From Candidatus Limnocylindria bacterium (GTDB lineage: Bacteria; Chloroflexota; Limnocylindria; QHBO01), in contig JBIOTW010000033.1 of the NCBI GenBank assembly GCA_044866355.1, positions 13,373 to 77,372 of the forward strand: a stretch of 64,000 bases of DNA, in the 5' to 3' direction. The notes under the pieces were generated by a model, which saw nothing but the letters and a program-made list of their open reading frames with translations, made no database searches and was not told the origin of the DNA. Of the stretch, positions 1 through 64,000 are shown in pieces. Both the position numbers and the translations under genes were made by a program. Each line of letters starts with the position of its first letter. The first letter of the stretch is position 1.

Positions 1-285
1 GTCGCGTATGACTACCGTGGATCGCCTCCAGCCGAGACCGTCGTTCGAGGTCCAAGCCGCCGGACCGTCGGCGTCGGCGCCGGTCATCACCAGCCGGCCA
101 TCCACAGCGGTGATCGCATCGAGGTTCGTGGCCGGGAACTGAACCACGGACCATTCCAGTGTGCCAGTGTCTGTAGGGACGGATGAGCGGTCCAGCAGGT
201 TGGTGAGGCCGATTGCCACGATGCCTCCGGCAGCGACCAGGCCGACCGTTGCCAACGTGGCGGCCCAGGGACGTGTTGTATTCAT
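1..285 (-). CDS. Secreted BNR/Asp-box repeat protein, N-terminal part only (runs off window start)
   Basis: Reverse-strand ATG at 283-285; my translation gives MNTTRPWAATLATVGLVAAGGIVAIGLTNLL... with a signal/TM segment and an S-x-D-G-x-x-W motif (TSNDGLGW), as in the 4806-6008 protein. Start is 4 nt downstream of the ZIP gene stop. Confidence 0.45.
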   Translation of the reverse strand, partial: MNTTRPWAATLATVGLVAAGGIVAIGLTNLLDRSSVPTDTGTLEWSVVQFPATNLDAITAVDGRLVMTGADADGPAAWTSNDGLGWRRSTVVIRD

Positions 286-288
286 CGG

Positions 289-1020
289 TCAGGAAGCCTT
301 TGACAGGAAGAAGGCGACAGAAAACCCGAGGACTGTGGCCAGGCCGGCGGCTTCGCCGCCGTCGGCGTATGCCTCAGGAACCATCGTGTCGGCCAGCATG
401 GTGAGGATCGCGCCCGCAGCAAAGGCCTGGAGGAAGGGGACTGCCGCGGACGTGCCCATCCCATCCAGAATCGCGTACCCAAGCGCGGCGGCGAGCCCGG
501 ACGAGGCCGCCACGCCCACCCAGAGCAAGATGATGAAATGCTTCGAGCGGCGCTCCTTCTTCAGGTCGGCCGCAGCGGCCAGCGCCTCAGGGAAGTTGGA
601 CACGGCGACGGCGGCGAGAAACGGAAGTCCCACGCCGGTTCCTGCCAACAGAGTCGATCCCAGGACGACGGACTCCGGGATGCCGTCCAGCAGTGCGCCC
701 AGGACAATCGCCGAACCGGTCTCGGCCGGGCCTTCACGCATGCGTTTGCGACGGTGAGAGATTGCCTGGGCGTGGAGCAGCTCGTCCCCGACGAAGAAGA
801 CGATGGCTCCGGCCGCCAACCCGATCGCCACTGATCCCGTTCCTCCGATTTCGAAGGCCTCTTCCGTCAGGTCGAACGCGAGCGCGCTGAACAGGGCTCC
901 GGCCCCAAAGCCGATGCCAAGCGCGACCAGCTGCCGGGGAATGTTCAGCAGGGTCCCGGCGATCGCGCCGAACACGAGGAACGAGGCGGCGATAAGCCCC
1001 CAGAATCCCGCCTCGATCAT
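289..1020 (-). CDS. ZIP family divalent metal (zinc) transporter
   Basis: 243 aa, multi-TM, Gly/Ala-rich helices with a His-containing loop (HAQAISHRRKRMREGP) typical of ZupT/ZIP; real ATG at 1018-1020. Confidence 0.75.
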   Translation of the reverse strand: MIEAGFWGLIAASFLVFGAIAGTLLNIPRQLVALGIGFGAGALFSALAFDLTEEAFEIGGTGSVAIGLAAGAIVFFVGDELLHAQAISHRRKRMREGPAETGSAIVLGALLDGIPESVVLGSTLLAGTGVGLPFLAAVAVSNFPEALAAAADLKKERRSKHFIILLWVGVAASSGLAAALGYAILDGMGTSAAVPFLQAFAAGAILTMLADTMVPEAYADGGEAAGLATVLGFSVAFFLSKAS

Positions 1021-1049
1021 CTGACTATCGGCGGAACCGAGAACATCGG

Positions 1050-1784
1050 TCAGTCATCCCCGAACGGATTCGGCCGGGTGGGCTTGGGAGGCAGGCGGAA
1101 CACCTCCTCCTCGCTCGGCCCCTTGGGTAGTGGAAGCGGCCAGGCGTCGTCGTCCGGTGGTCGCGCTTTCTCGAGCAGGTCGCCCCAGCCAACCTCCGCT
1201 CCCCCCGAAAGGTCGCGCCGATAGACGGGGTATCGGTCGTCTCCCGCGACCCGGGCGAAGCCCGCGGACTCGTAGACCGATGCCGGCCCGCCGGGTGGGA
1301 GCCACGGGTCAGCGGCGCGCTCGGGATAAACCTCGACCGCGATGACGCCACGCCGGTCCAGCTCCCCGCAGACCGCCTCCGCCAGCGCCTGACCGATGTC
1401 GAGCCGATCGCGAGCGTCGGGCACGATCTGCAGGCAGGTGACGACCCACGGGGCGGGTGACTGCGGCAGCTCCGGATACCGATCGCGAATGAGCTGGGCG
1501 CGCGGGTAGGCGCTCAACGGACCGAACTGCGAGTAGCCCACCACCGTCCCGTCTTCATCGGTGGCCAGCATCCCGTATGACCCTGCCAGGCGGGCCCCGG
1601 CCAGGAGCGCGGCACGTTTCGCGTCGCGCCGGGAAGCGGATTCCTTGCCCTCAGGATCCGCGTCGCGGCTGCCCTCGAGCCGATCCCAGTAGTCGCAGGT
1701 CTGGCAGCGTGCGCCGGGGCGGGCAGGGGCCGGGATCGCGTCGATGCTCGCCTCGTCGACGAGGGCAAAGGTGAGCTCAGGCAT
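1050..1784 (-). CDS. Hypothetical protein, possible GNAT-type acetyltransferase
   Basis: 244 aa ORF with ATG at 1782-1784, overlapping the hutH stop by 8 nt; C-terminal GVIAVEVYPE...PGGPASVYESAGF is GNAT-like. Weak call. Confidence 0.35.
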   Translation of the reverse strand: MPELTFALVDEASIDAIPAPARPGARCQTCDYWDRLEGSRDADPEGKESASRRDAKRAALLAGARLAGSYGMLATDEDGTVVGYSQFGPLSAYPRAQLIRDRYPELPQSPAPWVVTCLQIVPDARDRLDIGQALAEAVCGELDRRGVIAVEVYPERAADPWLPPGGPASVYESAGFARVAGDDRYPVYRRDLSGGAEVGWGDLLEKARPPDDDAWPLPLPKGPSEEEVFRLPPKPTRPNPFGDD

Positions 1785-3294
1785 CGGTCAGGAGTCCGCC
1801 GCCGCCGATCAGCCGGGCCACCGCCGCGATGTCCGGACCCGGCGGGCGATCCTCGGTCAGGGGGTCGACGATGGCTCGGACTGCGGCGTGGGCTGCCGCT
1901 ACCCCCCGACCGGGACGCAGCGGAGCGCGCAGGTCGAGGCCGCGCGACGCACACAACGCTTCGATGCCCAGCACCGTCGCCACTCGGTCCACGGTCTCCC
2001 GGAGGAGGAGCCCGGACGTGACGCCCATGCTGACGTGGTCCTCCTGGTTGGCGCTGGTGGGGATGGTGTCGACGCTCGCCGGGTGGGCGATCGTCTTCAG
2101 CTCGTTGACCAGCGCGGCCGCCGAATACTGGGCGATCATCAGGCCGCTCTCCAGGCCCGGCTCGGATGCTAGGAAGGCCGGCAGGCTGGACAGCCGCGCG
2201 TCGACGAGGCGGGCCGTCCGCCGCTCCGAGATCGTTGCCAGGGCAGTGAGTGCCACTCGCGCCTGGTCCAGGGCCAGGGCCAGCGGCTCGCCGTGAAAGT
2301 TCCCGCCGCTGATGACGCGTCCGTCGGGGAACACCAGCGGGTTGTCGGTGGCGGCGTTCATCTCCACTGCCAGCACGTCCTCCAGCGGGTGCAGGGCATC
2401 GCCCACCGCGCCGTGCACCTGCGGCATGCAGCGCAACGAGTACGGGTCCTGGAGGCGATGGGGACTGGACCGATGGCTGGCCCCGATCTCGCTGTCGGCC
2501 AACAGCAGGCGCAACCGCTTGGCCGATGCGACCTGGCCGGGATGGGGTCGAGCGCCGATGAGCGCCTCATCGAACGCCGACGCGGTCCCCAGCATGGCCT
2601 CCAGGCTCATGGCGCCCACGACGTCCGCGCTGGCCACCAACCGCCATGCGTCCGCCACCGCCAGGGCGCCCAGGGCGGCCATCAGCTGCGTCCCGTTCAG
2701 GAGGGCCAGGCCCTCCTTGGCCTCCAGCTCCATCGGCTCCAGGCCAGCCGATGCCAGCGCTTCGGCGCCGGGCTGTCGCCGGCCGCCGACGTGCGCCTCG
2801 CCTTCGCCGATGACGACCAGGGCCAGGTGGGCGAGGGGCGCGAGGTCGCCCGAGGCACCGACGCTGCCCCGGGACGGAACGACCGGATGGACGCCGGCAT
2901 TCAACATGGCGACCAGCAGGTCCCCCAGCTCCGGGCGCACGCCGGACAGCCCAACGGCCAGGGCATTCACTCGCAGCACGAGCATGGCCCGCACGACTTC
3001 CTCGGGGAGCGGCTCGCCCACCCCGGCCGCGTGGCTGCGGACGAGGTTGCGCTGGAGGGTGGTGGTCTGCTCGGGCGAGATCCGGACGTCGGCCAGGTCC
3101 CCAAAGCCGGTCGTGACGCCGTAGACGGTCTCACCGGATGCCACGACCCGATCGATCACGGCACGCGAGGCGCCCATCCGCTCCCGGGCCGCGTCGTCCA
3201 GCTCCACCGGCCGCTTTTCGCGTGCCACGGCGACCACGTCCGCGACCGTCAGGTCGCGACCGGTCAGCCGGAGCGGAGCTTGCACGGGTCCCAT
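1777..3294 (-). CDS. hutH: Histidine ammonia-lyase family enzyme (HAL/PAL aromatic amino acid lyase)
   Basis: Contains GSVGASGDLAPLAHLAL (the ASG triad that forms the MIO cofactor) and TGFGDLADVRI. The track ORF (676 aa) is over-extended; an in-frame ATG at 3292-3294 gives ~506 aa, the normal HAL length. Confidence 0.85.
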   Translation of the reverse strand: MGPVQAPLRLTGRDLTVADVVAVAREKRPVELDDAARERMGASRAVIDRVVASGETVYGVTTGFGDLADVRISPEQTTTLQRNLVRSHAAGVGEPLPEEVVRAMLVLRVNALAVGLSGVRPELGDLLVAMLNAGVHPVVPSRGSVGASGDLAPLAHLALVVIGEGEAHVGGRRQPGAEALASAGLEPMELEAKEGLALLNGTQLMAALGALAVADAWRLVASADVVGAMSLEAMLGTASAFDEALIGARPHPGQVASAKRLRLLLADSEIGASHRSSPHRLQDPYSLRCMPQVHGAVGDALHPLEDVLAVEMNAATDNPLVFPDGRVISGGNFHGEPLALALDQARVALTALATISERRTARLVDARLSSLPAFLASEPGLESGLMIAQYSAAALVNELKTIAHPASVDTIPTSANQEDHVSMGVTSGLLLRETVDRVATVLGIEALCASRGLDLRAPLRPGRGVAAAHAAVRAIVDPLTEDRPPGPDIAAVARLIGGGGLLTDA

Positions 3295-3400
3295 ACTACG
3301 GACGTGCGGAGAATCCCGGACCCGACCAGGCGCCTGGTCGCCAACGCGGACGCAAGGGACTGGCTGGGCGGCGCCGTTCCGAGCCCCGCGGCCGCTTTCA

Positions 3401-4083
3401 TGCTCTCCCTCATCCTCATGCCCACTCTCTTCTGGCTCATCGCCCTGAAGCGGACCACCGGCAACCTCGTCCTCGAGGAATGGGTGATGACACAGGGCGT
3501 GCAGCCTTTGCAGGCCTGGGTGGGCGCGAACCTGCCGTTGGTCGACATCGCGCTGACCGCCGTCAGCGCACTGGGGTCCGGATGGTTCGTGGGGCTTGGC
3601 TTCGCGTTCTGTGGGCTGCTGGCCCTGGCCAAAGGGCGCCGTGACCTCGCGCTTCTGCTGGCCTTCGGGACACTCGCGTTCCCGATGGAATGGGCCCTCA
3701 AGTTCTTCGTGGCCATCACACCCATATCGGTCCCCCAGCTGGTGGCAGCCATGTTCAACGTCAACGAGATCGGGCTGGATGACATCGCCGTCTTTCCCGC
3801 CGGACACGCGTTGCGGGCCACGGTCTTCTATGGCCTGGTCGCCTTCTGCATCGCCCGCCTGTCATCGGACCGGCGGCAGGGCCTGATCGCCTATGCCGTG
3901 GCGCTGGTGCTGATCGTGGCCATCGGTCTGGTCCGGATCTACCTCAACCTCCACTACCCGCTCGACGTGCTGGGTGGCTGGATCGCGGGAGCGGCCCTCC
4001 TGTCGGTGCTGGTGTCCGTCCACATCCTCGGGGTCGATGAGCGCATGAACGCCGCCCTGCGGCAGCGTGTGGCGGCGGCCTAG
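3401..4083 (+). CDS. PAP2 superfamily phosphatase (undecaprenyl-pyrophosphate/phosphatidic acid phosphatase type)
   Basis: C-terminal 227 aa of track ORF 2293-4083: six TM helices and PAP2 motifs KRTTGN, FPAGHALRATVFYG, HYPLDVLGGW. ATG near 3401; the upstream ORF portion is antisense to hutH and discarded. Start coordinate +/-1 nt uncertain. Confidence 0.75.
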
Positions 4084-4092
4084 CCTGCCCGC

Positions 4093-4773
4093 GTGCTGGA
4101 GTTCATCGACCAGACGGTCATCCCCTTCTTCCTGGGGCTGTACGACGCCATCGGCTACCTGGGCGTGGCAGTGGGGGTGGGCCTGGAGACCTTCGTCCCG
4201 ATCCTGCCGTCGGAAGTCATCGTTCCCATGGCGGGCTGGAAGGTTGCGCAGTCTGGAGCCGATCCGGCCATCGTCGAGTGGCTGACCAACGGGCCGTGGA
4301 CCTTCGTCGGCGTCATGGTGGCGGCCACCATCGGAGCAGGCGCCGGATCCCTGGCCGGATATCTGATCGGTGCCTGGGGTGGCCGACCCCTGTTGGACCG
4401 ATACGGCCGATACGTCCACATCTACCCCGACGACCTGGATCGCGCCGATGCCTGGTTCGAGCGCTACGGCGGGTGGGCCGTCTTCCTGGCCCGTTTCGTC
4501 CCGCTCCTGCGAGCGCTGATCAACTACCCCGCCGGAGTGGCCCGGATGCCGATTGGCCGGTTCCTGCTGTTCTCGATCCTGGGCTCGATTCCGTGGAACC
4601 TGGGGCTGGTCGGGGCTGGATGGGTGCTGGGCGAGAACTACGAGGCCCTGTTCGAGGCCACCCGGCCGTTCGAGCTCCTGATCTACGTCATCGTTGTGAT
4701 TGGTGTAGTCGTGATCCTCATCCGCTGGGCCCGCGGCCGAGGCTCGCCCGCGCGGCTTGACGAAGAGCGCTAG
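4093..4773 (+). CDS. DedA/TVP38/SNARE-associated family membrane protein
   Basis: 226 aa, GTG start 9 nt after the PAP2 stop; DedA signature (ETFVPILPSEVIVPMAGW...GYLIG...RFVPLLRALINYPAGVARMP). Confidence 0.8.
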   Translation: MLEFIDQTVIPFFLGLYDAIGYLGVAVGVGLETFVPILPSEVIVPMAGWKVAQSGADPAIVEWLTNGPWTFVGVMVAATIGAGAGSLAGYLIGAWGGRPLLDRYGRYVHIYPDDLDRADAWFERYGGWAVFLARFVPLLRALINYPAGVARMPIGRFLLFSILGSIPWNLGLVGAGWVLGENYEALFEATRPFELLIYVIVVIGVVVILIRWARGRGSPARLDEER

Positions 4774-4805
4774 CGTTCGATTCCGATTCGCTCAGGGATC
4801 GCTCA

Positions 4806-6008
4806 GTGGCCAGGTCCGGGATCTCGGCGCCAGTCCTGTTCCTCTTTCTGGTGGTCGTCGCGGTCGTGGTCGCGGGAATCCTGGGGCGGGCAACAGGTCC
4901 AGCGAGCCCACCCGCATCGACCGCGCCGTCGGCCACAAGCCTCGGCGCTGAACCCTCGCCGGCGATCCCGCCAGCCGCACCAGATCTTTCGTGGCGTTCG
5001 GAACCGTTCCCTGGTGGAGGAGTCACCGCCGCCGCTTTCCACGATGCTGTTTGGGTCACCTTGGGACCCGGTGAGGCCTGGGCCTCGATGAATGGCCAAC
5101 CTTGGCAACCAGGAAGCATCGGCGAGATCGAGCCGCCGGAACAGCACGGAGAAGTCCTCTGGGCCTGGGACATCGCTCGACATGCCGACGCATGGATTGC
5201 GGTCGCGGTCTGGGACGGCCCCGCAGATTCTCAGCGGCCCGTCATCTATCAGTCCACCGACGGTCTGGCCTGGAGTTGGGTCCCGTCGTCGGAATGGTGG
5301 GGATTTGGTTCTTTGGCCATCGCCTCGAACGATTCGCTCCTCGTCGCCACGAATTCGAATTTCGGGATGGGGCAGGGATCCGTTTTCGTCTCCGACGACA
5401 TCGTCGACTGGGATGAGCACGTTGCGCCTGGCGGACCGGCCGCGATGGTCGACGTAACAGCGAGCCCGGAGAGGTTCGTCGCCGTTGGTGGACGACTTGC
5501 TGAGGACGGGGGCCTGTGCCCCGTGGCGTGGCAGTCCGGCGACGGAGTGGAATGGGAAGAGTCGGATCCTATTCCCGCTCCCCCGGGAAGGGGGGCAAAG
5601 GCGATCGGTCGGGCGCGTTCGGGCAGCTACGCCATCGTCGGGACGGAAACGCTTATCCCTGAGGGTTGTTCGTCGAATCCGTGCCTGCTTGAGAGAGTGC
5701 TCGCCTGGAGTTCTGCGGACGGGCAGCAGTGGGAACCTGCTGCTTTTCCGGATACGTCCTTCGGATTCGGCACCTTCTACCGCATGGCAATCGTGCCGGT
5801 TGCTGATGGCCTGGTTGCAGCAACGGTCGGCGGAGAGCACGCGAGTGCGTGGATCACTTCCGACGGCACTGCGTGGGAAGATCTGGGCGTGCCCTTCCCC
5901 GACGGTTCTACGATCGAGGCGATCGCCTCGAGCGGCGACGAGCTCCGCATTTTCCTGGCCTCCGACGTCGGGCGGACCGTCCTGATCGGGACTACGTCTC
6001 CGCCTTGA
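4806..6008 (+). CDS. Secreted/membrane-anchored BNR (Asp-box) repeat beta-propeller protein
   Basis: 400 aa, N-terminal TM/signal, Pro/Ala-rich linker, then at least four S-x-D-G-x-x-W boxes (STDGLAWSW, QSGDGVEWE, SSADGQQWE, TSDGTAWED). The 1181-aa antisense ORF over this region is treated as artefact. Confidence 0.6.
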   Translation: MARSGISAPVLFLFLVVVAVVVAGILGRATGPASPPASTAPSATSLGAEPSPAIPPAAPDLSWRSEPFPGGGVTAAAFHDAVWVTLGPGEAWASMNGQPWQPGSIGEIEPPEQHGEVLWAWDIARHADAWIAVAVWDGPADSQRPVIYQSTDGLAWSWVPSSEWWGFGSLAIASNDSLLVATNSNFGMGQGSVFVSDDIVDWDEHVAPGGPAAMVDVTASPERFVAVGGRLAEDGGLCPVAWQSGDGVEWEESDPIPAPPGRGAKAIGRARSGSYAIVGTETLIPEGCSSNPCLLERVLAWSSADGQQWEPAAFPDTSFGFGTFYRMAIVPVADGLVAATVGGEHASAWITSDGTAWEDLGVPFPDGSTIEAIASSGDELRIFLASDVGRTVLIGTTSPP

Positions 6009-6387
6009 CCACGCGGGGCCCGTCAAAGGGTTTGACCGGCTGGTGGGGGAGTGGCACGATCGAACCCAACTGAACGAATCCATCGCCTTCGGGGCGGGGT
6101 GAAACTCCCCACCGGCGGTCGGTCCGCTCAAACGGACCAGCCCGCGAACCCCATAAGTCCGGCGGCCGCGGAGAGGCTCCCGGAGCACCTTGCGGGGCCG
6201 ACCTGACCCCGGCGTCACGCCGGGCAGACAGGGCCGACGGTCACAGTCCGGACGGGAGAGGGCGAGCACGAGGCGTTCCTCCGACGACCCGCGGACCAAT
6301 CGGCGCTGCGCGCCAGATTGGCGTCCGCGCGAACCAGGAGGCGTCAGCGGCTCCCACGTCCCCGTCGGAGATGGCGCAGGGAGACCG
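6009..6387 (+). promoter_or_regulatory. Long structured 5' leader of the ABC transporter operon (candidate riboswitch/attenuator)
   Basis: 379-nt non-coding gap with perfect hairpins GGTCCGctcaaaCGGACC (6121-6138) and GGGGtgaaactCCCC (6096-6110), plus a perfect GTCAAAgggTTTGAC palindrome just after the upstream stop. I could not match it to TPP, SAM, cobalamin or ykkC consensus by eye. Confidence 0.3.
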
Positions 6388-7236
6388 ATGGAGCACCCAA
6401 GCCAGCCGCGCGCAGCACAGCCTGGTCCGGCGATCACGATCGAAGACCTGGCGGTCAGCTTTCCGGCCCCAACTGGAACCCTGACCGCGCTCGAGGATTT
6501 CAACGGCCGGGTCGGGCAGGGCGAGCTCGTGGCTGTGATCGGGCCCAACGGATGCGGCAAGAGCACCCTCCTGCGGGCGATCGCCGGCCTGGTGCCGCCC
6601 AGCGCCGGGCGCATCGGTCTGGGCCGAGATGGCGCGCCAGCCCGGGCCGGTGATGGTCGAATCGGTCTCATCTTCCAGCAGCCCCGCCTGCTCGGTTGGC
6701 GCTCCGCCCTCGAGAACGTGGCACTCCCCCTGGAGCTGGCAGACACACCCCGGGCCGAGCGTCGGGAGGCTGCCGAACGCGGGCTGAGCCAGGTTGGACT
6801 CGCCGACGTCGGCGACCTGCGACCGCGGGAGTTGTCGGGCGGCATGCAGCAGCGCGTCGCCCTCGCCCGCTCCCTGGTCACCGATCCGCCGGTCCTGCTC
6901 CTGGACGAGCCGTTCAGCGCGCTCGACGCCCTGAGTCGCGAGGCGTTCGACGCACAGCTCGAATCGCTGTGGCTCGCCCAGCGGCGGACCGTCGTGCTCG
7001 TCACCCACTCTGTAGGAGAGGCCATCCAGCTCGCCGATCGGGTCTGGGTCATGACCCCGCGTCCGGGGCGGGTCGCGGCGGACGTCCCGGTTCCGCTCTC
7101 CCGGCCGCGACGGACGGGCGTGGCCGCCGATCCGGGCCTGGCCGCGGTCGAGGTCCGGGTACGCGAGGCATTGGCCGCGGTCCACGCCCCCGAGCTCTCC
7201 GGCTGGGCCGAGCCCGGGCGGGAGGCCGCGGCATGA
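6388..7236 (+). CDS. ABC transporter ATP-binding protein (NitT/TauT nitrate/sulfonate/bicarbonate type)
   Basis: Walker A GPNGCGKST, signature LSGGMQQRVALARSL, Walker B LLLDEPFSALD. Internal ATG at 6388 chosen; the 66 upstream codons are Arg-rich junk. Stop overlaps permease start (ATGA). Confidence 0.85.
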   Translation: MEHPSQPRAAQPGPAITIEDLAVSFPAPTGTLTALEDFNGRVGQGELVAVIGPNGCGKSTLLRAIAGLVPPSAGRIGLGRDGAPARAGDGRIGLIFQQPRLLGWRSALENVALPLELADTPRAERREAAERGLSQVGLADVGDLRPRELSGGMQQRVALARSLVTDPPVLLLDEPFSALDALSREAFDAQLESLWLAQRRTVVLVTHSVGEAIQLADRVWVMTPRPGRVAADVPVPLSRPRRTGVAADPGLAAVEVRVREALAAVHAPELSGWAEPGREAAA

Positions 7237-7985
7237 CGGCCATCCTTCGGCGCCTGGGCCTGCTCGCCCTGAGCGTCCTCGCCTTTCTGGCGCTGTGGAA
7301 GGCCGCGGTCATCATCGGCGGCTATCCCGAGTACATCCTCCCCGCTCCGGACGTCGTCGTGGCCCGGGCTGGTGAGGCTATCCAGAACGGGACGCTCCAG
7401 CCCCACCTGGCCGCCACCCTGGAAGAGGCGGTCATTGGCTTCGCTGCCGGGGCCCTGGTCGCCATCGGGGTGGGCATCCTGCTGGCCAAGAGCCTTACCG
7501 CGGAGCGCGTCCTGTCGCCCTACCTCGTCGCCGCCCAGGCCATCCCGATCCTGGCCCTGGCGCCCCTCGTCGACATCTGGTTCGGCAGCGGTCTCACGGC
7601 CCGTGTCGTGATCTGCGCCCTGATCGTGTTCTTCCCAATCGCCATCGCGACCATCGTCGGCATCCGATCCACCGACCCCCTGCTGGTCGAGATGGCCCGC
7701 GCCAACGGCGCTCGGCCCGCCCAGATCACGCGCCTGCTCGAGCTGCCTTCGGCGCTGCCCGTGCTCTTCGGCGGGCTCCGCGTGGGCGTCACCCTGGCCG
7801 TGGTGGGGGCCGTGGTGGCCGAGTGGGCCGGCGCCAGCATCGGTCTGGGCGTCCTCATCAACATCGCCGACCAGGGCCTGTTCGACACTCCGCTCATGTT
7901 CGTGGCCCTCGGCAGCCTGGCCGTGCTGGGCCTGACCTTCTACGGCCTCGTGCTCGTCGCAGAGCGCATGCTCATCCCCCGATGA
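7233..7985 (+). CDS. ABC transporter permease (BPD-transport fold)
   Basis: 250 aa from ATG 7233; six TM segments with an EAA-like loop (EMARANGARPAQITRLLELP). Upstream part of track ORF 6696-7985 overlaps the ATPase and is discarded. Confidence 0.85.
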   Translation: MTAILRRLGLLALSVLAFLALWKAAVIIGGYPEYILPAPDVVVARAGEAIQNGTLQPHLAATLEEAVIGFAAGALVAIGVGILLAKSLTAERVLSPYLVAAQAIPILALAPLVDIWFGSGLTARVVICALIVFFPIAIATIVGIRSTDPLLVEMARANGARPAQITRLLELPSALPVLFGGLRVGVTLAVVGAVVAEWAGASIGLGVLINIADQGLFDTPLMFVALGSLAVLGLTFYGLVLVAERMLIPR

Positions 7986-8002
7986 AGACCGAAAGGAAAC
8001 CG

Positions 8003-9070
8003 ATGCGATCGCGCTCCATCCCCCTGGCAGTCGCGCTGAGCCTGGCCGTTGCGGCCTGCAACCGAACCGCGCCCCCGAGCCAGACCGCCAGTCCCGAGTC
8101 GACCCCATCCGCATCCCCGTCAGGCGAGCTCCGGCAGGTGCGCCTCCTGCTCGGCTTCCGCCCCGACGTCCAGTTCGCGCCGTTTTATCTGGCCCAGCAG
8201 GACGGCTATTTCGAGCGAGCAGCGCCAGCCTTCGGGCTGGACGTGACCATCGACCACGCTGGCGCGGGCGAGCTGATTCGGCTGGTGGCCACCGGCGAAG
8301 CCGAGTTCGGGGTCGCGGACGCCACCGACGTGATGATCGCGAGGACAAGCGGGATCTCGATCAAGTACGTGGCGACCCTGTACCAGTTCTTTCCGGTGGC
8401 CATCATCGGTCCGGTGGGGACGGTGCCGACCGATCCAGCGGACCTGGCCGGCCTTCGGATCGGGACCCCTGGCCGGTTCGGTTCCTCGTGGCACGCGCTG
8501 CTTACCCTGCTTGCGGCCGGGGGGCTGACGGCCGACGACGTGACGATCCGCGAGTACCCGCAGTTCAACCAGGTCGAGGGCCTGCTGAACGGCGACGTCG
8601 ATTTCATCACCGGCTTTCGCAACAACGAGCCGATCCGATTGGCCGCGGAAGGGATGGAGACCGACCTACTCACCATCGACGACATCGCTCCACTCCCAGG
8701 GCCCGGCATCGTCGTCAGCGACGAACTGTTGAAGTCCGACTACGATATGGTCTCCGCGTTTGCCGTCGCGGTAATGAGCGCTCAGCAGGCGATCGAGCAC
8801 GACCCCCAGCTTGGTGTTCGCGCTGCCGTCGCGGCTGTTCCCACCATCGCCGAGGACGAGGCGACCGCGCTTGCCGTACTCGAAGCCACTATCCCGATCT
8901 GGCGTGGCGCCGAGGCCGGCATCTTCGGGAACATCAACGAGTCGGTGTGGCAGAGCGGCTACGAGTCAATGCGGAATCTCGGGTTCATCGATGGTTCGGT
9001 TCCCATGGACGAGATGATCGAGTTCGTTGGGCAGGCAAGCCTGACGCTCAACCGCCGACGAGGAATATGA
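8003..9070 (+). CDS. ABC substrate-binding lipoprotein, NMT1/THI5-like (SsuA/TauA/ThiY fold)
   Basis: ATG 8003 preceded by AAAGGAAA Shine-Dalgarno; lipoprotein signal MRSRSIPLAVALSLAVAAC with lipobox; periplasmic binding-protein body. An alternative ATG at 7982 overlaps the permease stop. Confidence 0.8.
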   Translation: MRSRSIPLAVALSLAVAACNRTAPPSQTASPESTPSASPSGELRQVRLLLGFRPDVQFAPFYLAQQDGYFERAAPAFGLDVTIDHAGAGELIRLVATGEAEFGVADATDVMIARTSGISIKYVATLYQFFPVAIIGPVGTVPTDPADLAGLRIGTPGRFGSSWHALLTLLAAGGLTADDVTIREYPQFNQVEGLLNGDVDFITGFRNNEPIRLAAEGMETDLLTIDDIAPLPGPGIVVSDELLKSDYDMVSAFAVAVMSAQQAIEHDPQLGVRAAVAAVPTIAEDEATALAVLEATIPIWRGAEAGIFGNINESVWQSGYESMRNLGFIDGSVPMDEMIEFVGQASLTLNRRRGI

Positions 9071-9797
9071 GCCCGGCCACGATCAGGACGACCTCGATGA
9101 TGGCCACGAAAACGCGCTCCGGGAGCCGGTCCACGATGCGCTTGCCGATCACCGAGCCGGCGATCATGACCGGCGCCATCAGCAGCCCGATCCCGACGGT
9201 GGCGACGGTCAGGAGCGCCGCGGTCCCGTAGGCGACCAGCTTGGCGACATGCATGACCACCGTCGCGGCGGCCTCGGTGCCGATGTAGGAGCTCTTCACC
9301 AGCCCGGCGGCCAGGAAGAAGGGCGCCATGATCGGTCCGACCGAGCCGACCAGGGCCGAAACGAAGGCAAAGAACGCGCCGACCGCGGTGAACGCCCGAG
9401 GTCCAAGGACACCGCCGGGCTGAGGTCCGAGGTGGCGCCAGGCGACGGAGGCGAGGAGAAATGCGCCGATGAGCCGGGTCAACGCGTCCAACGGCGCAGC
9501 CGCGAACAGGAATCCGCCGATCAGCGCAGCCGGAACGCCACCCAGCGCGAACCAGCCCACGATGCGCCGGTCGACCGCGTCCCGGTTGATGACCACCCGT
9601 GACCCGTTGCCGATCAGCTGGGCGATGGTCAGGATCGGGATCGCGTCGCGCGGCCCGAAGAGCGCGACAAGGACCGGCAGCAGGATCGCTGCCCCGCCGA
9701 ACCCGGCGACCGCGGCCAGGGTGCTGGCCGCCAGCCCGGCTACCAGCAGCAGCGCCAGCTGGGGGAGCAGCTCGGTGAAGGAGCCGGCCCCCGGCAT
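9048..9797 (-). CDS. TauE/SafE (DUF81) family sulfite/anion exporter-like membrane protein
   Basis: 249 aa, ~8 TM helices, internally duplicated Gly-rich segments typical of TauE/SafE; ATG at 9795-9797. Confidence 0.7.
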   Translation of the reverse strand: MPGAGSFTELLPQLALLLVAGLAASTLAAVAGFGGAAILLPVLVALFGPRDAIPILTIAQLIGNGSRVVINRDAVDRRIVGWFALGGVPAALIGGFLFAAAPLDALTRLIGAFLLASVAWRHLGPQPGGVLGPRAFTAVGAFFAFVSALVGSVGPIMAPFFLAAGLVKSSYIGTEAAATVVMHVAKLVAYGTAALLTVATVGIGLLMAPVMIAGSVIGKRIVDRLPERVFVAIIEVVLIVAGLIFLVGG

Positions 9798-9800
9798 CGG

Positions 9801-10667
9801 TCAGTCGGTCAGAACTGGGGTGGGCGCCGCTCGTTCGGCCGCCGTCACGACCTGCTCCAGGAGCATCACGGTGGTGACCGGGCCAACCCCCCCAGGGACC
9901 GGGGTGATGGCCGCGACCAGGGGCTGGACACGATCGAAGTCGACGTCGCCCACGACGCCATCCGGAGTCACGTTGATGCCGCAGTCGACCACCACGACCG
10001 AGGCGTTGACGTGCTCGGGGCCGATGAGGGCGGGGACGCCCGCCGCCGCGACCAGGATCTCCGCCTCTCTCGTTGCACGCCTGAGGTCCTCAGTCTCGCG
10101 GTGGGCGACCTCCACGCTCGCACCCTCGGCCGCCAGCAGGACCGCCGTGGGACGCCCCACCACTCGGGAGCGGCCGACCACGACCGCATGGCGTCCGGCG
10201 AGGGGGATGTCGTAACGCCGCAGGACTTCCATGACGGCCACAGCCGTGGCGGGAACGAAGGTGGGCTCACCATTTGCCAGCCGTTCGGCGCTGATTGGGG
10301 AAGCCCCGTCCACGTCCTTGGCCGGGTCAACCAATGGGCCTACGGCGTCCGGATCGAGGTGAGCGGGGATGGGATAGATGACCACGATGCCGGCCACCGA
10401 CGGATCGTGGTTGAGCGCGCCCAGACCTTCGCCGACCACGTCCATGGTGGCGTCCTCGGCAAGCTGGACGTCCCGGGGTGCGATCCCGATGGCGCTGGCC
10501 GAGCGCGCCAGGCTCCGCGCGTAGGCGACCTCCGGGCCGGCGTCGGCAAATCGAACGATGGCCAGGCCCGGGCTCCCGGCCCGCGCGGTGAGCGTCTTGA
10601 TCCGATTTGAGAGGTCCCGCCGATGGAGATCGGCGATGGGGCGGCCGTCGAGTATCCGGCCGCTCAT
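9801..10667 (-). CDS. folD: Bifunctional 5,10-methylene-THF dehydrogenase / 5,10-methenyl-THF cyclohydrolase
   Basis: 288 aa; MSGRILDGRPIA start, Rossmann GRSRVVGRPTAVLL, and C-terminal VTPVPGGVGPVTTVMLLEQ motif of FolD. Confidence 0.9.
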   Translation of the reverse strand: MSGRILDGRPIADLHRRDLSNRIKTLTARAGSPGLAIVRFADAGPEVAYARSLARSASAIGIAPRDVQLAEDATMDVVGEGLGALNHDPSVAGIVVIYPIPAHLDPDAVGPLVDPAKDVDGASPISAERLANGEPTFVPATAVAVMEVLRRYDIPLAGRHAVVVGRSRVVGRPTAVLLAAEGASVEVAHRETEDLRRATREAEILVAAAGVPALIGPEHVNASVVVVDCGINVTPDGVVGDVDFDRVQPLVAAITPVPGGVGPVTTVMLLEQVVTAAERAAPTPVLTD

Positions 10668-11308
10668 GCAGGCATCCGCTGGCGAACGGCGGCCAGCGCG
10701 TCGGCTTCGCGTCTCGCCACGCGGGCTTCGAGCTCGGCCAGGCGCTTCGGGGCGTCAGTGCGGAGGGCGTGCCCTTCGGGCAGCGAGGGGAGGTTGATCG
10801 TGACGTTGAGCGAAGCTCCACGGACGGCGGTCCCGGCCAACAGAGCCGCCACGCCCGCGTCAGTGACGGCGTTGCGATTCCCGATGGGCGCGATGCCCGC
10901 CGCCAGGTCGAGCACCTCCGCTGCGAGCCGGGCGATGCGGAGTGGGACCTCGGTGGCGGCGACCGATGCCTCGCCGATGGCCGCCTTCCGGGTGGCCCGC
11001 TGCTCGTCGTCCTCGCGCGGCATGCGGCGAGCGGCGACCACGGTCAGATAGGCGGTGGCGTCGTCCTCGGCCGCAGTGAGCAGCGACGCGCGCAGCTCGC
11101 CGGCCGCGGTCCCGATCTGGCGGGCGACAGGGTCGACCTCCTCGTATTCGGGCCGTCCAAGGGTCAGCTCACACACCATCTCGACCAGGGCCGCTCCCAA
11201 CGCACCCGAAAGCGCGCTGGCGCTCCCGCCGCCGGGCACCGGGGCCCGCGACGCGAGGCGCGCGGTGAGGTCGCGAACCGTCAGCTCAGCGATGGACGGG
11301 CTGCTCAT
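10664..11308 (-). CDS. Formimino-THF cyclodeaminase / methenyl-THF cyclohydrolase-like protein (FTCD C-domain, FchA family)
   Basis: ~214 aa; N-terminal SIAELTVRDLTARLASRAPVPGGGSASALSGALGAALVEMV matches the cyclodeaminase domain signature; 4-nt overlap with folD start suggests co-transcription. Start placed at internal MSSPS ATG. Confidence 0.6.
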   Translation of the reverse strand: MSSPSIAELTVRDLTARLASRAPVPGGGSASALSGALGAALVEMVCELTLGRPEYEEVDPVARQIGTAAGELRASLLTAAEDDATAYLTVVAARRMPREDDEQRATRKAAIGEASVAATEVPLRIARLAAEVLDLAAGIAPIGNRNAVTDAGVAALLAGTAVRGASLNVTINLPSLPEGHALRTDAPKRLAELEARVARREADALAAVRQRMPA

Positions 11309-11404
11309 GGGCAGCCGATTGTACGGGCGCAAAGGAGAAGCCCGGCGGGCCCGCGGGAGAGGGACGCGGCGCCAGCCGGGCGGCGGGATGGGCTCCGGGA
11401 GCCG

Positions 11405-11689
11405 TCAGGCGGCTGGATCCAGCGCGTCCACGAACCAGCGGCGGCGTCGAGCGTCGAAGACCAGCTCCAACGACTCCCCGGATTCGACCTCCACCACCAG
11501 CATCAGGCGCGGGGAGCTGCCCGCCGGATAGGCGGCCCGTTCGTCGCGCACGGTGGCCAGGCGCAAGATCCGCAGCTCGCGATCGCCGAAGCGGACGCGC
11601 GTCGGCCGGAGCTGCCCCGTATCCCAGGCGACCGACGCCGCAACCGGGGTGATGGAGACGAGAGCCATGAGGTCGACAATACAGAACAT
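11405..11689 (-). CDS. Small hypothetical protein (94 aa) with a LexA box overlapping its start codon
   Basis: ATG at 11687-11689 (reverse) lies inside AGAACATCTGTTCT; no TM segment, no motif I recognise. Alternative start MALVS at 11668. Begins 13 nt downstream of the dinB stop. Confidence 0.4.
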   Translation of the reverse strand: MFCIVDLMALVSITPVAASVAWDTGQLRPTRVRFGDRELRILRLATVRDERAAYPAGSSPRLMLVVEVESGESLELVFDARRRRWFVDALDPAA

Positions 11690-11695
11690 CTGTTC
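11684..11695. promoter_or_regulatory. LexA/SOS box (GAAC-N4-GTTC type), site 1
   Basis: cAGAACatctGTTCTag, palindromic, Gram-positive/actinobacterial LexA operator class; between dinB and the 94-aa ORF. Confidence 0.6.
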
Positions 11696-11701
11696 TAGTT
11701 G

Positions 11702-12883
11702 TCAAGAGTCGGGACGGCGCTTGCTGAACCGCCGTTCTGGCGCCTCGCGGAGCAGACGGGCACGGGTGATGGCCCGGTCGCCGAACTTCTCACGGACCGC
11801 ATCGGTGGCCTCGGCCAGGCGCTGCACGCGCTGGCCGTCGTCGAACAGGGTCAGCTGCTGGGCGTCGACCAGCGAGATGGCGGTGATCCCGATCAGTCGA
11901 ACCGCCCGACCCGGCTCCAGGGTGCGATCGAGGAGCCGATGAACGACCTCGAGCATGACGTGCGCGTCCGTCGTCGGATGCGGGAGCGTCATCTGGCGGC
12001 TCAGCGTCTCGAAGCCCTCGTAGCGGAGCTTGAGCTGGACCCCGCCCGCCGCCACGGAATGGCGCCGCAGGCGGCTCGCCACCGACTCCGCCAGCCATAG
12101 AAGGGTTCCCTCCAGGCCACTCCGCTCGGTGACGTCCACGTTGAAGGTGTGCTCATGACCGATGGACTTGGGGGCGTGGCCCGACACCACCGGGGATCGA
12201 TCGATACCGCGAGCGCGCTGTCCCAATTCCCCACCGTGCCGGCCGAATCGGCGACGCAGGGTCGCCTCCGGGACCGCCGCCAGCTGGCCGATGGTCGTCA
12301 CCCCGTAGTCCGCCAGCGCCTGCCGCACGCGGGGGCCGATGCCCCACAGGCGCGAGACCGGCAACGGGGCCAGGAACGCGGCCTCCTCGCCCGGAGCCAC
12401 CACGACCAGCGCGTCGGGCTTGCGCAGGTCGGAGGCGACCTTGGCCACCAGCTTGTTGGTGGCGACGCCCACGCTGACCACCAGACCGATCTCTTCGCGG
12501 ATGCGTGACTTCAGCGCCCGGCCGATGGTTGGGCCGTCGCCGGCCGGCGCGCCGGTGACGTCGAGAAACGCCTCGTCCATGCTGATCGGCTCCACGAGTG
12601 GCGTGTACGAATCGAAGACCCGCATGACCTGCAGGCTCAGCTCGGCGTATCGCTCTAACCTGCCCGGCAGGAAGACACCTTGTGGGCAGAGGCGGGCGGC
12701 CGTGCGCAGCGGCATGGCCGAGTGGACTCCGAAACGCCGCGCTTCGTAGGACGCAGCGCTCACCACGCCGCGCGCGTCCGGACGCCCGCCCACGATCACC
12801 GGCAGACCGGCCAGCGACGGGTCGTCCAGCACCTCGACCGAGGCGTAGAACGCGTCGAGGTCGGCGTGAAGGATGGTCCGCAT
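11702..12883 (-). CDS. dinB: DNA polymerase IV (Y-family translesion polymerase)
   Basis: 393 aa; MRTILHADLDAFYASVEVLDDP, SMDEAFLDVTG, Y-family palm, thumb and little-finger regions. Confidence 0.9.
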   Translation of the reverse strand: MRTILHADLDAFYASVEVLDDPSLAGLPVIVGGRPDARGVVSAASYEARRFGVHSAMPLRTAARLCPQGVFLPGRLERYAELSLQVMRVFDSYTPLVEPISMDEAFLDVTGAPAGDGPTIGRALKSRIREEIGLVVSVGVATNKLVAKVASDLRKPDALVVVAPGEEAAFLAPLPVSRLWGIGPRVRQALADYGVTTIGQLAAVPEATLRRRFGRHGGELGQRARGIDRSPVVSGHAPKSIGHEHTFNVDVTERSGLEGTLLWLAESVASRLRRHSVAAGGVQLKLRYEGFETLSRQMTLPHPTTDAHVMLEVVHRLLDRTLEPGRAVRLIGITAISLVDAQQLTLFDDGQRVQRLAEATDAVREKFGDRAITRARLLREAPERRFSKRRPDS

Positions 12884-12894
12884 GGATCCCGCGC

Positions 12895-14055
12895 TCAGTC
12901 CGTCCCGGGATACCGGCTGTAGGCGCCAGGGCCGAGGATCGGCAGCAGCCTGTCAGCTTCCGCCTCCAGGGCGTCGCGGTCGGCCGCCTTCAAGCGCCCA
13001 AACGGGCGGAGCTCGATGCGGGCGGCGCCGCCTCGGTCGCGGCGGGGCAGCCACGTCCCGGCCACCATGCCGTCGACCAGGAACGTGGGCAGGACATCCG
13101 CGTTGCGGGTGATGACTGTCGCCTGGTGGGCCGGCGGCAGGACCCGGCTTCGATGGGCCGTGCCGTAGGCCAGCAGCAGGCTGTCCCAGCGGGCGAGGAG
13201 CCGGGGAGGCGCCGGGGTGTCCGCGTCCGGCCGCGGGGCGTCCGGCAGGTCCAGGAGCGTGCGCCCCGCCTCGTCGGTGAAACGGGTCAGGTCCTCGCTC
13301 CCGTCCCCCATTGCCCTGCGCCAGCGCGTCAGCCACTTGCCGCGCCCGACGTACGCAGCCAGGTCCTCGACGCTGGCCGGCCCGAACGCGGCGAGGTATC
13401 GCCGGGCCAGGCGGCTCGTCGCCGCGTCCGGGTCCACCTGCTCAGGATCCGGCTCGCCCAGCCAGTCGCTGGCCGGCGCATATCGCGCCCGACCGTAGGT
13501 CTCCCCGTCGTGCGGCACCTGGATGAGCGGCACGCCTCCGCTGAAGTGGCGCCACAGGCATCGGTAGGGCGGGATCTCCATCCGCCCGACCTTCTCGGCC
13601 AGGATCGACTCGATCTCGTGGATCTGGAGCGGGCGCTCCGTCATGGCCGCCAGCACCGCCGCGTACCCCTTCCGGATTCGGCGGCCGAGGGGAGACGAGA
13701 CCGGATCGCGCTTGTACAGGATCCGCCACTGATTCCAGCGGAACGGCAGAGTCAGGGTGGACATCGCCCAGAAGTCCGTCGCGCTCACGACGTGAACCGT
13801 CAGCCGCATGAGCGAGGCGCGGACCACGGTCCGTCGGGCCCGGGCTCGGGACAGATCGACTGGTGGCACCTTCGTGGCAAGGCGCGTTTGGAGCGCGAGC
13901 GGCGGCCAATCGGGGTGCTGCGCCTGGAGGGAGCCGATCCGTTCGACCAGCCGGGCCACCGGCGCGCGGGGCAGGGAGCGCAGCAGCCCCTGGCGCGCGA
14001 GCGTTGCCCGATTCAGCTGGCGCTGGGTGAGCGTTGGCTGGGCCATGGGTCCCAC
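12895..14055 (-). CDS. Winged-helix DUF1006 protein, YcaQ/AlkZ-family interstrand-crosslink DNA glycosylase candidate
   Basis: 386 aa. N-terminus TLARQGLLRSLPR...RIGSLQAQ resembles the YcaQ/AlkZ N-terminus (E. coli LHLAAQGLL...LLQID) and carries a Q-phi-Q motif (LQAQ). C-terminal VLPTFLVDGMVAGTW resembles YcaQ FVLPLLHRGQLVGRMD. Judged from memory of family sequences, not a search. Confidence 0.5.
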   Translation of the reverse strand: MGPMAQPTLTQRQLNRATLARQGLLRSLPRAPVARLVERIGSLQAQHPDWPPLALQTRLATKVPPVDLSRARARRTVVRASLMRLTVHVVSATDFWAMSTLTLPFRWNQWRILYKRDPVSSPLGRRIRKGYAAVLAAMTERPLQIHEIESILAEKVGRMEIPPYRCLWRHFSGGVPLIQVPHDGETYGRARYAPASDWLGEPDPEQVDPDAATSRLARRYLAAFGPASVEDLAAYVGRGKWLTRWRRAMGDGSEDLTRFTDEAGRTLLDLPDAPRPDADTPAPPRLLARWDSLLLAYGTAHRSRVLPPAHQATVITRNADVLPTFLVDGMVAGTWLPRRDRGGAARIELRPFGRLKAADRDALEAEADRLLPILGPGAYSRYPGTD

Positions 14056-14095
14056 CAGCCTAGCGGCGGCCGCGCCGCCGCCATCGGTCAGTTGG

Positions 14096-14758
14096 TCAGA
14101 GCTTGCGGATGACGCCGACCACCTTGCCCTGGATCTGGAGCTCGGTGGCGTAGATGGGCTCCATTTCGGAGTTGGCCGGCTGGAGGCGGATCCGCCCGTC
14201 CTCGCGGTAGAACCGCTTCAGGGTGACCCCGTTGTCCTCCAGCAGGGCGACCACGATGTCGCCGTCCCGGGCGGTGGCCTGGGGCTGGACGATCACGAAG
14301 TCGCCGTCGTCGATCAGCGCGTCGACCATGCTCTTGCCCCGCACCCGAAGAACGTAGGAGTCCTCGCGGGCCTGGATCGAGCGCGGGACGTCGATGGGCT
14401 CGGGGTCCTGGTAGGCCTCGATGGGCTGGCCGGCCGCGATCTCACCGACCAGTGGCAGCTGCACGGGGTCGCGCTCGACCGGCATTCGGAAGGGCGTCAC
14501 TGCCCCACGGGCTGGCCGTGCGGGCGGTGCGGCGCCGGTGGCCTTGGCGGTCAGGCGCAGGGCGCGGGACGAGCGGCTGCCGCGTTCCAGCTGTCCCGAG
14601 CGTTCGAGCGCAACCAGGTGGTGATGGACCGCGGACGTCGAGGCGAGGCCGACCGCGTCCGCGATCTCGCGGACCGAGGGCGGGTATCCGCGCTCGGCCA
14701 CGGTTCGGGCGATGTAGTCCACGATGCGCTGTCGGCGCTCGGCGTCGTGCCGCGTCAC
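14096..14758 (-). CDS. lexA: LexA repressor
   Basis: 220 aa; N-terminal winged HTH (GYPPSVREIADAVGLASTSAVHHHLVALE), Ala-Gly cleavage site (IAAGQPIEA), S24 peptidase Ser-Lys dyad (RVRGKSM ... TLKRF). Confidence 0.95.
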   Translation of the reverse strand: MTRHDAERRQRIVDYIARTVAERGYPPSVREIADAVGLASTSAVHHHLVALERSGQLERGSRSSRALRLTAKATGAAPPARPARGAVTPFRMPVERDPVQLPLVGEIAAGQPIEAYQDPEPIDVPRSIQAREDSYVLRVRGKSMVDALIDDGDFVIVQPQATARDGDIVVALLEDNGVTLKRFYREDGRIRLQPANSEMEPIYATELQIQGKVVGVIRKL

Positions 14759-14773
14759 GTCGCCAGAGTATCA

Positions 14774-14785
14774 GAACGCCTGTTC
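14774..14785. promoter_or_regulatory. LexA/SOS box, site 2 (lexA autoregulatory operator; shared with divergent DUF1232 gene)
   Basis: cAGAACgcctGTTCTaa located 16 nt upstream of the lexA ATG (14756-14758). Confidence 0.65.
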
Positions 14786-14849
14786 TAATGTCAACGTCTT
14801 GGTATCATCCCGGCCCACCTCGTCCCGTCTGACCGGAGATCGCAGCGAA

Positions 14850-15350
14850 GTGTTCCGTCCCGGCCGGTGGCGTTATCTGCGCGCCGCCAAAGTTCTGCTC
14901 CAGCTCCCCTCCTACGCCCGCCTGGTTTGGGGGCTGGCCCGCGACGCGCGCACCCCCGTCGCCCTCAAGGCCGTGCTCTTCGCAGCCCTGGTCTACGTCA
15001 TCGCTCCCATCGACCTGATTCCGGACGTCATTCCCATCCTCGGTGCGGCCGATGACCTGACCGTCCTGCTCCTTGTCCTGGACCTGTTCATCAGCAATGC
15101 GCCCGCGGCGGTCCGCGAGGAGCACCTGGCTCGGGCCAAGGCCGGGCAGGCAGTGCTCGACGAGGACCTGGCACGCCTCCGCACGCTGCTTGGCGCTCGG
15201 TACGACCGCATCCGGGACACCTTGCCTGAGCTCCTGGATCGATTCGGCGGCCTGCGGGATGCGGATGAGGTCAAGAAGCAGATCGCCGGGTGGCGTGCCG
15301 CACGAGGCAAGACTGACGCGCGCCCCGAGACGCCCGTGGAGGCGAAATGA
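14850..15350 (+). CDS. DUF1232 (YkvA-like) small membrane protein
   Basis: Track ORF 14724-15350; I place the start at GTG ~14850 (MFRPGRWRYL). Conserved KALLYFISPIDLIPDxIPxLGxxDD-type segment (LVYVIAPIDLIPDVIPILGAADDL). Divergent from lexA. Confidence 0.5.
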   Translation: MFRPGRWRYLRAAKVLLQLPSYARLVWGLARDARTPVALKAVLFAALVYVIAPIDLIPDVIPILGAADDLTVLLLVLDLFISNAPAAVREEHLARAKAGQAVLDEDLARLRTLLGARYDRIRDTLPELLDRFGGLRDADEVKKQIAGWRAARGKTDARPETPVEAK

Positions 15351-15793
15351 AGGTCATCCTCAAGCGCGACGTGAAGGGCCTGGGCCGCGAAGGCGATTTG
15401 AAGGACGTCAAGGACGGCTTCGCCCGCAACCACCTCATTCCCACCGGGGCGGCCGTCCTGGCCGACCTGGGAGCCGTTCGCAACTGGGAGCGTCACCGCG
15501 AGCAGCGCGACGAGCGCGACAGGTCCCTGCGCGCCGATGCCGAGGCCATCGCCGCCCGGCTGGGGGAGCTCACGATCCAGATCGGGGTCAAGGCCGGCGA
15601 GCGGGATCGCCTGTTCGGGTCGGTGACCACCCGGGACGTGGCGGATCGGCTCCGCCAGGAGGGGATCGACATCGATCGGCACGACGTCCACCTGCGGGAG
15701 CCGATCAAGACGGTGGGCGAGCACCTGGTCAGCGTCCACCTCATGCCCGGCCTCGAGGCCCAGCTTCGCGTCGAGGTCGTCGCCGAGCACTGA
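15347..15793 (+). CDS. rplI: 50S ribosomal protein L9
   Basis: 148 aa; MKVILKRDVKGLGREGDLKDVKDGFARNHLIP is canonical L9. Confidence 0.9.
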   Translation: MKVILKRDVKGLGREGDLKDVKDGFARNHLIPTGAAVLADLGAVRNWERHREQRDERDRSLRADAEAIAARLGELTIQIGVKAGERDRLFGSVTTRDVADRLRQEGIDIDRHDVHLREPIKTVGEHLVSVHLMPGLEAQLRVEVVAEH

Positions 15794-15823
15794 ATCGCGC
15801 CGCGCGACGGTCTAGCTGTCGCA

Positions 15824-15835
15824 GAACGGGTGTTC
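15824..15835. promoter_or_regulatory. LexA-like box, site 3, in the rplI-dnaB intergenic region
   Basis: cAGAACgggtGTTCGat, about 145 nt upstream of the dnaB GTG; same extended AGAAC-N4-GTTC core as sites 1 and 2. Confidence 0.4.
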
Positions 15836-15979
15836 GATTGGGGACATGTTCTCCACACCGCGCCGACAGCTTCGGGCGGCTTATCCGCAACGGGGTTTGG
15901 GGTTCGTTCATAAGCCGGCGGTAATCGTTGGCAAATCCATTTCCGTCGCGGGCGATGCCCCGTACGGTCGCCCACACCC

Positions 15980-17338
15980 GTGAGCATCGATCGCGTCGCC
16001 CCCCAGTCGGTCGAGGCCGAGCAGAGCGTCCTCGGCTCGATCCTCATCGACCCCGAGGCCATCCTCAAAGTCGCCGACTTCCTGCACTCAACCGATTTCT
16101 ATCGCCCCCAGCACGCGGACATCTACGAGGCGATGCTGGCGCTCCACAACCAGAGAGAGCCCATCGACCTGGTCACCCTGGGCGACGAGCTGACGCGTCG
16201 CGACCGCCTGGATGGGGTGGGTGGGCCGGCATACCTGGCGACCCTGATGAACGCGGTCCCCACCGCGGTCCACGTGGAGCACTACGGGAGGATCGTCGAG
16301 CAGAAGGCCGTCCTCCGGAACCTGATCGCGGCCGCGGGGCGCATCGCGGCGGTGGGCTACGAGGAGGCCAACGACACGGCGGCCGCCATCGACCGGGCCG
16401 AGGGCATCCTGTTCGAGATCAGCCAGCGCCGCACGGTTGCCGGCTTCGAGACGCTGGCGACCCTGCTCGGGCAGGCCTATGACCGGCTCGAGTACCTCCA
16501 CGAGCACCGCGGCCAGATCCTCGGCATTCCCACCGGGCTGGCCGGGCTCGACACGCTGCTCGGCGGATTCCAGCCCTCGGACCTCGTCATCCTCGCGGCG
16601 CGGCCCAGCGTCGGAAAGACCAGCCTGGCCCTCAACGTGGCGCTGCACGCCGCGATCCACGAGCAGAAACGGGTGGCCATCTTCTCCCTGGAGATGAGCC
16701 GCGAGCAGCTCGCCCTGCGGCTGCTGTCGTCCGAAACGGGGATCAACCCGCGGCCCCTGCAGACCGGATTCATGGAGGAGACCGACTGGTCGAAGATCGC
16801 GCGGGTCATGAACGACATGGCCAGCGCCCAGATGTGGATCGACGACTCGCCCACTCTGTCGGTCCTCGAGCTGCGGACCAAGGCTCGCCGGCTTGAGGTC
16901 GAGCAGCGTGGACTGGACCTGATCATCGTCGACTACCTCCAGCTCATGGAGGCGTCCACCTCCACTCGCGAGCCGAACCGCGTCCAGGAAGTCAGCGAGA
17001 TCAGCCGCGGGCTGAAGAACCTGGCTCGCGAGCTCAAGGTCCCGGTCCTGGCGTTGTCCCAGCTGTCGCGCAACGTCGAGCAACGAGGCGGGATGGGCGA
17101 GCCGCGCCTGTCGGACCTCCGCGAGTCCGGATCGCTCGAGCAGGATGCCGACGTCGTCATCTTCCTGTACCGCGCCGAACAGGAGACCATCGCCGAGGCG
17201 GACCTCGAGCTGGTGAAGGCCAAGGTCGCCAAGCACCGCAACGGACCGATCGGCGAAGTCCCGCTCCAGTTCCGACGGACGCAGACCCGCTTCTATTCGG
17301 TCAGCGCTCGGGAGGACGTGGAGGTCGCGACCTACTAG
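15980..17338 (+). CDS. dnaB: Replicative DNA helicase DnaB
   Basis: 452 aa, GTG start; N-terminal VEAEQSVLGSILIDPEAI, Walker A ARPSVGKTSLALN, no intein. Confidence 0.95.
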   Translation: MSIDRVAPQSVEAEQSVLGSILIDPEAILKVADFLHSTDFYRPQHADIYEAMLALHNQREPIDLVTLGDELTRRDRLDGVGGPAYLATLMNAVPTAVHVEHYGRIVEQKAVLRNLIAAAGRIAAVGYEEANDTAAAIDRAEGILFEISQRRTVAGFETLATLLGQAYDRLEYLHEHRGQILGIPTGLAGLDTLLGGFQPSDLVILAARPSVGKTSLALNVALHAAIHEQKRVAIFSLEMSREQLALRLLSSETGINPRPLQTGFMEETDWSKIARVMNDMASAQMWIDDSPTLSVLELRTKARRLEVEQRGLDLIIVDYLQLMEASTSTREPNRVQEVSEISRGLKNLARELKVPVLALSQLSRNVEQRGGMGEPRLSDLRESGSLEQDADVVIFLYRAEQETIAEADLELVKAKVAKHRNGPIGEVPLQFRRTQTRFYSVSAREDVEVATY

Positions 17339-17492
17339 CCAGAGCCGGTTTCACACCTTCCCTCCCTCTTGACAGCCGCGTATAGTCGGCCGCTGGAACG
17401 TCCGGAACACCAGCTCATCCCAGGTCGCGATCCACGGCCCGAGGAGCCGGAGAACCGAGGGCCGGGCGGCCACGACACGGAGGAGAGGACAG

Positions 17493-17792
17493 GTGTTCAC
17501 CGACAAGACCATCACGTGCCGCGACTGCGGGATGGACTTCGTCTTCTCGGCCGGGGAGCAGCAGTTCTACCAGGAGAAGGGGCTGACCCACGAGCCCCAG
17601 CGGTGTGCCAGCTGCCGCGCGGTGGCGAAGCAGAACCGCGCCCTGGGAATCGGCACCGGTGGCGGAGCCCGCGAGATGCACGCCGCGGTATGTGCTGAGT
17701 GCGGGGGCCAGGCCCTGGTGCCGTTCCTTCCCCGCAACGACCGTCCGGTCTACTGCAGCAGCTGCTTCGACAAGGTTCGCGCCCGCTCCTGA
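17493..17792 (+). CDS. Small zinc-ribbon protein with two CxxC pairs
   Basis: 99 aa; GTG start 8 nt after GGAGGAGAGG; TCRDCGMDFVFSAGEQQFYQEKGLTHEPQRCASCR and CAECGG...YCSSC. Confidence 0.55.
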   Translation: MFTDKTITCRDCGMDFVFSAGEQQFYQEKGLTHEPQRCASCRAVAKQNRALGIGTGGGAREMHAAVCAECGGQALVPFLPRNDRPVYCSSCFDKVRARS

Positions 17793-17853
17793 GCCCGGCC
17801 CACTCCTGACCCGGGCCTGACCTGGCACTCGCCCGCCTATACTGCGGGCCCAC

Positions 17854-19032
17854 ATGGAGCCCGGCACGCTGCTTCGCCCACCGACCGAGGTCGGCGGCCG
17901 TCTGCGCCGGGCATACGGCTTCGAGGAGGTCTCCCTCGTGCCGGGGGCCACGACGGTCGAGCCGGCCGAGGTCGACACCGCAGTCGAGATCGGGCCACTC
18001 CGCATGGAGATCCCGTTCCTGGCCGCCGCCATGGACGCGGTCAGCGACCCCGACATGGCCGTGCGCATGCATCGGCTGGGCGGGCTGGCCGTGGTCAACC
18101 TCGATGGCCTGTACACCCGCTATGCCGATGCCGGCCCGATCATCGAGCAGGTCGTCGAGGCCCCGAATGCGGTCGAAGCCGGGCGGGTGCTGGCCGAGGC
18201 CTATGCGGAGCCGATCCGCACCGACCTGATCGGCGCCCTGATCACCCGCATCAAGTCCGCGGGGGCCGCTGCGGCGGTGGCCACCACCCCGGCCTCCGCC
18301 TGGGACCACGCGGCGGTGGCGGCCGAGGCCGGGGCCGACCTGTTCGTGGTCCAGTCCCAGGTCTCGAGCGCCCGACACATCTCGACCTCGGGTCGAGTCC
18401 TCTCCCTGTCGGACCTCACCGGCGCGCTTCGTCTTCCGGTGTTGGTGGGCAACACGGTGAGCGGCGACGCCGCCTACCAGCTCATGGAGCAGGGCGCGGC
18501 CGGGATCCTGGTCGGAGTGGGGCCGGGTGCGGCGTGCACCACGCGGGAGGTGCTCGGGATCGGTGTGCCGCAGGTGTCGGCCACGCTGGAGGTGGCCGCG
18601 GCCCGGGATCGGTTCCTGGCCGAGACCGGACGGTACGTCCCGATCATCACCGACGGGGGGATGAAGACCGGCGGCGACATCGCCAAGGCCATCGCATCGG
18701 GAGCCGATGCCGTCATGCTGGGGACGCCACTGGCGGGCGCACTGGAAGCCCCGGGTCGAGGTTTCAACTGGGGCATGGCGGCGCCATCGCCGACCCTCCC
18801 ACGTGGGACGCGGATCCACCTCGGGGAGCGTCTGCCTCTGGAGCAGATCCTGTTCGGGCCGGCGAGGACCACCCACGGCACACAGAACCTGGTGGGCGCG
18901 CTGCGCCAGAGCATGGGCGCGTTGGGCGCCCGCACGATTCGGGACATGCACCAGGTGGAGATGGTCGTGGCCCCGGCCATCGCCACCGAAGGCAAGTCCT
19001 GGCAGATGGCCGTGGACGACCCGCTGCGTTGA
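17854..19032 (+). CDS. IMP dehydrogenase/GMP reductase family protein lacking the CBS pair (GuaB3-like)
   Basis: 392 aa TIM-barrel IMPDH-family protein; active-site loop GVGPGAACTTREVLGIGVPQ resembles IMPDH GIGPGSICTTR; no CBS insertion. Confidence 0.7.
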   Translation: MEPGTLLRPPTEVGGRLRRAYGFEEVSLVPGATTVEPAEVDTAVEIGPLRMEIPFLAAAMDAVSDPDMAVRMHRLGGLAVVNLDGLYTRYADAGPIIEQVVEAPNAVEAGRVLAEAYAEPIRTDLIGALITRIKSAGAAAAVATTPASAWDHAAVAAEAGADLFVVQSQVSSARHISTSGRVLSLSDLTGALRLPVLVGNTVSGDAAYQLMEQGAAGILVGVGPGAACTTREVLGIGVPQVSATLEVAAARDRFLAETGRYVPIITDGGMKTGGDIAKAIASGADAVMLGTPLAGALEAPGRGFNWGMAAPSPTLPRGTRIHLGERLPLEQILFGPARTTHGTQNLVGALRQSMGALGARTIRDMHQVEMVVAPAIATEGKSWQMAVDDPLR

Positions 19033-19478
19033 TCCGGTTCTCGCGTCGCGTATCGCTGGCGGCGCCTCCGGAGGCCGTGTGGCCCTGGATCGCCGACCCG
19101 ACACGCTTCGCCGAGTGGCGCAAGGGCGCTGGGGTGACGAGCGCCGCCCCGGTCGACGACGGGCAGATGGGGGTGGGCCGCCGATTTCGGATGGACGTCA
19201 CGGCCCAGGGACGCTCCGCCACGCTGGAGTGCACCGTGACCGCGTACGAGCCGAACCGGCGCTTCGCGTTCGCATCCAAGGATGCCTCCGGCTTCGCCGG
19301 CTCGGCGGACACACGCATCGAGCCGGAGGCAGCGGGCACGCGGCTGGACTTCGCGTTCGAGCTCCAGCTCCCCGGCGGCTGGCGCCTGATGCAACCGGTG
19401 ATCAGCCGCGCCCTCGAACAGGCGGCGGACACCGATTTCGCGACCCTGCAGGCCAAATTGGGGCCCAGCCATGGGTGA
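19029..19478 (+). CDS. SRPBCC (START/Bet v1/polyketide-cyclase-like) family protein
   Basis: ~149 aa from TTG overlapping the upstream stop; [22 protein letters not shown] is a typical SRPBCC N-terminus. Confidence 0.45.
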
Positions 19479-21180
19479 CGCCGAGCAGCGGGGCAGGACG
19501 GTCCATGGCGAGGCGGCCAACGCCGGTCACCGGGTCCTGGCGCCCGATGACGTGGAGGTCGAGGCCTACCTCGAGCAGGCGCTGCAGGCGGGGGCGCCGG
19601 CGCCCGCCACACAGCCCCCCAGCGAGCTCGGGGAACCGCCCGCCGAGCCGCAGACCATCGTGGTGCTCGATTTCGGCGGCCAGTATGCCCAGCTCATCGC
19701 GCGCCGCGTGCGCGAGCTGAACGTCTACTCCGTCCTGCTCCCCCACGACACCCCGTGGGAGGAGATCGCCGCCCGACGTCCGGTGGGGATCATCCTGTCG
19801 GGCGGGCCGGCATCGGTCTATGACGACGGCGCGCCGCAGGCGGATCCGCGTATCTGGGAGGGCCGCGTCCCGGTCCTGGGCATCTGCTACGGGATGCAGC
19901 TGATGGCCCATCAGCTCGGCGGTCGGGTCGCCCCCGCCGATCGCCGCGAGTACGGTCCGGCGACGATCCAAGCCGCGCCTGACGAGCCGCTGCTCGCCGG
20001 CCTGCCGGGGGCCGCGCCGGTCTGGATGAGCCACGGGGACTCGATCCTGGAGCCGCCACCCGGCTTCCGCACGCTTGCTTCGAGCGAATCCACGCCCCAT
20101 GCCGCAATGGCCAACGAGCGCGGCCTGATGGGCCTCCAGTTCCACCCCGAGGTCGCCCATACACCCCAGGGCCGCGAGATTCTCGCCAACTTCGCGCTGC
20201 GCATCGCGGGTGCGCGTGGCGACTGGACCCCGGCCGGGTTCATCGGTGCCACGGTGGCCACCATTCGGGCCGAGGTGGGGGACGGTCAGGTCATCTGCGC
20301 GCTGTCCGGCGGCGTGGACAGCGCGGTGGCGGCGACCCTCGTCCATCGGGCTGTTTCGGACCAGCTGACCTGTATCTATGTCGACACCGGGCTCATGCGC
20401 AAGCGTGAGTCGGAGCTGCTGCGAGCCACGTTCGAGCAGAACCTCGGCATGCAGCTGCGGATGGTCGACGCCCGCGACCGCTTCCTGCACCGCCTGGCGG
20501 GGGTCACCGACCCGGAGGACAAGCGGCGGATCATCGGGGACGAGTTCATCCGGGTCTTCGAGGAGGAAGCCGTCCGCCTCGGACCCATCGACTTCCTGGT
20601 CCAGGGGACGCTGTACCCCGACGTCATCGAGTCCAAGACGGCCGAGTCCAAGGCGGCCGCCAAGATCAAGACCCACCACAACGTGGGAGGTCTCCCCGCC
20701 GACCTCCGGTTTCGGCTGATCGAGCCGCTCCGCCACCTGTTCAAGGACGAGGTCCGGCGGGTGGGGACCGAGCTCGGCCTGCCGGCGGCCATGATCCAGC
20801 GTCAACCCTTCCCCGGCCCGGGCCTCGCCATCCGGGTCATCGGCGAGGTCACGCCCTCCCGCCTGGAGACCCTGCGCGACGCGGACTGGATCGTCCTGGA
20901 CGAGATCAAGGCCGCGGGCCTGTACGACCAGCTGTGGCAGAGCTTCGCCATCCTGACCCCCATCGACACCGTGGGCGTCATGGGCGACGGTCGCACCTAC
21001 GCCAACGTGGTCGCCGTCCGGGCCGTGACCTCCGACGACGGGATGACCGCCGACTGGGCCCGCCTGCCCTACGACCTGCTGGCCCGCATCAGCGCCCGGA
21101 TCGTGAACGAGGTGCCCGGCGTGAACCGGGTCGTCTACGACGTGAGCAGCAAGCCGCCGGCCACCATCGAGTGGGAGTAG
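19471..21180 (+). CDS. guaA: GMP synthase (glutamine-hydrolysing)
   Basis: GATase-1 domain ([28 protein letters not shown], catalytic GICYGMQL), ATP-PPase SGGVDSAV, C-terminal dimerisation domain. The ATG at 19471 leaves a ~60-aa low-complexity N-terminal extension; the true start may be later. Confidence 0.9.
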
Positions 21181-21206
21181 CCCCTCCCCGTAGGATGCGC
21201 TGACCG

Positions 21207-24149
21207 ATGTCCTCGTGGTTCGACAAGCTGCTCGAAGAGATGCAGCGGCGGCAGATGGAGCAGGATCGTGCCCGCCAGGGACGACCGCTGCGCCCCGATG
21301 AGCCGGTGGGCCCGCCGGAGGAGCAGATCCCCGACGACGAGGGTGGCTCCCGACCCCCACCCTTCAGACGGCGCCGCCGCCGGCGCGGCGGGCCCAATCC
21401 ACCCGGCAACTGGATCCGGCCGGTGCTGTTCCTGGCCGGCGCGTTCGTGCTGCTCCAGCTCCTGGGTGGCCTGATCGAGCTGTTCACCGATCTGGCGTGG
21501 TACGACGCCCTGGGGCGCCGCGACGTCCTGCTGACCCGCTTCGTCGCCCACCTGGGCTGGTTCATGGCCGGGTTCGCGCTGTTCACGATTCCGGCCCTGG
21601 TCAGCCTGTGGGCGGCGGCGCGCCTCGGGCCCCAGGTGCCGGTGCGCCGGGTGGGCCCGGTCGAGCTGCCGGATCTCTCCCGCCCGGTCGGGTTCGTGCT
21701 GGGGGCGCTCGCGGTCCTGGGCGGGCTGGTCAGCGGCCTGGCGTGGGGTGGCAGCTGGCAGACAATCCTCCTGTTCTTCAACGGAGGCGATTTCGGGACC
21801 AGCGACGCGGCCTTCGGCCGCGACATCGGCTTCTACGTCTTCGACCTGCCCTTCTGGCGCTTCGCCCAGGGCTGGGTGGTCACCGCGCTGGCCGCCATCA
21901 TCGGTCTGACGGTGGGTGCCTATGCCGTATCCGCCACCAGATGGACGTTCCAGCTGACGGCGCCGGTTCGCGTCCACCTCAGCCTGCTGGGCGCGGCGCT
22001 CCTGCTGGCGATCGCCGGCGGGTACCAGCTGGACATCGCGGACCTGACGTACTCAACGCGCGGCATCGGGGGGACCGTCCAGGCGGCGATGTACACGGAC
22101 ATCAACGCGCAGGCCCCGGCCTACCTGATCCTGAGCGGGGTGGCCGTCGTGTCGGCCGGGCTGCTGCTGGCCAACATCTGGTTCCGCACCCTGTGGCTCA
22201 TCGGCCTGGCGGCAGGCGCCTGGTTCGTGCTGTCGCTGCTCGTGGGCGGCGTCTATCCGGGCATCGTCCAGCGCTTCACGGTGGAGCCCAACGAGCTGGA
22301 TCGCGAGCGCGTCTACCTCGAGCGCCACCTGGCCGCGACCCGGGCCGCGTACGACCTGGAATCCATCGAGCTGCGCGCGTTCACCGGGGAGCAGCGCCCC
22401 ACCCGGGCCCTGTTCGACCAGAACCCGGAGACCCTCAACAACCTGCGCCTGTGGGACTACCGTCCCCTGTTGGTGACCTTCGGCCAGCAGCAGATCCTGC
22501 GCCAGTACTACAACTTCCTGGACGTCGACATCGACCGATACGTCATCGATGACCAGCAGCGCCAGCTGATGCTGTCCGGCCGCGAGATCGAGATCGACCG
22601 ATTGGCGGATGCGGCCCGCACCTGGACCAATGAGCGGTTGGTGTTCACCCACGGATACGGCCTGACGGCGGTGGCATCCAATGCCATCACCCCGGAGGGC
22701 CAGCCCGACTACCTCATCAGCGGGATCAACCGGGAGCCGGACCTGCCAGTGGGCGAGCCGCGGCTCTACTTCGGCGAGGCGACCGACGACTACGTGGTGG
22801 TCCGGACCCGCACCGCGGAGTTCGACTTCCCGCTGGGTGACGAGGGGGGCGAGACGACCTCGTGGGCCGGCCAGACCGGGGTGCGGGTCGACAACGTCCT
22901 GTCTCGCCTCCTGTTCGCCATTCGATTCGGCGACCTGAACCTGCTCATCAGCGACCAGCTCACGGACGACTCGGTCGTCCTTTTCCGGCGGGCCATCTGG
23001 CAGCGGGTCCCGGAGCTCGCCCCGTTCCTGCACTACGACGCCGATCCGTACCTGGTCAGCGCCGACGACCGGCTGGCGTGGATCTGGGACGCGTACACGA
23101 CCTCGGACCGCTACCCGAACGCGCAGCCGCTGCCGCCGGAGACCGCGTTCGGTGGTGCGAACTACGTCCGCAATGCGGTCAAGGTGGTGATCGACGCCTA
23201 CACCGGCGAGATGCGCTTCTTCGTGGCCGATGCGGACGATCCGATCGTTGCCGCGTGGGGCCGGATCTTCCCCGGCCTGTTCGAGCCACTGGCGGACATG
23301 CCCGAGGCGCTGGTCCCTCACCTGCGCTACCCGGAGGACCTGTTCACCGCCCAGAACACGGCGTACCTGCTCTACCACATCGCGCCGACCGCCGCCGGGG
23401 CCGGGACCTTCTACAACCAGGAGGACCGCTGGTCGTTCCCGACCCAGCAGATCGATGTCGCTGGTGAGGGTCGGGAGGTGGAGCCCTACTACGTGATCAT
23501 GAAGGTCCCCGGCGAGGACGCCGGTGAGTTCGTCCTCATCCAGCCCCTGGTGGCCGCCAGCCGGCCGAACATGATCTCCTGGGTCGCAGCGCGCATGGAC
23601 CCCGGGGTCTACGGCGAGCGGATCGAGTTCCGGTTCCCGGTCGACACCACCACCCAGGGACCGGCCCAGATCCAGGCCCGGATCAACCAGGACTCGCGCA
23701 TCAGCGCCCAGTTCACGCTCTGGAGCCAGGCCGGGTCGGAGGTCGTGCGGGGCGACCTGCTGGTGCTGCCGATGGGGGACTCGGTCCTGTACGTCGAGCC
23801 GATCTACCTGCGTTCCACGCAGTCCAGCTTCCCCGAGTTCAAGCGCGTGATCCTGACCGATCAGACCCGGATCGCCTTCGCCGAGACGATCGACGAGGCG
23901 CTGCGCCAGCTGCTGGGGGAGTCCGAGATCCCGGAGCCGGGCGGCGACGGTGACGGGGGTGGGGGTGGCGTGCTGCCCGATGACGTGGCACAGCTCATCG
24001 CCCTGGCCCAGGAGCTGTACGACGACGCGCAAGCTGCGCTGGAGCGGGGAGACCTGGGCGCCTACCAGGACGCGGTGGACGAGTTGGGACGGGTCCTGGA
24101 CCGCATCGCCGAGCTGACCGGATCGCCACCGCCGTCACCCGCCCCCTGA
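21207..24149 (+). CDS. UPF0182-family large membrane protein
   Basis: 980 aa; N-terminal 7-TM block beginning LFTDLAWYDALGRRDVLLTRF followed by a large extracytoplasmic domain, the architecture and length of actinobacterial UPF0182 proteins. Confidence 0.65.
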   Translation: MSSWFDKLLEEMQRRQMEQDRARQGRPLRPDEPVGPPEEQIPDDEGGSRPPPFRRRRRRRGGPNPPGNWIRPVLFLAGAFVLLQLLGGLIELFTDLAWYDALGRRDVLLTRFVAHLGWFMAGFALFTIPALVSLWAAARLGPQVPVRRVGPVELPDLSRPVGFVLGALAVLGGLVSGLAWGGSWQTILLFFNGGDFGTSDAAFGRDIGFYVFDLPFWRFAQGWVVTALAAIIGLTVGAYAVSATRWTFQLTAPVRVHLSLLGAALLLAIAGGYQLDIADLTYSTRGIGGTVQAAMYTDINAQAPAYLILSGVAVVSAGLLLANIWFRTLWLIGLAAGAWFVLSLLVGGVYPGIVQRFTVEPNELDRERVYLERHLAATRAAYDLESIELRAFTGEQRPTRALFDQNPETLNNLRLWDYRPLLVTFGQQQILRQYYNFLDVDIDRYVIDDQQRQLMLSGREIEIDRLADAARTWTNERLVFTHGYGLTAVASNAITPEGQPDYLISGINREPDLPVGEPRLYFGEATDDYVVVRTRTAEFDFPLGDEGGETTSWAGQTGVRVDNVLSRLLFAIRFGDLNLLISDQLTDDSVVLFRRAIWQRVPELAPFLHYDADPYLVSADDRLAWIWDAYTTSDRYPNAQPLPPETAFGGANYVRNAVKVVIDAYTGEMRFFVADADDPIVAAWGRIFPGLFEPLADMPEALVPHLRYPEDLFTAQNTAYLLYHIAPTAAGAGTFYNQEDRWSFPTQQIDVAGEGREVEPYYVIMKVPGEDAGEFVLIQPLVAASRPNMISWVAARMDPGVYGERIEFRFPVDTTTQGPAQIQARINQDSRISAQFTLWSQAGSEVVRGDLLVLPMGDSVLYVEPIYLRSTQSSFPEFKRVILTDQTRIAFAETIDEALRQLLGESEIPEPGGDGDGGGGGVLPDDVAQLIALAQELYDDAQAALERGDLGAYQDAVDELGRVLDRIAELTGSPPPSPAP

Positions 24150-24157
24150 GTTCGGCC

Positions 24158-24991
24158 TTGGTGCGCGACTGGCTGGGCGAAGGGCTGGCCGCCGCCCGGA
24201 TCGCCGCCGACCGACCCGAGCTGTGGATCCCCGGTGCGATCGTGTCGTTCGCCTCCGCGGGCTGGGTCGTGTTCCTGGCGGTCGTCGCCTCGCCGGCCGA
24301 CGAGAACGACGTCCTGTTTCTCGGGATCCGGCTGGCGGCCAGCCCGTGGTGGCCGTGGAACCTGGTCGCCCTGGTGGCGGCGGTGCTGTCCGGAATGGGG
24401 ACGATGCTGCTGGCCGTCGCGTTTGGTGAGGTGGCGCTCCAGATGGGCCTTTCGGAGGATCGGCGCGAGATCCCGACCATCCCGCGCGCCATGGCTGCCC
24501 TCGCACTGCCCGGGGGCGCGGTCCTGATCGTCGCCGCAGCCCTGGTCTGGGCTTCGGTGCCGGCCTTCACCGATGCGCTGATCCATTCCGATCAGGCCGC
24601 CCCATACCTGGTCCGGCTGGCCGTTTCCGCGTTCCCGGCGCTGCTCGCCCTCGTCGTGGCGGCCGTCGTGGCCCAGGCCGTTGGGGCCGTGGCGTTGCGA
24701 CGGCCGTGGAACGCCGCGCTGTCGACGCTCCGACGCCGAGGCGGGCGCCTGGTCGCCCAGGCAGCGGTGACCATGGCCCTGTTCGTCGCTGCTCAGTCGG
24801 TGACCGTGATGGTCCTCGCGGCGCTGTGGCGGCCCCTGTCCGGACGCCTGGCGTCGGGCGGTGTGGCGGAGCCGGCGACCCCTATCCTCCTGCTAGGCTT
24901 CGTGTGGATCTGGCTCGTGCTGGTGATCCTGGCCGGCGTCATCCAGGCCTGGATCGCCGCCTGGTGGAACCGGGAGCTGGAGCGCGAATAG
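24158..24991 (+). CDS. Hypothetical polytopic membrane protein
   Basis: 277 aa, ~6 hydrophobic helices, no motif I recognise; starts 9 nt after the UPF0182 stop. Confidence 0.4.
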   Translation: MVRDWLGEGLAAARIAADRPELWIPGAIVSFASAGWVVFLAVVASPADENDVLFLGIRLAASPWWPWNLVALVAAVLSGMGTMLLAVAFGEVALQMGLSEDRREIPTIPRAMAALALPGGAVLIVAAALVWASVPAFTDALIHSDQAAPYLVRLAVSAFPALLALVVAAVVAQAVGAVALRRPWNAALSTLRRRGGRLVAQAAVTMALFVAAQSVTVMVLAALWRPLSGRLASGGVAEPATPILLLGFVWIWLVLVILAGVIQAWIAAWWNRELERE

Positions 24992-25009
24992 AACGTTGAG
25001 CACACCGCG

Positions 25010-25498
25010 ATGACACCCCATCTGCCGCCTGAGCTCCAGGCCGAGCTCGCCCTGCGCCTGGCCCTGAGCCTGGGCCTGGGTGCTGTCATTGGATTCGAGC
25101 GGGAGTACCACCGCCGGGCGGCCGGCTTTCGAACGCACAGCCTGGTCGCCCTGGGTGCGGCGCTGTTCACCGTGGTGGGCGCCTACGGATTCGAGGAGGG
25201 GGACCCCACCCGAATTGCGGCCCAGATCGTGACCGGCATCGGTTTTATCGGGGCAGGAACCATCCTCCAGTACCGCGGGAGCGTGCGCGGCCTCACCACG
25301 GCGGCTTCGCTGTGGGCCGTGGCCGCGGTGGGGATGGCGGCCGGCGCCGGCCTGTACGTCCTGGCGCTTGTCGGCTCGCTCCTCGTCCTCGTGGCCCTGT
25401 GGCTCATGGATCGGCTGGCGGAACGGGCCCGCGAAGCCGGGCTCCTGCCTCCGGAAGACGACAAGATGCCTGCGCCGCGACCCAAAGACGATCGGTGA
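25010..25498 (+). CDS. MgtC/SapB family membrane protein
   Basis: 162 aa; LALSLGLGAVIGFEREYHRRAAGFRTHSLVALGAALFTVVG is the MgtC signature. Confidence 0.8.
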   Translation: MTPHLPPELQAELALRLALSLGLGAVIGFEREYHRRAAGFRTHSLVALGAALFTVVGAYGFEEGDPTRIAAQIVTGIGFIGAGTILQYRGSVRGLTTAASLWAVAAVGMAAGAGLYVLALVGSLLVLVALWLMDRLAERAREAGLLPPEDDKMPAPRPKDDR

Positions 25499-26283
25499 CC
25501 GACGCTTCCGTGTGCCGGCGCTGCGGCACGGCCAACCGTCCCGGCATCTCCTTCTGCGCGAACTGCGGCCAGCGGCTGGTCGCCGCCGAGGACGCCACCA
25601 TGAGTCGGCCCGGCTCCGTCGCCGAATCGGCGCCCTGCCCGCGCTGCGGTGCGATCAATCGAGCCGGCTCTGCGTTCTGCTCGGAGTGCGGATTCAACAT
25701 TCGGCTGGCGGTGACCCCCGCGGCGGGTTCTTTCGCCAGCCCGGCCGACGCGGCGCTCCACGAGGGCAGACCGGCGCCACTCCCCGAGGCAGCGGCGCCA
25801 AGCACGGACCGACCGGTGCGCGCTTGGCTGGGGCCCATGGTCATGACCATCGCCGCGGTCGGGCTGGGGACGGCCTGGTTCCTGCCCTTCTCCCAGGTCG
25901 AGGGCTCGCTGGCCGATCAGGCCCTCGGCCCCTCGGGCTACGGCCTGGCCTTCTGGACGGCCTATCCCGCCGATGCGGGACTGCTCCAGTCCACCTATTT
26001 CGGCGTGGCCGCTCCGCTGCCGATCCTGGTGGGGATGCTCCTGGTGCTGGCCGGGGTGGGCATCCTGCGCGGGTCGCCGGGCCGGCCGCAGCGGATCGGC
26101 CTGTGGATCGTCCTGGTGTGGTGCGCGGTGCTCGCCATCCTGTTCGTGGTGGTCGAGATCGGATCGGGCCTCGGGGACGACCTCATCGACCTCCTGCGCG
26201 GGCTGTCGCCGGCGGGGCTGATCGGGTTCCTGTCGGGGATCATCGGCGCCATCGGGTCCGTGACCCGCTTGGCCGGAGGCTGA
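25495..26283 (+). CDS. Double zinc-ribbon membrane protein
   Basis: GTG overlapping the mgtC stop; two CxxC-x10-13-CxxC ribbons (CRRCGTANRPGISFCANCG; CPRCGAINRAGSAFCSECG) then ~5 TM helices. Confidence 0.5.
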   Translation: MTDASVCRRCGTANRPGISFCANCGQRLVAAEDATMSRPGSVAESAPCPRCGAINRAGSAFCSECGFNIRLAVTPAAGSFASPADAALHEGRPAPLPEAAAPSTDRPVRAWLGPMVMTIAAVGLGTAWFLPFSQVEGSLADQALGPSGYGLAFWTAYPADAGLLQSTYFGVAAPLPILVGMLLVLAGVGILRGSPGRPQRIGLWIVLVWCAVLAILFVVVEIGSGLGDDLIDLLRGLSPAGLIGFLSGIIGAIGSVTRLAGG

Positions 26284-26294
26284 AGGGGGTCTGG

Positions 26295-28010
26295 CTAGCC
26301 CGCCTGCTCGGCAGGCCGGAGCGGGGATTCGAGACCGGGAGCTTCTCCGGCCGTCTCCGGAGGGCTTGGCACAGGACGTCTGCGTCGCGCGTCCGAGTCG
26401 GCGGCGGCCGCCTCGGCAGGCGGGGCTGGGTGTGCAGAGGAGGCTGCGCCGGCGTTGAGCAGGGCGGCGGCTCGCGGGTCGATCACCTCCAACCCGCCGT
26501 GCGCATACGCATGGAGGCGCTGAACCTCCTCCTGGCCGTCGGACGGGACCTCGTCGCCGAAGACCGCCGAGAAGACCTCGACCACGGTCGGATCGAACTG
26601 GGTGGAAGCGTGGCGCCGCAGCTCGGCCAGGGCCTGGGCATGGGAGAGCGCGGCCTTGTAGGGACGCTCGTGAACCATGGCGTGGTAGGCGTCCGCCACG
26701 GCCACGATCCGCGCCCCGAGCGGGATCTCCTCCCCGCGCAGGCCGTGGGGATATCCCGTCCCGTCGTAGCGCTCGTGGTGGTGGAGGACGATGGGGACGG
26801 CGTCTCGCATGCTGGTCGCCTGCTCGAGGATGACCTGACCGATGCGGGGGTGCTCGCCGACCACCTGCCACTCGAGCTCGGTCAGCGAGGAAGGCTTGTC
26901 CAGGATGGCGTCGGGGAGAGCCAGCTTGCCCAGGTCGTGGAGCAGGGCCGCGATCCGGATTCGCTCCATCTCGATCCGTGACAGGCCCATGTGGAGCGCC
27001 ACCCCGATCGACAGGGCGGCGATCATGTCGGACGGCCGTCCCCGATGATTCGGCTGAGGAGCCAGGACCGATGCCAGCGCCTGCGCGGCGCTGGCGCCGG
27101 CCCAGCGCCCGATGGCCGCCGCCGCATCGCGCCGCTCTGAGGTGATCGCGGCGCGTGGGATCTGCGTGTCGTCGGTGACGTCGCCGGCGAGATAGCTCCG
27201 GTTGCGGCCCTCGGACTTGGCGACGTACATCGCGGCGTCCGCCGCATCGACGATGCGGTCGACAAGCAGGTCGGAGCCGTGGCCACCGGCCACGCCGATG
27301 CTGATCGTCGCATCCACCAGGATGCCCACCCCCACGTTGAGAGGACGCCGCATGACCATCTCTCGCAGCTCCTCGACCAGGACGAGCGCGTCGGCGGGCG
27401 CGGTCTCGGGGAGGATCAGCATGAACTCCTCCCCGCCATACCGACCGAAGATGTCGCTGGCCCGGATGCTGCGTGTGATGAGCCCGGCCAGCTGGCGCAG
27501 GACCGCGTCGCCCACTCGGTGGCCGTAGGTGTCGTTGATCGCCTTGAATCGGTCAATGTCCATGAATGCCACTGACAGCGGCTTCGAATGACGTGTCGCG
27601 CGCTCGACCTCGGCGGTCAGCTGCAGGATCAGCGATTCGCGGTTCGGGACGCCGGTCAGCCGGTCGCGCGTGGCCTGCGCCTCGGCCAGGGCAAAGCTGC
27701 CGGCGGCGCGGTTGAATGCCCGCGCCAGGCGACGCTCGTCGGGCACGCCCGACTCCTTGAGCTGCACCGGCTGCCCCTCATCGACGGTTCTTTCCAGGTC
27801 CCGTGCCAGGCGCCGGAGACGGAGCCCGAAGTAGGCCCAGGTCGCCAGGGCCATGGCCGTGGCGCCCACGCCGATGGCCAGCCCCACCAGCCCGATCGTG
27901 AATCCCCTGGTCTCGGGCGGCTGGTGCACCAGCATCGCTCCCAGGAGTGTCAGGCAAACGGCGGCCAGCGCGGGGTACAGGAAGCCGATGAGCCTCAGAA
28001 GCCCGAGCAA
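26295..28010 (-). CDS. Membrane-anchored GGDEF diguanylate cyclase fused to HD-GYP c-di-GMP phosphodiesterase
   Basis: 571 aa; 2 N-terminal TM helices; GGDEF domain (RYGGEEFMLILPE, product-inhibition site RxxD present); HD-GYP domain (HDLGKLALP ... HHHERYDGTGYP). Confidence 0.85.
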   Translation of the reverse strand: MLGLLRLIGFLYPALAAVCLTLLGAMLVHQPPETRGFTIGLVGLAIGVGATAMALATWAYFGLRLRRLARDLERTVDEGQPVQLKESGVPDERRLARAFNRAAGSFALAEAQATRDRLTGVPNRESLILQLTAEVERATRHSKPLSVAFMDIDRFKAINDTYGHRVGDAVLRQLAGLITRSIRASDIFGRYGGEEFMLILPETAPADALVLVEELREMVMRRPLNVGVGILVDATISIGVAGGHGSDLLVDRIVDAADAAMYVAKSEGRNRSYLAGDVTDDTQIPRAAITSERRDAAAAIGRWAGASAAQALASVLAPQPNHRGRPSDMIAALSIGVALHMGLSRIEMERIRIAALLHDLGKLALPDAILDKPSSLTELEWQVVGEHPRIGQVILEQATSMRDAVPIVLHHHERYDGTGYPHGLRGEEIPLGARIVAVADAYHAMVHERPYKAALSHAQALAELRRHASTQFDPTVVEVFSAVFGDEVPSDGQEEVQRLHAYAHGGLEVIDPRAAALLNAGAASSAHPAPPAEAAAADSDARRRRPVPSPPETAGEAPGLESPLRPAEQAG

Positions 28011-28280
28011 GCGATCCTCCGGATGGTGGGGACGAGCGCAGCATCGGGCCAGCCCGCCGAAAGGGCCATGGCCTGATCGTCAGGTGCGAACTTGCGAGCC
28101 GTGACCGATTGCTTCCGCGGGGGCCGTTGTGGGGTCCGGTGGAGTACTCACCCCGGACCAATGGCGGGGGCCAGAGGTCGTCTGGGGTCGCCGAACGGTC
28201 ATCTGCTAGGATGACGCGCGCGTTTGGCGTGCCATGGAGGCGCGCTCGCCCCGCGTCCCCCCACAGAGAGGCATCGGCGA

Positions 28281-28868
28281 ATGGAAGGTCTGCCGGATCC
28301 CGGCCAGATCTGGAGCGACTTCACCAGCAATCCCGTCGTCCAGCTGGCAGCCACCCTCATCGTCATCTATGTCGTGCTGCTGTGGCTGGGTACCGCCTAC
28401 TGGGCCTTCCGCGACATGCAGGCCCGGACCGAGAATCCGATCCTGCCTTACTTCGCCTCGGCCCTGATCATCTTCTTCACTCCGCTCGTATTCCTGTTCG
28501 CGTGGCTGATGTACATCATCATTCGGCCCCGCGAGACCATGGCGGAGGTCTATGAGCGCTCGCTGGCGGAGGAGTCGTTGCTGGCGGAGATGGAGAAGCA
28601 TCGCAGCTGCCCCACCTGCCGGGCGCGGGTCGACGAGGACTGGATCGTATGCCCCAACTGTCGGACCCGCCTGCACCGGATCTGCCCGGCCTGCCAGCGC
28701 CTGACCGAGCCCGCCTGGTCGATCTGCGCCTTCTGCGGCACCGAGCTCCCGAGCCGGGCCCGCCCGGCCCCCGCCCCGGCGCGCATCGCGGCCACCGCCG
28801 CGAGCGAGCGCGCCCCCGAGTACGGGCCTGAGACGGGCGCCGTCCCGCAGCCGGCAACCAACCGCTGA
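28281..28868 (+). CDS. Membrane protein with C-terminal double zinc ribbon
   Basis: ATG 28281 (MEGLPDPGQIW); two TM helices then CPTCRARVDEDWIVCPNC and CPACQRLTEPAWSICAFCG. Paralogous in architecture to 25495-26283, with reversed domain order. Confidence 0.5.
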   Translation: MEGLPDPGQIWSDFTSNPVVQLAATLIVIYVVLLWLGTAYWAFRDMQARTENPILPYFASALIIFFTPLVFLFAWLMYIIIRPRETMAEVYERSLAEESLLAEMEKHRSCPTCRARVDEDWIVCPNCRTRLHRICPACQRLTEPAWSICAFCGTELPSRARPAPAPARIAATAASERAPEYGPETGAVPQPATNR

Positions 28869-28974
28869 CCGAACCGGCCGACCAGGGGGGCAACGGTCCT
28901 CAGCCGGCACCAGATCCCCTCCTCGCGGATCCTCCCAGGCCGTCCCCGCCACAGTCGCTCCTCCCGGAGCCGCT

Positions 28975-29030
28975 GCCCCCCGCGCCGCTGCCCGCCGCGC
29001 CGCTGCCCCCCGCGCCGCTCCCCCCTGCCT
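28975..29030. repeat. Tandem ~18-nt GC-rich repeat (ccgcgccgctgcccccc x3), encodes PAPLPP repeats in the CPBP reading frame
   Basis: Direct repetition visible in sequence: cgcgccgctgcccgccgcgccgctgccccccgcgccgctcccccc. Confidence 0.6.
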
Positions 29031-29068
29031 GGCCAGCATGGGTCATCGCCGGTCTGGGCCTCATCGTC

Positions 29069-29935
29069 GTGCTGGCCGGGGCGGCGTGGCTCTTCTACGC
29101 GACGGCCCTTTCGGGATCCGCGGAGGGCTGGCTCCTGCCCGCGGGGCTGACCGCGGCCGGCGCGGCCGGACTGCTGGGAGGACTGGGCTGGCTCGGCTGG
29201 CGCGGGATTCTCGCCCGACGCCACCTCCCGCTTCAGCGGTACCGAGGACCGAGCGTCATCCTCCTGTTCTTTGGCGCCATCGCGCTGTCCAACCTGCTGT
29301 CCCTGGTCCCGCTCCTGGCCGCCGCCGCCTCGGGGCAGGACATCACCAGTCCGGGTCCGGTGGCGACCACCGCGCTCCTGCTCCTCAGCCCCCTCGCGTT
29401 CCTGGTCGTGGTTGGCCTGTTCGTGCTACGGCCGCGAGCGCTGGCCGGCGCGCGACTGGGGGACGGACCGCTGACCGGCCGGAACGTGGCCCGGGGCCTG
29501 GCCCTGGGCGCCGCTGCCTGGGTGCTGGCCGCTCTCCTGACCGCCGTTCTCAGCTGGCTGTGGACCCAGGCGACAGGAGAGGAGCCGGCCGAGAGTCAGC
29601 TGGTGGCGACCCTGGCGTCCACGCTGCCGCCCCTGGTCGCCATCGCCCTGATCGGGATCCTGACGCCGGTGGCCGAGGAGCTCTTCTTCCGGTGGGTCGC
29701 CGTCAATGCCTGGGAGCGGGAGCATGGGACGCGCCCGGCCGTCCTGGGCTCGGCGGTGATGTTCGCGATCGCGCACGTCTCGGGTGGGACGCTGTTGGTC
29801 CTGCCTCCCATCTTCGTGCTGGGCCTGCTCCTGGCGGTGGCCTACGTCGCCACGCGGAGCCTGCCTCTCGTGATCGCCACCCACGTCACGTTCAATTGCC
29901 TGTCGGTGGCTGTCCTCTTTGTGGCGGGAGTCTGA
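29069..29935 (+). CDS. CPBP family intramembrane glutamic endopeptidase (CAAX protease/Abi)
   Basis: 288 aa from GTG; motif 1 VAEELFFRW, motif 2 FAIAHV, motif 3 HVTFNCL. The reading frame is open upstream back to 28832 with no ATG/GTG/TTG. Confidence 0.75.
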   Translation: MLAGAAWLFYATALSGSAEGWLLPAGLTAAGAAGLLGGLGWLGWRGILARRHLPLQRYRGPSVILLFFGAIALSNLLSLVPLLAAAASGQDITSPGPVATTALLLLSPLAFLVVVGLFVLRPRALAGARLGDGPLTGRNVARGLALGAAAWVLAALLTAVLSWLWTQATGEEPAESQLVATLASTLPPLVAIALIGILTPVAEELFFRWVAVNAWEREHGTRPAVLGSAVMFAIAHVSGGTLLVLPPIFVLGLLLAVAYVATRSLPLVIATHVTFNCLSVAVLFVAGV

Positions 29936-29995
29936 GGACCCGATGGAAATCGGCCGATAAGTCCCGAGACGGGGCCATCGGCGAAGGTCTGGGGC

Positions 29996-30598
29996 ATGAC
30001 GACCGGCCCTGCGGACGATGAGCTGCTGGCTCTCGTGCTGGGCGGGGCGCATGCACTAGCCACGGCTCGCAGCCTGCTCGACCGCCACGGGCTTGACCGG
30101 CTGCCGCACATGCTCGCCGCCGAGCTGTCGTCGGAGCCGGGCTTGGGCCCGCGCCGCGCGGCGTCCGTGGCCGCCGCGTTCGAGCTTGGTCGGCGGGCCG
30201 CCGCGCGCTGGCCGGCGCGTGGCTGGCAGGTGCGCACCCCGGCGGACGTGGCCGAGCGCCTGCTCCCCGAGATGGGTCATCTCGATCGCGAGGAGCTGCT
30301 GGTCTGCCTGCTGAACACGCGCAACGTCGTGCTGGGTCGGGCCACCGTCTACGTCGGGAACCTGGCCGGGTCCCCGGTCCGGATCGGCGAGGTGTACCGG
30401 GAGGCCATCCGCCGCCAGGCAGCGGCCGTGATCGTCGCCCACAACCATCCGTCGGGGGACCCGTCGCCCTCCGGAGACGACCTGCGGATCACGGCCGACC
30501 TCGCGGATGCGGGCCGGCTGCTGGACATCGAGCTGCTCGACCACCTGGTCATTGGGCACGACCGCTGGGTCAGCCTGCGGGCTGCCGGCGCGCTGTGA
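29996..30598 (+). CDS. radC: RadC-family JAB/MPN domain protein
   Basis: 200 aa; JAMM motif VAHNHPSGDPSPSGDDLRIT; N-terminal HhH-like segment. Confidence 0.8.
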   Translation: MTTGPADDELLALVLGGAHALATARSLLDRHGLDRLPHMLAAELSSEPGLGPRRAASVAAAFELGRRAAARWPARGWQVRTPADVAERLLPEMGHLDREELLVCLLNTRNVVLGRATVYVGNLAGSPVRIGEVYREAIRRQAAAVIVAHNHPSGDPSPSGDDLRITADLADAGRLLDIELLDHLVIGHDRWVSLRAAGAL

Positions 30599-30619
30599 CG
30601 CGCGCCGCCATCGGTCAGC

Positions 30620-31882
30620 TCAGGGGACGACCACGTGGTACAGGCCGCCGCCCGCGAAGTCGACGAGGTACATCTCACCCGCCTCGTCCTCGCCGAATGA
30701 GCTGATCTGCAATCCGCTCTCGAGGACGAGCTTGGGGGTGACGGTTCCCTCGTCCACCTGGAGGGTGAACACGAGCCCGCTGCACCAGTCGCCAAAGACG
30801 TAGATCCCGTTCAACGCCGGCTGGTCCTGACCGCGGTAGACGTAGCCGCCGATCACCGAGCAGCCCTGGTCATGCCCGTACTCGGCGATGGGCTGGACGT
30901 AGCCGGCCACCGTGCAGCTGGTGGCCAGGCAGTGGCGCCCCTCCATGACCGACCAGCCATAGTTCAGCCCACCCCCGGCATCCGCGGGCTGGCGGTCGAT
31001 CTCCTCCCAGCTCTCGCCCCCCACGTCGCCGATGTACAGGTCCCACCACTCTCGATCGAAGCTGATGCGCCATGGGTTTCGCATGCCGATGGCCCAGATC
31101 TCGGGGGCCCCGCCGCCGGCCGCGAACGGGTTTCCAGGGGGGATGGCATACGGGCGGCCCGCCGCGGGTGGCGCATCCACGTCGATGCGCAGGATCTTGC
31201 CCAGCAGGCTGTTGAGGTTCTGAGCGTTGCCGAACTGGTCGTTCTGCCCTCCGCCGTCACCCAGCCCGATGTACAGGTTGCCGTCGGGTCCGAAGGCCAG
31301 CCCTCCGCCGTTGTGATTGGGCGCGGGATCGGGGATGGCGATCAGGGTGCGCTCGCTGGCAGGATCCGCGGCGTTCGAGGAGCTCGAGACGTGGAACTCG
31401 GCAATGACGTTCGCCCCATCCGGCTGCCGCGTGTAGTTGACGAAGAAGCGGCCCGTCGTTCCGTACAGGGGGTGGAAGGCGAGCCCCAGCAGGCCCTGTT
31501 CCAGGCCACTGGTCACGACCCGGCTGTTGATGTCGAGGAAGGGCTGCGCCTCGACCGACCCGTCCGCGTTCACGATCCGAATCCGGCCGCCGCGCTCCAC
31601 CACGAACAGGCGGTCCGACCCATCCCCGGCGTGCGTGACGGCGGTTGGATCGACGAACCCTCCCGCGATCCGTTCGAGGGCGAGCGCATCGGGCCCGCTG
31701 GGGAGGGGTGGGAGGGTGGCTTCGGGTGGCGAATCGACGGGTGGGCTGGCCGATGCGCCGCCCGACGCGGCCGAAGGCGAGGCGGTCGGCGAAGGGCTGA
31801 CGCACCCCGCCATCGTCAGGGCCACCCCGACGACCAGGGCCAGCCGAACTGCGGGCGAACGGCCCAGGCGCGGATGAGTCAT
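30620..31882 (-). CDS. PQQ-dependent sugar dehydrogenase (soluble glucose/sorbosone dehydrogenase family) lipoprotein
   Basis: 420 aa; lipoprotein signal LVVGVALTMAGC; beta-propeller with GSDH-family motifs (HNGGGLAFGPDGNLYIGLGDGG, NYGWSVMEG). Confidence 0.7.
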   Translation of the reverse strand: MTHPRLGRSPAVRLALVVGVALTMAGCVSPSPTASPSAASGGASASPPVDSPPEATLPPLPSGPDALALERIAGGFVDPTAVTHAGDGSDRLFVVERGGRIRIVNADGSVEAQPFLDINSRVVTSGLEQGLLGLAFHPLYGTTGRFFVNYTRQPDGANVIAEFHVSSSSNAADPASERTLIAIPDPAPNHNGGGLAFGPDGNLYIGLGDGGGQNDQFGNAQNLNSLLGKILRIDVDAPPAAGRPYAIPPGNPFAAGGGAPEIWAIGMRNPWRISFDREWWDLYIGDVGGESWEEIDRQPADAGGGLNYGWSVMEGRHCLATSCTVAGYVQPIAEYGHDQGCSVIGGYVYRGQDQPALNGIYVFGDWCSGLVFTLQVDEGTVTPKLVLESGLQISSFGEDEAGEMYLVDFAGGGLYHVVVP

Positions 31883-31929
31883 CGGTCGAACAGCCTACCC
31901 GCTCGGATGGGGTAGGGTTCGATCGCCTC

Positions 31930-34023
31930 ATGACGACCACCCGCTCCAGCCTCCGCCGCCTGGCTCCCGCGGCCGAGCCAGGACCTGAGGCCGTCGGCAC
32001 CGCCCGAACCATCGTCATCGAGCGGGTCGCGCCGGAGCTGGATAGCGGCCGTTACCCCGCCAAGCGCGTGGTCGGTGACTGGTTCACGGTCAGCGCCGAT
32101 GTCATCGCTGACGGGCATCCTGTTCTGGGCGGCGCACTCCTGATCCGGGCTGATGACGAGACGGAGTGGCGCGAAGTCCCGCTGGTACCCGGCCGCCACG
32201 ATCGCTGGAGCGCGCGCATTCGGCTCACGCGAAACATCTGGCATTGGTACACGCTCGAGGCCTGGCGCGATGACGTCGCCAGCTGGAGTGACCGCCTTGT
32301 GCGCAAGGCGAGGGCTCGCATTGGGATCGAGACCGAGCTGGCCGAAGCCCAGCGACTGCTGCTGCGGACGGCCAGGCGAGCGGCCGCGGCCGGAGCCGCG
32401 GCCGACGCCAGCATCCTCCGTCAGGCGCGGTCCCGCCTGGCCGCCGCTCCGGACGCTCGCGCCGCGGCCCGGATCGCCCGCGAGCGAACTCTGCTGGCGG
32501 CCGGCGGCCGCCACCCAGACCGGTCGACGGCCACCCGATACGACCGGGAGCTGGCGCTTGTGGTCGATCGCCCGGCTGCCGTAACCGGCGCGTGGTACGA
32601 GCTATTCCCGCGTTCCCAAGGCCGCGCGTCAGGCCAGGCCACCACCCTGGTAGACGCCGAGTGGCGGCTTCCCGAGCTGGCTCAGCTCGGCTTCGACGTC
32701 GTCTACCTGCCACCCATCCATCCCATCGGGACCACCAACCGCAAGGGCAGGAACAACGCGGTCCAGGCGCAGCCCGGCGATGTCGGCAGCCCGTGGGCAG
32801 TTGGCTCCGCCGACGGCGGGCACGAAGCGGTTGCGCCGGAGCTGGGTGGGCTGAAGGCATTCCTCCACTTCCGGCGCGCGGCGGAGCGCCAGGGCCTGGA
32901 GGTCGCCCTGGACCTGGCCGTTCAGGCATCCCCCGATCACCCGTGGGTTCGCGAGCACCCGGAGTGGTTTCGTCGCGCGCCGGACGGGACCATCCGCCAT
33001 GCGGAGAACCCGCCCAAGCTCTACCAGGACATCTTCCCGTTCGACTTTCACACCCCCGACCCGGATGCCCGCGCCGCGCTGTGGGACGCCTGGCGCCGGA
33101 TCATCCTGATCTGGGTCGAGCGCGGGGTGCGGATGTTCCGGGTCGACAATCCGCACACCAAGCCGGTGGCCTTCTGGGCGTGGCTCATCCGTTCGGTGCA
33201 GTCGCAGCATCCGGACGTCATCTTCCTGTCCGAGGCGTTCACGTCCCATAAGCCCATGCGCCTGCTATCGAAGGCCGGCTTCACCCAGTCGTACACCTAT
33301 TTCACCTATCGGCCAGATCGCAACGGGCTGCGCGACTATCTGACCGAGCTGACGCTGTCCGAGATGCGCCAGTACTTCCGCGGCAACTTTTTCACCAACA
33401 CCCCCGACATCAACCCTCACTACCTGGCCCGCGGCAGAGCCGTCTTCGTGAGCCGTTTCGTCCTGGCCGCGACCATGTCGGGTGTGTACGGGATCTACTC
33501 CGGGTTCGAGCTGCTCGAACACCGGCGGGTCAGGCGCACCGATGAATACAAGGACAGCGAGAAATACGAGATCAAGGTCCGGGACTGGGACGCGCCGGGC
33601 AACCTGAAGCCGCTCATCGCGGCCATCAACCGACTGCGCCACGAGTGGCCCGCCCTGCAGCGGACCGAGACCCTGCGCTTCGAGAACATGAGCGGCGAGC
33701 GCACGATCTTCTATCGAAAAGCACTCCCGGTGGGTCGGATCGACCTGCTGAGCGAGGAGCCCAAGCGCTGGCGGCAACCGATCTGGGTGGCCGTCAACGT
33801 CACGCCCACCCGGTCCGAGGAGGCCATTCTGCGCCCCAACCTGAAGGCGGTGGGGATCGACCCCAAACGGCCGTATCGATACACCGAGCTGCTGACCGGG
33901 GTCAGCCGGCTGCGTCGGGGACGCGAGATCAGCGCGGTCCTGGGCCCGGCCCGCCCGTTCGTGATCTTCACCCTGACGCAGGACAAAGCCGGGCGTGTCC
34001 CCAGGGCCGCGCGGGCTGGCTGA
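31930..34023 (+). CDS. glgE: Alpha-1,4-glucan:maltose-1-phosphate maltosyltransferase
   Basis: 697 aa GH13_3 protein; signature AWYELFPRS, catalytic region RVDNPHTKP, length and domain order of GlgE. Confidence 0.85.
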   Translation: MTTTRSSLRRLAPAAEPGPEAVGTARTIVIERVAPELDSGRYPAKRVVGDWFTVSADVIADGHPVLGGALLIRADDETEWREVPLVPGRHDRWSARIRLTRNIWHWYTLEAWRDDVASWSDRLVRKARARIGIETELAEAQRLLLRTARRAAAAGAAADASILRQARSRLAAAPDARAAARIARERTLLAAGGRHPDRSTATRYDRELALVVDRPAAVTGAWYELFPRSQGRASGQATTLVDAEWRLPELAQLGFDVVYLPPIHPIGTTNRKGRNNAVQAQPGDVGSPWAVGSADGGHEAVAPELGGLKAFLHFRRAAERQGLEVALDLAVQASPDHPWVREHPEWFRRAPDGTIRHAENPPKLYQDIFPFDFHTPDPDARAALWDAWRRIILIWVERGVRMFRVDNPHTKPVAFWAWLIRSVQSQHPDVIFLSEAFTSHKPMRLLSKAGFTQSYTYFTYRPDRNGLRDYLTELTLSEMRQYFRGNFFTNTPDINPHYLARGRAVFVSRFVLAATMSGVYGIYSGFELLEHRRVRRTDEYKDSEKYEIKVRDWDAPGNLKPLIAAINRLRHEWPALQRTETLRFENMSGERTIFYRKALPVGRIDLLSEEPKRWRQPIWVAVNVTPTRSEEAILRPNLKAVGIDPKRPYRYTELLTGVSRLRRGREISAVLGPARPFVIFTLTQDKAGRVPRAARAG

Positions 34024-34026
34024 CCC

Positions 34027-35082
34027 GTGGGCATCTTCGATGGCGTCCTGGGAATCTTCAGCCACGACCTGGGGATCGACCTGGGCACCGCGAACACGTT
34101 GGTCACGGTCCGGCATCGGGGCATCGTCATCAGCGAGCCGTCGGTGGTGGCCATGGAAACGCGTTCGAAGCGGGTGCTCGCCATCGGGGCCGAGGCCAAG
34201 CGCATGGTCGGGCGCACCCCGGCCAACATCGTCGCCATCCGCCCGCTTCGGGACGGCGTCATCAGCGACTTCGACGTGACCGAGCAGATGATCCGGTACT
34301 TCATCGAGAAGGTGCACGATCGCTACTTCCGGATCCCGCGGCCCCGTGTCCTGGTGGGGATTCCGTCGGGCGTCACCGAGGTGGAGAAGCGCGCCGTCCG
34401 GGACGCGACCCTGAACGCGCACGCGCGCTGGGCACGCTTGATCGAGGAACCGATGGCCGCCGCCATCGGCGCCGGCCTGCCCGTCAGCGAGCCATCCGGC
34501 TCGCTCATCGTCGACATCGGTGGCGGGACCACCGAGGTGGCGGTCATCTCCCTGGGCGGGATCGTGGTGAGCCGATCCATCCGCATCGGCGGCGACGAGA
34601 TGGACCAGGACATCGTCAACTTCGCTCGGCGCGAGTACAACCTGCTGATGGGGGAGCGAACCGCGGAGGAGATCAAGATCGCGGCCGGCTCGGCCTATCC
34701 CGACACGAACCCACGAACCGTCACCTTCCGCGGGCGCGACCTGCTGACCGGCCTGCCCCGCAGCATCGAGGTGGGGAGCGACCAGATCCGCGAGGCCCTC
34801 GAGCCGTCCGTGGCGGCCATCATCCAGGCCATCAAGGACACCATCGAGGAGACGCCGCCCGAGCTGGTTGCCGACATCATGGACCAGGGCATCGTGCTGG
34901 CCGGCGGGGGCGCGCTCCTGGCCGGGCTGGATCGTCGCGTGGCGGAGTCGACCCAGATGCCGGTCCACGTCGCGGACGATCCGCTGACATGCGTGGTCCG
35001 CGGCACGGGTCGCGTCCTCGAGGAGCTCGACACGTTGGAACGGGTGCTGGTCAGCGAGCAGTACACCCGAGCCCCTCGATAG
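34027..35082 (+). CDS. mreB: Rod shape-determining protein MreB
   Basis: 351 aa actin-fold protein; DLGIDLGTANTLV, GGGTTEVAVISLGG; GTG start 3 nt after the glgE stop. Confidence 0.95.
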   Translation: MGIFDGVLGIFSHDLGIDLGTANTLVTVRHRGIVISEPSVVAMETRSKRVLAIGAEAKRMVGRTPANIVAIRPLRDGVISDFDVTEQMIRYFIEKVHDRYFRIPRPRVLVGIPSGVTEVEKRAVRDATLNAHARWARLIEEPMAAAIGAGLPVSEPSGSLIVDIGGGTTEVAVISLGGIVVSRSIRIGGDEMDQDIVNFARREYNLLMGERTAEEIKIAAGSAYPDTNPRTVTFRGRDLLTGLPRSIEVGSDQIREALEPSVAAIIQAIKDTIEETPPELVADIMDQGIVLAGGGALLAGLDRRVAESTQMPVHVADDPLTCVVRGTGRVLEELDTLERVLVSEQYTRAPR

Positions 35083-35091
35083 GGTCGACCG

Positions 35092-35982
35092 GTGCGCCGC
35101 GTGCCCGGCCTGCCTGGGCTGTCCCGGCTGTCAGGCTCCAGTCCGTATCGGCGCAGCCGGGGAAGGCAGTGGTGGGCGGTGCTCGCGGTGGTATCGCTGG
35201 CCCTGATCGTCGTGTCGGGGACCGAGGCGGTGCGATCGATTCAGCGCGCAACGACCCAACTCTTGAGCCCCGTCCACGGAACGCTGACCGGGATCGGCTC
35301 CGCCGCGGCCGACCTGGTGGAGACGATCGCAGAGATCGATCGGCTGCGGACCGAGAATGACGAGCTGCGCAGCGCCCTCGCCGGCGCGGAGCAGCGCATC
35401 GCCGAGCTCCAGGAAGCCGCGCGAGACAACGCACGCCTACGCGCCCTCCTGGGCCTGCCGCCGGTGCTCGGGTGGGAGCTCCTTCCGGCCCGGGTGACGA
35501 GCGCGGGCACCAGCGTGCTCAGCTGGGAGGTGGGCGTCAACGTGGGTCGAAACGACGGCGTCCGGGTGGGGATGGCGGTGGTGGGCGACGCGGAGGGGGG
35601 CGGCGGGCTGGCCGGAGTCGTCGTCGAGGCCAGCCCGGACAGTGCGGTGGTCCGGCTCGTCGTCGACCCCCGCGCCCGGGTGGTGGCTCGGGACCAGCGG
35701 ACCGAGGCCCTGGGCCTGGTGCAGGGGCAGCCGGGTGGCCAGCTGATCATGACCCAGGTCACGCTCACCGACGAGGTTGCGGTGGGCGACACGATCGTGA
35801 CCGCGGGCCTGGAGCTGGCGGGCGTCGCCGCCAGTCCGTACCCCCGCGGCCTGCTGCTGGGAACGGTCACCGCGCTCGAGGCCGACGCGAACGGCCTGAC
35901 CCAGACCGCGTTCGTCCGCCCGGCCATTGATCCGCGGACCGTGGAATGGCTGATGGTCGTCCTCTCCACCACGATCGACTGA
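35092..35982 (+). CDS. mreC: Rod shape-determining protein MreC
   Basis: 296 aa; N-terminal TM, coiled-coil (IDRLRTENDELRSALAGAEQRIAELQEA), C-terminal beta domains (GDTIVTAGLE). Confidence 0.8.
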   Translation: MRRVPGLPGLSRLSGSSPYRRSRGRQWWAVLAVVSLALIVVSGTEAVRSIQRATTQLLSPVHGTLTGIGSAAADLVETIAEIDRLRTENDELRSALAGAEQRIAELQEAARDNARLRALLGLPPVLGWELLPARVTSAGTSVLSWEVGVNVGRNDGVRVGMAVVGDAEGGGGLAGVVVEASPDSAVVRLVVDPRARVVARDQRTEALGLVQGQPGGQLIMTQVTLTDEVAVGDTIVTAGLELAGVAASPYPRGLLLGTVTALEADANGLTQTAFVRPAIDPRTVEWLMVVLSTTID

Positions 35983-36159
35983 GCCCGGCCGGGTTCGGCG
36001 TCGGGCCTGAGCCGCCCCCGAGCCGGGCCCACGCCGGGGCGTTGCCGGCGCGCACATGGGCCCAAGGTCCCGCGCTCCACGAACCATCGCCCCATGGGTT
36101 CGACCGCCGGCCGCCCGTAGGGTCGGAGCTGGACTTATCAGCTCTCGCGGGAGACCTCG

Positions 36160-38451
36160 TTGCTCGACCTTACGATGCCGAATCCGGCACGGCTCGCCCT
36201 TTCCTTCGGTCTGGCCCTGGCCATGGCCGTTTCGGCTGCCCTGGTGCCCCATTCGGTGCGGGCGGGAGCCGTTGGTCAGAAGGTGGTCGTCATCGTGGGC
36301 CCGGTCGGCGGCGGCTCGATCCAGGACAACTACCTCAACCGCGGTGAGCAGATCGCCCAGACCGCGGAGAACCTGGGCGCGACAGCGGTCCGCGTGTTCT
36401 CCCCGAACGCCACCTGGACGAACGTGATGGCCGCCGTCAACGGCGCCAACATCATCGTCTACATCGGCCACGGCAGCGGCTTTCCGAACCCATACGGGCC
36501 GAACCTGCTGGCGGACCGGACCAACGGCTGGGGCCTGAACCGGATCGCCGGGGCCGACGCGGCCGACCCCACCGGTCACGGCCATAACCTCTCGACCCAG
36601 ATGGTCTACTGCGGCGAGGCCGCCCTCGAGGGCAAGCCGCTGACGTCCTACAACTCGGCGTACTGCTCGGGTGGGCCTATCAGGCCCGCGCCGGGCTTCG
36701 CGATGGTGTACTCCAACGCGTGTTACGCGCCCGGGGCCGGCGAGACGGAGGAAACGACACCCAGCAGCGAGGCGACCGCCCTGGCTCGGGTGGGGTACTT
36801 CTCGCGGCCGATCCTGGCCCTGGGGGGCACCTACTTCGCCAGCGACGTCGGCTCCACGTCGGTGGTGCGGGAGATCCTCGAAAACCCGAACCGGAGCTTC
36901 GGCGAGATCTTCGCCATGGCCAACGGCTACTCGGCGACCGCTCTGCGGATGTTTCCGCACCCGCAGGTCGCCGGCAAGGAAGCCTGGATCCAGAAGACCC
37001 AGGGCCCCGGCGGCCTGTGGAGCTACTGGTATGCCTTCGCGGGCAATCCCAACCAGATGCCCCAGGCCGGGCCTCCGAACACGAACTTCAGCGCTTCGCC
37101 GACGGCCGGCCTCGAGCAGCTGACCGTGTCATTCACCAACAAGACCGCCACCTATGGCCCGACCACCTACGCGTGGGACTTCGATTCCAACGGATCGGTC
37201 GACTCGACTCAGGAGCACCCGCAGTGGGTGTACCCGACGGCCGGCACCTACACGGTGACGATGTCGGCCACGAGCAGCCTGGGTACCGATACGGAGACGA
37301 AGGCGAGCCACATCACGGTTCGGGCGCCCGTGCCGGGCAGGTATGTCCCGCTGGCTCCCGCGCGTCTTCTTGACTCCCGATTCGGCAACGGACTCTCCGG
37401 ACCGTTCACCGGCTTCGCCCCGCGCACGTTCCAGATCGCCGGCCGCGGCGGGGTCCCTTCCAACGCCGTGGCGGTAACCGGCAACCTGACCGTGACTAAC
37501 CAGGCCGGCGCCGGCTACGTCTACGTCGGCCCCGACCCGGTCCAGGTTCCGACCAGCTCGACCCTGAACTTCCCCGCCGGCGACACTCGGGCCAACGGAG
37601 TGACCGTGGCCCTGGGACAGACCGGGAGCCTGTCCGCGACACTCGGCCCGTCGGGCGGCAGCGCCGACCTGATCTTCGACGTGACCGGCTACTTCGTGCC
37701 CACCGGCGGGGCCACCTACTTCGCCGTGGCGCCGGCTCGCCTGCTTGACACACGCGCCGGCAACGGCCTGAGCGGGCCGTTCACCGCCCACACCCCGCGG
37801 ACCTTCCAGGTCAGCGGCCGGGGCGGGGTGCCGGCCAACGCGGTGGCGGTCACCGGCAACCTGACGGTCACCGGCCAGAGCGGCGCCGGATTCGTGTACC
37901 TGGGTCCCGACCCGGTGGCCAACCCGTCGAGCTCGACCCTGAACTTCCCGGCCGCCGACACCCGGGCCAACGGGGTCACTGTCGCGCTGGGCGCGGGTGG
38001 AACGCTGTCGGCGACATTCGGCTATTCCGGCGCGACTGAGCTGATCTTCGACGTGACCGGCTACTTCGTGAACGACGGGTCGGGGGCGACCTTCGTGCCC
38101 CTGTCGCCGTTCCGCCTGCTCGACACGCGGTTCGGCAACGGGCTGAGCGGGCCGTTCAGCGCCCAGAGCCCGCGGACGTTCCAGGTCCACGGCCGAGGCG
38201 GGGTCCCGGCCAGCGCCGTCGCGGTTACCGGCAACCTGACCGTCACGGGCCAGACGGCCTCTGGCTACGCGTATCTCGGGCCGGATCCCCTGGCCAATCC
38301 GCCAAGCTCGACCCTGAATTTCCCGTGGGGCGACACGCGGGCCAACGGCCTGACGGTGGCCCTCGGCGCGGGTGGGGTCCTGAGCGGGACGTACGGCTAC
38401 GCGGGGAGCACGGCCCTCATCTTCGACGTGACCGGGTATTTCAGGCCCTGA
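36160..38451 (+). CDS. Secreted multidomain protein: clan-CD (caspase/gingipain-fold) cysteine peptidase-like domain, PKD domain, then three tandem ~120-aa repeats
   Basis: 763 aa; signal peptide; His-Gly (IIVYIGHGSG) and Ala-Cys (YSNACYAPG) dyad in caspase-hemoglobinase-fold order; PKD motif AWDFDSNGSVDS; three repeats each starting (Y/F)VPL(A/S)PARLLDTR. Confidence 0.55.
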   Translation: MLDLTMPNPARLALSFGLALAMAVSAALVPHSVRAGAVGQKVVVIVGPVGGGSIQDNYLNRGEQIAQTAENLGATAVRVFSPNATWTNVMAAVNGANIIVYIGHGSGFPNPYGPNLLADRTNGWGLNRIAGADAADPTGHGHNLSTQMVYCGEAALEGKPLTSYNSAYCSGGPIRPAPGFAMVYSNACYAPGAGETEETTPSSEATALARVGYFSRPILALGGTYFASDVGSTSVVREILENPNRSFGEIFAMANGYSATALRMFPHPQVAGKEAWIQKTQGPGGLWSYWYAFAGNPNQMPQAGPPNTNFSASPTAGLEQLTVSFTNKTATYGPTTYAWDFDSNGSVDSTQEHPQWVYPTAGTYTVTMSATSSLGTDTETKASHITVRAPVPGRYVPLAPARLLDSRFGNGLSGPFTGFAPRTFQIAGRGGVPSNAVAVTGNLTVTNQAGAGYVYVGPDPVQVPTSSTLNFPAGDTRANGVTVALGQTGSLSATLGPSGGSADLIFDVTGYFVPTGGATYFAVAPARLLDTRAGNGLSGPFTAHTPRTFQVSGRGGVPANAVAVTGNLTVTGQSGAGFVYLGPDPVANPSSSTLNFPAADTRANGVTVALGAGGTLSATFGYSGATELIFDVTGYFVNDGSGATFVPLSPFRLLDTRFGNGLSGPFSAQSPRTFQVHGRGGVPASAVAVTGNLTVTGQTASGYAYLGPDPLANPPSSTLNFPWGDTRANGLTVALGAGGVLSGTYGYAGSTALIFDVTGYFRP
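37343..38448 (+). repeat. Three tandem ~366-nt coding repeats (~120-aa modules) at the 3' end of 36160-38451
   Basis: Near-identical strings recur (ttcgacgtgaccggctacttcgtg at ~37679 and ~38051; gtcaccggcaacctgaccgtcac at ~37480, ~37855, ~38227). Confidence 0.7.
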
Positions 38452-38649
38452 CGACCACGCCCTGACCGCGCGATGACCACGCCCTGACCGAAGGGGAATC
38501 TCGCTCCGGGCCGGTTGAACCCTGGCAGCCGATCGGCCCGGGAGGTTCGTACCATGGGCTTGCGGCCCTCACGTCGGTACGGTGCAGACCGCTGGAGTCC
38601 GGTGCGGTCGCCCCGGCTACCCGGCAGCTGACGAGGTCAATCGCCCGAC

Positions 38650-41517
38650 GTGCGTCGATTCCCCGCACCGAATTCAGTTGCGTTCACGGTCCTGCTGGCC
38701 GTGGCCACGGCGCTCGGCGCACCCCCGCCGGTCAGCGCCGTGGACCCTCCCGCCGGAGGCGTCCCCTGGCCGGTCCCCCCGACAGTGGCAGACGGACCCG
38801 TCACGCTGCCCAACGGGAAGGTGCTCCCCGTCGCGCCCCAGGGGCTCGGCCAACAGCAGTCGGTGCAGGCCGAGATGGAGGCACAGCACGCCCAGGAGGT
38901 CTTTGACTTCTTGCCGGGCGTGACGCCCGCACCGATGGCAGCGGCCGCCCCCGCATCGCTCGCCCGCGTATCGACCACCGGGAATCCGGCTAGCGCATCG
39001 CTGCTGGGACTGGCCGGCCCCAATGCCGCTCCCCGCGCCATCCCCAACCAGGGCCCCGCCGCCATCTACGCCGCCAGCCTGCCGAACGGGCTGCGCAAGG
39101 AGGTCCTCGGCTTCCTGCCGTACTGGATGCTCTCCGCCGATGAGCTGCAGTGGATGCGGTACGACCTGGTCACGACCATCGCCTACTTTGGCGTCGCCGC
39201 TCAGTCCGATGGCACCCTGGCCACCTACTCGACCGGGTGGTCCGGCTGGAACAGCTCCGCCATGACGGGCGTCATCAACGCCGCTCATGCGCGCGGGGTC
39301 CGGGTCGTCCTCACCGTGACCATGATGGCCTGGGATGGGGGAGCCCAGCAGGCTGCCCTGCTAGGCAGCGGATCGGCCCGGGCGCAGCTCGTCAACGCGA
39401 TCGTGGCCGCCGTTCGCGACCGAAACGCCGACGGCGTCAACCTCGACTTCGAGCCGGTTGGGGTGCCCCAACGCGACCAGTTCACTTCATTCGTGCGCCA
39501 GGTCAAGGCGGCTCTCGTGGCGGCCGGTATCGGCTCCTACCTGACCGTGTGCACCATGGCCGGGGCCGGCACCTGGGCCACCGGCTACGACCTGGCCGGG
39601 CTGGTTGCCGCGGGCGCCGCCGACCAGCTGTTCGTGATGGGCTACGACTACAGTTGGTCGGGCTCGGCTCGAGCCGGCGGCGTGGCGCCCATGGACTCGC
39701 CCTACATGCTCGACGTGAACGAGTCGGTCGCGGACTACCTCGACATCGTGCCCGGTTCCAAGGTCATCTGGGGAGTGCCGTACTACGGTCGGACCTGGCT
39801 GACCCAGTCGGATGCGCTGAATGCGTCGACCGTCCCCGGGGCGTCGGGCTCGTCGCGGGCCTACTACTACGTCGGGAACGTGGTGCTTTCCAACCGCTAT
39901 GGGCGGCTCTGGGACGCGGTCGGACAGGTGCCCTGGTTCCGCTATTACGACAGCACCGCCGCGTCCTGGGTCCAGGGCTACTACGACGATGCGGTGTCGC
40001 TCGCCGCGAAGTGGGACATGGTCAACCAGCAGGATCTGGCTGGCACCGGCATGTGGACGCTCCTTATGGATGGAGGCAGCTCGGACCTGTGGAACGTTCT
40101 CGCCAGCAAGTTCCTGACCCCGCTGCCCTTGCCCGTGTCCGAGACCTACGACCCGCCGCGGACCCTCTATTTCGCGGCGGGCACCTACGTTGGCCGCCAG
40201 TTCAACGCCACCGGCGCCATCACCGCCAGTCTCCCGTACACGCTGGCCAACCCCTCGAACGCGCCGACCAGCCAGCGCAGCACGATCCCCAACCAGCCCG
40301 GGAGCTGGTACCACATCACGGCCGGCGTGTGGGCCGGCTACTGGATTCAGGAGTCGGCCGGGACCGTCCTGGGCCCTCCACCAACGCCACCGCCCACGAC
40401 CTTCGTGCCGCTTTCCCCGGCCCGGGTCCTGGACACCAGGATCGGGACCGGGCTGGGTGGGCCGTTCAGCCCGCATAGCCCGCGCACGTTCCAGGTTGGC
40501 GGCGTCAGCGGAGTGCCTGCCACAGCGACCGCGGTCACGGGCACGCTGACGGTTACGAACACGACCCAGCCCGGGTCGGTGTACCTCGGCCCCAACTCGC
40601 TCACGCACCCATCAAGCTCGACCCTGAACCTGCCCGCGGGCGATACCCGGGCCAGCGGTGTCACCGTGGCCCTCAGCCCGAGCGGGGCCCTGAGCGCGAC
40701 GTTCAGCGCGGCAGGGGGCACTACTGACGTGGTGTTTGACGTGACTGGCTACTTTGTGCCCGATTCGAGCGGGACAACCTTCGTGCCTCTGGCTCCCGCC
40801 CGACTGCTCGATACTCGGAACGGCACCGGCCTGGCCGGGCCATTCAGTCCCCACGCCCCGCGCACGATTGCGGTCGCCGGCTCTGGTGGGGTGCCCGCCA
40901 CCGCGACCGCCGTCACCGGCACCCTGACCGTCACCAACGCGAACGCGCCCGGCTATGTGTACATCGGGCCCGACCCGGTTGCGCAGCCGACCAGTTCGAC
41001 TCTGAATCTGCCGGCCGGCGACACCCGCGCCACCGGGGTGACGGTGGCACTGGGCAGTGGCGGGACCCTGAGCCTGACCTTTGGCGCGGCTGCTGGCCGC
41101 GCGGATCTGGTGTTCGACGTGACCGGCTACTTCGTCCCCGGTGGAAGCGGCGCACGCTTCGTGCCACTCAACCCGGCCCGCCTCCTGGACACCCGGATCG
41201 GGAACGGATTGGCCGGCCCGTTCGGCCCCGGCACCCCGCGCACATTCGCGGCCGCCGGCCGCGGCGGGGTGCCGACCACCGCGACGGGGGTCACCGGCAC
41301 GCTGACCATCACCAACTCGACCGCGGGAGGCTGGGCCTACCTCGGTCCCGCGCCCCTCGCGACCCCGTCGAGCTCCACCCTGAATGTCCCGGCCGGCGAC
41401 ACGCGGGCCACCGGGGTGACGGTCGCCCTCGGCACGGGCGGGACCCTGAGCGCGACCACCGGCTACGCGGGCAGCGCCGACTTGGTGTTCGACGTGACCG
41501 GCTATTTCGTGCCCTGA
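38650..41517 (+). CDS. Secreted glycoside hydrolase family 18 (chitinase/peptidoglycan hydrolase-like) protein with three C-terminal ~120-aa repeats of the same family
   Basis: 955 aa; GTG start, signal peptide; GH18 catalytic motif DGVNLDFEP; ~100-aa linker domain; three repeats matching those of the upstream protein. Confidence 0.7.
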   Translation: MRRFPAPNSVAFTVLLAVATALGAPPPVSAVDPPAGGVPWPVPPTVADGPVTLPNGKVLPVAPQGLGQQQSVQAEMEAQHAQEVFDFLPGVTPAPMAAAAPASLARVSTTGNPASASLLGLAGPNAAPRAIPNQGPAAIYAASLPNGLRKEVLGFLPYWMLSADELQWMRYDLVTTIAYFGVAAQSDGTLATYSTGWSGWNSSAMTGVINAAHARGVRVVLTVTMMAWDGGAQQAALLGSGSARAQLVNAIVAAVRDRNADGVNLDFEPVGVPQRDQFTSFVRQVKAALVAAGIGSYLTVCTMAGAGTWATGYDLAGLVAAGAADQLFVMGYDYSWSGSARAGGVAPMDSPYMLDVNESVADYLDIVPGSKVIWGVPYYGRTWLTQSDALNASTVPGASGSSRAYYYVGNVVLSNRYGRLWDAVGQVPWFRYYDSTAASWVQGYYDDAVSLAAKWDMVNQQDLAGTGMWTLLMDGGSSDLWNVLASKFLTPLPLPVSETYDPPRTLYFAAGTYVGRQFNATGAITASLPYTLANPSNAPTSQRSTIPNQPGSWYHITAGVWAGYWIQESAGTVLGPPPTPPPTTFVPLSPARVLDTRIGTGLGGPFSPHSPRTFQVGGVSGVPATATAVTGTLTVTNTTQPGSVYLGPNSLTHPSSSTLNLPAGDTRASGVTVALSPSGALSATFSAAGGTTDVVFDVTGYFVPDSSGTTFVPLAPARLLDTRNGTGLAGPFSPHAPRTIAVAGSGGVPATATAVTGTLTVTNANAPGYVYIGPDPVAQPTSSTLNLPAGDTRATGVTVALGSGGTLSLTFGAAAGRADLVFDVTGYFVPGGSGARFVPLNPARLLDTRIGNGLAGPFGPGTPRTFAAAGRGGVPTTATGVTGTLTITNSTAGGWAYLGPAPLATPSSSTLNVPAGDTRATGVTVALGTGGTLSATTGYAGSADLVFDVTGYFVP
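40404..41514 (+). repeat. Three tandem ~370-nt coding repeats at the 3' end of 38650-41517, same family as 37343-38448
   Basis: ttcgacgtgaccggctacttcgtc at ~41113 and ~41491 and tttgacgtgactggctactttgtg at ~40738 recur with the upstream gene's repeat ends. Confidence 0.7.
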
Positions 41518-41533
41518 TCCGGGCCGGCCGGGA

Positions 41534-42454
41534 TCAAATCTGCTCTGATCGGGACTGGCGCGCCGCCAGCACCCGCTCCCACACGGTCCGCATCCCGGCG
41601 CGATAGCGCTCCACGCTGAACCGTTCCGCGCCCGCCGCCACCGCGGCGGGGTCGTAGTCCGGAACGCGCGCCAGCGCCCCCGCGTAGTCGCCGTCACGGA
41701 CGAGCGTGCCCGTGACGCCATCGGTCACGATGTCGGCCAGCCCGCCGACCGCGCTGGCCACGACCCACCGCCCGGAGGCGATCGCCTCCGCCGCCACTAG
41801 CCCATACGGCTCCTCGCGCGACGGAACGAGCACCACGTCATGGCTGGCCATCAAAGCGGGCACCTGGGTGGGATCGACCTCGTCGATGCCCGGCCCAACG
41901 AGCGTGTCGGCCAGTTGGCGCGCCACGTCCACGCCCTTGTCCGCAACGTCGCCCCCCAGATACAGGACCCGCCGTTGCGCCGGTCTGGGCGTAGGGCCGA
42001 AGCGGGCGAGGTCGATGCCGGGTGGGATGATTTCGGCCCGCCCACCGAGCCGGGCGACCTGCTCCGCCGTCTCACCGGAATTCGCCAGCACCGCGTCCGC
42101 GGACGCGATCACGCGGCGCGCCAGCCAGCGGTGTAGGGCCGAACGGTGAGCCGCATCCCGGACATCGGTGCCGTGGGCGTACACGACCAACGGCAACCCG
42201 CGCAACCGAGCCCCGATCAGGGCTGCAGGGCCGGTCGCCAGCACGAAGTGCGCCTCCACGCCATCGAATCGGCCGCGCCTGGCCATCGCCTCCCAGACGA
42301 GCCGGGCGAAACGCGCCCAGCGCGGACCGTCATATCGGTGCGGGGCAACCACGGTCGCCTGCAGGCCCGGATCGGCGAGCCGATCCCGGACGAAGGCCCC
42401 GGCCGCTGGTCGATCGGCAGTCGGGTACCGGGCGGTCACGACCAGCAGGCGCAT
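41534..42454 (-). CDS. Glycosyltransferase family 4 (GT-B, group 1)
   Basis: Internal ATG at 42452-42454 ([11 protein letters not shown]) gives ~306 aa; EX7E-like C-terminal region ([15 protein letters not shown]). Upstream part of the track ORF is Arg/Pro junk. Confidence 0.65.
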
Positions 42455-42489
42455 GGAGCTCGACGGTAGCACGCGTAGAATCGCGGGCA

Positions 42490-43224
42490 ATGTCGACCAT
42501 CGCCGCTCCCCGTCGGGCGGATGGGCGCCTGCCCAACCAGCTTCGTCCGGTGAAGATCGTGCCGGACTACCTGAAGTTCGCGGAAGGTTCGGCCCTGATC
42601 CGGGTGGGCGAGACGCGCGTGCTGTGCGCGGCGACCCTCGAGGACCGCGTGCCGCCATTCCTGCGCGGCAAGGGAACCGGCTGGGTGACTGCCGAGTACA
42701 GCATGCTGCCCCGGGCCGGCACCGAGCGCACCCCACGCGAGGCGAGCACCGGCAAGATCGGGGGGCGTACGCACGAGATCCAGCGCCTCATCGGCCGCTC
42801 CCTGCGCCAGGTGGTCGACCTGTCACGCCTGGGGGAGCGCAGCGTGACCCTCGACTGCGACGTCATCCAGGCCGATGGCGGGACCCGGACGGCCTCGATC
42901 ACCGGCGCCTACGTGGCCCTGGCGCGAGCCCTGAATCGGTATGGCATGGGTCACCTGCTGACCGGCCAGGTGGCGGCGGTGAGCGTCGGAATGGCGGGCG
43001 GGACGCTCCTCCTGGACCTCGACTACGCCGAGGACTCGTCGGCCGGGGTGGACTTCAACGTCGTCATGCTCGACAACGGGCGCTTCGTCGAGGTGCAGGG
43101 CACAGCCGAGCAGACTCCGTTCAGCGCCGAGCAGATGACCGAGATGGTGACCCTCGCCGCGGCGGGGATCCGCCAGCTGTACGAGCTGCAACGCGAGGCC
43201 ATCGCCGCCCCAGCCACCGAGTGA
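42490..43224 (+). CDS. rph: Ribonuclease PH
   Basis: 244 aa; [54 protein letters not shown]. Confidence 0.9.
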
Positions 43225-43856
43225 GTCGGCTGCTGGTCGCCACCAATAACCCGGGAAAGCTGGCCGAGTATCGGCGCCTGCTGGCGCCCCTGGACGCGGA
43301 CGTGGTGAGCCCCGGCCAGATCGGCCTGGTGATGGACGTGCTCGAACCGTACGCGACCTACGCGGAGAACGCCGCCGCCAAGGCGACGGCCTTCTGCCTG
43401 GCGTCGGGCGAGATCACGCTGGCCGACGACTCCGGCATTGAGGCGGCGGCCCTCGACTGGGGGCCCGGCGTCCACTCGGCCCGGTCCGCGCCACCAGGCG
43501 GTCCCCCCGGTCCGGATCTGCTGCTCACCCGACTGGCCACTGCCACGGACCGTCGGGCGCGGATGGTGTGCTGGATCGCCCTGGCCGTGCCGGACCCGAG
43601 CCGCCGCACCGCTCCGCGAGTCGAGCTGTTCGAGGGCGTCATGGAGGGCCGGATCGCCACCCAGCGCCGGGGTGAGGGCGGCTTCGGGTATGACCCCATC
43701 TTCGAGCTCCCGGACGGGCGGACCACGGCCGAGATCCCCGAGGCCAGGAAGGATGCCCAGTCCCATCGCGGTCGGGCGGTGGCGTCCGCGTTGCCGCGCC
43801 TGCGGGAGGTCCTCTCGGCCCGCGCTAGAATGCCGGCGACAGCGGAGGACGCATGA
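43221..43856 (+). CDS. rdgB: Non-canonical purine NTP pyrophosphatase (RdgB/HAM1)
   Basis: GTG overlapping the rph stop; [31 protein letters not shown]. Confidence 0.85.
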
Positions 43857-44455
43857 ACGAAGGCTCGTCCGTGCGCATCCACCCAACGGCCGACGTGTCC
43901 GCCGACGCGGTCATCGGCCCCGGCACCAGCATCTGGAACCAGACCCAGGTCCGCGAGCGTGCCCGGATCGGGTCGGACTGCGTGCTCGGCAAGAACGTGT
44001 ACGTCGACCTGGACGTGGTCGTGGGGGATCGGGTCAAGATCCAGAACAACGCCTCGCTGTTCCACGGTGTGACCGTCGAGGACGGCGTGTTCATCGGTCC
44101 CCACGTATGCCTCACGAATGACCGATTGCCCCGCGCGGTGAACCCGGACGGATCAGCCAAGACCGATGCCGACTGGGACGTGGGCCCCATTCGAGTCCGC
44201 ACCGGGGCCGCGCTCGGCGCGGCCAGCGTGGTCCTGCCGGGGGTCACCATCGGGCGCTGGGCGCTGGTCGGAGCGGGCAGCGTGGTGACCCGCGACGTTG
44301 CGGACTACGCGATGGTGCTCGGCAACCCGGCCCGTCGGATCGGGAGCGCCTGCCCCTGTGGAGAGCCCCTGCGCGACGGGCCGGACGGGACGCCGTTCAG
44401 CGGTCCGTGCCCCAGCTGCGGGCGCCAGTTCCCCCCGGTGGAGGATGCCGCGTGA
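43853..44455 (+). CDS. Left-handed beta-helix (hexapeptide) sugar N-acetyltransferase, WbpD/WlbB-like, with C-terminal Cys4 zinc ribbon
   Basis: 200 aa; hexapeptide repeats (IGPGTSIWNQTQV, IGSDCVLGKNVYV, IGRWALVGAGSVV); C-terminal CPCGEP...CPSCG. Confidence 0.7.
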   Translation: MNEGSSVRIHPTADVSADAVIGPGTSIWNQTQVRERARIGSDCVLGKNVYVDLDVVVGDRVKIQNNASLFHGVTVEDGVFIGPHVCLTNDRLPRAVNPDGSAKTDADWDVGPIRVRTGAALGAASVVLPGVTIGRWALVGAGSVVTRDVADYAMVLGNPARRIGSACPCGEPLRDGPDGTPFSGPCPSCGRQFPPVEDAA

Positions 44456-45552
44456 AGGTCGTCTCGGTGGTGGGTGCCCGACCCCAGTTCATCAAGGCGG
44501 CGCCGGTCAGCCGCGTCCTGCGGGAAGACCATCACGAGGTCCTGGTTCACACCGGCCAGCATTACGACGACGCGATGAGCGCGGTGTTCTTCCGCGATCT
44601 CGACATGGCGCCACCGGACCGCGATCTGGAGGTCGGCAGCGGGACCCATGGCCATCAGACCGCCGAGATGCTGCGCCGCCTGGAGCCGCTCCTGACCGAG
44701 GAGGCGCCGGACGTGGTCCTGGTCTACGGGGACACGAACTCCACCCTGGCCGGCGCCCTGGTCGCCGCCAAGATGGTGGATCCCGCGGGGCGCCGGCCGT
44801 GGCTCGCCCACGTGGAGGCCGGCCTGCGCTCGTTCAACCCGGCCATGCCCGAGGAGCGCAACCGGATCGTGGCGGATCATCTGTCCGACCTGGCCCTGGC
44901 GCCCACTCCTGCGGCCATGGCCAATCTCGCGCGCGAGGGCCTGGCTGAACGCGCGGAGATGGTCGGCGACGTCATGGTGGACGCCTTTGTGGCCGCGTCC
45001 GGGCGCGCCGACGACCATTTGCCGGCCGAGGCCGAGCCCGGGCCGTACCTGCTCCTCACCCTCCACCGCCCATCCAACGTGGATGATCCCGCGCGCCTCG
45101 ACGCATGGCTGACCGCGGTGGCCGGGGAGGCGGGTCGCGTCCTGTTCCCGATCCATCCGCGCACGCGGGGCGTCCTCGAGCGGGCGGGGATCGAGGCACC
45201 GTCGGGCGTCACCCTCCTCGAGCCGCAGGGCTACCTGGCGATGGTCGCCCTGGAGCGCGCCGCACGGGTCATCGCCACCGACTCGGGCGGGGTTCAGAAG
45301 GAGGCGTACCTCGCCAGCGTTCCCTGCGTCACCCTGCGCGCCGAGACTGAGTGGGTGGAAACCCTCGAGACCGGCTGGAACCGGCTGTGCCCCGAGCCCA
45401 GCGACGCTCCAGCCGCCATCCGCGCCGCCGAGGCGTTCGACCGCACGGCACCGAGGCCGGCACTCTTCGGCGACGGGCAGGCCGCGGGTCGGATCGTCGC
45501 CGCGCTGGAGCGCCTGACCTTAAGCCGCGCCTCCGCCCTGGTGGCGTCGTGA
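44452..45552 (+). CDS. UDP-N-acetylglucosamine (or diacetamido-uronate) 2-epimerase, WecB/WbpI-like
   Basis: GTG overlapping the upstream stop; KVVSVVGARPQFIKAAPV, HTGQHYD, GDTNSTLAGALVAAK, DSGGVQKEA. Confidence 0.85.
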   Translation: MKVVSVVGARPQFIKAAPVSRVLREDHHEVLVHTGQHYDDAMSAVFFRDLDMAPPDRDLEVGSGTHGHQTAEMLRRLEPLLTEEAPDVVLVYGDTNSTLAGALVAAKMVDPAGRRPWLAHVEAGLRSFNPAMPEERNRIVADHLSDLALAPTPAAMANLAREGLAERAEMVGDVMVDAFVAASGRADDHLPAEAEPGPYLLLTLHRPSNVDDPARLDAWLTAVAGEAGRVLFPIHPRTRGVLERAGIEAPSGVTLLEPQGYLAMVALERAARVIATDSGGVQKEAYLASVPCVTLRAETEWVETLETGWNRLCPEPSDAPAAIRAAEAFDRTAPRPALFGDGQAAGRIVAALERLTLSRASALVAS

Positions 45553-46655
45553 TCCCCATCGCCCGCCCGCTGCTCGGCCCCGAGGAGCAGGCGCTGGTCG
45601 CCGAGACCCTGGCTTCCGGCGCCCTGGCCCAGGGGCCGCGCGTTCGGGAGCTCGAGGAGCGGTTCGCGGAATTCGTGGGCGTGCCGCACGCGGTGGCCAC
45701 CTCGTCGGGGACGACCGCCCTGCACCTGGCGCTCCTGGCCGCGGGGGTCGGACCCGGGTTGGAGGTCGTCACCGTTCCGTTCACCTTTATCGCCAGCGCC
45801 AGCAGCGTCGTGTACACCGGCGCCCGCCCGGTCTTCGTCGACATCGATGCCCGCTCGTTCACGATGGACCCGGCGCAGGTCGAGGCCGCCATCACGCCTC
45901 GCACCCGGGCGATCATGCCGGTCAGCCTGTATGGGCAGCCCGCCGACCTGCCGGCGATCGAGGACATCGCCCAACGCCACGGGCTGGCCCTCATCGAGGA
46001 TGCGGCACAGAGCCACGGCGCCGCCCTCGACGGACGCCGCTCGGGGAGCTGGGGGCAGGGCGTCTTCAGCTTCTACCCGACCAAGAACATGACCGCCGCC
46101 GAAGGCGGCATGATCACGACCTCTGATCCAAGCCTCGCCGAATGGTCCCGTCTCCGCCGGGAGCACGGAATGAAGGTCCGCTACCGCCATGACGTGCTGG
46201 GGTACAACTTCCGGATGACCGACATCCACGCCGCCATCGGCCTGGCCCAGCTCGACAAGCTGCCCGCCTTCAACGCCCGCCGGATGGCGATCGCCGGCCG
46301 CTACGCCCAGTCGCTGCGGGGTGTCGTGACGCCGTGGCAGCGTCCAGACGCGACTCATGTCTTCCACCAGTACACGTTGCGGGTGGTGCAGCGCGATGCC
46401 TTCGTCGAGCGCTTGCGCCAGCGTGGGGTGGGGACCGGCGTCTACTACCCGATCCCGGTCCACCGCCAGCAGCCGTTCATCGACCTGGGCTACGGCGATC
46501 AGTCGTTCCCGGTCAGCGAGCAGCTGACCGAGGAGGTCGTCTCCATCCCGGTCCACCCCGGGCTCAGCGACGAGGACGTGGACACGGTCATCGAGGCGGT
46601 GAACGCGACCACATCCGAGCTGGGTTCGCACCCGGAGAGTCGGGTGGCGGCGTGA
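45549..46655 (+). CDS. DegT/DnrJ/EryC1/StrS PLP-dependent sugar aminotransferase, WbpE-like
   Basis: GTG overlapping the upstream stop; SSGTTALHLAL, FSFYPTKNMTAAEGG (PLP lysine). Confidence 0.85.
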   Translation: MIPIARPLLGPEEQALVAETLASGALAQGPRVRELEERFAEFVGVPHAVATSSGTTALHLALLAAGVGPGLEVVTVPFTFIASASSVVYTGARPVFVDIDARSFTMDPAQVEAAITPRTRAIMPVSLYGQPADLPAIEDIAQRHGLALIEDAAQSHGAALDGRRSGSWGQGVFSFYPTKNMTAAEGGMITTSDPSLAEWSRLRREHGMKVRYRHDVLGYNFRMTDIHAAIGLAQLDKLPAFNARRMAIAGRYAQSLRGVVTPWQRPDATHVFHQYTLRVVQRDAFVERLRQRGVGTGVYYPIPVHRQQPFIDLGYGDQSFPVSEQLTEEVVSIPVHPGLSDEDVDTVIEAVNATTSELGSHPESRVAA

Positions 46656-47650
46656 CCGCCGAGCCGCTGCGGGCGGCGGTCATCGGTCTGGGCATGATGG
46701 GCGCGAATCACGCCCGCGTCCTCAACGAGCTGCCCAACGTTGACCTGGTGGCCGTCGCAGACCTCGATCCGGCCGCGGTCCTGCGGGCGACCTCGGGACG
46801 CACGGCACAGGGTTACACGTCGGCCGCGGACATGCTGGCCGCCGAGAAGCCGGACCTCGTGGTGGTGGCGGTCCCCACCTCCCTGCACCTGCCGACCACG
46901 CTCATGGCCCTCGAGGCGGGGGCGCACGTCCTGGTCGAGAAGCCCATCGCGGCCGAGCGAGACCAGGCCGAGCAGATGATCGCCGCGGCCGAGTCGGCGG
47001 GTCGCATCCTGACCGTGGGCCACATCGAGCGCTTCAACCCCGCCATCCGCGAGCTCAGCCGGCGGCTGGACGCCGGCGAGATCGGCCGCGTGTTCCAGGT
47101 CCGTGCATCCCGCCTGGGCCCATTTCCGGCGCGCGTCCGCGACGTGGGGGTCGTGGTCGATCTCGCGCCGCACGACCTGGACGTCATGCGCTACCTCCTC
47201 CGCTCGGAGCCGATCCGGCTGTACGCCGAGACGGAGCAGCGGATCCACACCGACCACGAGGACCTTTTTACTGGGCTCATCAAGTTCGCCTCGGGGGCCG
47301 TCGGCCTGCTGGAGATCAACTGGCTGACTCCCACCAAGGTCCGCACCCTGAGCGTGACCGGCGAGCACGGCATGTACACCGCCGACTACATCACCCAGGA
47401 CCTCGTGTACCACGCCAATCCGGAGTCGGGCTCGGTGGCCGAGGGCGAGATCATCTGGCGCCACATCAAGCGTCAGGAGCCGCTGGTGGTCGAGCTGACC
47501 GAGTTCGCGGCCTCCATCCGGGATGGGGGCGCGCCGCCCGTCGACCCGCGTGACGCCCTGACCGCCCTGCTCCTGGCGCGCGCCATGGTGGATGCCGCGG
47601 AACGCGGCGTGATGCTCGGGCGGGACGAGCTCGCCCAGATGCTGCGTTGA
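46652..47650 (+). CDS. Gfo/Idh/MocA-family NAD-dependent sugar oxidoreductase, WbpB-like
   Basis: GTG overlapping the upstream stop; Rossmann AAVIGLGMMGANHARVL, EKP motif LVEKPIA. Confidence 0.8.
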   Translation: MTAEPLRAAVIGLGMMGANHARVLNELPNVDLVAVADLDPAAVLRATSGRTAQGYTSAADMLAAEKPDLVVVAVPTSLHLPTTLMALEAGAHVLVEKPIAAERDQAEQMIAAAESAGRILTVGHIERFNPAIRELSRRLDAGEIGRVFQVRASRLGPFPARVRDVGVVVDLAPHDLDVMRYLLRSEPIRLYAETEQRIHTDHEDLFTGLIKFASGAVGLLEINWLTPTKVRTLSVTGEHGMYTADYITQDLVYHANPESGSVAEGEIIWRHIKRQEPLVVELTEFAASIRDGGAPPVDPRDALTALLLARAMVDAAERGVMLGRDELAQMLR

Positions 47651-48921
47651 AGATCGCCGTCGTTGGGCTGGGGCACATCGGTCTCCCACTGGCGGTCCAG
47701 TACGCCAGCCGTGGCCACCAGGTGATCGGCTGCGACGTCGACGCCCGGGTGGTGGAGGCCATCAACCGCGGGGAGTCGCCCCACGCCGACGAGCCGGTGC
47801 TGGCCGAGCGTGTCCCCCAGCTCGTGCGGGACGGCCTGCTGAGCGCTACGACCGACGACGAGGCCGGCGTCCGCCAGGCCGAGGTGGTGGTCGTCATCGT
47901 CCCGGTGGTCGTGGACGACGCGCGCGAGGTGGACTACTCGCACATCGACGCCGCCACTCGCGAGGTGGCGCGAGGGCTCCAGCCGGGAACCCTGGTCATC
48001 TACGAGACGACGCTTCCGATCGGGACGACACGGGACCGCCTGGGACCGATGCTGGAGGCCGGGTCCGGCCTCCAGCTGGACCGCGACTTCGCTCTGGCCT
48101 TCTCGCCGGAGCGGGTCCTCGTCGGCCGGGTCCTGCTGGACCTTCAGCGCTACCCGAAGATCGTGGGCGCTACCAGCCCTGAGGGCACGCGGCGGGCGGT
48201 GGATTTCTACACCGCGGTCCTGGAGCCAGGAACCGAGGTCCGGGCCATGGCCAGCGCCGAGGCCGCGGAGATGACGAAGCTGGCCGAGACGACGTACCGC
48301 GACGTGAACATCGCTCTCGCCAACGAGTTTGCGCAGGTCGCGGCGCGGCGCGGGATCGACGTGACGGAGGTCATCGCGGCGGCCAATTCCCAGCCGTACA
48401 GCCATATCCACCAGCCGGGGGTGGGAGTCGGCGGCCACTGCATCCCGGTTTACCCGCACCTGCTGTTCAGTGCCGAGCCCGGCCTGCAGCTTCCGCCCCT
48501 GTCCCGGGCGGTCAACGACGGGATGGCGGCCTACGCCGTGGGCCAGCTGGCGGAGGCCCTGGGCTCGCTCCAGGGGGAGTCGGTGCTGATCCTGGGAATC
48601 GGCTATCGGGGCGACGTCCAGGAGGACTTCTTCAGCAGCGCCTTCCTGCTCCGCGAAGCGCTGCAGGCCGGCGGCGCCCGCACATACGCGCACGACCCGT
48701 ACTTCGACGCCGACCACCTCCGCCATCGTGGGTTCGAGCCCTACGACCTGGCCGCTCCGCAACCCGTGCGCGCCGCGATCCTCCAGGCAGCCCACACGGC
48801 CTACCGCGACCTGGACCTCGCCTCGATCCCCGGACTGGAGGTGGTGCTGGACGGCCGAAACGCCCTGGACCGGGAGCGCGTTGAATCGGCCGGCCTCCGC
48901 TACCTGGGAGTCGGGCGCTGA
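47647..48921 (+). CDS. UDP-glucose/GDP-mannose dehydrogenase-family nucleotide-sugar 6-dehydrogenase, WbpA/WecC-like
   Basis: 424 aa; MKIAVVGLGHIGLPLAV, catalytic Cys region GVGVGGHCIPVYP. Confidence 0.85.
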   Translation: MKIAVVGLGHIGLPLAVQYASRGHQVIGCDVDARVVEAINRGESPHADEPVLAERVPQLVRDGLLSATTDDEAGVRQAEVVVVIVPVVVDDAREVDYSHIDAATREVARGLQPGTLVIYETTLPIGTTRDRLGPMLEAGSGLQLDRDFALAFSPERVLVGRVLLDLQRYPKIVGATSPEGTRRAVDFYTAVLEPGTEVRAMASAEAAEMTKLAETTYRDVNIALANEFAQVAARRGIDVTEVIAAANSQPYSHIHQPGVGVGGHCIPVYPHLLFSAEPGLQLPPLSRAVNDGMAAYAVGQLAEALGSLQGESVLILGIGYRGDVQEDFFSSAFLLREALQAGGARTYAHDPYFDADHLRHRGFEPYDLAAPQPVRAAILQAAHTAYRDLDLASIPGLEVVLDGRNALDRERVESAGLRYLGVGR

Positions 48922-48980
48922 CGACGGACGAGCCCGAGCCGCCTCCACGCGTCGGCCTGGCCGCCGGCCGCGGCGTCTGG

Positions 48981-49706
48981 GTGGTCCTGCCCACGTTCAA
49001 CGAGCGCGAGAACCTGCCTCAGGTCAGCGAAGCGATCTTGGCGGCCCTCCCCGAGGCTCGGCTCCTGGTCGTCGATGACCGCTCTCCCGACGGGACCGGG
49101 GATCTGGCCGACACACTGGCGGCCGCCAATCCGCGGATCGAGGTCCTCCATCGGCCGGCCAAGCAGGGCCTGGGGGCGGCCTATCGGGACGGATTCCGGC
49201 ACGTGCTCGACAAGCCCGGGACCGCCGCCATCATCCAGATGGACGCCGATCTCAGCCACGATCCAGCTGATCTGCCACGTCTGCTCGCGCCGCTCATGCG
49301 GGACGCGGACCTCGTCCTCGGCACCCGCTGGATGCCCGGGGGCGGGACCCGCGGCTGGCCGTGGCATCGGCGCCTGATCAGCCGCGGCGGAACGCTCTTT
49401 GCGCGAACGGTGCTTCTGCTTCCGTATCGCGACCTGACCGGCGGCTTCAAGGCCTGGCGCCGCGACCTGCTGGACGCGATCCGCCTCCGCGAGGCCGATG
49501 CCCATGGCTATGGGTTCCAGGTCGAAACGACCTGGTGGGCGCACCGCCGGCGAGCCGCGATCCGGGAGGTCCCGATCATCTTCCGTGAGCGGGTGGCGGG
49601 GACCTCGAAAATGACCGGCTCCATCGTCCGCGAGGCGATCATCCTCGTGCTCCGCCTCCGGTGGCAGGCCGTGGTACGGAGGCTCAGCCGGCCGCGTGGC
49701 GACTGA
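48981..49706 (+). CDS. GT2 polyprenyl-phosphate glycosyltransferase (Dpm1/Ppm1-like)
   Basis: GTG start; VVLPTFNERENL, DDRSPDGT, MDADLSHDP (DxD). Confidence 0.8.
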   Translation: MVLPTFNERENLPQVSEAILAALPEARLLVVDDRSPDGTGDLADTLAAANPRIEVLHRPAKQGLGAAYRDGFRHVLDKPGTAAIIQMDADLSHDPADLPRLLAPLMRDADLVLGTRWMPGGGTRGWPWHRRLISRGGTLFARTVLLLPYRDLTGGFKAWRRDLLDAIRLREADAHGYGFQVETTWWAHRRRAAIREVPIIFRERVAGTSKMTGSIVREAIILVLRLRWQAVVRRLSRPRGD

Positions 49707-49785
49707 TGAGCGCTTCGGGTAGCATGCGCGCTCGCCCGGCCCGTCCACCCGACGATCGTCCCTGCCTCGCGCTGACAGGAGCCGC

Positions 49786-51519
49786 ATGACCTACCGCAGC
49801 CGCCCCGCCCCCCGCCGCCGTCATCGGGCGCGCTGGCAGGACGAGCTTCGGACTCAGCGCCTGCTCGTCGCCGGGTTCGCGGCGGCGATTGCCATCGCCC
49901 TCGGCCTGTTCGGGATGACCGCGTGGATCGGTTACTACGACAGCCACCTGCGCCAGATGGCGATCGTCGAGGGCACAACCGTCACGCGCGAGGCGCTGGA
50001 CCTGCGCCAGGCGATCATCGGGGCCGAGCTGCAGGCCACCGGGCTGGACCTGAACGGCCAGCTCGGCGGGGCGCGCGACGCGGTTCTCCAGCAGCAACTG
50101 TCGGTGATCGTGGATCAGTTCAACAACCTCACCACCACCGCCATCGGCTCCACCGTGGACGGCCTGTTCCAGGCGACGCGGGCCGCCGACCTGGGGATCA
50201 GCGTCAGTGATGCCGAGATCGACGCCGAGATCGCGACCCGCCAGACCTTGCCGGCGCGCGTCCAGCTCTCGCTCATCTCGGTGGATGCCCTGCCCGAAGA
50301 CGCACCGATCGGCACCGAGCCGACCGAGGACGACTTCGCCCGAGCCGCGACCGAAGCCGATGACATCCGCGCCGAGCTCGACGCCGGCGGCGACGTCGCC
50401 GCCATCGCCGCCGAGCGATCCGACGATGCGGGATCGGCGCAGTTGGATGGTCTGGTCGGATGGGTGGAGGAGGCCGACGCCCAGTACGGCTACCTGTTCC
50501 CGCTGGCGGAGGGCGCCGAGGCCGGCGACCTGATCGGGCCATCCCGCACCGAGAACGGATTCGTCATCCTCCGCGTGGACGGCCGCACCGACGAGGGCCC
50601 CTTCACCAGCCTCCTCGACCTGCTCGCGTCGGCGCGGGTCACCGAAACGGACTATCGGTCGTACGTCGCCGACGAGCTCCAGCGCCGCGCGTTTCGTGCC
50701 TACTTCGAGCAGGAAGTCGTGGGCTCCCCGGCTCCCCAGCGCGAGATCGCGCAGATCATGATCCTGAACGACCAGGGCGCGCCGGTCCCCAAGCAGCGCC
50801 TTCGCCACCTGCTGGCCCAGCCGCTGCCCGGGGCGGAGGACCAGTCCGTGGCGACCGAGGCCGAGTGGGCGGCCGCGCTGGCCCGGGCGGAGGCCTGGCA
50901 TGCCGAAGTCCAGGAGCCGAACGCCGACTGGTTCGCGATAGCCATGCAGAGCGACGACCCGGGCTCGCGCACCAACGGCGGCGACCTGGGCTGGTATGAC
51001 CCGGCCACCGGCCAGTTCGTGCCGGAGTTCGAGGCCGCCGTGGCCCGGCTCGCGGTGGGGGAGATCAGCGAACCGATCCGCAGCCAGTTTGGCTACCACG
51101 TGATCCAGGTCACCGACCAGCGCACGACGGCCCTGGATTTCGCGCAGAACCTGATCGACGAGCTCCAGGCCGACCCGGATACGTTCGGTGCGGCGGCCCT
51201 GGCCAACAGCGAGGACTCCGCCACCCGGGCGGAGGAGGGATATGCCGGATGGGTGGCCCACTACGAGGAGACCGCGGGTCGGGAGGCGGCCATCTTCGCG
51301 CTGGAGGAGATCGGCGACATCAGCACCACCCCGGTGGTGGAGGGCAATCAGATCTGGATCTTCAAGCTCCTCAACTCGGTCGAGGCGCGCGCCATCGACA
51401 ACACGCGGCTGAGCACGATCCGGTCGACCGGCTACACCCGCTGGTACGACGAGCTGAAGGCGGGTGGACAGATCTGGATCGATCCGCAGCTCCAACTGGA
51501 GGCCGCCTCGGCGGCGTGA
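49786..51519 (+). CDS. Membrane-anchored peptidyl-prolyl cis-trans isomerase, parvulin (PpiC) type, SurA/PrsA-like
   Basis: 577 aa; N-terminal TM; long chaperone-like region; PpiC domain GGDLGWYDPATGQFVPEFEAAVARLAVGEISEPIRSQFGYHVIQV. Confidence 0.7.
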   Translation: MTYRSRPAPRRRHRARWQDELRTQRLLVAGFAAAIAIALGLFGMTAWIGYYDSHLRQMAIVEGTTVTREALDLRQAIIGAELQATGLDLNGQLGGARDAVLQQQLSVIVDQFNNLTTTAIGSTVDGLFQATRAADLGISVSDAEIDAEIATRQTLPARVQLSLISVDALPEDAPIGTEPTEDDFARAATEADDIRAELDAGGDVAAIAAERSDDAGSAQLDGLVGWVEEADAQYGYLFPLAEGAEAGDLIGPSRTENGFVILRVDGRTDEGPFTSLLDLLASARVTETDYRSYVADELQRRAFRAYFEQEVVGSPAPQREIAQIMILNDQGAPVPKQRLRHLLAQPLPGAEDQSVATEAEWAAALARAEAWHAEVQEPNADWFAIAMQSDDPGSRTNGGDLGWYDPATGQFVPEFEAAVARLAVGEISEPIRSQFGYHVIQVTDQRTTALDFAQNLIDELQADPDTFGAAALANSEDSATRAEEGYAGWVAHYEETAGREAAIFALEEIGDISTTPVVEGNQIWIFKLLNSVEARAIDNTRLSTIRSTGYTRWYDELKAGGQIWIDPQLQLEAASAA

Positions 51520-51530
51520 GCGAGGCCAGG

Positions 51531-52652
51531 ATGACCGATGCCTGGCGCGGACTCGACGGGCTCCTGGCTGCCGCCGGGCTGGATGCGGCCGACGGCGTGC
51601 AGGCCGTCTCGGCCGATCGGCTGGTGGCGGTTGCGTTTGACCCGAGCCTGCCGCTCCTGATTTTGGCCACGGCTGCCTCAGCGGGGGATGCCGCCCCCGC
51701 GCTGCCTGGTCGCCATGCTCGATCCGGCCCGCACGCGGTCCTGGCCGCCCTCTACCCGCACGGCCATCCGATCCGTCCCCTGCCCGGCGGTGAGCCCACC
51801 ACCATCGATGCGGTGGACGACGCGATGCTGCGCGCCGGCGACTGGTTCGTCCCGCCGCTGCCCCCCGACGACAACCTCGCCTCCCCGCATGGCATGGCCG
51901 CCATCAGTGCGCGGTTGCGGGCGCCGGACGGCTGCCCGTGGGATCGGCGCCAGGACCACCGCAGCCTGCGGACCTATCTTCTCGAGGAAGCCTACGAGAC
52001 GGTGGACGCCATCGAGCGTGGCAACCCGGCGGACCTCGCCGAGGAGCTCGGCGACCTGTTCCTGCAGGTCGTCCTCCACGCCCAACTGGCAGCCGAGGAA
52101 GGCCATTTCGATCTGACCGATGTGTACCGGACCCTGGGAGCCAAGATCGTCCGGCGCCATCCGCACGTCTTCGGGGGCCTGGCCGTGAGCGGCGTCGAGC
52201 AGGTGCTCCGGAACTGGGAGACGATCAAGTCCGCCGAACGCGAGGAGGCGGGTCGGCCGCCCGCCTCGTTCGAGGGCGTGGCCCGCGCGTTGCCGGCACT
52301 GCCGGCCAGCCGGGAGATCCAGGAGCGGGCCTCGGCCCTGGGCTGGGACTGGCCGGCGATCGAGGGCGTGTGGGACAAGGTCGGCGAGGAGCTGGACGAG
52401 CTTCGGGCCGCGGCTGCGGACTCGCCGATGCCAGAGGCACGCCTGCACGAGCTCGGCGACGTCCTGTTCGCCCTCGTCAACCTGGGCCGCTGGCTGGGAG
52501 TCGATCCCGAGGAGGCGCTGCGGTCCGCCAACCGACGCTGGGTCGAGCGCTGGGCGGCTGTCGAAGCGCTGGCGGCCGAGCGTGGGCTGGTCCTCGCCGA
52601 CCTGGATGCCGAGGGCAAGGACCGGCTGTGGAACGAGGTCAAGGCCAGGTGA
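51531..52652 (+). CDS. mazG: Nucleoside triphosphate pyrophosphohydrolase MazG (tandem MazG domains)
   Basis: ATG at 51531 in the context tgaccgATG; EExxE motifs LLEEAYETVDAIE and DELGDVLFALVNLGR. The upstream part of the track ORF overlaps the PPIase. Confidence 0.8.
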   Translation: MTDAWRGLDGLLAAAGLDAADGVQAVSADRLVAVAFDPSLPLLILATAASAGDAAPALPGRHARSGPHAVLAALYPHGHPIRPLPGGEPTTIDAVDDAMLRAGDWFVPPLPPDDNLASPHGMAAISARLRAPDGCPWDRRQDHRSLRTYLLEEAYETVDAIERGNPADLAEELGDLFLQVVLHAQLAAEEGHFDLTDVYRTLGAKIVRRHPHVFGGLAVSGVEQVLRNWETIKSAEREEAGRPPASFEGVARALPALPASREIQERASALGWDWPAIEGVWDKVGEELDELRAAAADSPMPEARLHELGDVLFALVNLGRWLGVDPEEALRSANRRWVERWAAVEALAAERGLVLADLDAEGKDRLWNEVKAR

Positions 52653-53854
52653 GCGAGACTCGCGTCGCGCTGGTGGCCCACGCGTCGCTCCCCGACGACA
52701 CGCGGGTGCGACGCCAGGCCGAGGCCCTGCGCGACGCGGGCTATGGCGTGGACCTGTTCGGGCTGCGCGATCCTGGGCAGCCGGAGGTCGAGGAGTGGCG
52801 CGGGCTGCGCATCGTGCGGCTGCCGGTCCGGCGTTCGTTCACCGGCTTCGCGGGGCACCTGGCCGAGTACCTGGCCTTCGCGAGCCTGGCCGCCGTCCGG
52901 CTGGCCGCCGAGCATCGGCAGCGGCGGTACCGGCTGGTGCAGGTAGCGACCCTACCCGACTTTCTCGCCTTCGCCGCGCTGCCCGTTCGGCTGACCGGCG
53001 TTCCGCTGCTCCTCGACCTGCACGAGGACATGCCGGCATTCTTCCGAGACCGGTTCGACAGCCCGGTCCTGCTGCCCCTGGTGGGTATCGTGAACCTGAC
53101 GGCGCGGGCGAGCGCTGCCATCGCGGACGCGATCATCACCGTCCATGAGCCGCTTCGCGAGCTGGCAATCGGACGCGGCGTTCCGGCGCACCGCATCTCG
53201 GTCGTCATGGACAGCGCTGACGAGCGCCTCTTCGACCCTGCCCGCCATCCGCGTCGGCCGTTCATGGAGGACGGCCGGCTGCGGCTCATCCACCACAGCA
53301 ACCTGCAGCGGATCTACGGCCTCGACCTGGCGGTGGAAGCCGTGTCGCTGCTCCCCGCGGATCTGCACGCGCACCTCGACGTCTACGGCGACGGTCCGTT
53401 TCGCGGCCAGGTCGAGGCCGCCATCGCCCGCCACGACGTCGCCGACCGCGTCACGCTCCACGGCCGGGTTGCGCAGGACGCGCTGCCCGAGCTCCTGGCT
53501 TCGGCCGACATCGGTCTGGTCCCCACCCGGCCCGAACCGTACATGGCCTACTCGCTGTCGACCAAGCTGATCGAATACGTGGCCATGGGGGTTCCGGTCA
53601 TCGCCAGCGAGCTGCGGACCTTCCGGTCGCACTTCGACGCGGCGGCCGTCCGCTACGTTCCCGGCGGGGATCCGCGCGCGCTGGCGACGGCGATCGAGGC
53701 GCTTGCCGCCGACCCGGCCGGTGCCGAGGCGCTGGCCATCGAGGCCCGACGCCAGGCCGAGCCGTATGCCTGGGCCGTCCAGTCCGCCCACTACCTGGCC
53801 CTTGTCGACGGTCTCCTGGAGCGCGGTAGACTCGTCGCATCCGGCGGGGTGTAG
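52649..53854 (+). CDS. Glycosyltransferase family 4
   Basis: GTG overlapping the mazG stop; GT-B C-terminal domain with STKLIEYVAMGVPVIAS; annotated 3' end overlaps the tRNA 5' end by 10 nt. Confidence 0.75.
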   Translation: MSETRVALVAHASLPDDTRVRRQAEALRDAGYGVDLFGLRDPGQPEVEEWRGLRIVRLPVRRSFTGFAGHLAEYLAFASLAAVRLAAEHRQRRYRLVQVATLPDFLAFAALPVRLTGVPLLLDLHEDMPAFFRDRFDSPVLLPLVGIVNLTARASAAIADAIITVHEPLRELAIGRGVPAHRISVVMDSADERLFDPARHPRRPFMEDGRLRLIHHSNLQRIYGLDLAVEAVSLLPADLHAHLDVYGDGPFRGQVEAAIARHDVADRVTLHGRVAQDALPELLASADIGLVPTRPEPYMAYSLSTKLIEYVAMGVPVIASELRTFRSHFDAAAVRYVPGGDPRALATAIEALAADPAGAEALAIEARRQAEPYAWAVQSAHYLALVDGLLERGRLVASGGV

Positions 53855-53921
53855 CGCAGCCCGGTAGCGCACCTGCTTTGGGAGCAGGAGGTCGGCGGTT
53901 CGAATCCGCCCGCCCCGACCA
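53845..53921 (+). tRNA. tRNA-Pro (anticodon UGG)
   Basis: Hand-folded cloverleaf: acceptor CGGGGUG/CGCCCCG, D-arm GCGC/GCGC, anticodon stem CCUGC/GCAGG with loop UUUGGGA, T-arm GGCGG-UUCGAAU-CCGCC, discriminator A, encoded CCA; 77 nt. Confidence 0.85.
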
Positions 53922-53959
53922 TCCATTCGGTTCACCCAGCGGAGGATGACCGCGCACCG

Positions 53960-54646
53960 ATGACCACGGCCCATCCGAGCCATCCGCCGGCGCATGAGCT
54001 GGTGGTTCCCGAGGCGCCGATGGGAACCGGCTATCGGGTCGCCAAACGCGCCTTCGACGTCATCGGCTCCATCGTCGGCCTGGTTCTGGCGTCCCCCATC
54101 CTGCTTGGCGTGGGAGTCGCGGTCCGGCTCGACTCGCCCGGACCGATCCTCTTCCGCCAGGTCCGGCTGGGACTCGGTGGCCGGCCGTTCACGCTGTTGA
54201 AGTTTCGGACCATGCACCTCAGCGCGGACGAGCGCCGGCACCAGGAGCACATCCGCGAGCTGCTGCCCCCCGGTGGGACCGCCGACGAGGCCATCTGGAC
54301 GCCCATCGCGGCTGACCCTCGGGTCACGGGCATCGGCGCCTTCCTGCGGAAGTCACACCTCGACGAGCTGCCGCAGCTGGTCAACGTCCTGCGCGGCGAG
54401 ATGAGCCTGGTCGGTCCACGGCCCCCGATCCCCTACGAGGTTGAGCTATACGAGCCGTGGCACCTGCCTCGGCTGTCGGTGGCGCCGGGCCTGACGGGGC
54501 TGTGGCAGTCCCGCGGCTGGGGCCAGCTGAGCTTCGCGGAGGGCGTCAAGCTCGACCTCGAGTACGTCGAGCGCCGTTCGTTTGGGCTCGACCTGCGGAT
54601 CATCCTCCGGACGGCGTGGCAATACCTGTTGGGTCGCCAGTTCTAG
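53960..54646 (+). CDS. Bacterial sugar transferase (polyprenyl-phosphate phosphoglycosyl transferase, WbaP/WecA-like small type)
   Basis: 228 aa; KRAFDVIGSIVGLVLASPIL, RPFTLLKFRTM, PGLTGLWQ. Confidence 0.85.
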   Translation: MTTAHPSHPPAHELVVPEAPMGTGYRVAKRAFDVIGSIVGLVLASPILLGVGVAVRLDSPGPILFRQVRLGLGGRPFTLLKFRTMHLSADERRHQEHIRELLPPGGTADEAIWTPIAADPRVTGIGAFLRKSHLDELPQLVNVLRGEMSLVGPRPPIPYEVELYEPWHLPRLSVAPGLTGLWQSRGWGQLSFAEGVKLDLEYVERRSFGLDLRIILRTAWQYLLGRQF

Positions 54647-56171
54647 CCTTCGCCGCCTCGGCCCGGTCTGCCGGTTCGGCCGGTTCGGGCGCCTCCGCCG
54701 GCTTGGCCAGCGATCCAATCCCCAGCAGGAACCAGAACAGGAACGCGACCGTGTTCCCTTCCAGCAGCATGGTGGTGAAGGCCGCCACGCAGACGACCGC
54801 AGCCGCGGACACGATGCCGGCCGGGACACTGAATCGGCTTCCGCTCGCATGGCGCAGCGCGCGGATCGGGGCGAACAGTGCGGTGCCGATCATGGCCAGC
54901 AGGGCGGCGATCCCCAGCCCACCTCCCTCGACGGCCAGGTGCAGCCAGAAGTTGTCGACCGTGCGCTGCTCGCGAAGCAGGTCGTCCGTGCCGTACCGCT
55001 CGTGGATCGGGGATCCGAAGATGGACGCCGACGCGCCCCCATATCGGCCCGGCCCCACGCCGAGGAACCGATGCTCATCGATGATCGGCACCGCGTTGAT
55101 GACGAACAGGGTTCGCAGGTCGCGCCGATCCTTTACCGCCTGGATGCGATTGACCGTGGTGGCGTACGGATCGAAGCCCTGTGTCGCGCCGGTGAGGATG
55201 CCCTTCGGCATGACCACCGCCGTGGCGTACGCCAGCCCCAAGACCACGACCCACACTGCCAGCGCCCGCCGGTCGATGACGAGTGCCACCAGCCCGAAGC
55301 CAGCGGCCAGGCCAATCCAGGACCCGCGCGAGTAGGTCAGCAGCAGGGCCAGAGCCAGCGCGAAGGCCGTCCCCACCGTGATGCGCCATCCCCGTGAGCG
55401 CCAGTTCATGCGCACCAGCGAGAACATCGTGAACGGAACGGCCATGCCGATCAGGGTTCCCAGGATGTTGGGATCGTTCACCAGTGATCCGACGCGCAGC
55501 CCCTCCCCGGACATGCCCTCGACCGGCGTCACACCCAGGAGATCCGGCGTCAGGACGGCCTGGCCGATCGCCAGCACGGAGCCGAGGCCCACGAGGCCCA
55601 CGATCACCCACATCGTCTGGCGTGAGTCGGCGTGGGTGTAGCCCACCATCCTGGGCAGGTAGAAAAGGATCGTCGCGTCGAGGGTGAACAGAAGTCCCGC
55701 GACGGTGACGACCGGCGAAACCCCGTTTGCACCCGCAGAGATCAGGCTGATCAGCAGGAACACGCCCAGGGCCAACGTGAACGGATGGCGCAGCGCCGCG
55801 AGCAGCGTCCCGCGACGGGCTGCCACCACGGCGAGGGCGATCGTCAGCGCGACGAGCAGCGCCTCAGAAAAGAACCGGGCCACCGGCTGCAGGGCCTCGG
55901 GCAGGAGGCGCTGACCGGCGTACAGGTCGACGAGCGCCGGTGACAGGACAACCACCACCAGGACCGCCCGCGGCCACCGCAGCGAGGCCAATCCGAGCAG
56001 CAGGAGCAGACCGATGCCGGCCAGCAGGAAGGCCACGGCTGAGACCTGGGCCGCCACCAGGGCCAGAATGCCGAGGCCGATCGCGAGCCCGCCAACCAGC
56101 GGTCCGGACGGCGTCAGTACCCGGTTGGCGGCGGCAACCCCTCCACTCATCGGATCAACGCGGCGGACCAT
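54600..56171 (-). CDS. O-antigen ligase/polymerase-like (Wzy_C) polytopic membrane protein
   Basis: ~10-12 TM helices with the periplasmic-loop motif LTYSRGSWIGLAAG. Start placed at ATG 56169-56171 (alternative 56150). Confidence 0.6.
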   Translation of the reverse strand: MVRRVDPMSGGVAAANRVLTPSGPLVGGLAIGLGILALVAAQVSAVAFLLAGIGLLLLLGLASLRWPRAVLVVVVLSPALVDLYAGQRLLPEALQPVARFFSEALLVALTIALAVVAARRGTLLAALRHPFTLALGVFLLISLISAGANGVSPVVTVAGLLFTLDATILFYLPRMVGYTHADSRQTMWVIVGLVGLGSVLAIGQAVLTPDLLGVTPVEGMSGEGLRVGSLVNDPNILGTLIGMAVPFTMFSLVRMNWRSRGWRITVGTAFALALALLLTYSRGSWIGLAAGFGLVALVIDRRALAVWVVVLGLAYATAVVMPKGILTGATQGFDPYATTVNRIQAVKDRRDLRTLFVINAVPIIDEHRFLGVGPGRYGGASASIFGSPIHERYGTDDLLREQRTVDNFWLHLAVEGGGLGIAALLAMIGTALFAPIRALRHASGSRFSVPAGIVSAAAVVCVAAFTTMLLEGNTVAFLFWFLLGIGSLAKPAEAPEPAEPADRAEAAKARTGDPTGIATPSGG

Positions 56172-57627
56172 CGGCCGCTGATCCAAGATACCAGCCGACC
56201 AGCGCCGCTTCGCCGCCGAAGATGCGCGCCATCTCCTGGCGGACGGCGTCTCGCTGGGGGATAAGCAGGTAGTAGGTCTGCGGGTCAACCGGCAGGTCGA
56301 CGTATCCCGGCCAGCCCAACACCACCCGATCGACGTCCCCGGATGCGATCAGCGGCCCAAGGCTGGCCAGGTTGCCCGCCTGGGCCCGCGGGAAATCGGT
56401 CGTCACCGTCTGGGAAACGGCGTCCAGCAGCCCGGGAAGCGAGATCAGCAGGTTCGTGTTGGCGAACTTCTGGCGCAGGGCGAGCAGGAACTCCTGCTGG
56501 CGGGCCGCGCGCAGGAAGTCGTTCTGCTCCTCGACCGTCCCGTCGGCCAGGGTCAGCGTGCCGAGCCGAATCCGGGCATAGGCCAAGGCGTGTGCTCCGT
56601 CGTAGTGGTGGCACCCCTCTTCGAGAACGATTCCCTGCCCCTCCCAGGTTGGGCCGCCGTACTGGGGATCGGCCAGGACGCCGGGCAGGCAGAGGTCCAC
56701 GCCGCCAATCGCATCCACCAACGCGGCGAACCCCAGCAGGTCGACCCAGGCCACGTTGTGGATCTCGACGCCGAGATACAGGCCCACCGCCTGCCGCAAC
56801 ATATGCAGCCCGCAGTCCTCGCCCTCGGCCAATGACGGGCACCAGGTGGCCGGCTCCGCCTTCGCATCCGAGGCCAGCTGGTTGATCCGGCGTGGGAAGA
56901 TGCCGTCGGGGTACACGCTGCGGTCGGGGAGCGGGACGTACCCCGTATCGCGCGGGATGCTGACCATGGCCGCGGTCCGGGACACCGGATCGAGGCTGAC
57001 CACCATAATCGTGTCGGTCAGCTCGTCCGTCCGCCCGGGCCCGGCGTCGGACCCGATGAGCAGGATGTTGACCCGCTCGGTTCCCTCCCAGCGGTACTCG
57101 GGTGCGACCGGGTCCGCGTGCCCGAATACCGGCGGCGCCGTTTGGTCCGGCGGGGTGAAGATGCGGCCCAGGGCCACGTCGGCAGAGATCACTGCCACGC
57201 CGACCCACAGGTGCGTGGCAATGGTCACGACCATAAGCAGGCTCACCACCGTGACCGTCACCGCTGATCGCCGGGCGGTGGTCGCGACGGCATGTGCCTC
57301 CAGCGTGCGAGCGCGGTTTGCCGCCCCGGCCTGAGCAATGGCGATCACGCGCCAGACCATGAGCCCCAGGTTCAGGGCGAAGAGCGCCAGCAGCGCCCCC
57401 GGGAGGAGCAGCGTGCGCAGCAGCGTGTCGGTCCCCGCGGCAAGCCCTCCGAGCACCATGCCGATGAGGACCAGCACCGGGGCGGCGAACAGCAGGCCCA
57501 GCCGCGGCTGGCCGGCGTAGACCTGTCCCAGGCCAGGCACGATGAACGACAGCGCCGCGGCAAGCGCGGCGCTGGACCGCCGAATCCCCCGGCGGGCCGG
57601 GGGCGGGTGAGTCATCGGAGACACCAT
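56155..57627 (-). CDS. LytR-CpsA-Psr (LCP) family cell-wall glycopolymer ligase
   Basis: LCP core NILLIGSDAGPGRTDELTDTIMVVSLDPVSRTAAMVSIPRDT; N-terminal two-TM module with PGLGQVYAGQ; ATG 57625-57627. Confidence 0.8.
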   Translation of the reverse strand: MVSPMTHPPPARRGIRRSSAALAAALSFIVPGLGQVYAGQPRLGLLFAAPVLVLIGMVLGGLAAGTDTLLRTLLLPGALLALFALNLGLMVWRVIAIAQAGAANRARTLEAHAVATTARRSAVTVTVVSLLMVVTIATHLWVGVAVISADVALGRIFTPPDQTAPPVFGHADPVAPEYRWEGTERVNILLIGSDAGPGRTDELTDTIMVVSLDPVSRTAAMVSIPRDTGYVPLPDRSVYPDGIFPRRINQLASDAKAEPATWCPSLAEGEDCGLHMLRQAVGLYLGVEIHNVAWVDLLGFAALVDAIGGVDLCLPGVLADPQYGGPTWEGQGIVLEEGCHHYDGAHALAYARIRLGTLTLADGTVEEQNDFLRAARQQEFLLALRQKFANTNLLISLPGLLDAVSQTVTTDFPRAQAGNLASLGPLIASGDVDRVVLGWPGYVDLPVDPQTYYLLIPQRDAVRQEMARIFGGEAALVGWYLGSAADGPPR

Positions 57628-57786
57628 GAACCGGGGTCTGGGGGGAGCGGGAGGCCGAGTATAGCAAGGGACGCTCGGGCGCCCAGAAGTGTTGCCAGAG
57701 CGCACCGATTGGGGGGTACGGACGGGTTAGTACCTTTGCGCCCGTCGTCGGGCCGCTCCCATACTGTGGGAGGACCGAGACGGAGC

Positions 57787-59058
57787 GTGACGACCGAACT
57801 CATCTTCCTCATCGTGAGCGCCGCCGTGGCCGGGCTGATCGTGATCGCCGGCCTGTTCGCGTTGCTGTCTGGTCGGTCCACAACGTCCGAATCGGGCCTC
57901 GAGCCGGTGGGACCCGGCGCCACGACCGATGTCCCGCCTCGCGACAAGTACCTGTCAACCGCTGAGCCCGCTTCCCCGGCGCTGTCCTGGCTGGGCGCGG
58001 ACCGGTTCCGATCCACGGTTCGCGCCATCTGGTGGGCGACGATCGCCGGCGTCCTCATCAGCGTCGGCCTGACCGATGTGTTCGCGGAGTCCCAGTTCGA
58101 GATCTTCGCCCTGGGCGGGTTGGCGGTGATCGGCGTCGTGGTGTTCCACGAGCTTGTTCCGGAGCAGTGGCGGTCGACCGCGACCTCGGCTGCCGAAGTC
58201 GCCAGCGCCATCGGTCTGCTGGGTGCGCTGGTGATCCTTACCGGTCGAAGCGCGTCCCCGTTCGCTCCGCTCCTCGTCCTGCCGGTCCTGGGCGTCGCCC
58301 TCGGCGGCCGGCCGACCGCTGGCCTGGCCGCAGCTCTGGCCGCCAGCCTGGGCTTCGTGGTCGTGGTGGCGACGGACCCGAGTCGACCCTTCGCGGCGGC
58401 TGACCTGCTGCCCGCGGCGGTGGTATTGGGCGTGGTCTGGCTGGGGACCGTGTCGGCGGTCGTGTTCGCGTCCCAGCAGCGCCGACTCCAGGCTGAAACC
58501 CTCGCCCTGTCGGTCACCGATCCGCTGACCGGGCTCTTCAATCGGGCCCAGATCTACGTGGCTCTCGACCAGGAGGTGCGTCGCAGTCGGCGTTCACTGC
58601 GACCCTTCTGCCTGTTGATGGTCGACATGGACGGTCTGAAGGCGATCAACGACACGCTCGGCCACGAGCGCGGGGACGCGGCGATCCGCGGCATCGCGGC
58701 GGTGATCCGACGCTCGATCCGCACCGTGGACTCGGCGTACCGGTACGCGGGCGACGAGTTCGTGGTCCTGCTGCCCGAGACCGATTTTTCCGGCGCGTTC
58801 GTGGTCGCCGAGAAGATCCGCCAGGGCGCCGCCGACCTGAGCGCGACCCTGGCGCGCGAGGAGGCGCCCACCACGGTCAGCATCGGTCTCGTTTCCCACC
58901 CCGAGGATGGCTCCACCGATGAGGAGCTCATGCTCGCCGTGGATCGCTCCATGTACGCGGCCAAGGCCGGAGGCAAGAACCGCATCAGCGGCTATCCCCG
59001 GCCCCCCAGGGCCGCAACCCCGGCCGAGGCCGTCAGCCAGGTGTCTGCCCTGGGCTAG
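57787..59058 (+). CDS. Membrane-bound GGDEF-domain diguanylate cyclase (AGDEF variant)
   Basis: GTG 57787 with GGAGGA ~12 nt upstream; ~6 TM helices; GGDEF domain with RYAGDEFVVLLPE, product-inhibition site RxxD present. Confidence 0.75.
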   Translation: MTTELIFLIVSAAVAGLIVIAGLFALLSGRSTTSESGLEPVGPGATTDVPPRDKYLSTAEPASPALSWLGADRFRSTVRAIWWATIAGVLISVGLTDVFAESQFEIFALGGLAVIGVVVFHELVPEQWRSTATSAAEVASAIGLLGALVILTGRSASPFAPLLVLPVLGVALGGRPTAGLAAALAASLGFVVVVATDPSRPFAAADLLPAAVVLGVVWLGTVSAVVFASQQRRLQAETLALSVTDPLTGLFNRAQIYVALDQEVRRSRRSLRPFCLLMVDMDGLKAINDTLGHERGDAAIRGIAAVIRRSIRTVDSAYRYAGDEFVVLLPETDFSGAFVVAEKIRQGAADLSATLAREEAPTTVSIGLVSHPEDGSTDEELMLAVDRSMYAAKAGGKNRISGYPRPPRAATPAEAVSQVSALG

Positions 59059-59130
59059 TTGAGCCCTTCGGTATACTCGCGGGCCGCTGGGTGGACTGAG
59101 CCGCCATCCGGCGATGGCCAGGGAGGGGCC

Positions 59131-60492
59131 GTGGACCAAGCTGCTGGAAGACGTCCGAATGCGCGCGCGCCGCTGGCGGCTTTCTTCTCGTTCGTCCTAC
59201 CGGGATTGGGTCAGGCCTACAACCGCCAGTTTCGCCTCGCCCTGCTGCTCGGCCTGCCCGCGGCCGTGCTTGGCTGGTTGGTGGCAGCCGCCGTCGGGCG
59301 CGGCGGGGAGGCGGTGGCAGCGCTTCTCGACGTCCGGGTCCTGGTCGCGATCATCCTCCTCAATCTCGGACTGCTCGGCTGGCGGGCGGTCGCCATCTAC
59401 CAGGCGCATGCGGCCCGTGAGGCGCCCGCCCTGCGGCGCTGGACGACGTGGGCGACCGCGGCCCTCCTGCTCGCGACCGTCGGCATGCACCTGGTGCCGG
59501 CCTGGTACGCAACCGCGACCATCGACACCCTGAACACAGTCTCGCTGGGCGGCGGGGGAGGGGGAGGACTCCTGGACGCGAGCGAGGTCCGGGAGCCACG
59601 CCGCAGCGGTACCGTCCCGCCGTCGGCGTACCCCGAGCCGGAGCCGGTACCAGCCGGCCTCTCAGGTCGCTTCACGGTGCTGCTGGTGGGCGTCGACGTT
59701 GGCCCCGGCCGCCGGACCTACAACACCGACACGATGATCGTGGCCACCCTGGATCCCCAATCGGGTGCATCGCTGATCTCCATTCCGCGCGACACGTTTG
59801 CGACTCCGATGGGGGACGGGCGCGTCTACAACGCCAAGCTGAATTCGCTGTGGGCCTACGCGCGCCTCGATCCCACCACCTACCCGCTTGGCGGGCCCGA
59901 GACGCTCAAGGCGGCCGTTGGCGCGCTGCTCGGGACGGAGATCGACTACATCGCCGCCGTTGACTTCCTGGGCTTCACGAGCGCGGTGGATGCCGTCGGG
60001 GGAGTGGACGTCACGGTCGAGCGAGCGGTCCACGATTACGCGTACCCGGACGAGTTCAACAACGTCGTCGGCTTCCACATCGAGCCGGGCACCCATCACA
60101 TGGACGGCTACACGGCTCTGGCCTTCGCCCGTTCGCGCCTGGGGGCGGGAGACAACGACTTCACCCGGGCCGACCGCCAGCAGCGGGTAATCGAGGCCCT
60201 GGGTACGCAGATGCGACGCGGAGGATGGCTCCTGAACCTGCCTTCGCTGTTGAACGCCGTCGGCGACGCGGTGGCCACCGATATTCCCGTCGAGCTCCTG
60301 CCCCACGTGGCTCGTGCTCTGCTCGACGCGGACCTGTCGCACATCCAACGCCTGGTCATCGAGCGCCCGCTGGTCTATTCCGACACGCTGACTGATGGCA
60401 CGTACGTCCTCATTCCCGACCTGGAGGCCATACGGGCGGCCGTCCACGACCTGCTGTCCGTTCACCGGGCGCACGTCCCAACCCCCGACTGA
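59131..60492 (+). CDS. LCP family protein, paralog of 56155-57627
   Basis: GTG 59131 with GGGAGGGG upstream; N-terminal FVLPGLGQAYNRQ two-TM module; LCP core FTVLLVGVDVGPGRRTYNTDTMIVATLDPQSGASLISIPRDT. Confidence 0.8.
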   Translation: MDQAAGRRPNARAPLAAFFSFVLPGLGQAYNRQFRLALLLGLPAAVLGWLVAAAVGRGGEAVAALLDVRVLVAIILLNLGLLGWRAVAIYQAHAAREAPALRRWTTWATAALLLATVGMHLVPAWYATATIDTLNTVSLGGGGGGGLLDASEVREPRRSGTVPPSAYPEPEPVPAGLSGRFTVLLVGVDVGPGRRTYNTDTMIVATLDPQSGASLISIPRDTFATPMGDGRVYNAKLNSLWAYARLDPTTYPLGGPETLKAAVGALLGTEIDYIAAVDFLGFTSAVDAVGGVDVTVERAVHDYAYPDEFNNVVGFHIEPGTHHMDGYTALAFARSRLGAGDNDFTRADRQQRVIEALGTQMRRGGWLLNLPSLLNAVGDAVATDIPVELLPHVARALLDADLSHIQRLVIERPLVYSDTLTDGTYVLIPDLEAIRAAVHDLLSVHRAHVPTPD

Positions 60493-60552
60493 CCCAGGCT
60501 CCCACCAGACCGATCCAGGTTGTCACGCGACGGCGGGTAGACTCTGAGACCG

Positions 60553-61728
60553 ATGCCAGGATTCTCGACGCGCGCGATCAGGGCTGCCGGCCGCATGCCG
60601 GACCTGGCGCAGACGCCGGTCACGGTACCGATCTATCAGACCAGCACCTTCGGCGTGGGATCGGCCGCCGAGCTGGAGGAGATCCTCGAGTTCCGCCAGC
60701 CCGGGTACTCGTACACGCGCTACTCGAACCCGACGCACGCCGTCCTCGAGGCCGCACTGGCCGATCTCGAGGGCGGGGAAGCCGCGCTGGCCACGGCATC
60801 CGGCATGGCTGCCATACACGGAGCGATGCTCTCACTGGTCCGGGCCGGCGACGAGGTCCTCGCCCCCGCGTCGATGTACGGCGGCACGCTGGGCATGCTG
60901 GCTTCCGTGCTGCCGCGATACGACATCTCGTACCGCATGGTGCGCTCCGGCGACACGAAAGCGGTGATTGCGGCCATGGGACCGCGGACCCGGCTGGTGT
61001 GGCTCGAGACGATCGCGAACCCCACCACCGAGATGCCGGACATCGCCGCCGTCGTGGAGGCGGCGCGCGAGCGCGGGATCCCGGTCGTGGTCGACAACAC
61101 GTTCGCCTCCCCCTACCTGTGCAATCCTCTCCTGCTCGGCGCCGACCTCGTCATTCACTCCCTGACGAAGTACATCGGTGGGCACGCCGACCTCATCGGA
61201 GGCGTCGTGGTCGGCAGCGCCGAGCGGGTCGCCGCGGCTCGCGAGATCGTGGTCAACACCGGCGGAAGCGCCAACCCGTTCGAGGCCTTCCTGGCGCTTC
61301 GCGGCCTGCGCACCCTGGTCGTTCGCATGGAGCGCCATTCGGACAACGGGTTGGCGGTGGCGCGTGGGTTGGAAGGCCAGCCGGGGATCGCCCGGGTCCT
61401 GTATCCCGGCCTGCCGTCACATCCCCAGCACGAGCTGGCACAGCGCCGCCTGCGGGACGGTCGAGCCGGCGGGATGATGGCCATCGAGCTGTCCGGCGGC
61501 CGGGCCGCCGCGGAGCGCTTCCTTGATCGGGTCCAGGTCGCCATCCACGCCACCAGCCTGGCCGGGGTGGAGAGCCTGGTAAGCCACCCCGCCTCGTCGT
61601 CGCACCGTCAGTATGGTGAGGCCGAGCTGGCGGCCGCCGGCCTTTCGGCGGGAATGCTCCGTGTGTCGATCGGCCTCGAGGATGCCGACGACCTGCTCGC
61701 CGACCTGGCCTCCGCGGCGGCCGGCTGA
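60553..61728 (+). CDS. PLP-dependent Cys/Met metabolism enzyme (cystathionine gamma-synthase/lyase or methionine gamma-lyase family)
   Basis: 391 aa; YSRYSNPT, PLP-lysine motif IHSLTKYIGGH. Confidence 0.85.
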   Translation: MPGFSTRAIRAAGRMPDLAQTPVTVPIYQTSTFGVGSAAELEEILEFRQPGYSYTRYSNPTHAVLEAALADLEGGEAALATASGMAAIHGAMLSLVRAGDEVLAPASMYGGTLGMLASVLPRYDISYRMVRSGDTKAVIAAMGPRTRLVWLETIANPTTEMPDIAAVVEAARERGIPVVVDNTFASPYLCNPLLLGADLVIHSLTKYIGGHADLIGGVVVGSAERVAAAREIVVNTGGSANPFEAFLALRGLRTLVVRMERHSDNGLAVARGLEGQPGIARVLYPGLPSHPQHELAQRRLRDGRAGGMMAIELSGGRAAAERFLDRVQVAIHATSLAGVESLVSHPASSSHRQYGEAELAAAGLSAGMLRVSIGLEDADDLLADLASAAAG

Positions 61729-61737
61729 GCCGGAGCC

Positions 61738-62769
61738 ATGCCGCGCCTCATCGACGTCTGGCGGGCGATCGACCCCGAGGCTCGCCTGGTGGCCGGCGAT
61801 CGGTCGAGGAGCACCATCATCCTGCGCGGCGTGTCGCGGACACGGGCCGCGCCGCCCCACCTCCCGCCACCAGCCGCGGCCCACCTGCTGATCGTGGACG
61901 GCGCGATGCTCGTCGCCCTGTCCCCTGACCGGTTGATGGCGGAGATCGCGGCCTCGGGGAGCGAGCCGGCGGCACTGCTCGTGGCCGATCCACCGTCGGG
62001 CCGCGGCGCGGAGTGGCCAGACTCCGACGTGCCGATCCTGACCAGCCGCCGGTCGGCGGCCAGCCTGGCCGCGGCGGCCAGCGCCTATCTCGCCGACGAG
62101 GCAGCTCACCTCGAGCGGCTCAGGGCGGAGCTCCGCCTGGCCGGCGCGGAGTCCGCGCTCGCGGACCCCACGCCGTCGGCCGCGTCCGGCGTGGTGGCGC
62201 ACCGCATCCGCCGGGGTGTGGCGGTCGTGGCCGATGGGGAGCTGGTCGCCCTCCATGCGCGACCCGCCGGGCGCGCCCTGGCCGCCCGATTCGCGGCGGC
62301 CTTCTCGCGCCTGTTCGGCACGCCGAGCGCGCGGGCCATGGCCACTCGCCGCCTCCGGGACGGCCTGTGGATCCACGAGCACCGCATCCGCCCAGGCGCC
62401 GCGGTGTGGCTGTTCGACGACCTGCCGATGGCCCGCGTGGACGAGGCCGCGGCCGAGGCCCTGAGCGTCACCCTGCGGGCGCTCCTGCAACGGCCGCCCC
62501 GGCTCGCGCGCGCGCAGACTGCGGGCCGCCCGCCCACGCCTTCGCGGGCTGCCCGAGCGACCACCGCCCTCGACCAGGCGCCGCTGACCGCGACCCTGCT
62601 GGCGGTGGCACGCGCCAACGGCCGGGTGGCGCCTGCCGCCCGCAGCCTGGGCGTGCATCGGAATACGGTGCTGTATCGGCTCCGCATCGCCCGGGACCAA
62701 CAGGGGATCGACCCGCGTCGACCCGAGGACGCGCTTCGCCTGCTCCGCGAGGCTGACCGCTCGGCCTGA
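61738..62769 (+). CDS. PucR/CdaR-like transcriptional regulator with C-terminal HTH
   Basis: 343 aa; C-terminal LLAVARANGRVAPAARSLGVHRNTVLYRLRIARDQQGID resembles the PucR-type HTH_30. Confidence 0.55.
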   Translation: MPRLIDVWRAIDPEARLVAGDRSRSTIILRGVSRTRAAPPHLPPPAAAHLLIVDGAMLVALSPDRLMAEIAASGSEPAALLVADPPSGRGAEWPDSDVPILTSRRSAASLAAAASAYLADEAAHLERLRAELRLAGAESALADPTPSAASGVVAHRIRRGVAVVADGELVALHARPAGRALAARFAAAFSRLFGTPSARAMATRRLRDGLWIHEHRIRPGAAVWLFDDLPMARVDEAAAEALSVTLRALLQRPPRLARAQTAGRPPTPSRAARATTALDQAPLTATLLAVARANGRVAPAARSLGVHRNTVLYRLRIARDQQGIDPRRPEDALRLLREADRSA

Positions 62770-62771
62770 CC

Positions 62772-62792
62772 GTTTGTGCAGAATGCACAAAC
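62772..62792. promoter_or_regulatory. Perfect 9-bp-arm palindrome GTTTGTGCAgaaTGCACAAAC upstream of glnA (candidate operator)
   Basis: Read directly from sequence; lies 3 nt after the regulator stop and ~95 nt upstream of the glnA ATG. Confidence 0.4.
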
Positions 62793-62886
62793 CATTGCCA
62801 CACGTGGCGAGCTCGGGGGGACGCTCTGGGCGCCGCCAGGAGCCTAGGCTCGGCTCCTCATCGGTCTGTCACCACGAGGAGACCCC

Positions 62887-64000
62887 ATGGCCAAGAAGGA
62901 ACTCACCGCTGCCCTGAAGCTTGCCGAGGAAAAGAACCTGCGGTTCGTGAGCCTCCACTTCACGGACATCACCGGTCACATCAAGTCGGTGCAGGTCCCC
63001 CTGCATCAACTGGAGGAGTCGTCCGAGCACGGGACCTGGTTCGATGGGTCGAGCATCGAAGGGTTCGCCCGCATCGCCGAGTCGGACATGTTCCTGGTGC
63101 CCGATCTGTCGACGTTCTCACCCATCCCCTGGGAACCGGGCTTCGACGACGCCGGGCGACCGACCGAGACCGGGGCCGCGCGGGTCATCTGCGACGTGTT
63201 CACCCCCAACGGCGAGCCGTTCCCCGGCGACCCGCGGCATGTCCTGCGTCGCCAGATGGATCGGGCGGCCAAGCTGGGCTACACCTTCAACACCGGCCCG
63301 GAGCTCGAGTTCTTCCTCCTCCGCCTCCGCGACGGCGGCCCGGTCGAGCCGTTGCCACACGATGCGGCCGGGTACTTCGACCTTTCCACGGACCTGGCCA
63401 CCGAGGTCCGCAAGGAGATGACCAACGACCTCGAGGAGATCGGGATCGAGGTCGAGACCGCGCACCATGAGGTCGCGACCGGCCAGCACGAGATCGATTT
63501 CAAGTACGCCAACGCGCTGCGGACGGCTGACAACGCGGTGACCTTCCGCGCCACGCTCAAGGCGGTTGCCGCACGGCATGGGCTGCACGCCACCTTCATG
63601 CCCAAGCCGATCTTCGGCATCAACGGATCCGGCATGCACACCCACCAATCATTGTGGGACGACAAGCGCGCCCGCAACGCCTTCGCCGATGAAAAGGATC
63701 CCTACGGTCTGTCGACCGTCGCCCGGAGCTACATCGCGGGCATCCTCGAGCACGCGCGGGGCATGATCGCGGTCCTGGCTCCGTTGGTGAACAGCTACAA
63801 GCGCCTGGTTCCCGGGTACGAGGCGCCGGTGTACATCAGCTGGGCCCGGATCAATCGCTCGGCCCTGGTCCGCATTCCGCAGATCAGCCGCGGACGGCTG
63901 GAGTCGACGCGGATCGAGGTCCGCTGCCCCGACCCGTCGTCGAACCCGTACCTCGCGTTCGCCGCCATGCTGGCCGCCGGCCTGGATGGGGTCGAGCGCA
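62887..64000 (+). CDS. glnA: Glutamine synthetase type I, 5' portion (continues beyond window)
   Basis: Own translation from ATG 62887: MAKKELTAALKLAEEKNLRFVSLHFTDITGHIKSVQVP...; later FMPKPIFGINGSGMHTHQSLWD and NSYKRLVPGYEAPVYISWA are GSI signatures. Not in the ORF track because it is open-ended. Confidence 0.9.
   Translation, partial: MAKKELTAALKLAEEKNLRFVSLHFTDITGHIKSVQVPLHQLEESSEHGTWFDGSSIEGFARIAESDMFLVPDLSTFSPIPWEPGFDDAGRPTETGAARVICDVFTPNGEPFPGDPRHVLRRQMDRAAKLGYTFNTGPELEFFLLRLRDGGPVEPLPHDAAGYFDLSTDLATEVRKEMTNDLEEIGIEVETAHHEVATGQHEIDFKYANALRTADNAVTFRATLKAVAARHGLHATFMPKPIFGINGSGMHTHQSLWDDKRARNAFADEKDPYGLSTVARSYIAGILEHARGMIAVLAPLVNSYKRLVPGYEAPVYISWARINRSALVRIPQISRGRLESTRIEVRCPDPSSNPYLAFAAMLAAGLDGVER

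Follow-up and report, generated by a model that had tools for sequence, protein, structure and literature searches.

The window, that is, the whole 64-kb stretch of DNA analysed, carries on its minus strand four genes in the ORF list, lexA, an AlkZ-like gene, dinB and a small open reading frame, and we compared this locus with 55 homologous loci of related Limnocylindria (Chloroflexota), the source organisms being uncultured MAGs. The features are listed in Table 1. A sequence-only reading of the DNA had recognized the four consecutive same-strand genes, and its naming of lexA, an AlkZ/YcaQ-family glycosylase and dinB is supported by Pfam/NCBIfam matches. LexA scored 196 bits with TIGR00498 (cut-off 111) and has the LexA_DNA_bind and Peptidase_S24 domains; its translation shows the Ala-Gly cleavage site (EIAAGQP), the catalytic Ser (GKSM) and the Lys (TLKRF). 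DinB scored 354 bits with NF002677 (cut-off 256), and its translation contains the catalytic DLDAFYASVE and SMDEAF and a clamp-binding-like QLTLF. A RecA-NT-like stretch was noticed in the DinB tail, by eye only; Pfam DUF4113 gave no match there. The AlkZ-like gene most likely starts at ATG 14046, where its orthologues begin. Gaps of 40, 11 and 13 nt had been claimed; the underlying ORF calls give 40, 11 and 12 nt, and the corrected starts 49, 11 and 33 nt.

Table 1. Features of the lexA-alkZ-dinB-small gene locus (positions in the window)
Feature	Position	Strand	Remarks
DUF1232 membrane-protein gene	14850..15350	+	PF06803, 45 bits; divergent from lexA
lexA promoter	14767..14794	-	-35 TTGACA 14794-14789, 16 nt spacer, -10 GATACT 14772-14767
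Predicted LexA operator 1 (AGAACGCCTGTTCT)	14773..14786	.	between -35 and -10 of lexA promoter
lexA (220 aa, GTG start)	14096..14758	-	TIGR00498, PF01726 and PF00717
Hairpin, 10 bp, GC-rich, no U tract	14061..14083	-	fold in lexA-alkZ spacer
AlkZ-like (HTH_42/PF06224) glycosylase gene, 383 aa	12895..14046	-	QAQ at residues 41-43
dinB (DNA polymerase IV, 393 aa)	11702..12883	-	NF002677; IMS, IMS_HHH, IMS_C
Degenerate second box (TGAACCGCCGTTCT)	11725..11738	.	inside dinB 3' end, 42 bp from main box
Small-gene promoter	11676..11705	-	-35 TTGACA 11705-11700, 18 nt spacer, -10 TATTGT 11681-11676, 7 nt to ATG 11668 (leaderless)
Predicted LexA operator 2 (AGAACATCTGTTCT)	11683..11696	.	between -35 and -10 of small-gene promoter
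Small SOS gene, 87 aa, all-beta	11405..11668	-	ATG 11668; conserved N-terminus MALVSI
Terminator-like element	11330..11381	-	GC-rich hairpin 11381-11340, then UUCUCCUUUG; 3' of small gene

Exact matches to AGAACNNNNGTTCT occur twice in the 64 kb, at 11683-11696 and 14773-14786, both of them exact palindromes, and both LexA boxes had been correctly spotted from the letters alone. No exact AGAAC-N4-GTTCT site is expected by chance (0 expected; none in any of 100 dinucleotide-preserving shuffles). The motif is identical to the LexA motif of Firmicutes/Actinobacteria, and variants have been reported in Chloroflexi (PMC4951493). Between 11000 and 15400 only two sigma-70-like promoter sites were found (0.2 expected), each with an exact box between its -35 and -10, a placement that points to two LexA-gated units. 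These would lie in tandem: the lexA promoter would drive lexA, alkZ and dinB, and a separate leaderless promoter the small gene; LexA binding and damage induction of the cassette are predicted from the sequence.

The lexA box ends 14 nt upstream of the GTG of lexA and not, as had been stated, 16 nt upstream of an ATG. As this GTG lies 8 nt past the -10, the lexA mRNA is probably leaderless in this clade. The 40 lexA upstream regions that were aligned all keep the TTGACA(A/T)TA-box-TGCTAsssT architecture, and every related locus carrying lexA has a GAAC-N4-GTTC box in this position. Upstream of the small gene, one or two boxes are present in every locus that includes the region; the near clade keeps TTGACAAnTA-box-GTATTsT-N7-8-ATG, and in the far clade this promoter is accompanied by a second box and a leader. 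The -35 hexamer of this promoter holds the dinB stop codon (TGA). In three related loci (L005, L007 and L008) a box core occupies the position of the degenerate box in the window, which is possibly an auxiliary operator or a relic.

The genes form a conserved Limnocylindria SOS gene cluster. Counting the window, the scorable arrangements comprise 23 of the order lexA-alkZ-dinB-small, 20 of the order lexA-dinB-small and nine of dinB-small without adjacent lexA, lexA thus being upstream in 43 of 52. In the nine loci without adjacent lexA, the dinB box is absent and the small gene has two. In 39 of 40 loci the DUF1232 gene and lexA point away from each other across a spacer of 58-152 bp in which the LexA box lies; by association only, the DUF1232 gene is a possible extra member of the regulon. 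The hairpin between lexA and alkZ does not stand out from shuffled sequence (z -0.84); its sequence is kept even in alkZ-deleted loci, and it possibly has a role in RNA stability or attenuation. The terminator-like element downstream of the small gene has a loop too long for a strict consensus scan, which for this reason missed it.

The assignment of the second gene to PF06224/DUF1006 was borne out with 212.6 bits (cut-off 25.9), and the database relatives of its product are mostly 380-385 aa, the commonest length being 383. The only PDB match of an orthologue profile was AlkZ of Streptomyces sahachiroi (5UUJ; E 1.6e-14), aligned over the full length with QAQ on QAQ. In Foldseek, the AF2 model (pLDDT 86) gave TM 0.73/0.75 to 5UUJ and 0.65 to AlkX/YcaQ-DNA (9ZD6). 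By its QAQ motif and modelled fold, the predicted glycosylase is of the AlkZ type. Of the YcaQ/AlkZ resemblance noted earlier, the AlkZ part therefore stands and the YcaQ type does not, the motif being QAQ (AZL) and not Q-x-D (definitions from PMC9040887). The protein shares the family, the fold and the aligned QAQ with S. sahachiroi AlkZ and other AZL proteins (PMC9040887), but is only 19% identical and lies outside a biosynthetic cluster, within a lexA operon. With E. coli YcaQ and A. baumannii AlkX (YQL; PMC7367128, PMC11228520, 9ZD6) it has the superfamily and fold in common, whereas the YQL enzymes use Q-Phi-D and the Limnocylindria glycosylase Q-A-Q. A. baumannii alkX is induced by mechlorethamine, that is, damage-inducible, and is described as monocistronic, and E. 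coli ycaQ belongs to a constitutive cell-wall/competence operon (PMC7367128, PMC11228520). A term search found no mention of LexA in two papers on the AlkZ/YcaQ family, that on alkX among them, and no link of the AlkZ/YcaQ (DUF1006) family to LexA or SOS was found in the literature searched.

Of the 43 lexA-carrying loci, 23 have alkZ between lexA and dinB and 20 lack it. In-frame deletion scars at alkZ in L005 and L007 show that the gene belonged to the ancestral operon, in the clade of the window at any rate, and was lost repeatedly. Such repeated loss makes the alkZ-dinB link facultative, and it could be mere co-expression. It is conceivable, if somewhat doubtful, that alkZ is a dispensable passenger, one that owes its place to an accident of history or to the convenience of damage-induced expression and is mechanistically unlinked to Pol IV and the small protein, a reading that fits the clean deletions in close relatives and the linkage of dinB to the small gene whether or not alkZ is present. 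However, both deep clades still have alkZ, at 50-80% identity, and it has diverged in step with dinB and lexA; its QAQ motif is invariant across 15 orthologues, and a dN/dS of 0.17-0.24 indicates purifying selection. Its position is constant (in the window, 11 nt separate it from dinB), and the abasic sites left by glycosylase unhooking call for gap filling or for bypass, in line with the base-excision logic discussed in PMC9040887.

The small open reading frame had been described as an anonymous gene of 94 aa. The gene is present, but encodes 87 aa: the ATG then chosen, at 11689, is part of the LexA box and precedes the -10, and the homologues start with MALVSI, which corresponds to 11668. 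The family is conserved (dN/dS 0.09-0.32), and the product has no Pfam or NCBIfam match. DUF6504, which covers the ImuB C-terminus, was the top weak Pfam match in six of 41 family members (best E 1.7e-4), the best of them reaching at most 17 bits against the Pfam cut-off of 24.2, and the window's own protein gave no match to it. In hhalign, the family aligned end to end with ImuB C-termini over 79 columns with a score of 30.2 (P 8.6e-5, 60% probability), well beyond what shuffled and reversed controls reached (shuffles 10.4 ± 2.2, maximum 23.4 among 200 column shuffles). The AF2 model (pLDDT 87) has six strands and no fold relative in the PDB, as likewise reported for ImuB-C (PMC12926913). A Trp following basic residues is invariant at the C-terminus, and an all-beta structure with such a Trp has been described for ImuB-C (PMC3765255). 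These data suggest that the protein is probably a divergent, standalone ImuB-C/DUF6504-like accessory factor.

The sub-threshold level of the ImuB-C link leaves some room for another SOS effector, such as a cell-division inhibitor, a toxin or a LexA/RecA modulator, given that small clade-specific checkpoint proteins are frequent in SOS regulons, that the small gene is the most consistently LexA-boxed of the cluster and that its C-terminal Ala-Ala, present in 182 of 204 members, fits a short-lived regulator. We regard this as unlikely: the predicted protein is soluble and beta-stranded without a hydrophobic segment, its gene adjoins dinB wherever both are on a contig (one locus with a 2.3-kb insert) whereas its adjacency to lexA is not constant, the profile alignment stands well clear of its controls, and the divergent DUF1232 membrane protein is the better positional candidate for a division inhibitor.

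The shared strand and short gaps of the four genes had been read as a single operon bracketed by the boxes, in which the downstream box would be a roadblock or second operator on the same transcript. A consensus scan detected no terminator in the interval from dinB to the small gene, which makes read-through from the lexA promoter possible. A single transcription unit is nevertheless improbable, as the second box sits in the spacer of a complete promoter, whose -35 and -10 agree with the consensus at 10 of 12 positions; all related loci conserve this promoter, and it is still there, with two boxes, in the loci with an unboxed dinB and no adjacent lexA; and the start codon which that reading gave the small gene lies within the operator. 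It is very improbable that the AlkZ-like enzyme confers self-resistance against a genotoxin of the organism's own, as many Streptomyces AZL proteins do: its Q-Phi-Q motif is of the AZL type, and AZL proteins are over-represented in biosynthetic clusters (PMC9040887), but the genes up to about 8 kb away from it have housekeeping functions (dnaB, rplI, FTCD_C, folD, TauE and an ABC transporter) and none is biosynthetic, and alkZ is embedded in the lexA operon across the whole class.

Neighbourhoods of DinB, ImuB-C and LexA have already been described (PMC3765255), and lexA-imuB-C-polY of Geobacter sulfurreducens is co-transcribed and damage-induced (PMC6511836). The Limnocylindria cassette has in common with these systems LexA autoregulation and a small protein whose C-terminal Trp and basic residues are conserved. 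Unlike in Geobacter, the Limnocylindria order is lexA-(alkZ)-dinB-small, a putatively LexA-controlled promoter serves the small gene separately, its product falls below the DUF6504 threshold and ends in Ala-Ala, and an AlkZ-family gene lies between lexA and dinB. The Deinococcus cassette lexA-imuY-imuB-C-dnaE2 (PMC8072749) likewise is SOS-controlled and has lexA first, followed by a Y-family gene and a standalone ImuB-C of ~80 aa. Its polymerase homologue, for which no activity is predicted, acts together with DnaE2, whereas the Limnocylindria DinB retains its catalytic residues, dnaE2 is absent from the cluster and a glycosylase is present. The coupling of crosslink repair and translesion synthesis to lexA, initially thought undescribed, is therefore not new as regards translesion synthesis; for the glycosylase, no precedent was found in the literature searched.

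Under the arrangement of two tandem units, DNA damage would lead to RecA-stimulated self-cleavage of LexA and open both promoters. The AlkZ-type glycosylase would excise bulky or crosslinked N7-alkylpurines, leaving abasic sites, and Pol IV, tethered to the clamp through QLTLF, would fill or bypass the intermediates with help from its presumed partner, the small protein, and possibly RecA. Fresh LexA, encoded by the first gene of unit 1, would shut the system again, and the C-terminal Ala-Ala, as a putative degron, would probably subject the small protein to rapid proteolysis. In the NEIL3 route of replication-coupled crosslink repair in vertebrates, a glycosylase unhooks the crosslink and a translesion polymerase bypasses the abasic site; the logic is the same, but the proteins are unrelated, and in Limnocylindria the coupling amounts to predicted co-transcription. 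In summary, the locus is likely to be a core SOS lesion-processing and translesion cassette, made up of two tandem LexA-repressed units with a small protein that is likely of the ImuB-C type. The cassette is of a known type, and its sole new element, by the literature searched, is the glycosylase.

Four genes lie in a row on the minus strand of the window: lexA, a gene for an AlkZ-like glycosylase (alkZ), dinB and a small gene. The first three were what the sequence-only reading had taken them to be, each exceeding the cut-off of its family model. LexA scored 196.2 bits against TIGR00498 (cut-off 110.95) and matched PF01726 (E 6.4e-20) and PF00717 (E 5.6e-31). Its translation contains ...VGEIAAGQP..., ...RGKSMVDA... 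and ...VTLKRFY...; placed against what we take to be the corresponding residues of E. coli LexA (A84-G85, S119 and K156), the protein is predicted to have an Ala-Gly self-cleavage site and a Ser/Lys catalytic dyad. DinB scored 354.1 bits against NF002677 (cut-off 256) and has palm, thumb and little-finger domains. Direct reading of its translation shows DLDAFYASVE and SMDEAF, which we assume to hold the catalytic acidic residues, and QLTLF, presumably the beta-clamp-binding motif. Two start sites were revised. Orthologues of alkZ begin at ATG 14046, and the database relatives mostly measure 380-385 aa, with 383 aa the most frequent value. The small ORF, previously given as 94 aa, is shorter, because the ATG at 11689 falls inside a LexA box and its homologues start at the conserved MALVSI.

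Genes, promoters and sites in and around the lexA-dinB cluster
Feature	Position	Strand	Remarks
DUF1232 gene	14850-15350	+	PF06803, membrane protein
DUF1232-lexA spacer	14759-14849		
lexA promoter		-	TTGACA, 16 nt, GATACT, then 8 nt to GTG
Exact LexA box of lexA	14773-14786		between -35 and -10
lexA	14758..14096	-	GTG start; TIGR00498, LexA_DNA_bind and Peptidase_S24
GC hairpin	14061-14083	-	lexA-alkZ spacer
alkZ	14046-12895	-	ATG 14046, 383 aa; PF06224; start from orthologues
dinB	12883..11702	-	NF002677; IMS, IMS_HHH and IMS_C domains
Degenerate box	11725-11738		within dinB 3' end
small-gene promoter		-	TTGACA, 18 nt, TATTGT, then 7 nt to ATG; -35 hexamer holds dinB stop codon
Exact LexA box of small gene	11683-11696		
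small gene	11668..11405	-	ATG 11668, 87 aa; conserved N-terminus MALVSI
Small-protein C-terminus	11405-11410	-	
Box-like site	15823-15836		rplI-dnaB spacer

The two exact AGAAC-N4-GTTCT boxes reported at the cluster were confirmed. Exactly two copies of AGAACNNNNGTTCT exist in the 64-kb window and none in any of 100 shuffles, and the looser core GAAC-N4-GTTC was found four times against 0.5 expected. We therefore regard the observation as real. The boxes do not, however, bracket a single operon, as had been proposed. A consensus scan of 11000-15400 revealed exactly two sigma-70-like promoters (0.2 expected), one for lexA and one for the small gene, with a LexA box in the spacer of each. Because the start codons follow the -10 hexamers by only 7-8 nt, both mRNAs are probably leaderless in the window's lineage. 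GAAC-N4-GTTC is the LexA motif of Firmicutes and Actinobacteria, and variants occur in Chloroflexi (PMC4951493). The palindromes found here overlap SOS promoters and are kept in the orthologous promoters, and we predict that they are LexA operators; the one in the lexA promoter would serve autoregulation. The consensus scan found no terminator between the cluster genes. Downstream of the small gene, a long GC hairpin is followed by a U-rich tail, UUCUCCUUUG; hairpin and tail together fit a looser terminator pattern than the scan consensus. No RNA family was found by Rfam in 11000-16000.

Several further elements were seen around these promoters. The main operator of the small gene has a degenerate box, TGAACCGCCGTTCT, at a distance of 42 bp, with a box core at the equivalent position in three related loci (L005, L007 and L008); this degenerate box may act as an auxiliary operator or be left over from the two-box arrangement of the more distant clade described below. 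A box-like site with one mismatch, AGAACGGGTGTTCG, lies ~144 bp upstream of dnaB. It was rejected as a dnaB operator, having no surrounding promoter consensus and no conservation among relatives, and is probably due to chance or lineage-specific. The lexA-alkZ spacer holds a GC hairpin with a perfect 10-bp stem and no U tract, which is kept even in relatives without alkZ and is not exceptional against shuffles; it might set the ratio of lexA to downstream expression. Divergent from lexA is a DUF1232 membrane-protein gene. Of 40 related loci, 39 keep this divergent arrangement, with a spacer of 58-152 bp that includes the LexA box, and the DUF1232 gene may be a further SOS gene. Its position is, we presume, the one in which Gram-positives keep the SOS cell-division inhibitors yneA/chiZ/sosA. 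A reading of the small protein as a cell-division inhibitor was ranked low.

A profile search of species-representative genomes with the small protein yielded 55 related loci, nearly all from Candidatus Limnocylindria or Chloroflexota MAGs. A few contigs are labelled differently (Pleomorphomonadaceae, Vicinamibacterales, Steroidobacteraceae and Binatia), and since they are up to 91% identical to the window they are probably mis-binned. Two MAGs have two cluster-bearing contigs each (L013 and L014, L020 and L042), representing strain mixtures or paralogous copies. With the window counted, the order lexA-alkZ-dinB-small was found in 23 loci and lexA-dinB-small in 20; nine have dinB-small without adjacent lexA, and in four the arrangement is interrupted by contig ends. 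The dinB gene adjoins the small gene wherever both are on the contig, the sole exception being L038, where a 2.3 kb insertion (3670-6000) separates them. In the database proteins P0101, P0113 and P0120, the small protein is fused to the product of a downstream FTCD_C cyclodeaminase-like gene. These fusions are probably frameshift or gene-calling artefacts, and they indicate that the synteny of the small gene with this neighbour reaches distant relatives.

Regulatory sequences are conserved with the gene order. The element TTGACA(A/T)TA-GAACN4GTTC-TGCTAsssT was present in all 40 aligned regions upstream of lexA, and a small-gene promoter was found in all loci, with a single box in the window's clade (near clade) and a pair of boxes, spaced 32-35 bp, in the distant one (far clade). 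In the near clade, 7-8 nt separate the -10 hexamer from the start codon of both lexA and the small gene, whereas in the far clade both have 30-60 nt leaders with a GGAG(G) Shine-Dalgarno sequence. This pattern points to a coordinated switch in translation-initiation mode within one bacterial class. Far-clade loci (L021-L058) also share a strongly conserved GAGTGCCCGAGCAGG that directly follows the second LexA box and lies ~40-70 nt before the small gene; it can pair with a box half-site (CCUGUUCG/CGAGCAGG) to give an 8-bp leader hairpin (z -0.5), and the window's clade lacks it. Where lexA is not adjacent (nine loci), no box was found within 300 bp of dinB, while the small gene retains both of its boxes; of all genes in the cluster, the small gene thus appears to be under the most consistent LexA control.

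The middle gene had been described as resembling YcaQ/AlkZ glycosylases, and a match to the PF06224/DUF1006 profile had been predicted. The match was found at 212.6 bits (cut-off 25.9) and pairs residues 37-371 of the ORF as originally read (386 aa) with profile positions 1-327 of 329. When a profile of 15 orthologues was compared with the PDB, AlkZ (5UUJ) was the sole match, over the full length (E 1.6e-14). An AlphaFold (AF2) model, based on an alignment of database homologues, had a pLDDT of 86.3 and a pTM of 0.86, and its top Foldseek matches were 5UUJ (E 7.7e-16, TM 0.73/0.75), DNA-bound AlkX/YcaQ (9ZD6, TM 0.65) and the Lhr C-terminal domain. The model thus indicates the AlkZ fold of tandem winged helices and a C-terminal beta domain. 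Published work defines AlkZ-like (AZL) enzymes by a (Q/H)-Phi-Q motif and YcaQ-like (YQL) enzymes by Q-Phi-D (PMC9040887). SLQAQHP, invariant in the 15 orthologues, lines up with GVQAQV in AlkZ, and every orthologue has Gln rather than Asp as the third residue of the motif. By this motif the window glycosylase is of the AZL type. Its putative activity is that of a monofunctional glycosylase acting on N7-alkylguanine adducts or interstrand crosslinks. The earlier resemblance therefore holds for the family and the AlkZ fold, but not for the YcaQ-type motif.

AZL enzymes typically, though not by strict definition, lie in or near genotoxin biosynthetic clusters, a setting that would make alkZ a self-resistance glycosylase. 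We rank this explanation low, since no biosynthetic genes were found within ~8 kb of alkZ, where all neighbours are of the housekeeping kind. The gene has a dN/dS of 0.17-0.24 against near-clade orthologues. Loci without alkZ bear deletion scars: in L005 (~4675-4787) and L007 (~595-723) the first ~11 and last ~7 alkZ codons are fused in frame (MVQPMLTLRQLDRGYPGTD*), and in L008 (~4727-4787), L015 and L016 alkZ is reduced to its start region. These scars show alkZ to be an ancestral member of the operon, in the window's clade at least, that has been lost by deletion several times.

The small protein belongs to a narrow family, with 96 representatives among 1.84 billion proteins in a HMMER profile search, none of them of ImuB length; at 90% identity the family comprises about 690 clusters. 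The gene is under purifying selection (dN/dS 0.09-0.32), and R41, P53 and W78 are invariant in the family. The window protein had no match in Pfam or NCBIfam, and a tblastn search of plasmids with one family member produced nothing above noise. DUF6504 (PF20114) was the top Pfam match, below threshold, in 6 of 41 members (best E 1.7e-4). DUF6504 is the ImuB C-terminal domain: residues 430-500 of S. meliloti ImuB match it at 17.2 bits, itself below threshold, and the NCBI annotation pipeline names ImuB C-terminal proteins 'DUF6504 family protein'. Because the window protein falls below the curated gathering score (24.2 bits), we do not count it as a DUF6504 member. The family profile was also compared by hhalign with 11 ImuB C-termini assembled from plasmid records. 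The alignment covered 79 columns end to end with the Trp residues aligned (P 8.6e-5, probability just 60%), and its score of 30.2 compares with a mean of 10.4 (sd 2.2, maximum 23.4) in 200 column shuffles and 9.6 for the reversed alignment; against one single ImuB C-terminus it was not significant (P 0.058).

Published descriptions depict ImuB-C as a small all-beta protein in which a C-terminal Trp and basic residues are conserved and whose standalone copies lie mostly beside dinB and often with lexA (PMC3765255), and as a beta-barrel without close PDB relative (PMC12926913). Standalone copies were not found in the stretches examined beside Collinsella dinB and on Deinococcus deserti plasmid 1. 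The small protein of the window is likewise small and all-beta, shows the same conservation of a Trp near its C-terminus and of basic residues, has no close PDB fold, and is encoded beside a Y-family polymerase gene, often with lexA. Given this agreement, it is probably a divergent standalone ImuB-C-like protein. Y-family polymerases that partner ImuB-C have a RecA-NT-like motif in their C-terminal tail (PMC6511836). The tail of the window DinB (AVREKFGDRAITRARLL) resembles RecA (QIEKQFGKGSIMRLG) as judged by eye alone, and no Pfam match to DUF4113 (RecA-NT) was found in it even at E up to 10. The small protein also ends in Ala-Ala in 182 of 204 family members (1.6% expected), although the length of the tail varies from 0 to ~20 residues. 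By analogy with ssrA-like C-terminal signals, this conserved ending suggests a proteolytic degron.

Cassettes of this type are already known, as Geobacter has a co-transcribed, damage-induced lexA-imuB-C-polY (PMC6511836) and Deinococcus has lexA-imuY-imuB-C-dnaE2 (PMC8072749). Both combine lexA, a Y-family polymerase and ImuB-C. The arrangement in the window had been thought undescribed, which applies to the glycosylase in the lexA operon but not to the lexA/translesion-polymerase cassette. The operon of E. coli ycaQ is constitutive, and mechlorethamine induces A. baumannii alkX, as described in a paper that never mentions LexA (PMC11228520); LexA is likewise absent from a second paper on the AlkZ/YcaQ family. 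A literature search for DUF1006 together with LexA found nothing linking the AlkZ/YcaQ family to LexA. The new features are the placement of an AlkZ-type glycosylase within the SOS operon and an ImuB-C-like gene that is highly divergent and gated on its own.

Building on the observed gene identities, promoter and operator anatomy and conservation across related loci, we propose that LexA binds both operators and that RecA-stimulated cleavage would de-repress lexA-alkZ-dinB and the small gene. The glycosylase would then remove bulky or crosslinked alkylpurines, Pol IV would fill or bypass the resulting abasic or unhooked intermediates with the assistance of the small protein, and LexA resynthesis and small-protein turnover would reset the system. 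It is possible, though we hold it to be doubtful, that Limnocylindria have in this way wired glycosylase-initiated tolerance of crosslinks and bulky adducts into the SOS operon lexA-alkZ-Pol IV, adding a separately LexA-gated, possibly degron-tagged, ImuB-C-like factor, short-lived, which licenses Pol IV to switch to bypass of these intermediates. Alternatively, alkZ may simply be co-transcribed with dinB, outside any shared pathway.

In summary, the cluster gives the first genomic indication that we found of a crosslink glycosylase of the AlkZ/YcaQ family serving as a core SOS gene in one transcript with LexA and Pol IV. The literature examined assigns these enzymes to antibiotic self-resistance or to constitutive housekeeping, or has them induced by an undefined route. 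The AlkZ literature asks which polymerase deals with the abasic sites left by AlkZ-type glycosylases (PMC9040887), and the cassette suggests an answer. The small gene adds a divergent, separately LexA-gated branch to the poorly understood ImuB-C proteins, and its conserved Ala-Ala makes a short-lived polymerase-licensing subunit a testable idea. The analysis also provides a well-resolved set of SOS operators and promoters for an abundant uncultured class of soil and freshwater Chloroflexota. If glycosylase-initiated tolerance is indeed wired into the SOS operon with a short-lived licensing factor, the reading held above to be doubtful, it would be a bacterial counterpart to the eukaryotic NEIL3-plus-translesion route.

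Follow-up and report, generated by a model that had tools for sequence, protein, structure and literature searches.

We favour, on balance, the view that the small gene behind dinB in this Candidatus Limnocylindria genome is a separate unit with a LexA operator of its own, and that it encodes a cytosolic all-beta protein acting as a short-lived, damage-induced inhibitor or regulator whose control resembles that of SulA or RecN. Comparison of related loci shows the operator retained in every lineage examined, and in the databases searched the protein is new, being without a known family or recognisable fold. The initial annotation of the window, by which we mean the whole stretch of 64,000 nucleotides that was analysed, had proposed from the letters alone that this ORF is a candidate SOS effector of unknown family under direct LexA repression, and the comparison of sequences supports this proposal well. 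The Limnocylindria are an abundant, uncultured class of soil and freshwater bacteria, and our literature search on SOS or LexA in this class found nothing. SOS regulons consist of a small shared core and of lineage-specific effectors, which are non-homologous between phyla, and we know of no lineage-specific SOS effector that has been described for the Chloroflexota. The coordinates of the features discussed are collected in Table 1.

Table 1. Features of the small-gene locus and its neighbourhood (positions in the window)
Feature	Position	Strand	Basis or remark
Small ORF, 94-aa reading	11405..11689	minus	ORF listing; directly after dinB
CDS of the 87-aa protein (MALVSITP...LDPAA), stop included	11405..11668	minus	Homologue start and length
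21 nt read earlier as first 7 codons (MFCIVDL)	11669..11689	minus	Promoter/operator, predicted non-coding; missing from homologues; frame and length not kept in relatives
LexA operator GAAC-N4-GTTC	core 11684..11695; 14-mer AGAACATCTGTTCT 11683-11696		Exact match; inside promoter spacer
-35 hexamer TTGACA	11700..11705	minus	Promoter scan; overlaps dinB stop TGA (11704-11702)
-10 hexamer TATTGT	11676..11681	minus	7 nt upstream of ATG 11668
Codons of residues 40-54 (VRDERAAYPAGSSPR), most conserved segment	11507..11551	minus	Loop and short helix between strands 3 and 4
Codons of C-terminal Ala-Ala, putative ClpXP-type degron	11408..11413	minus	Conservation
GC-rich hairpin	11340..11381	minus	16 bp, loop CCCTCTCCC; starts 23 nt after the stop codon
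TACAAT	11318..11323	minus	9 nt before FTCD_C ATG (11308); invariant
dinB (DNA polymerase IV)	11702..12883	minus	Pfam IMS, IMS_C, IMS_HHH; upstream neighbour
AlkZ-like glycosylase gene	12895..14055		Between dinB and lexA
lexA	14096-14758	minus	Pfam LexA_DNA_bind and Peptidase_S24; GTG start 14758
lexA promoter	14767..14794	minus	TTGACA, box 14774-14785, GATACT, 8 nt, GTG 14758

LexA boxes, promoter and start codon

The window has a GC content of 70% and contains four exact GAAC-N4-GTTC boxes, against 0.5 expected from shuffled sequences, and none of 100 shuffles reached four. This is the LexA motif of Firmicutes and Actinobacteria (PMC4951493), and variations of it for Chloroflexi are mentioned in the same paper by way of a Dehalococcoides study that it cites. 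One of the boxes fills the 18-nt spacer of a promoter in front of the small gene, where the minus strand (cTTGACAactaGAACagatGTTCtgTATTGTcgacctcATGgct) reads, in this order, a perfect TTGACA -35, the box, TATTGT, 7 nt and ATG. This promoter, of sigma-70 type and near consensus, matches 10 of the 12 consensus positions, and a promoter scan of the 3.8 kb between 11200 and 15000 returned two sites where 0.2 were expected, namely the promoters of the small gene and of lexA. The box is plainly a promoter operator first, although it may in addition modulate read-through from dinB, as the initial annotation had suggested as an alternative. An alignment of 14 close relatives (64-91% protein identity) shows no variation in TTGACAA, TAGAACA..TGTTC and TAT..T, but differences in sequence and length at the 3' end of dinB and in the 6-8 nt that precede the start codon, ATG or GTG.

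The genome encodes a canonical LexA with an HTH and an S24 peptidase domain, and the same motif stands in the promoter of lexA itself (GAACAGGCGTTC on the minus strand, GAACGCCTGTTC on the plus strand), as would be expected of a repressor that controls its own synthesis. The layout of this promoter (TTGACA, tta, GAACaggcGTTC, t, GATACT, 8 nt, GTG) follows the same design as that of the small gene. A box at 11726-11737 was considered as a second operator and rejected as a by-product of coding: it encodes the E-R-R-F of the dinB tail, and a synonymous change breaks it in the closest relatives. The box at 15824-15835 was also set aside, having no counterpart in loci L003 and L004, whose listed boxes occur only at lexA and at the small gene.

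The initial annotation had placed the start codon of a 94-aa protein within the LexA box. The first ATG of that ORF (11689-11687, minus strand) does indeed lie inside GAAC-N4-GTTC, but the conserved start is a different one. From a search of 5.8 billion proteins we obtained 52 close homologues, nearly all of them 87 aa long and beginning MALVSITP, which corresponds to the second ATG (11668-11666), and homologues in general are mostly of 85-93 aa with the N-terminus MA(L/F/M)V; since their N-termini match the ATG at 11668, the protein has 87 residues. Close relatives lack the in-box ATG and have GAACATCTGTTC, GAACATTTGTTC or similar in its place. The centre of the box is ATCT, ATTT, ACCT and the like in most relatives, and AGAT is shared by locus L012 only, whose in-box ATG is out of frame. 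From the -10 to the conserved ATG, relatives differ both in the number of nucleotides and in their sequence, so this stretch is not coding. With the -10 placed after the box and before the true start, this promoter would give transcripts that lack the in-box ATG. The latter is thus a chance product of one variant of the box and lies ahead of the point where transcription is predicted to begin, and the 94-aa reading, to judge from the homologues, adds seven non-conserved residues to a protein whose conserved start is found 21 nt downstream. No Shine-Dalgarno sequence is present between the -10 and ATG 11668. With a -10 only 7 nt from the ATG, the mRNA is therefore predicted to be leaderless, which it probably is, and the arrangement of 6-8 nt between -10 and start codon without a Shine-Dalgarno sequence is kept in the 14 close relatives.

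The coding status of the ORF was assessed against three orthologues of 91% identity. Differences at codon positions 1/2/3 number 8/1/33, 8/1/29 and 6/1/39, corresponding to 27-33 synonymous and 8 non-synonymous codon changes (29 and 8, respectively, for the orthologue giving 8/1/33), and the GC3 of the 87-aa CDS is 87%. Substitutions that fall mostly on third positions are the pattern expected of a coding gene, and on this basis the small ORF is to be regarded as a real gene under clear purifying selection. An overlapping ORF of 363 aa on the plus strand was rejected as the usual artefact of high-GC DNA. Absence of the small ORF from relatives that carry lexA and dinB had been named beforehand as a finding that would speak against the proposal, and we find the ORF conserved in them.

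Conservation of the operator and limits of the unit

The comparison covered 89 loci with 84 distinct upstream sequences between them, and the small proteins range from 37% to 91% in identity. An exact box occurs at least once in the 160 nt before the start codon at all 84 distinct loci, and twice at 70 of them, against a background of 0.10 boxes per kb elsewhere in the same loci (67 in 644 kb); in the 26 loci with positions listed, even these background boxes are nearly all the box of the lexA promoter. In locus L001, a single box lies outside the upstream region of the small gene and is presumably that of lexA. Five further, divergent loci also have an exact box upstream of the small gene. 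With a box in the spacer between the gene's own -35 and -10, and boxes at every distinct and every divergent locus, direct LexA repression of the small gene from its own promoter, which had at first been only suggested, gains strong comparative support.

The arrangement of the operators differs between clades, so that one gene appears with two regulatory solutions, a single operator with a leaderless mRNA as against two operators with a leader. A single box without a leader is found in the clade of the window (at least 64% identity). In the other clades, TTGAC(A/G) is followed by a first box in the spacer, a TATGCT-like -10 and, shortly after it, a second box; then come a conserved leader and GGAG as the Shine-Dalgarno sequence. 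The spacing between the two boxes peaks at 33 nt, or about three helical turns. In 28 of the 29 loci without lexA directly upstream of dinB, no LexA box, even with one mismatch allowed, is found within 300 nt of dinB, and the boxes of the small gene persist. In a divergent subfamily with a protein of 105 aa and a GC content of 62% (loci L091 and L092), the small gene is not behind dinB at all, which lies with rplI on the other strand, and it keeps TTGACA, two exact boxes and a Shine-Dalgarno sequence. As the boxes persist where dinB has none or is no longer adjacent, the operator belongs to the small gene and not to dinB.

Apart from the L091/L092 lineage, dinB is the upstream neighbour in nearly all loci, and a terminator scan of this window found no terminator between dinB and the small gene. 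On the downstream side, the GC-rich hairpin is conserved in the clade of the window, with 16 pairs of which three show compensatory changes (RNAalifold, 12 relatives); in other clades its place is taken by another strong hairpin. The hairpin of the window is not followed by a clear U-tract and was passed over by the terminator scan; it is nonetheless the likely end of the small-gene transcript, as far as can be judged from sequence. It is followed by the element TACAAT, seen in every locus inspected, distant ones included, which is a promoter element of FTCD_C itself and marks the downstream limit of the small-gene unit. Hairpin and TACAAT together set the small gene apart from the one-carbon cluster FTCD_C-folD-fhs, so that it forms a unit of its own between this cluster and dinB. 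In locus L003 it is followed by a gene on the opposite strand, and in L091 and L092 psiE begins 21 nt after it. Given a hairpin without a clear U-tract and no terminator between dinB and the small gene, some co-transcription is possible on either side.

The protein and its possible roles

The family comprises 93 clusters at 50% identity in a full HMM scan of 1.84 billion representatives, and profile searches gave 534 and then at least 1012 clusters at 90% identity. In GTDB species-representative genomes we found 287 stretches encoding relatives. Source names are all Chloroflexota, Candidatus Limnocylindria or Limnocylindrales, and as far as the databases show the family appears confined to the class Candidatus Limnocylindria. 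Mis-binning probably accounts for a few family contigs that are assigned to MAGs labelled otherwise. Longer matches that looked like domain fusions were frameshift read-throughs into FTCD_C or alternative frames of GC-rich DNA, and a subtilase chimera seen once is probably an assembly artefact.

An AlphaFold2 model built from 43 sequences (mean pLDDT 87, pTM 0.75) has six beta strands and one short helix, and the 87-residue protein is accordingly modelled as a cytosolic, soluble, all-beta domain. As had been noted at the outset, it has no transmembrane segment (Kyte-Doolittle means over 19 residues peak at 1.0 in the window protein and at 1.06 in the family as a whole), and it belongs to no recognised family: scans of the window protein and of distant members with Pfam, NCBIfam, PADLOC and PHROGs gave no match, a weak NCBIfam line at E = 0.1 being far below the cut-off and hence noise. 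A sequence profile search of the PDB gave one match at E = 0.25, which was likewise treated as noise, and Foldseek against the PDB and BFVD viral structures returned nothing at E<=0.001. Descent from an S24 or little-finger domain was considered and rejected, as profile comparison with the LexA and DinB of the window revealed no relation. Among 83 orthologues, P8, R41, E43, A46, P48, P53 and W78 are invariant and V13, D16, R21, P22, V40, D42, Y47, R54, R76 and R77 nearly so. Within a model that is confident elsewhere, confidence is lowest in the block V40-R54 (consensus VRDERAAYPAxxGPR; pLDDT 74), whose conservation makes it a likely interaction site. The proteins are rich in arginine, with 10-17 per protein and 13-17 in most, yet the net charge is modest (0 to +7, median +3, window protein +1), and a role in nucleic-acid binding was dropped.

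The C-terminal end is AA in 80 of 83 complete orthologues and VA in the remaining three, in proteins of 85-101 aa. The residue before this pair, at position -3, varies widely (entropy 2.75, compared with 0.22 and 0.09 for the last two positions), the commonest being P (23), R (21), A (14) and Q (13). In the window protein the end is LDPAA, and three divergent members end SAA, VHA and ATA. That Ala-Ala has been kept despite variable length and a variable -3 residue suggests a ClpXP-type degron, which we regard as a reasonable reading of the sequences. Against it count the HA and TA ends of the most divergent members and the fact that about 10% of the likely proteins of the window (4 of 41) end in AA in any case. 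The terminal Ala-Ala with free carboxylate that characterizes the ssrA-like C-motif-1 is present in the sequence; residues that favour such a degron further upstream are Leu or other hydrophobic ones at -3 to -5. In E. coli, a terminal Ala-Ala is critical for ssrA-like ClpXP degrons although not sufficient, and Pro at -3, as in the DPAA of the window protein, is disfavoured (PMC10862746). The LexA of the window has IAAGQP at the place corresponding to the ...VAA of E. coli LexA. It was reportedly found by Neher et al. in 2003 that the N-terminal fragment of E. coli LexA is cleared by ClpXP by way of this newly formed ...VAA end.

According to the mechanism that we propose, LexA would hold the small gene off in undamaged cells, and DNA damage would switch it on through RecA-stimulated cleavage of LexA. 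The protein would be translated from an mRNA that, in the clade of the window, may be leaderless, and it would act stoichiometrically, binding a partner through the loop R41-D-E-R-A-A-Y-P...G-P-R54 and a patch formed by R76-R77-W78. The Ala-Ala tail would make it a substrate of ClpXP, so that it would be gone soon after LexA rebinds. By analogy with known systems, it would most likely restrain cell division or replication, as a damage checkpoint or a regulatory inhibitor, rather than work as an enzyme. Where an SOS product would harm an undamaged cell, it is kept transient, as are SulA by Lon and UmuD by ClpXP, and tight operators, perfect and often double, combined with an apparent degron form the pattern of such harmful transient products; this favours a checkpoint protein or inhibitor. 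RecN in E. coli is similarly confined to damaged cells by three SOS boxes and a ClpXP C-terminal signal (PMC10714372).

More specifically, and only tentatively, we suggest that the protein might be an unrecognised SOS checkpoint effector with a new beta fold that halts division or replication, or re-programmes the replisome, via the RDERAAYP...GPR loop, and that is cleared by ClpXP through its Ala-Ala end. If so, the small gene would be, alongside lexA, the most constantly LexA-controlled gene in these Limnocylindria loci. The SOS division inhibitors known from Gram-positive bacteria sit in the membrane, and the small protein, unlike them, has no membrane segment, which counts against such a checkpoint role. 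Modulation of Pol IV or of RecA/LexA are close alternatives.

The main rival is that the protein serves DinB, as an accessory or regulatory subunit that follows the logic of UmuD and binds Pol IV or the clamp to switch translesion synthesis on or off. We consider this unlikely, and several observations nevertheless speak for it. Y-family polymerases often come with a small partner, for example UmuD or ImuA; in almost every one of about 90 loci the small gene comes directly after dinB in the same orientation, it keeps this position even where rearrangements have affected lexA and the gene in front of dinB, and in the window it has a -35 overlapping the dinB stop codon. However, the gene has its own promoter and no translational coupling to dinB, its boxes are kept at loci where dinB is boxless, and in L091 and L092 it has parted from dinB, which sits beyond rplI; in locus L085, about 2 kb with intervening ORFs lie between the dinB match and the small gene. 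The synteny with dinB may be inertia, given that FTCD_C-folD on the other side is conserved to the same degree, and the correlation of distance matrices with DinB vanishes once folD is controlled for (partial r = 0.12 by the mirror-tree approach, a weak method). The failure of profile comparison to relate the protein to DinB or to the S24/LexA fold also weighs against this role.

It is improbable, in our opinion, that the protein is a feedback modulator of the SOS switch in the manner of DinI, RecX or gp7, tuning LexA cleavage by binding to the RecA filament or to LexA. Its small size, solubility and LexA regulation would fit, the gene is in or beside the lexA operon in many lineages, and small proteins that bind LexA or RecA do exist, gp7 of phage GIL01 being an example (PMC4551915). 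Against this, no similarity to DinI, RecX or gp7 was found in Pfam, PHROGs or the PDB, nor any to LexA in profile comparison, and nothing specific points to RecA or LexA. It is very improbable that the LexA promoter serves the one-carbon genes FTCD_C-folD-fhs, with the ORF an incidental part of their leader. The small gene does precede FTCD_C in the same orientation in every locus, the start of psiE so close behind it in L091 and L092 could be taken in the same sense, and the scan called no canonical terminator; the protein sequence, however, is under clear purifying selection, the conserved hairpin and the invariant TACAAT promoter separate the gene from FTCD_C, and an opposite-strand gene intervenes in L003. 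Hardly credible, finally, is a 94-aa product whose start codon is buried in the operator, so that LexA binding would overlap with initiation of translation: an in-frame ATG is indeed present at 11689 and would be contained in read-through transcripts from dinB, but it is not conserved, has no Shine-Dalgarno sequence, lies upstream of the gene's own -10 and is out of frame in the closest relative having an in-box ATG.

Returning to the short-lived inhibitor or regulator that we favour, exact operators at all of about 90 Limnocylindria loci, where dinB is often without one, make the small gene the obvious first candidate for the damage-response effector of the class. The protein is short, soluble and confidently modelled, and is therefore amenable to synthesis and to testing in a heterologous host.

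Comparison with known SOS proteins

Among small proteins tied to the SOS switch, DinI and GIL01 gp7 are soluble as the present protein is; they differ in that no sequence or structural similarity to them was found with Pfam, NCBIfam, PHROGs, the PDB profile search or Foldseek. A second group, comprising YneA, ChiZ/Rv2719c, DivS, SosA and the Caulobacter proteins SidA and DidA, resembles it in being lineage-specific, small and fast-evolving LexA targets encoded near lexA. These proteins, however, are membrane-anchored and many carry LysM, whereas the protein described here has no hydrophobic segment and, as no Pfam family matches at E<=0.1, no LysM.

UmuD/UmuD', the partner of UmuC, is likewise small, beta-rich, LexA-regulated, protease-controlled and encoded beside a Y-family polymerase gene. 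The small protein differs from it in not having the S24 peptidase fold (there is no match to a family with the Ser-Lys dyad and cleavage site), and its gene follows that of the polymerase, carries a promoter of its own, is associated with a DinB-type polymerase and has lost this linkage in one lineage. RecN of E. coli shares multiple exact LexA operators and a short C-terminal degron (PMC10714372), but RecN is a large SMC-like ATPase and the resemblance to the small gene is regulatory only. The logic proposed here is that of SulA, the Lon-degraded SOS division inhibitor of E. coli, which is cytosolic, has a strong LexA operator, is unstable by design and works stoichiometrically on the protein that it targets. 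With 169 aa and an alpha/beta structure, SulA contrasts with the 87-aa all-beta protein here, with which it shares neither sequence nor fold similarity; its protease signal differs from the Ala-Ala tail, and FtsZ as a target would in the present case be pure conjecture. The regulatory logic of the small gene is thus a classical one, and it is the protein itself that is new.

The lexA promoter and the genes it may serve

In the window, lexA, a gene for an AlkZ/YcaQ-like interstrand-crosslink glycosylase and dinB, which encodes DNA polymerase IV (Pol IV), are apparently organized as one operon; the alkZ-like gene is found in some of the relatives and is missing from others. The layout of the lexA promoter is common to lexA and the small gene, and therefore the lexA mRNA, like that of the small gene, looks to be leaderless from its sequence. 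In the window and in the related loci L001 and L003-L008, lexA is always divergent from a gene for a DUF1232 membrane protein, which still adjoins lexA where the latter is inverted relative to dinB. Because the lexA operator region is common to both genes, the DUF1232 gene may also be LexA-responsive. None of the neighbour genes listed for positions 17373-30598 has an exact LexA box.

Features of the window around lexA and the small gene
Feature	Position	Strand	Remarks
TACAAT	11318-11323	-	invariant; after the hairpin, 9 nt 5' of the FTCD_C start
Hairpin	11340-11381	-	conserved; invariant loop CCCTCTCCC
Exact GAAC-N4-GTTC	11726-11737		within dinB 3' end; encodes Glu-Arg-Arg-Phe
lexA, AlkZ/YcaQ-like glycosylase gene, dinB	12895-14758	-	single LexA-boxed promoter
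lexA promoter	14758-14794	-	TTGACA, box GAACAGGCGTTC in spacer, GATACT, 8 nt, GTG start
DUF1232 gene	about 14800-15350	+	overlaps rplI start (15347)
Exact box GAACGGGTGTTC	15824-15835		between rplI and dnaB
Treble-clef zinc-finger protein gene	within 17373-30598		after dnaB; kept in relatives
IMPDH, GMP synthase, 981-aa UPF0182 protein, MgtC, GGDEF-HD protein, RadC-like JAB protein genes	17373-30598

Surroundings and relatives of the small gene

Loop conservation such as that of the hairpin next to the small gene is unusual in a plain terminator. On the 5' side, the leader GAGTGCCCGRGCAGG is conserved in the 5' UTR of the small gene in the two-box clades (L025-L078), and the right half of operator 2 is able to pair with it (CCTGTTCG to CGAGCAGG), so that by predicted base pairing the leader can form a 5' hairpin. 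Loci L091 and L092, on contigs of 62% GC, encode a divergent 105-aa subfamily of the small protein with a degenerate central loop (RREYGVFSASEGPR) and the C-terminus ...VHA; here psiE lies 21 nt downstream, and rplI-dinB are on the opposite strand. Seven Limnocylindria-type loci (L010, L021, L027, L030, L034, L044 and L053) are on contigs in MAGs labelled Pleomorphomonadaceae, Vicinamibacterales, Steroidobacteraceae, Binatia or Angelobacter, which are likely contaminated bins.

Other exact boxes and the regulation of dinB

The exact box within dinB was considered as a second operator and rejected as a coding by-product, since it is made up of codons of the protein, and in the closest relatives a synonymous substitution abolishes it. 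The box between rplI and dnaB is probably due to chance or very recent, as L003 and L004 lack an equivalent box and L001 apparently does too. In loci in which dinB does not immediately follow lexA (L005-L009, L032, L039, L046-L047, L051, L062-L063, L077 and L079-L089), no LexA box was found for dinB within 300 nt, even with one mismatch allowed, and it may be that Pol IV is outside SOS regulation in much of the class Limnocylindria.

Follow-up and report, generated by a model that had tools for sequence, protein, structure and literature searches.

[quoted passage not shown] The 64 kb stretch of DNA analysed here, referred to as the window, contains a gene whose product carries an AlkZ-like LQAQ motif and that lies between lexA and dinB. 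The window comes from the class Limnocylindria, a lineage of abundant uncultured soil bacteria. The locus raises two questions: whether this protein is really an AZL, and what a gene of this type is doing beside the SOS repressor.

The AZL-type gene occupies 12895..14046 on the minus strand and encodes 383 aa, an assignment based on PF06224, homologues and fold. The reading frame is open over 12895..14055 (minus strand), and counting from the alternative GTG start at 14055 gives 386 aa, three codons more than from the ATG at 14046. As the closest named homologues, which are from Candidatus Limnocylindria (Chloroflexota), are 383 aa long and begin with MAQP or MPP, the ATG is the likeliest true start. 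The Pfam family PF06224 ('DNA glycosylase AlkZ-like') matches residues 37–371 over profile positions 1–327 of 329 (E 1.5e-62), and the score of 212.6 bits against a gathering cut-off of 25.9 places the protein in the HTH_42 superfamily. Its HTH_42 homologues number in the thousands, and no second HTH_42 paralogue was found when one was sought across the 64 kb window. The AF2 model (pLDDT 92.7, pTM 0.91) has three winged-helix domains, and this predicted structure includes the tandem winged-helix and C-terminal beta domains of the AlkZ fold. When the model was used to query the PDB with Foldseek, the best match was AlkZ (5uuj; E 5.8e-18, TM 0.75/0.77), followed by the AlkX/YcaQ structure 9zd6 (TM 0.66) and then the C-terminal domain of Lhr.

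The putative catalytic QΦQ motif, L-Q-A-Q, is encoded at 13918..13929 (minus strand), as read from the sequence and from alignments; the residues are L43-Q44-A45-Q46 in the 386 aa numbering, and the glutamines are Q41 and Q43 in the 383 aa protein. Five independent routes put the VQAQ of AlkZ (catalytic Q37 and Q39) and the LQID of YcaQ (Q45 and D47) in register with LQAQ. The first is a count anchored on Pfam. From position 1 of the profile to the first glutamine there are seven residues in the window protein, in the N-terminal fragment of AlkZ, in YcaQ and in TfuAlkX alike, and the anchor at I38 of E. coli YcaQ leads to Q45 and D47, which are the published catalytic residues (PMC7367128). 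Secondly, a HMMER profile built from 29 relatives aligned AlkZ (PDB 5uuj) over residues 17–364 (E 7.6e-33) and set 'ggLqAQ' over 'CGVQAQ' with high posterior confidence. An earlier, narrower profile (A1) had given the same register, but with a weak motif region (i-Evalue 140), and a single-sequence phmmer search of the PDB gave an alignment confined to the C-terminal half of AlkZ; building the broader profile (A2) resolved the weak alignment obtained with A1. MAFFT alignments of 137 and 47 sequences placed QAQ of the window protein and of AlkZ over QID of YcaQ and TfuAlkX. The register from hhalign of A1 against YcaQ agrees, but the overall match was weak and, as the probability is only 2.4%, this result is taken as corroboration only. 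Finally, the motif is conserved among homologues. Of the 120 closest cluster representatives, 119 are full-length, and every one of these carries LQ[AGS]QHPxWP; QxQ is present in 130 of the 132 motif-covering sequences among the 134 nearest 50%-identity cluster representatives that were aligned. Failure of LQAQ to align with the AlkZ/YcaQ catalytic motif had been set beforehand as the refutation of the earlier note on this DNA. The alignments put LQAQ on that motif, so the refutation fails and the observation in the note is confirmed.

Bradley et al. defined AZLs by the motif (Q/H)ΦQ, YQL proteins by QΦD and AZL2 proteins by HΦ(S/T)(D/E) (PMC9040887). The window motif is QΦQ, which is the AZL form. 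It differs from the YQL form in having Q46 where YcaQ has D47 and TfuAlkX has D58, and from the AZL2 form in reading QAQH. YcaQ and TfuAlkX also carry a four-residue insertion directly after the motif, and this is missing from the window protein. In sequence searches of the PDB with the window protein or the profiles, AlkZ alone was matched (1e-8, 2.6e-13 and 7.6e-33), and the YQL structure 9zd6 was not returned by any of these HMMER-type searches. The window protein is 23.6% identical to AlkZ versus 16.7–18.0% to YcaQ and TfuAlkX. A rough neighbour-joining tree, with YcaQ as the root and without support values, places it within a large QxQ radiation that contains Streptomyces proteins, with AlkZ on a long basal branch. 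Motif, missing insertion, identity, PDB matches, TM scores and this rough tree all agree with the AZL-type rather than YQL-type assignment made in the earlier note. Judged by sequence and by predicted fold, the protein is on the AZL side of the superfamily and not on the YQL side, and it adds a member to the AZL subfamily. That it has AlkZ-like chemistry is suggested by the conserved motif together with the modelled fold.

The genes on either side are clearly identifiable. Upstream, lexA (14096..14758, minus strand) is the first gene of the putative operon; its product matches TIGR00498 (E 4.6e-58) and the Pfam families LexA_DNA_bind and Peptidase_S24, and the AAG cleavage site, the serine of KSM and the lysine of LKR are all present in the translation. 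Downstream, dinB (11702..12883, minus strand) encodes DNA polymerase IV, with an above-cut-off match to NF002677 (E 7.9e-106) and matches to IMS, IMS_C and IMS_HHH in Pfam. The translation includes the catalytic HADLDAF and SMDEAF segments with their DxD and DE residues, which suggest an active-type polymerase, and a clamp-type motif, QQLTLF. The remaining neighbours are housekeeping genes, namely folD, rplI, dnaB, guaA, a guaB-like gene and those for an FTCD_C cyclodeaminase, a TauE permease, a DUF1232 protein and a zinc-ribbon protein. The window's ten largest ORFs are likewise housekeeping genes or unrelated to biosynthesis (UPF0182, GGDEF, GlgE, GH18, rotamase and others). Neither the neighbouring genes nor these ten ORFs include a PKS, NRPS or tailoring gene. 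AZL genes typically, though not always, lie inside a biosynthetic gene cluster (BGC) or a few kb from one, and among the ORFs checked there was no sign of such a cluster.

All three genes are on the same strand, with a gap of 40–49 nt between lexA and the AZL gene and only 11 nt between the AZL stop codon and the dinB start. Scanning 4.9 kb around the locus for a sigma-70-like consensus returned two promoter matches, where 0.3 were expected, and each has a GAAC-N4-GTTC box in its spacer. The first is upstream of lexA (TTGACA-16-GATACT; 14767..14794, minus strand), with the predicted LexA box at 14774..14785 (minus strand). The second, described below, lies beyond dinB. No promoter-like or terminator-like sites were detected between lexA, the AZL gene and dinB in this sigma-70-type scan of 4.9 kb. 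In the window as a whole there are four GAAC-N4-GTTC boxes, compared with 0.5 expected. Firmicutes and Actinobacteria have GAAC-N4-GTTC as their LexA motif, and variants of it are reported from Chloroflexi (PMC4951493, citing Fernandez de Henestrosa 2002 on Dehalococcoides). The predicted box at 14774..14785 is therefore of the type found in the lineage and overlaps the promoter of the transcription unit, as is characteristic of LexA regulon members. Another GAAC box, upstream of dnaB (15824), was set aside as it is not kept in relatives.

Searches for related loci yielded 16 distinct examples in which an AZL gene is beside lexA and/or dinB, with AZL identities of 35–72% to the window protein. 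Where AZL identity is 66–72%, the order lexA–AZL–dinB–small ORF and the same housekeeping synteny are kept. At 42–54% identity, the AZL gene still lies between lexA and dinB, and the genes are separated by 4–12 nt or overlap by 4 nt; across the relatives overall, gaps are 4–51 nt or there are 4 nt overlaps. The promoter configuration has been conserved along with the gene order, as TTGACA with the box only a few bases after it is found in the window and in all 14 related loci for which the contig covers the region upstream of lexA. The 14 TTGACA-plus-box loci with the order lexA–AZL(–AZL)–dinB are all from Limnocylindria/Chloroflexota.

To place these loci in a wider sample, one genome per GTDB species was scanned, which gave 80 AZL loci. 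The AZL gene adjoins lexA in ten of the 80, all Limnocylindria, Chloroflexota or MAGs, and in seven of the ten dinB is present too. Neither lexA nor dinB was found in the flanks (up to 4 kb) of the other 70, which are from Actinomycetota (including Streptomyces), Myxococcota, Variovorax, Paenibacillaceae, Chloroflexia, Acidobacteriota and others, and none of these 70 unlinked genes has a GAAC-N4-GTTC box within 350 nt upstream. Four linked genomes have two tandem AZL genes, the first with QGQ and the second with QAQ, between lexA and dinB, and in one of the tandem arrays (locus L036) the stop and start codons of the AZL genes overlap. Two other loci (L012 and L013) have lexA–AZL without dinB, and coupling to Pol IV is therefore not obligatory. 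In the rough neighbour-joining tree, the SOS-linked AZLs fall into two non-sister clades; thus, the operon may have arisen once, long ago, or AZL genes may have been recruited twice. The clade that includes the window protein has the motif signature LQAQHPDWPP, and its close homologues are highly conserved.

Taken with the conserved box, this gene order is best explained if the AZL glycosylase is the middle gene of a LexA-autoregulated lexA–AZL–dinB operon of the class Limnocylindria, and it is probably damage-inducible and made together with Pol IV. The tight spacing suggests that the three genes may be co-transcribed, and in silico the box and promoter predict LexA binding and damage-induced expression of the whole unit. 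The glycosylase may also be functionally coupled to Pol IV. In undamaged cells, LexA bound to the GAAC-N4-GTTC box over the sole recognisable promoter would keep expression of all three genes low. After DNA damage, RecA-stimulated self-cleavage of LexA would derepress the operon, and glycosylase and Pol IV would be produced together. By analogy with AlkZ, YcaQ and AlkX, the two glutamines of LQAQ would position a water molecule to hydrolyse the N-glycosidic bond in N7-alkylguanines that are bulky or part of a crosslink. The reaction would leave an abasic site and, in the case of a crosslink, a monoadduct would remain on the opposite strand as well. These intermediates could then be bypassed or filled by Pol IV, possibly aided by a separately LexA-boxed 87 aa protein.

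Alternatively, the gene could encode a constitutive housekeeping glycosylase with its own transcription, and the adjacency to lexA and dinB could be without regulatory meaning, comparable to the position of ycaQ in msbA-lpxK-ycaQ-kdsB. In E. coli, ycaQ is constitutive and not under LexA control, and mechlorethamine did not induce it along with lexA and uvrA (PMC7367128). Sigma-70 consensus scans often miss the promoters of high-GC organisms, and internal non-sigma-70 promoters may be present within lexA–AZL–dinB. The window also has a strong G+C-rich hairpin, lacking a U-tract, in the lexA–AZL spacer (14061..14083, minus strand; RNAfold −28.6 kcal/mol including flanks), which could act as an attenuator or lower read-through into the AZL gene. 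A comparable hairpin is present in locus L002 but absent from L004, L006 and L011, and the proposal of a conserved attenuator was dropped as the structure is limited to the window and L002. Against constitutive expression, no promoter-like site precedes the AZL gene or dinB in the scan, and the short gaps and overlaps in the relatives leave no space for a promoter. Moreover, the linkage holds down to 35% AZL identity and through duplication of the AZL gene, and is absent in other lineages. We therefore consider independent, constitutive transcription unlikely. The term housekeeping, which the earlier note applied to this gene in calling it a housekeeping variant, is probably wrong, as repression by LexA and induction by damage fit the evidence better, whereas ycaQ of E. 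coli is constitutive.

A different possibility is that the LexA-linked protein is not an enzyme but a DNA-binding factor of the winged-helix type, such as a lesion sensor, a recruiter of Pol IV or a regulator. The three winged-helix domains in the predicted fold would suit such a role, homologues are annotated as 'winged helix DNA-binding domain-containing protein', and related Lhr domains occur in other contexts (PMC10953399). However, the QxQ motif is invariant in the 119 close homologues and nearly so in the distant representatives that include the motif region, and both glutamines are required for the glycosylase activity of AlkZ (PMC7367128). In addition, all HTH_42 proteins that have been assayed (AlkZ, YcaQ, AlkX, HedH4, AZL2 and TxnU/LldU) are glycosylases (PMC9040887, PMC8934636, PMC11228520). 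A non-catalytic role is accordingly judged to be quite improbable.

That the gene is instead the self-resistance AZL of a cryptic BGC for a DNA-alkylating product, like AlkZ, HedH4, TxnU and LldU, would fit its QΦQ type, its greater closeness to AlkZ than to YQL proteins and the enrichment of AZLs in the BGCs of Streptomyces (PMC9040887), but is very hard to reconcile with neighbours and large ORFs that include no biosynthetic genes, with a housekeeping synteny that recurs in relatives at 66–72% AZL identity and with the high conservation of close homologues, which differs from the variability of cluster AZLs. The profiles, the ORFs checked and the recurring synteny instead bear out the earlier placement of the gene between lexA and dinB in a conserved, non-biosynthetic chromosomal setting. 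The accompanying generalization, that QΦQ enzymes usually confer self-resistance from within clusters, is true for Streptomyces only. Approximately 45% of 4,650 HTH_42 proteins in Pfam are QΦQ (PMC7367128), and QxQ predominates among the representatives aligned here. Bradley et al. 2022 analysed 40 AZL genes that are outside BGCs and noted them without explanation (PMC9040887). Given the QΦQ share and these known non-cluster AZLs, finding a QΦQ protein away from clusters is not unusual in itself.

The LexA-controlled operon could, more speculatively, constitute a repair module in which the AZL unhooks interstrand crosslinks or removes bulky N7-guanine adducts and the co-encoded Pol IV, perhaps with the boxed 87 aa protein, performs the translesion synthesis or gap filling that must follow, and we regard this as a tentative proposal that may well be wrong. 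In vertebrates, the NEIL3 glycosylase unhooks interstrand crosslinks, and translesion synthesis follows. The parallel is conceptual only: a crosslink-unhooking glycosylase leaves an abasic site that needs a translesion polymerase, and the fold of NEIL3 is unrelated to that of the AZL. The general pathway of the NEIL3 type is summarized in PMC7367128. If the module were real, bacteria would have, encoded in a single operon, an equivalent of the eukaryotic route via NEIL3 and translesion synthesis, and the glycosylase of the module would be the first HTH_42 member of an SOS regulon. Genotoxins from soil actinomycetes would be a possible source of the lesions.

Comparison with characterized systems sets the operon apart from each of them. 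AlkZ of Streptomyces sahachiroi and the AZLs HedH4, TxnU2/4 and LldU1/5 share with the window protein a full-length HTH_42 architecture, the QΦQ register and the lack of the YQL insertion. The motif of AlkZ is literally QAQ, as in the window protein, of which AlkZ is the best PDB match by both sequence and fold. However, the window protein is only approximately 24% identical to AlkZ, and its gene is, judged by the ORFs checked, neither in nor near a BGC and lies in a putative lexA operon with dinB; its clade is also conserved across a whole bacterial class, whereas cluster AZLs are variable. Those AZLs that have been characterized have very narrow substrate ranges and only weak activity on simple lesions (PMC9040887).

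The YQL proteins (E. coli YcaQ and the AlkX proteins of Acinetobacter baumannii and T. fusca) are of the same superfamily, with a fold similarity of TM 0.66, and their genes resemble the window gene in being chromosomal, outside clusters, lineage-conserved and in conserved synteny. They differ in the QΦD motif and the four-residue insertion, as the window protein has QΦQ, no insertion and 17–18% identity to them. The alkX gene of A. baumannii is inducible by mechlorethamine, and no LexA site is mentioned in the portion of that report available (PMC11228520). Neither a LexA box nor linkage to lexA has been described for YQL genes, whereas the window gene has both, the box by prediction. In the literature searched, of which coverage was partial, the only pairing of AlkZ, YcaQ, HTH_42 or DUF1006 with LexA or SOS was the non-induction of ycaQ. 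A recent paper on Limnocylindria genomics makes no mention of LexA or SOS. Freshwater relatives of the soil lineage have been described as glycosylase-poor (PMC13212565).

Operons that combine lexA with a gene for a Y-family polymerase are known, often with a gene for a small ImuB-C protein, according to the accessible parts of two sources (PMC3765255, PMC6511836). The cassettes that these describe include lexA–imuB-C–polY in Geobacter sulfurreducens, DinB+LexA+ImuB-C and lexA–imuA–imuB–dnaE2. As presented there, they resemble the window locus in having a co-oriented lexA beside an active Y-family polymerase gene, a LexA box and, next to the polymerase, a small all-beta protein of approximately 85 aa. 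They are described without an HTH_42 glycosylase, whereas in the window group lexA and dinB are separated by an AZL gene or a pair of them. In the same accessible parts, the word 'glycosylase' is not used in PMC6511836 and refers solely to UDG and Tdg in PMC3765255. With this locus, the known LexA–Y-polymerase cassettes gain a glycosylase. Within the literature searched, the conserved lexA–AZL–dinB operon seems to be an undescribed variant both of these cassettes and of AZL biology. This class-wide operon offers a testable hypothesis for orphan AZLs, namely inducible unhooking or bulky-adduct removal coupled to lesion bypass.

The second promoter-like site (TTGACA-18-TATTGT; 11676..11705, minus strand) lies just downstream of dinB and before a conserved 87 aa ORF (11405..11668, minus strand). 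Its spacer contains a box at 11684..11695, and an additional box upstream, at 11726..11737 (minus strand), is within the 3′ end of dinB. Orthologues of the ORF follow dinB in related loci L002–L006, L010 and L011, and single or double boxes are found at the matching position before the small ORF in L002, L004, L006, L010 and L011. Neither the 87 aa protein nor its listed homologues contain a Pfam domain, and profile searches with it matched nothing. There are 836 homologues, and the 120 listed are 86–115 aa long. The AF2 model of the 87 aa protein is all-beta, and it may be a standalone ImuB-C-like protein, a type recognized by a length of approximately 80 aa, an all-beta fold, conserved Trp and basic residues near the C-terminal end and homology to the C-terminus of ImuB. 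In the 25 sequences of the family that were compared, RRW at the C-terminal end is invariant.

The window carries a conserved 87-aa ORF (11405..11668, minus strand) immediately 3' of dinB. This ORF has a promoter-like site of its own, separate from P(lexA), in which a GAAC-N4-GTTC box lies between TTGACA and TATTGT and is accompanied by a second such box (11676..11737). A total of 836 homologues were found, and the 120 listed are 86–115 aa long. The family includes an invariant RRW at the C-terminal end, and the predicted structure is an all-beta fold of six strands. The 87-aa ORF did not match any entry in Pfam or NCBIfam. Its product may be an SOS protein of the standalone ImuB-C-like kind; homology to ImuB-C was sought and none was demonstrable.

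On the other side of the putative operon, a DUF1232 gene (14724..15350, plus strand) is divergent from lexA and shares with it an intergenic region that contains the predicted LexA box. It is the first gene in a conserved DUF1232–rplI–dnaB string. A fourth perfect GAAC-N4-GTTC (15824..15835) was found between rplI and dnaB, at a distance of about 145 nt 5' of the dnaB start. As no equivalent box is present at that position in L002–L006, five related loci from other genomes, this box may have arisen by chance or be strain-specific. L002 has a third GAAC-N4-GTTC box (8638..8649 in that locus) directly 3' of the small ORF that follows dinB and 5' of the FTCD_C–folD genes, and there is no perfect box at the matching position in the window. 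The spacer between lexA and AZL, the AlkZ-like glycosylase gene, contains a G+C-rich 10 bp hairpin without a U-tract (14061..14083, minus strand) that may damp lexA read-through. A similar hairpin was found only in L002, the closest long-contig relative.

Two further Limnocylindria genomes, L012 and L013, retain lexA–AZL with the boxed promoter (in L012, lexA at 3279..3947 and AZL at 4001..5146). dinB was not found downstream of AZL in the fetched sequence, which extends for about 4 kb in L012 and about 1 kb in L013.

A second group consists of Limnocylindria/Chloroflexota MAGs. In four of its loci (L036, L034, L041 and L022), lexA and dinB flank a tandem pair of AlkZ-like genes with QGQ and QAQ motifs. 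The L036 pair (2859..3977 and 3974..5107) has a 4-nt stop/start codon overlap. Tandem or duplicate AlkZ-like genes that are not linked to lexA are also present in other phyla, in L017 and L028 (both Gaiellaceae), L055 (Acidobacteriota), L072 and L075. Thus, local gene duplication appears to be common in this subfamily.

A different conserved small ORF replaces the 87-aa ORF 3' of dinB in the second group (L036 6462..6734, L009 3311..3568, L034 6463..6735, L041 5904..6173, L084 6560..6814 and L022 4167..4508). The L036 copy had no significant match in Pfam or NCBIfam. As called, these ORFs encode about 85–113 aa, and they share the conserved sequence IAQVAIDFISFCF…EWP.LYDEMCYVA..RLYRGLGY.
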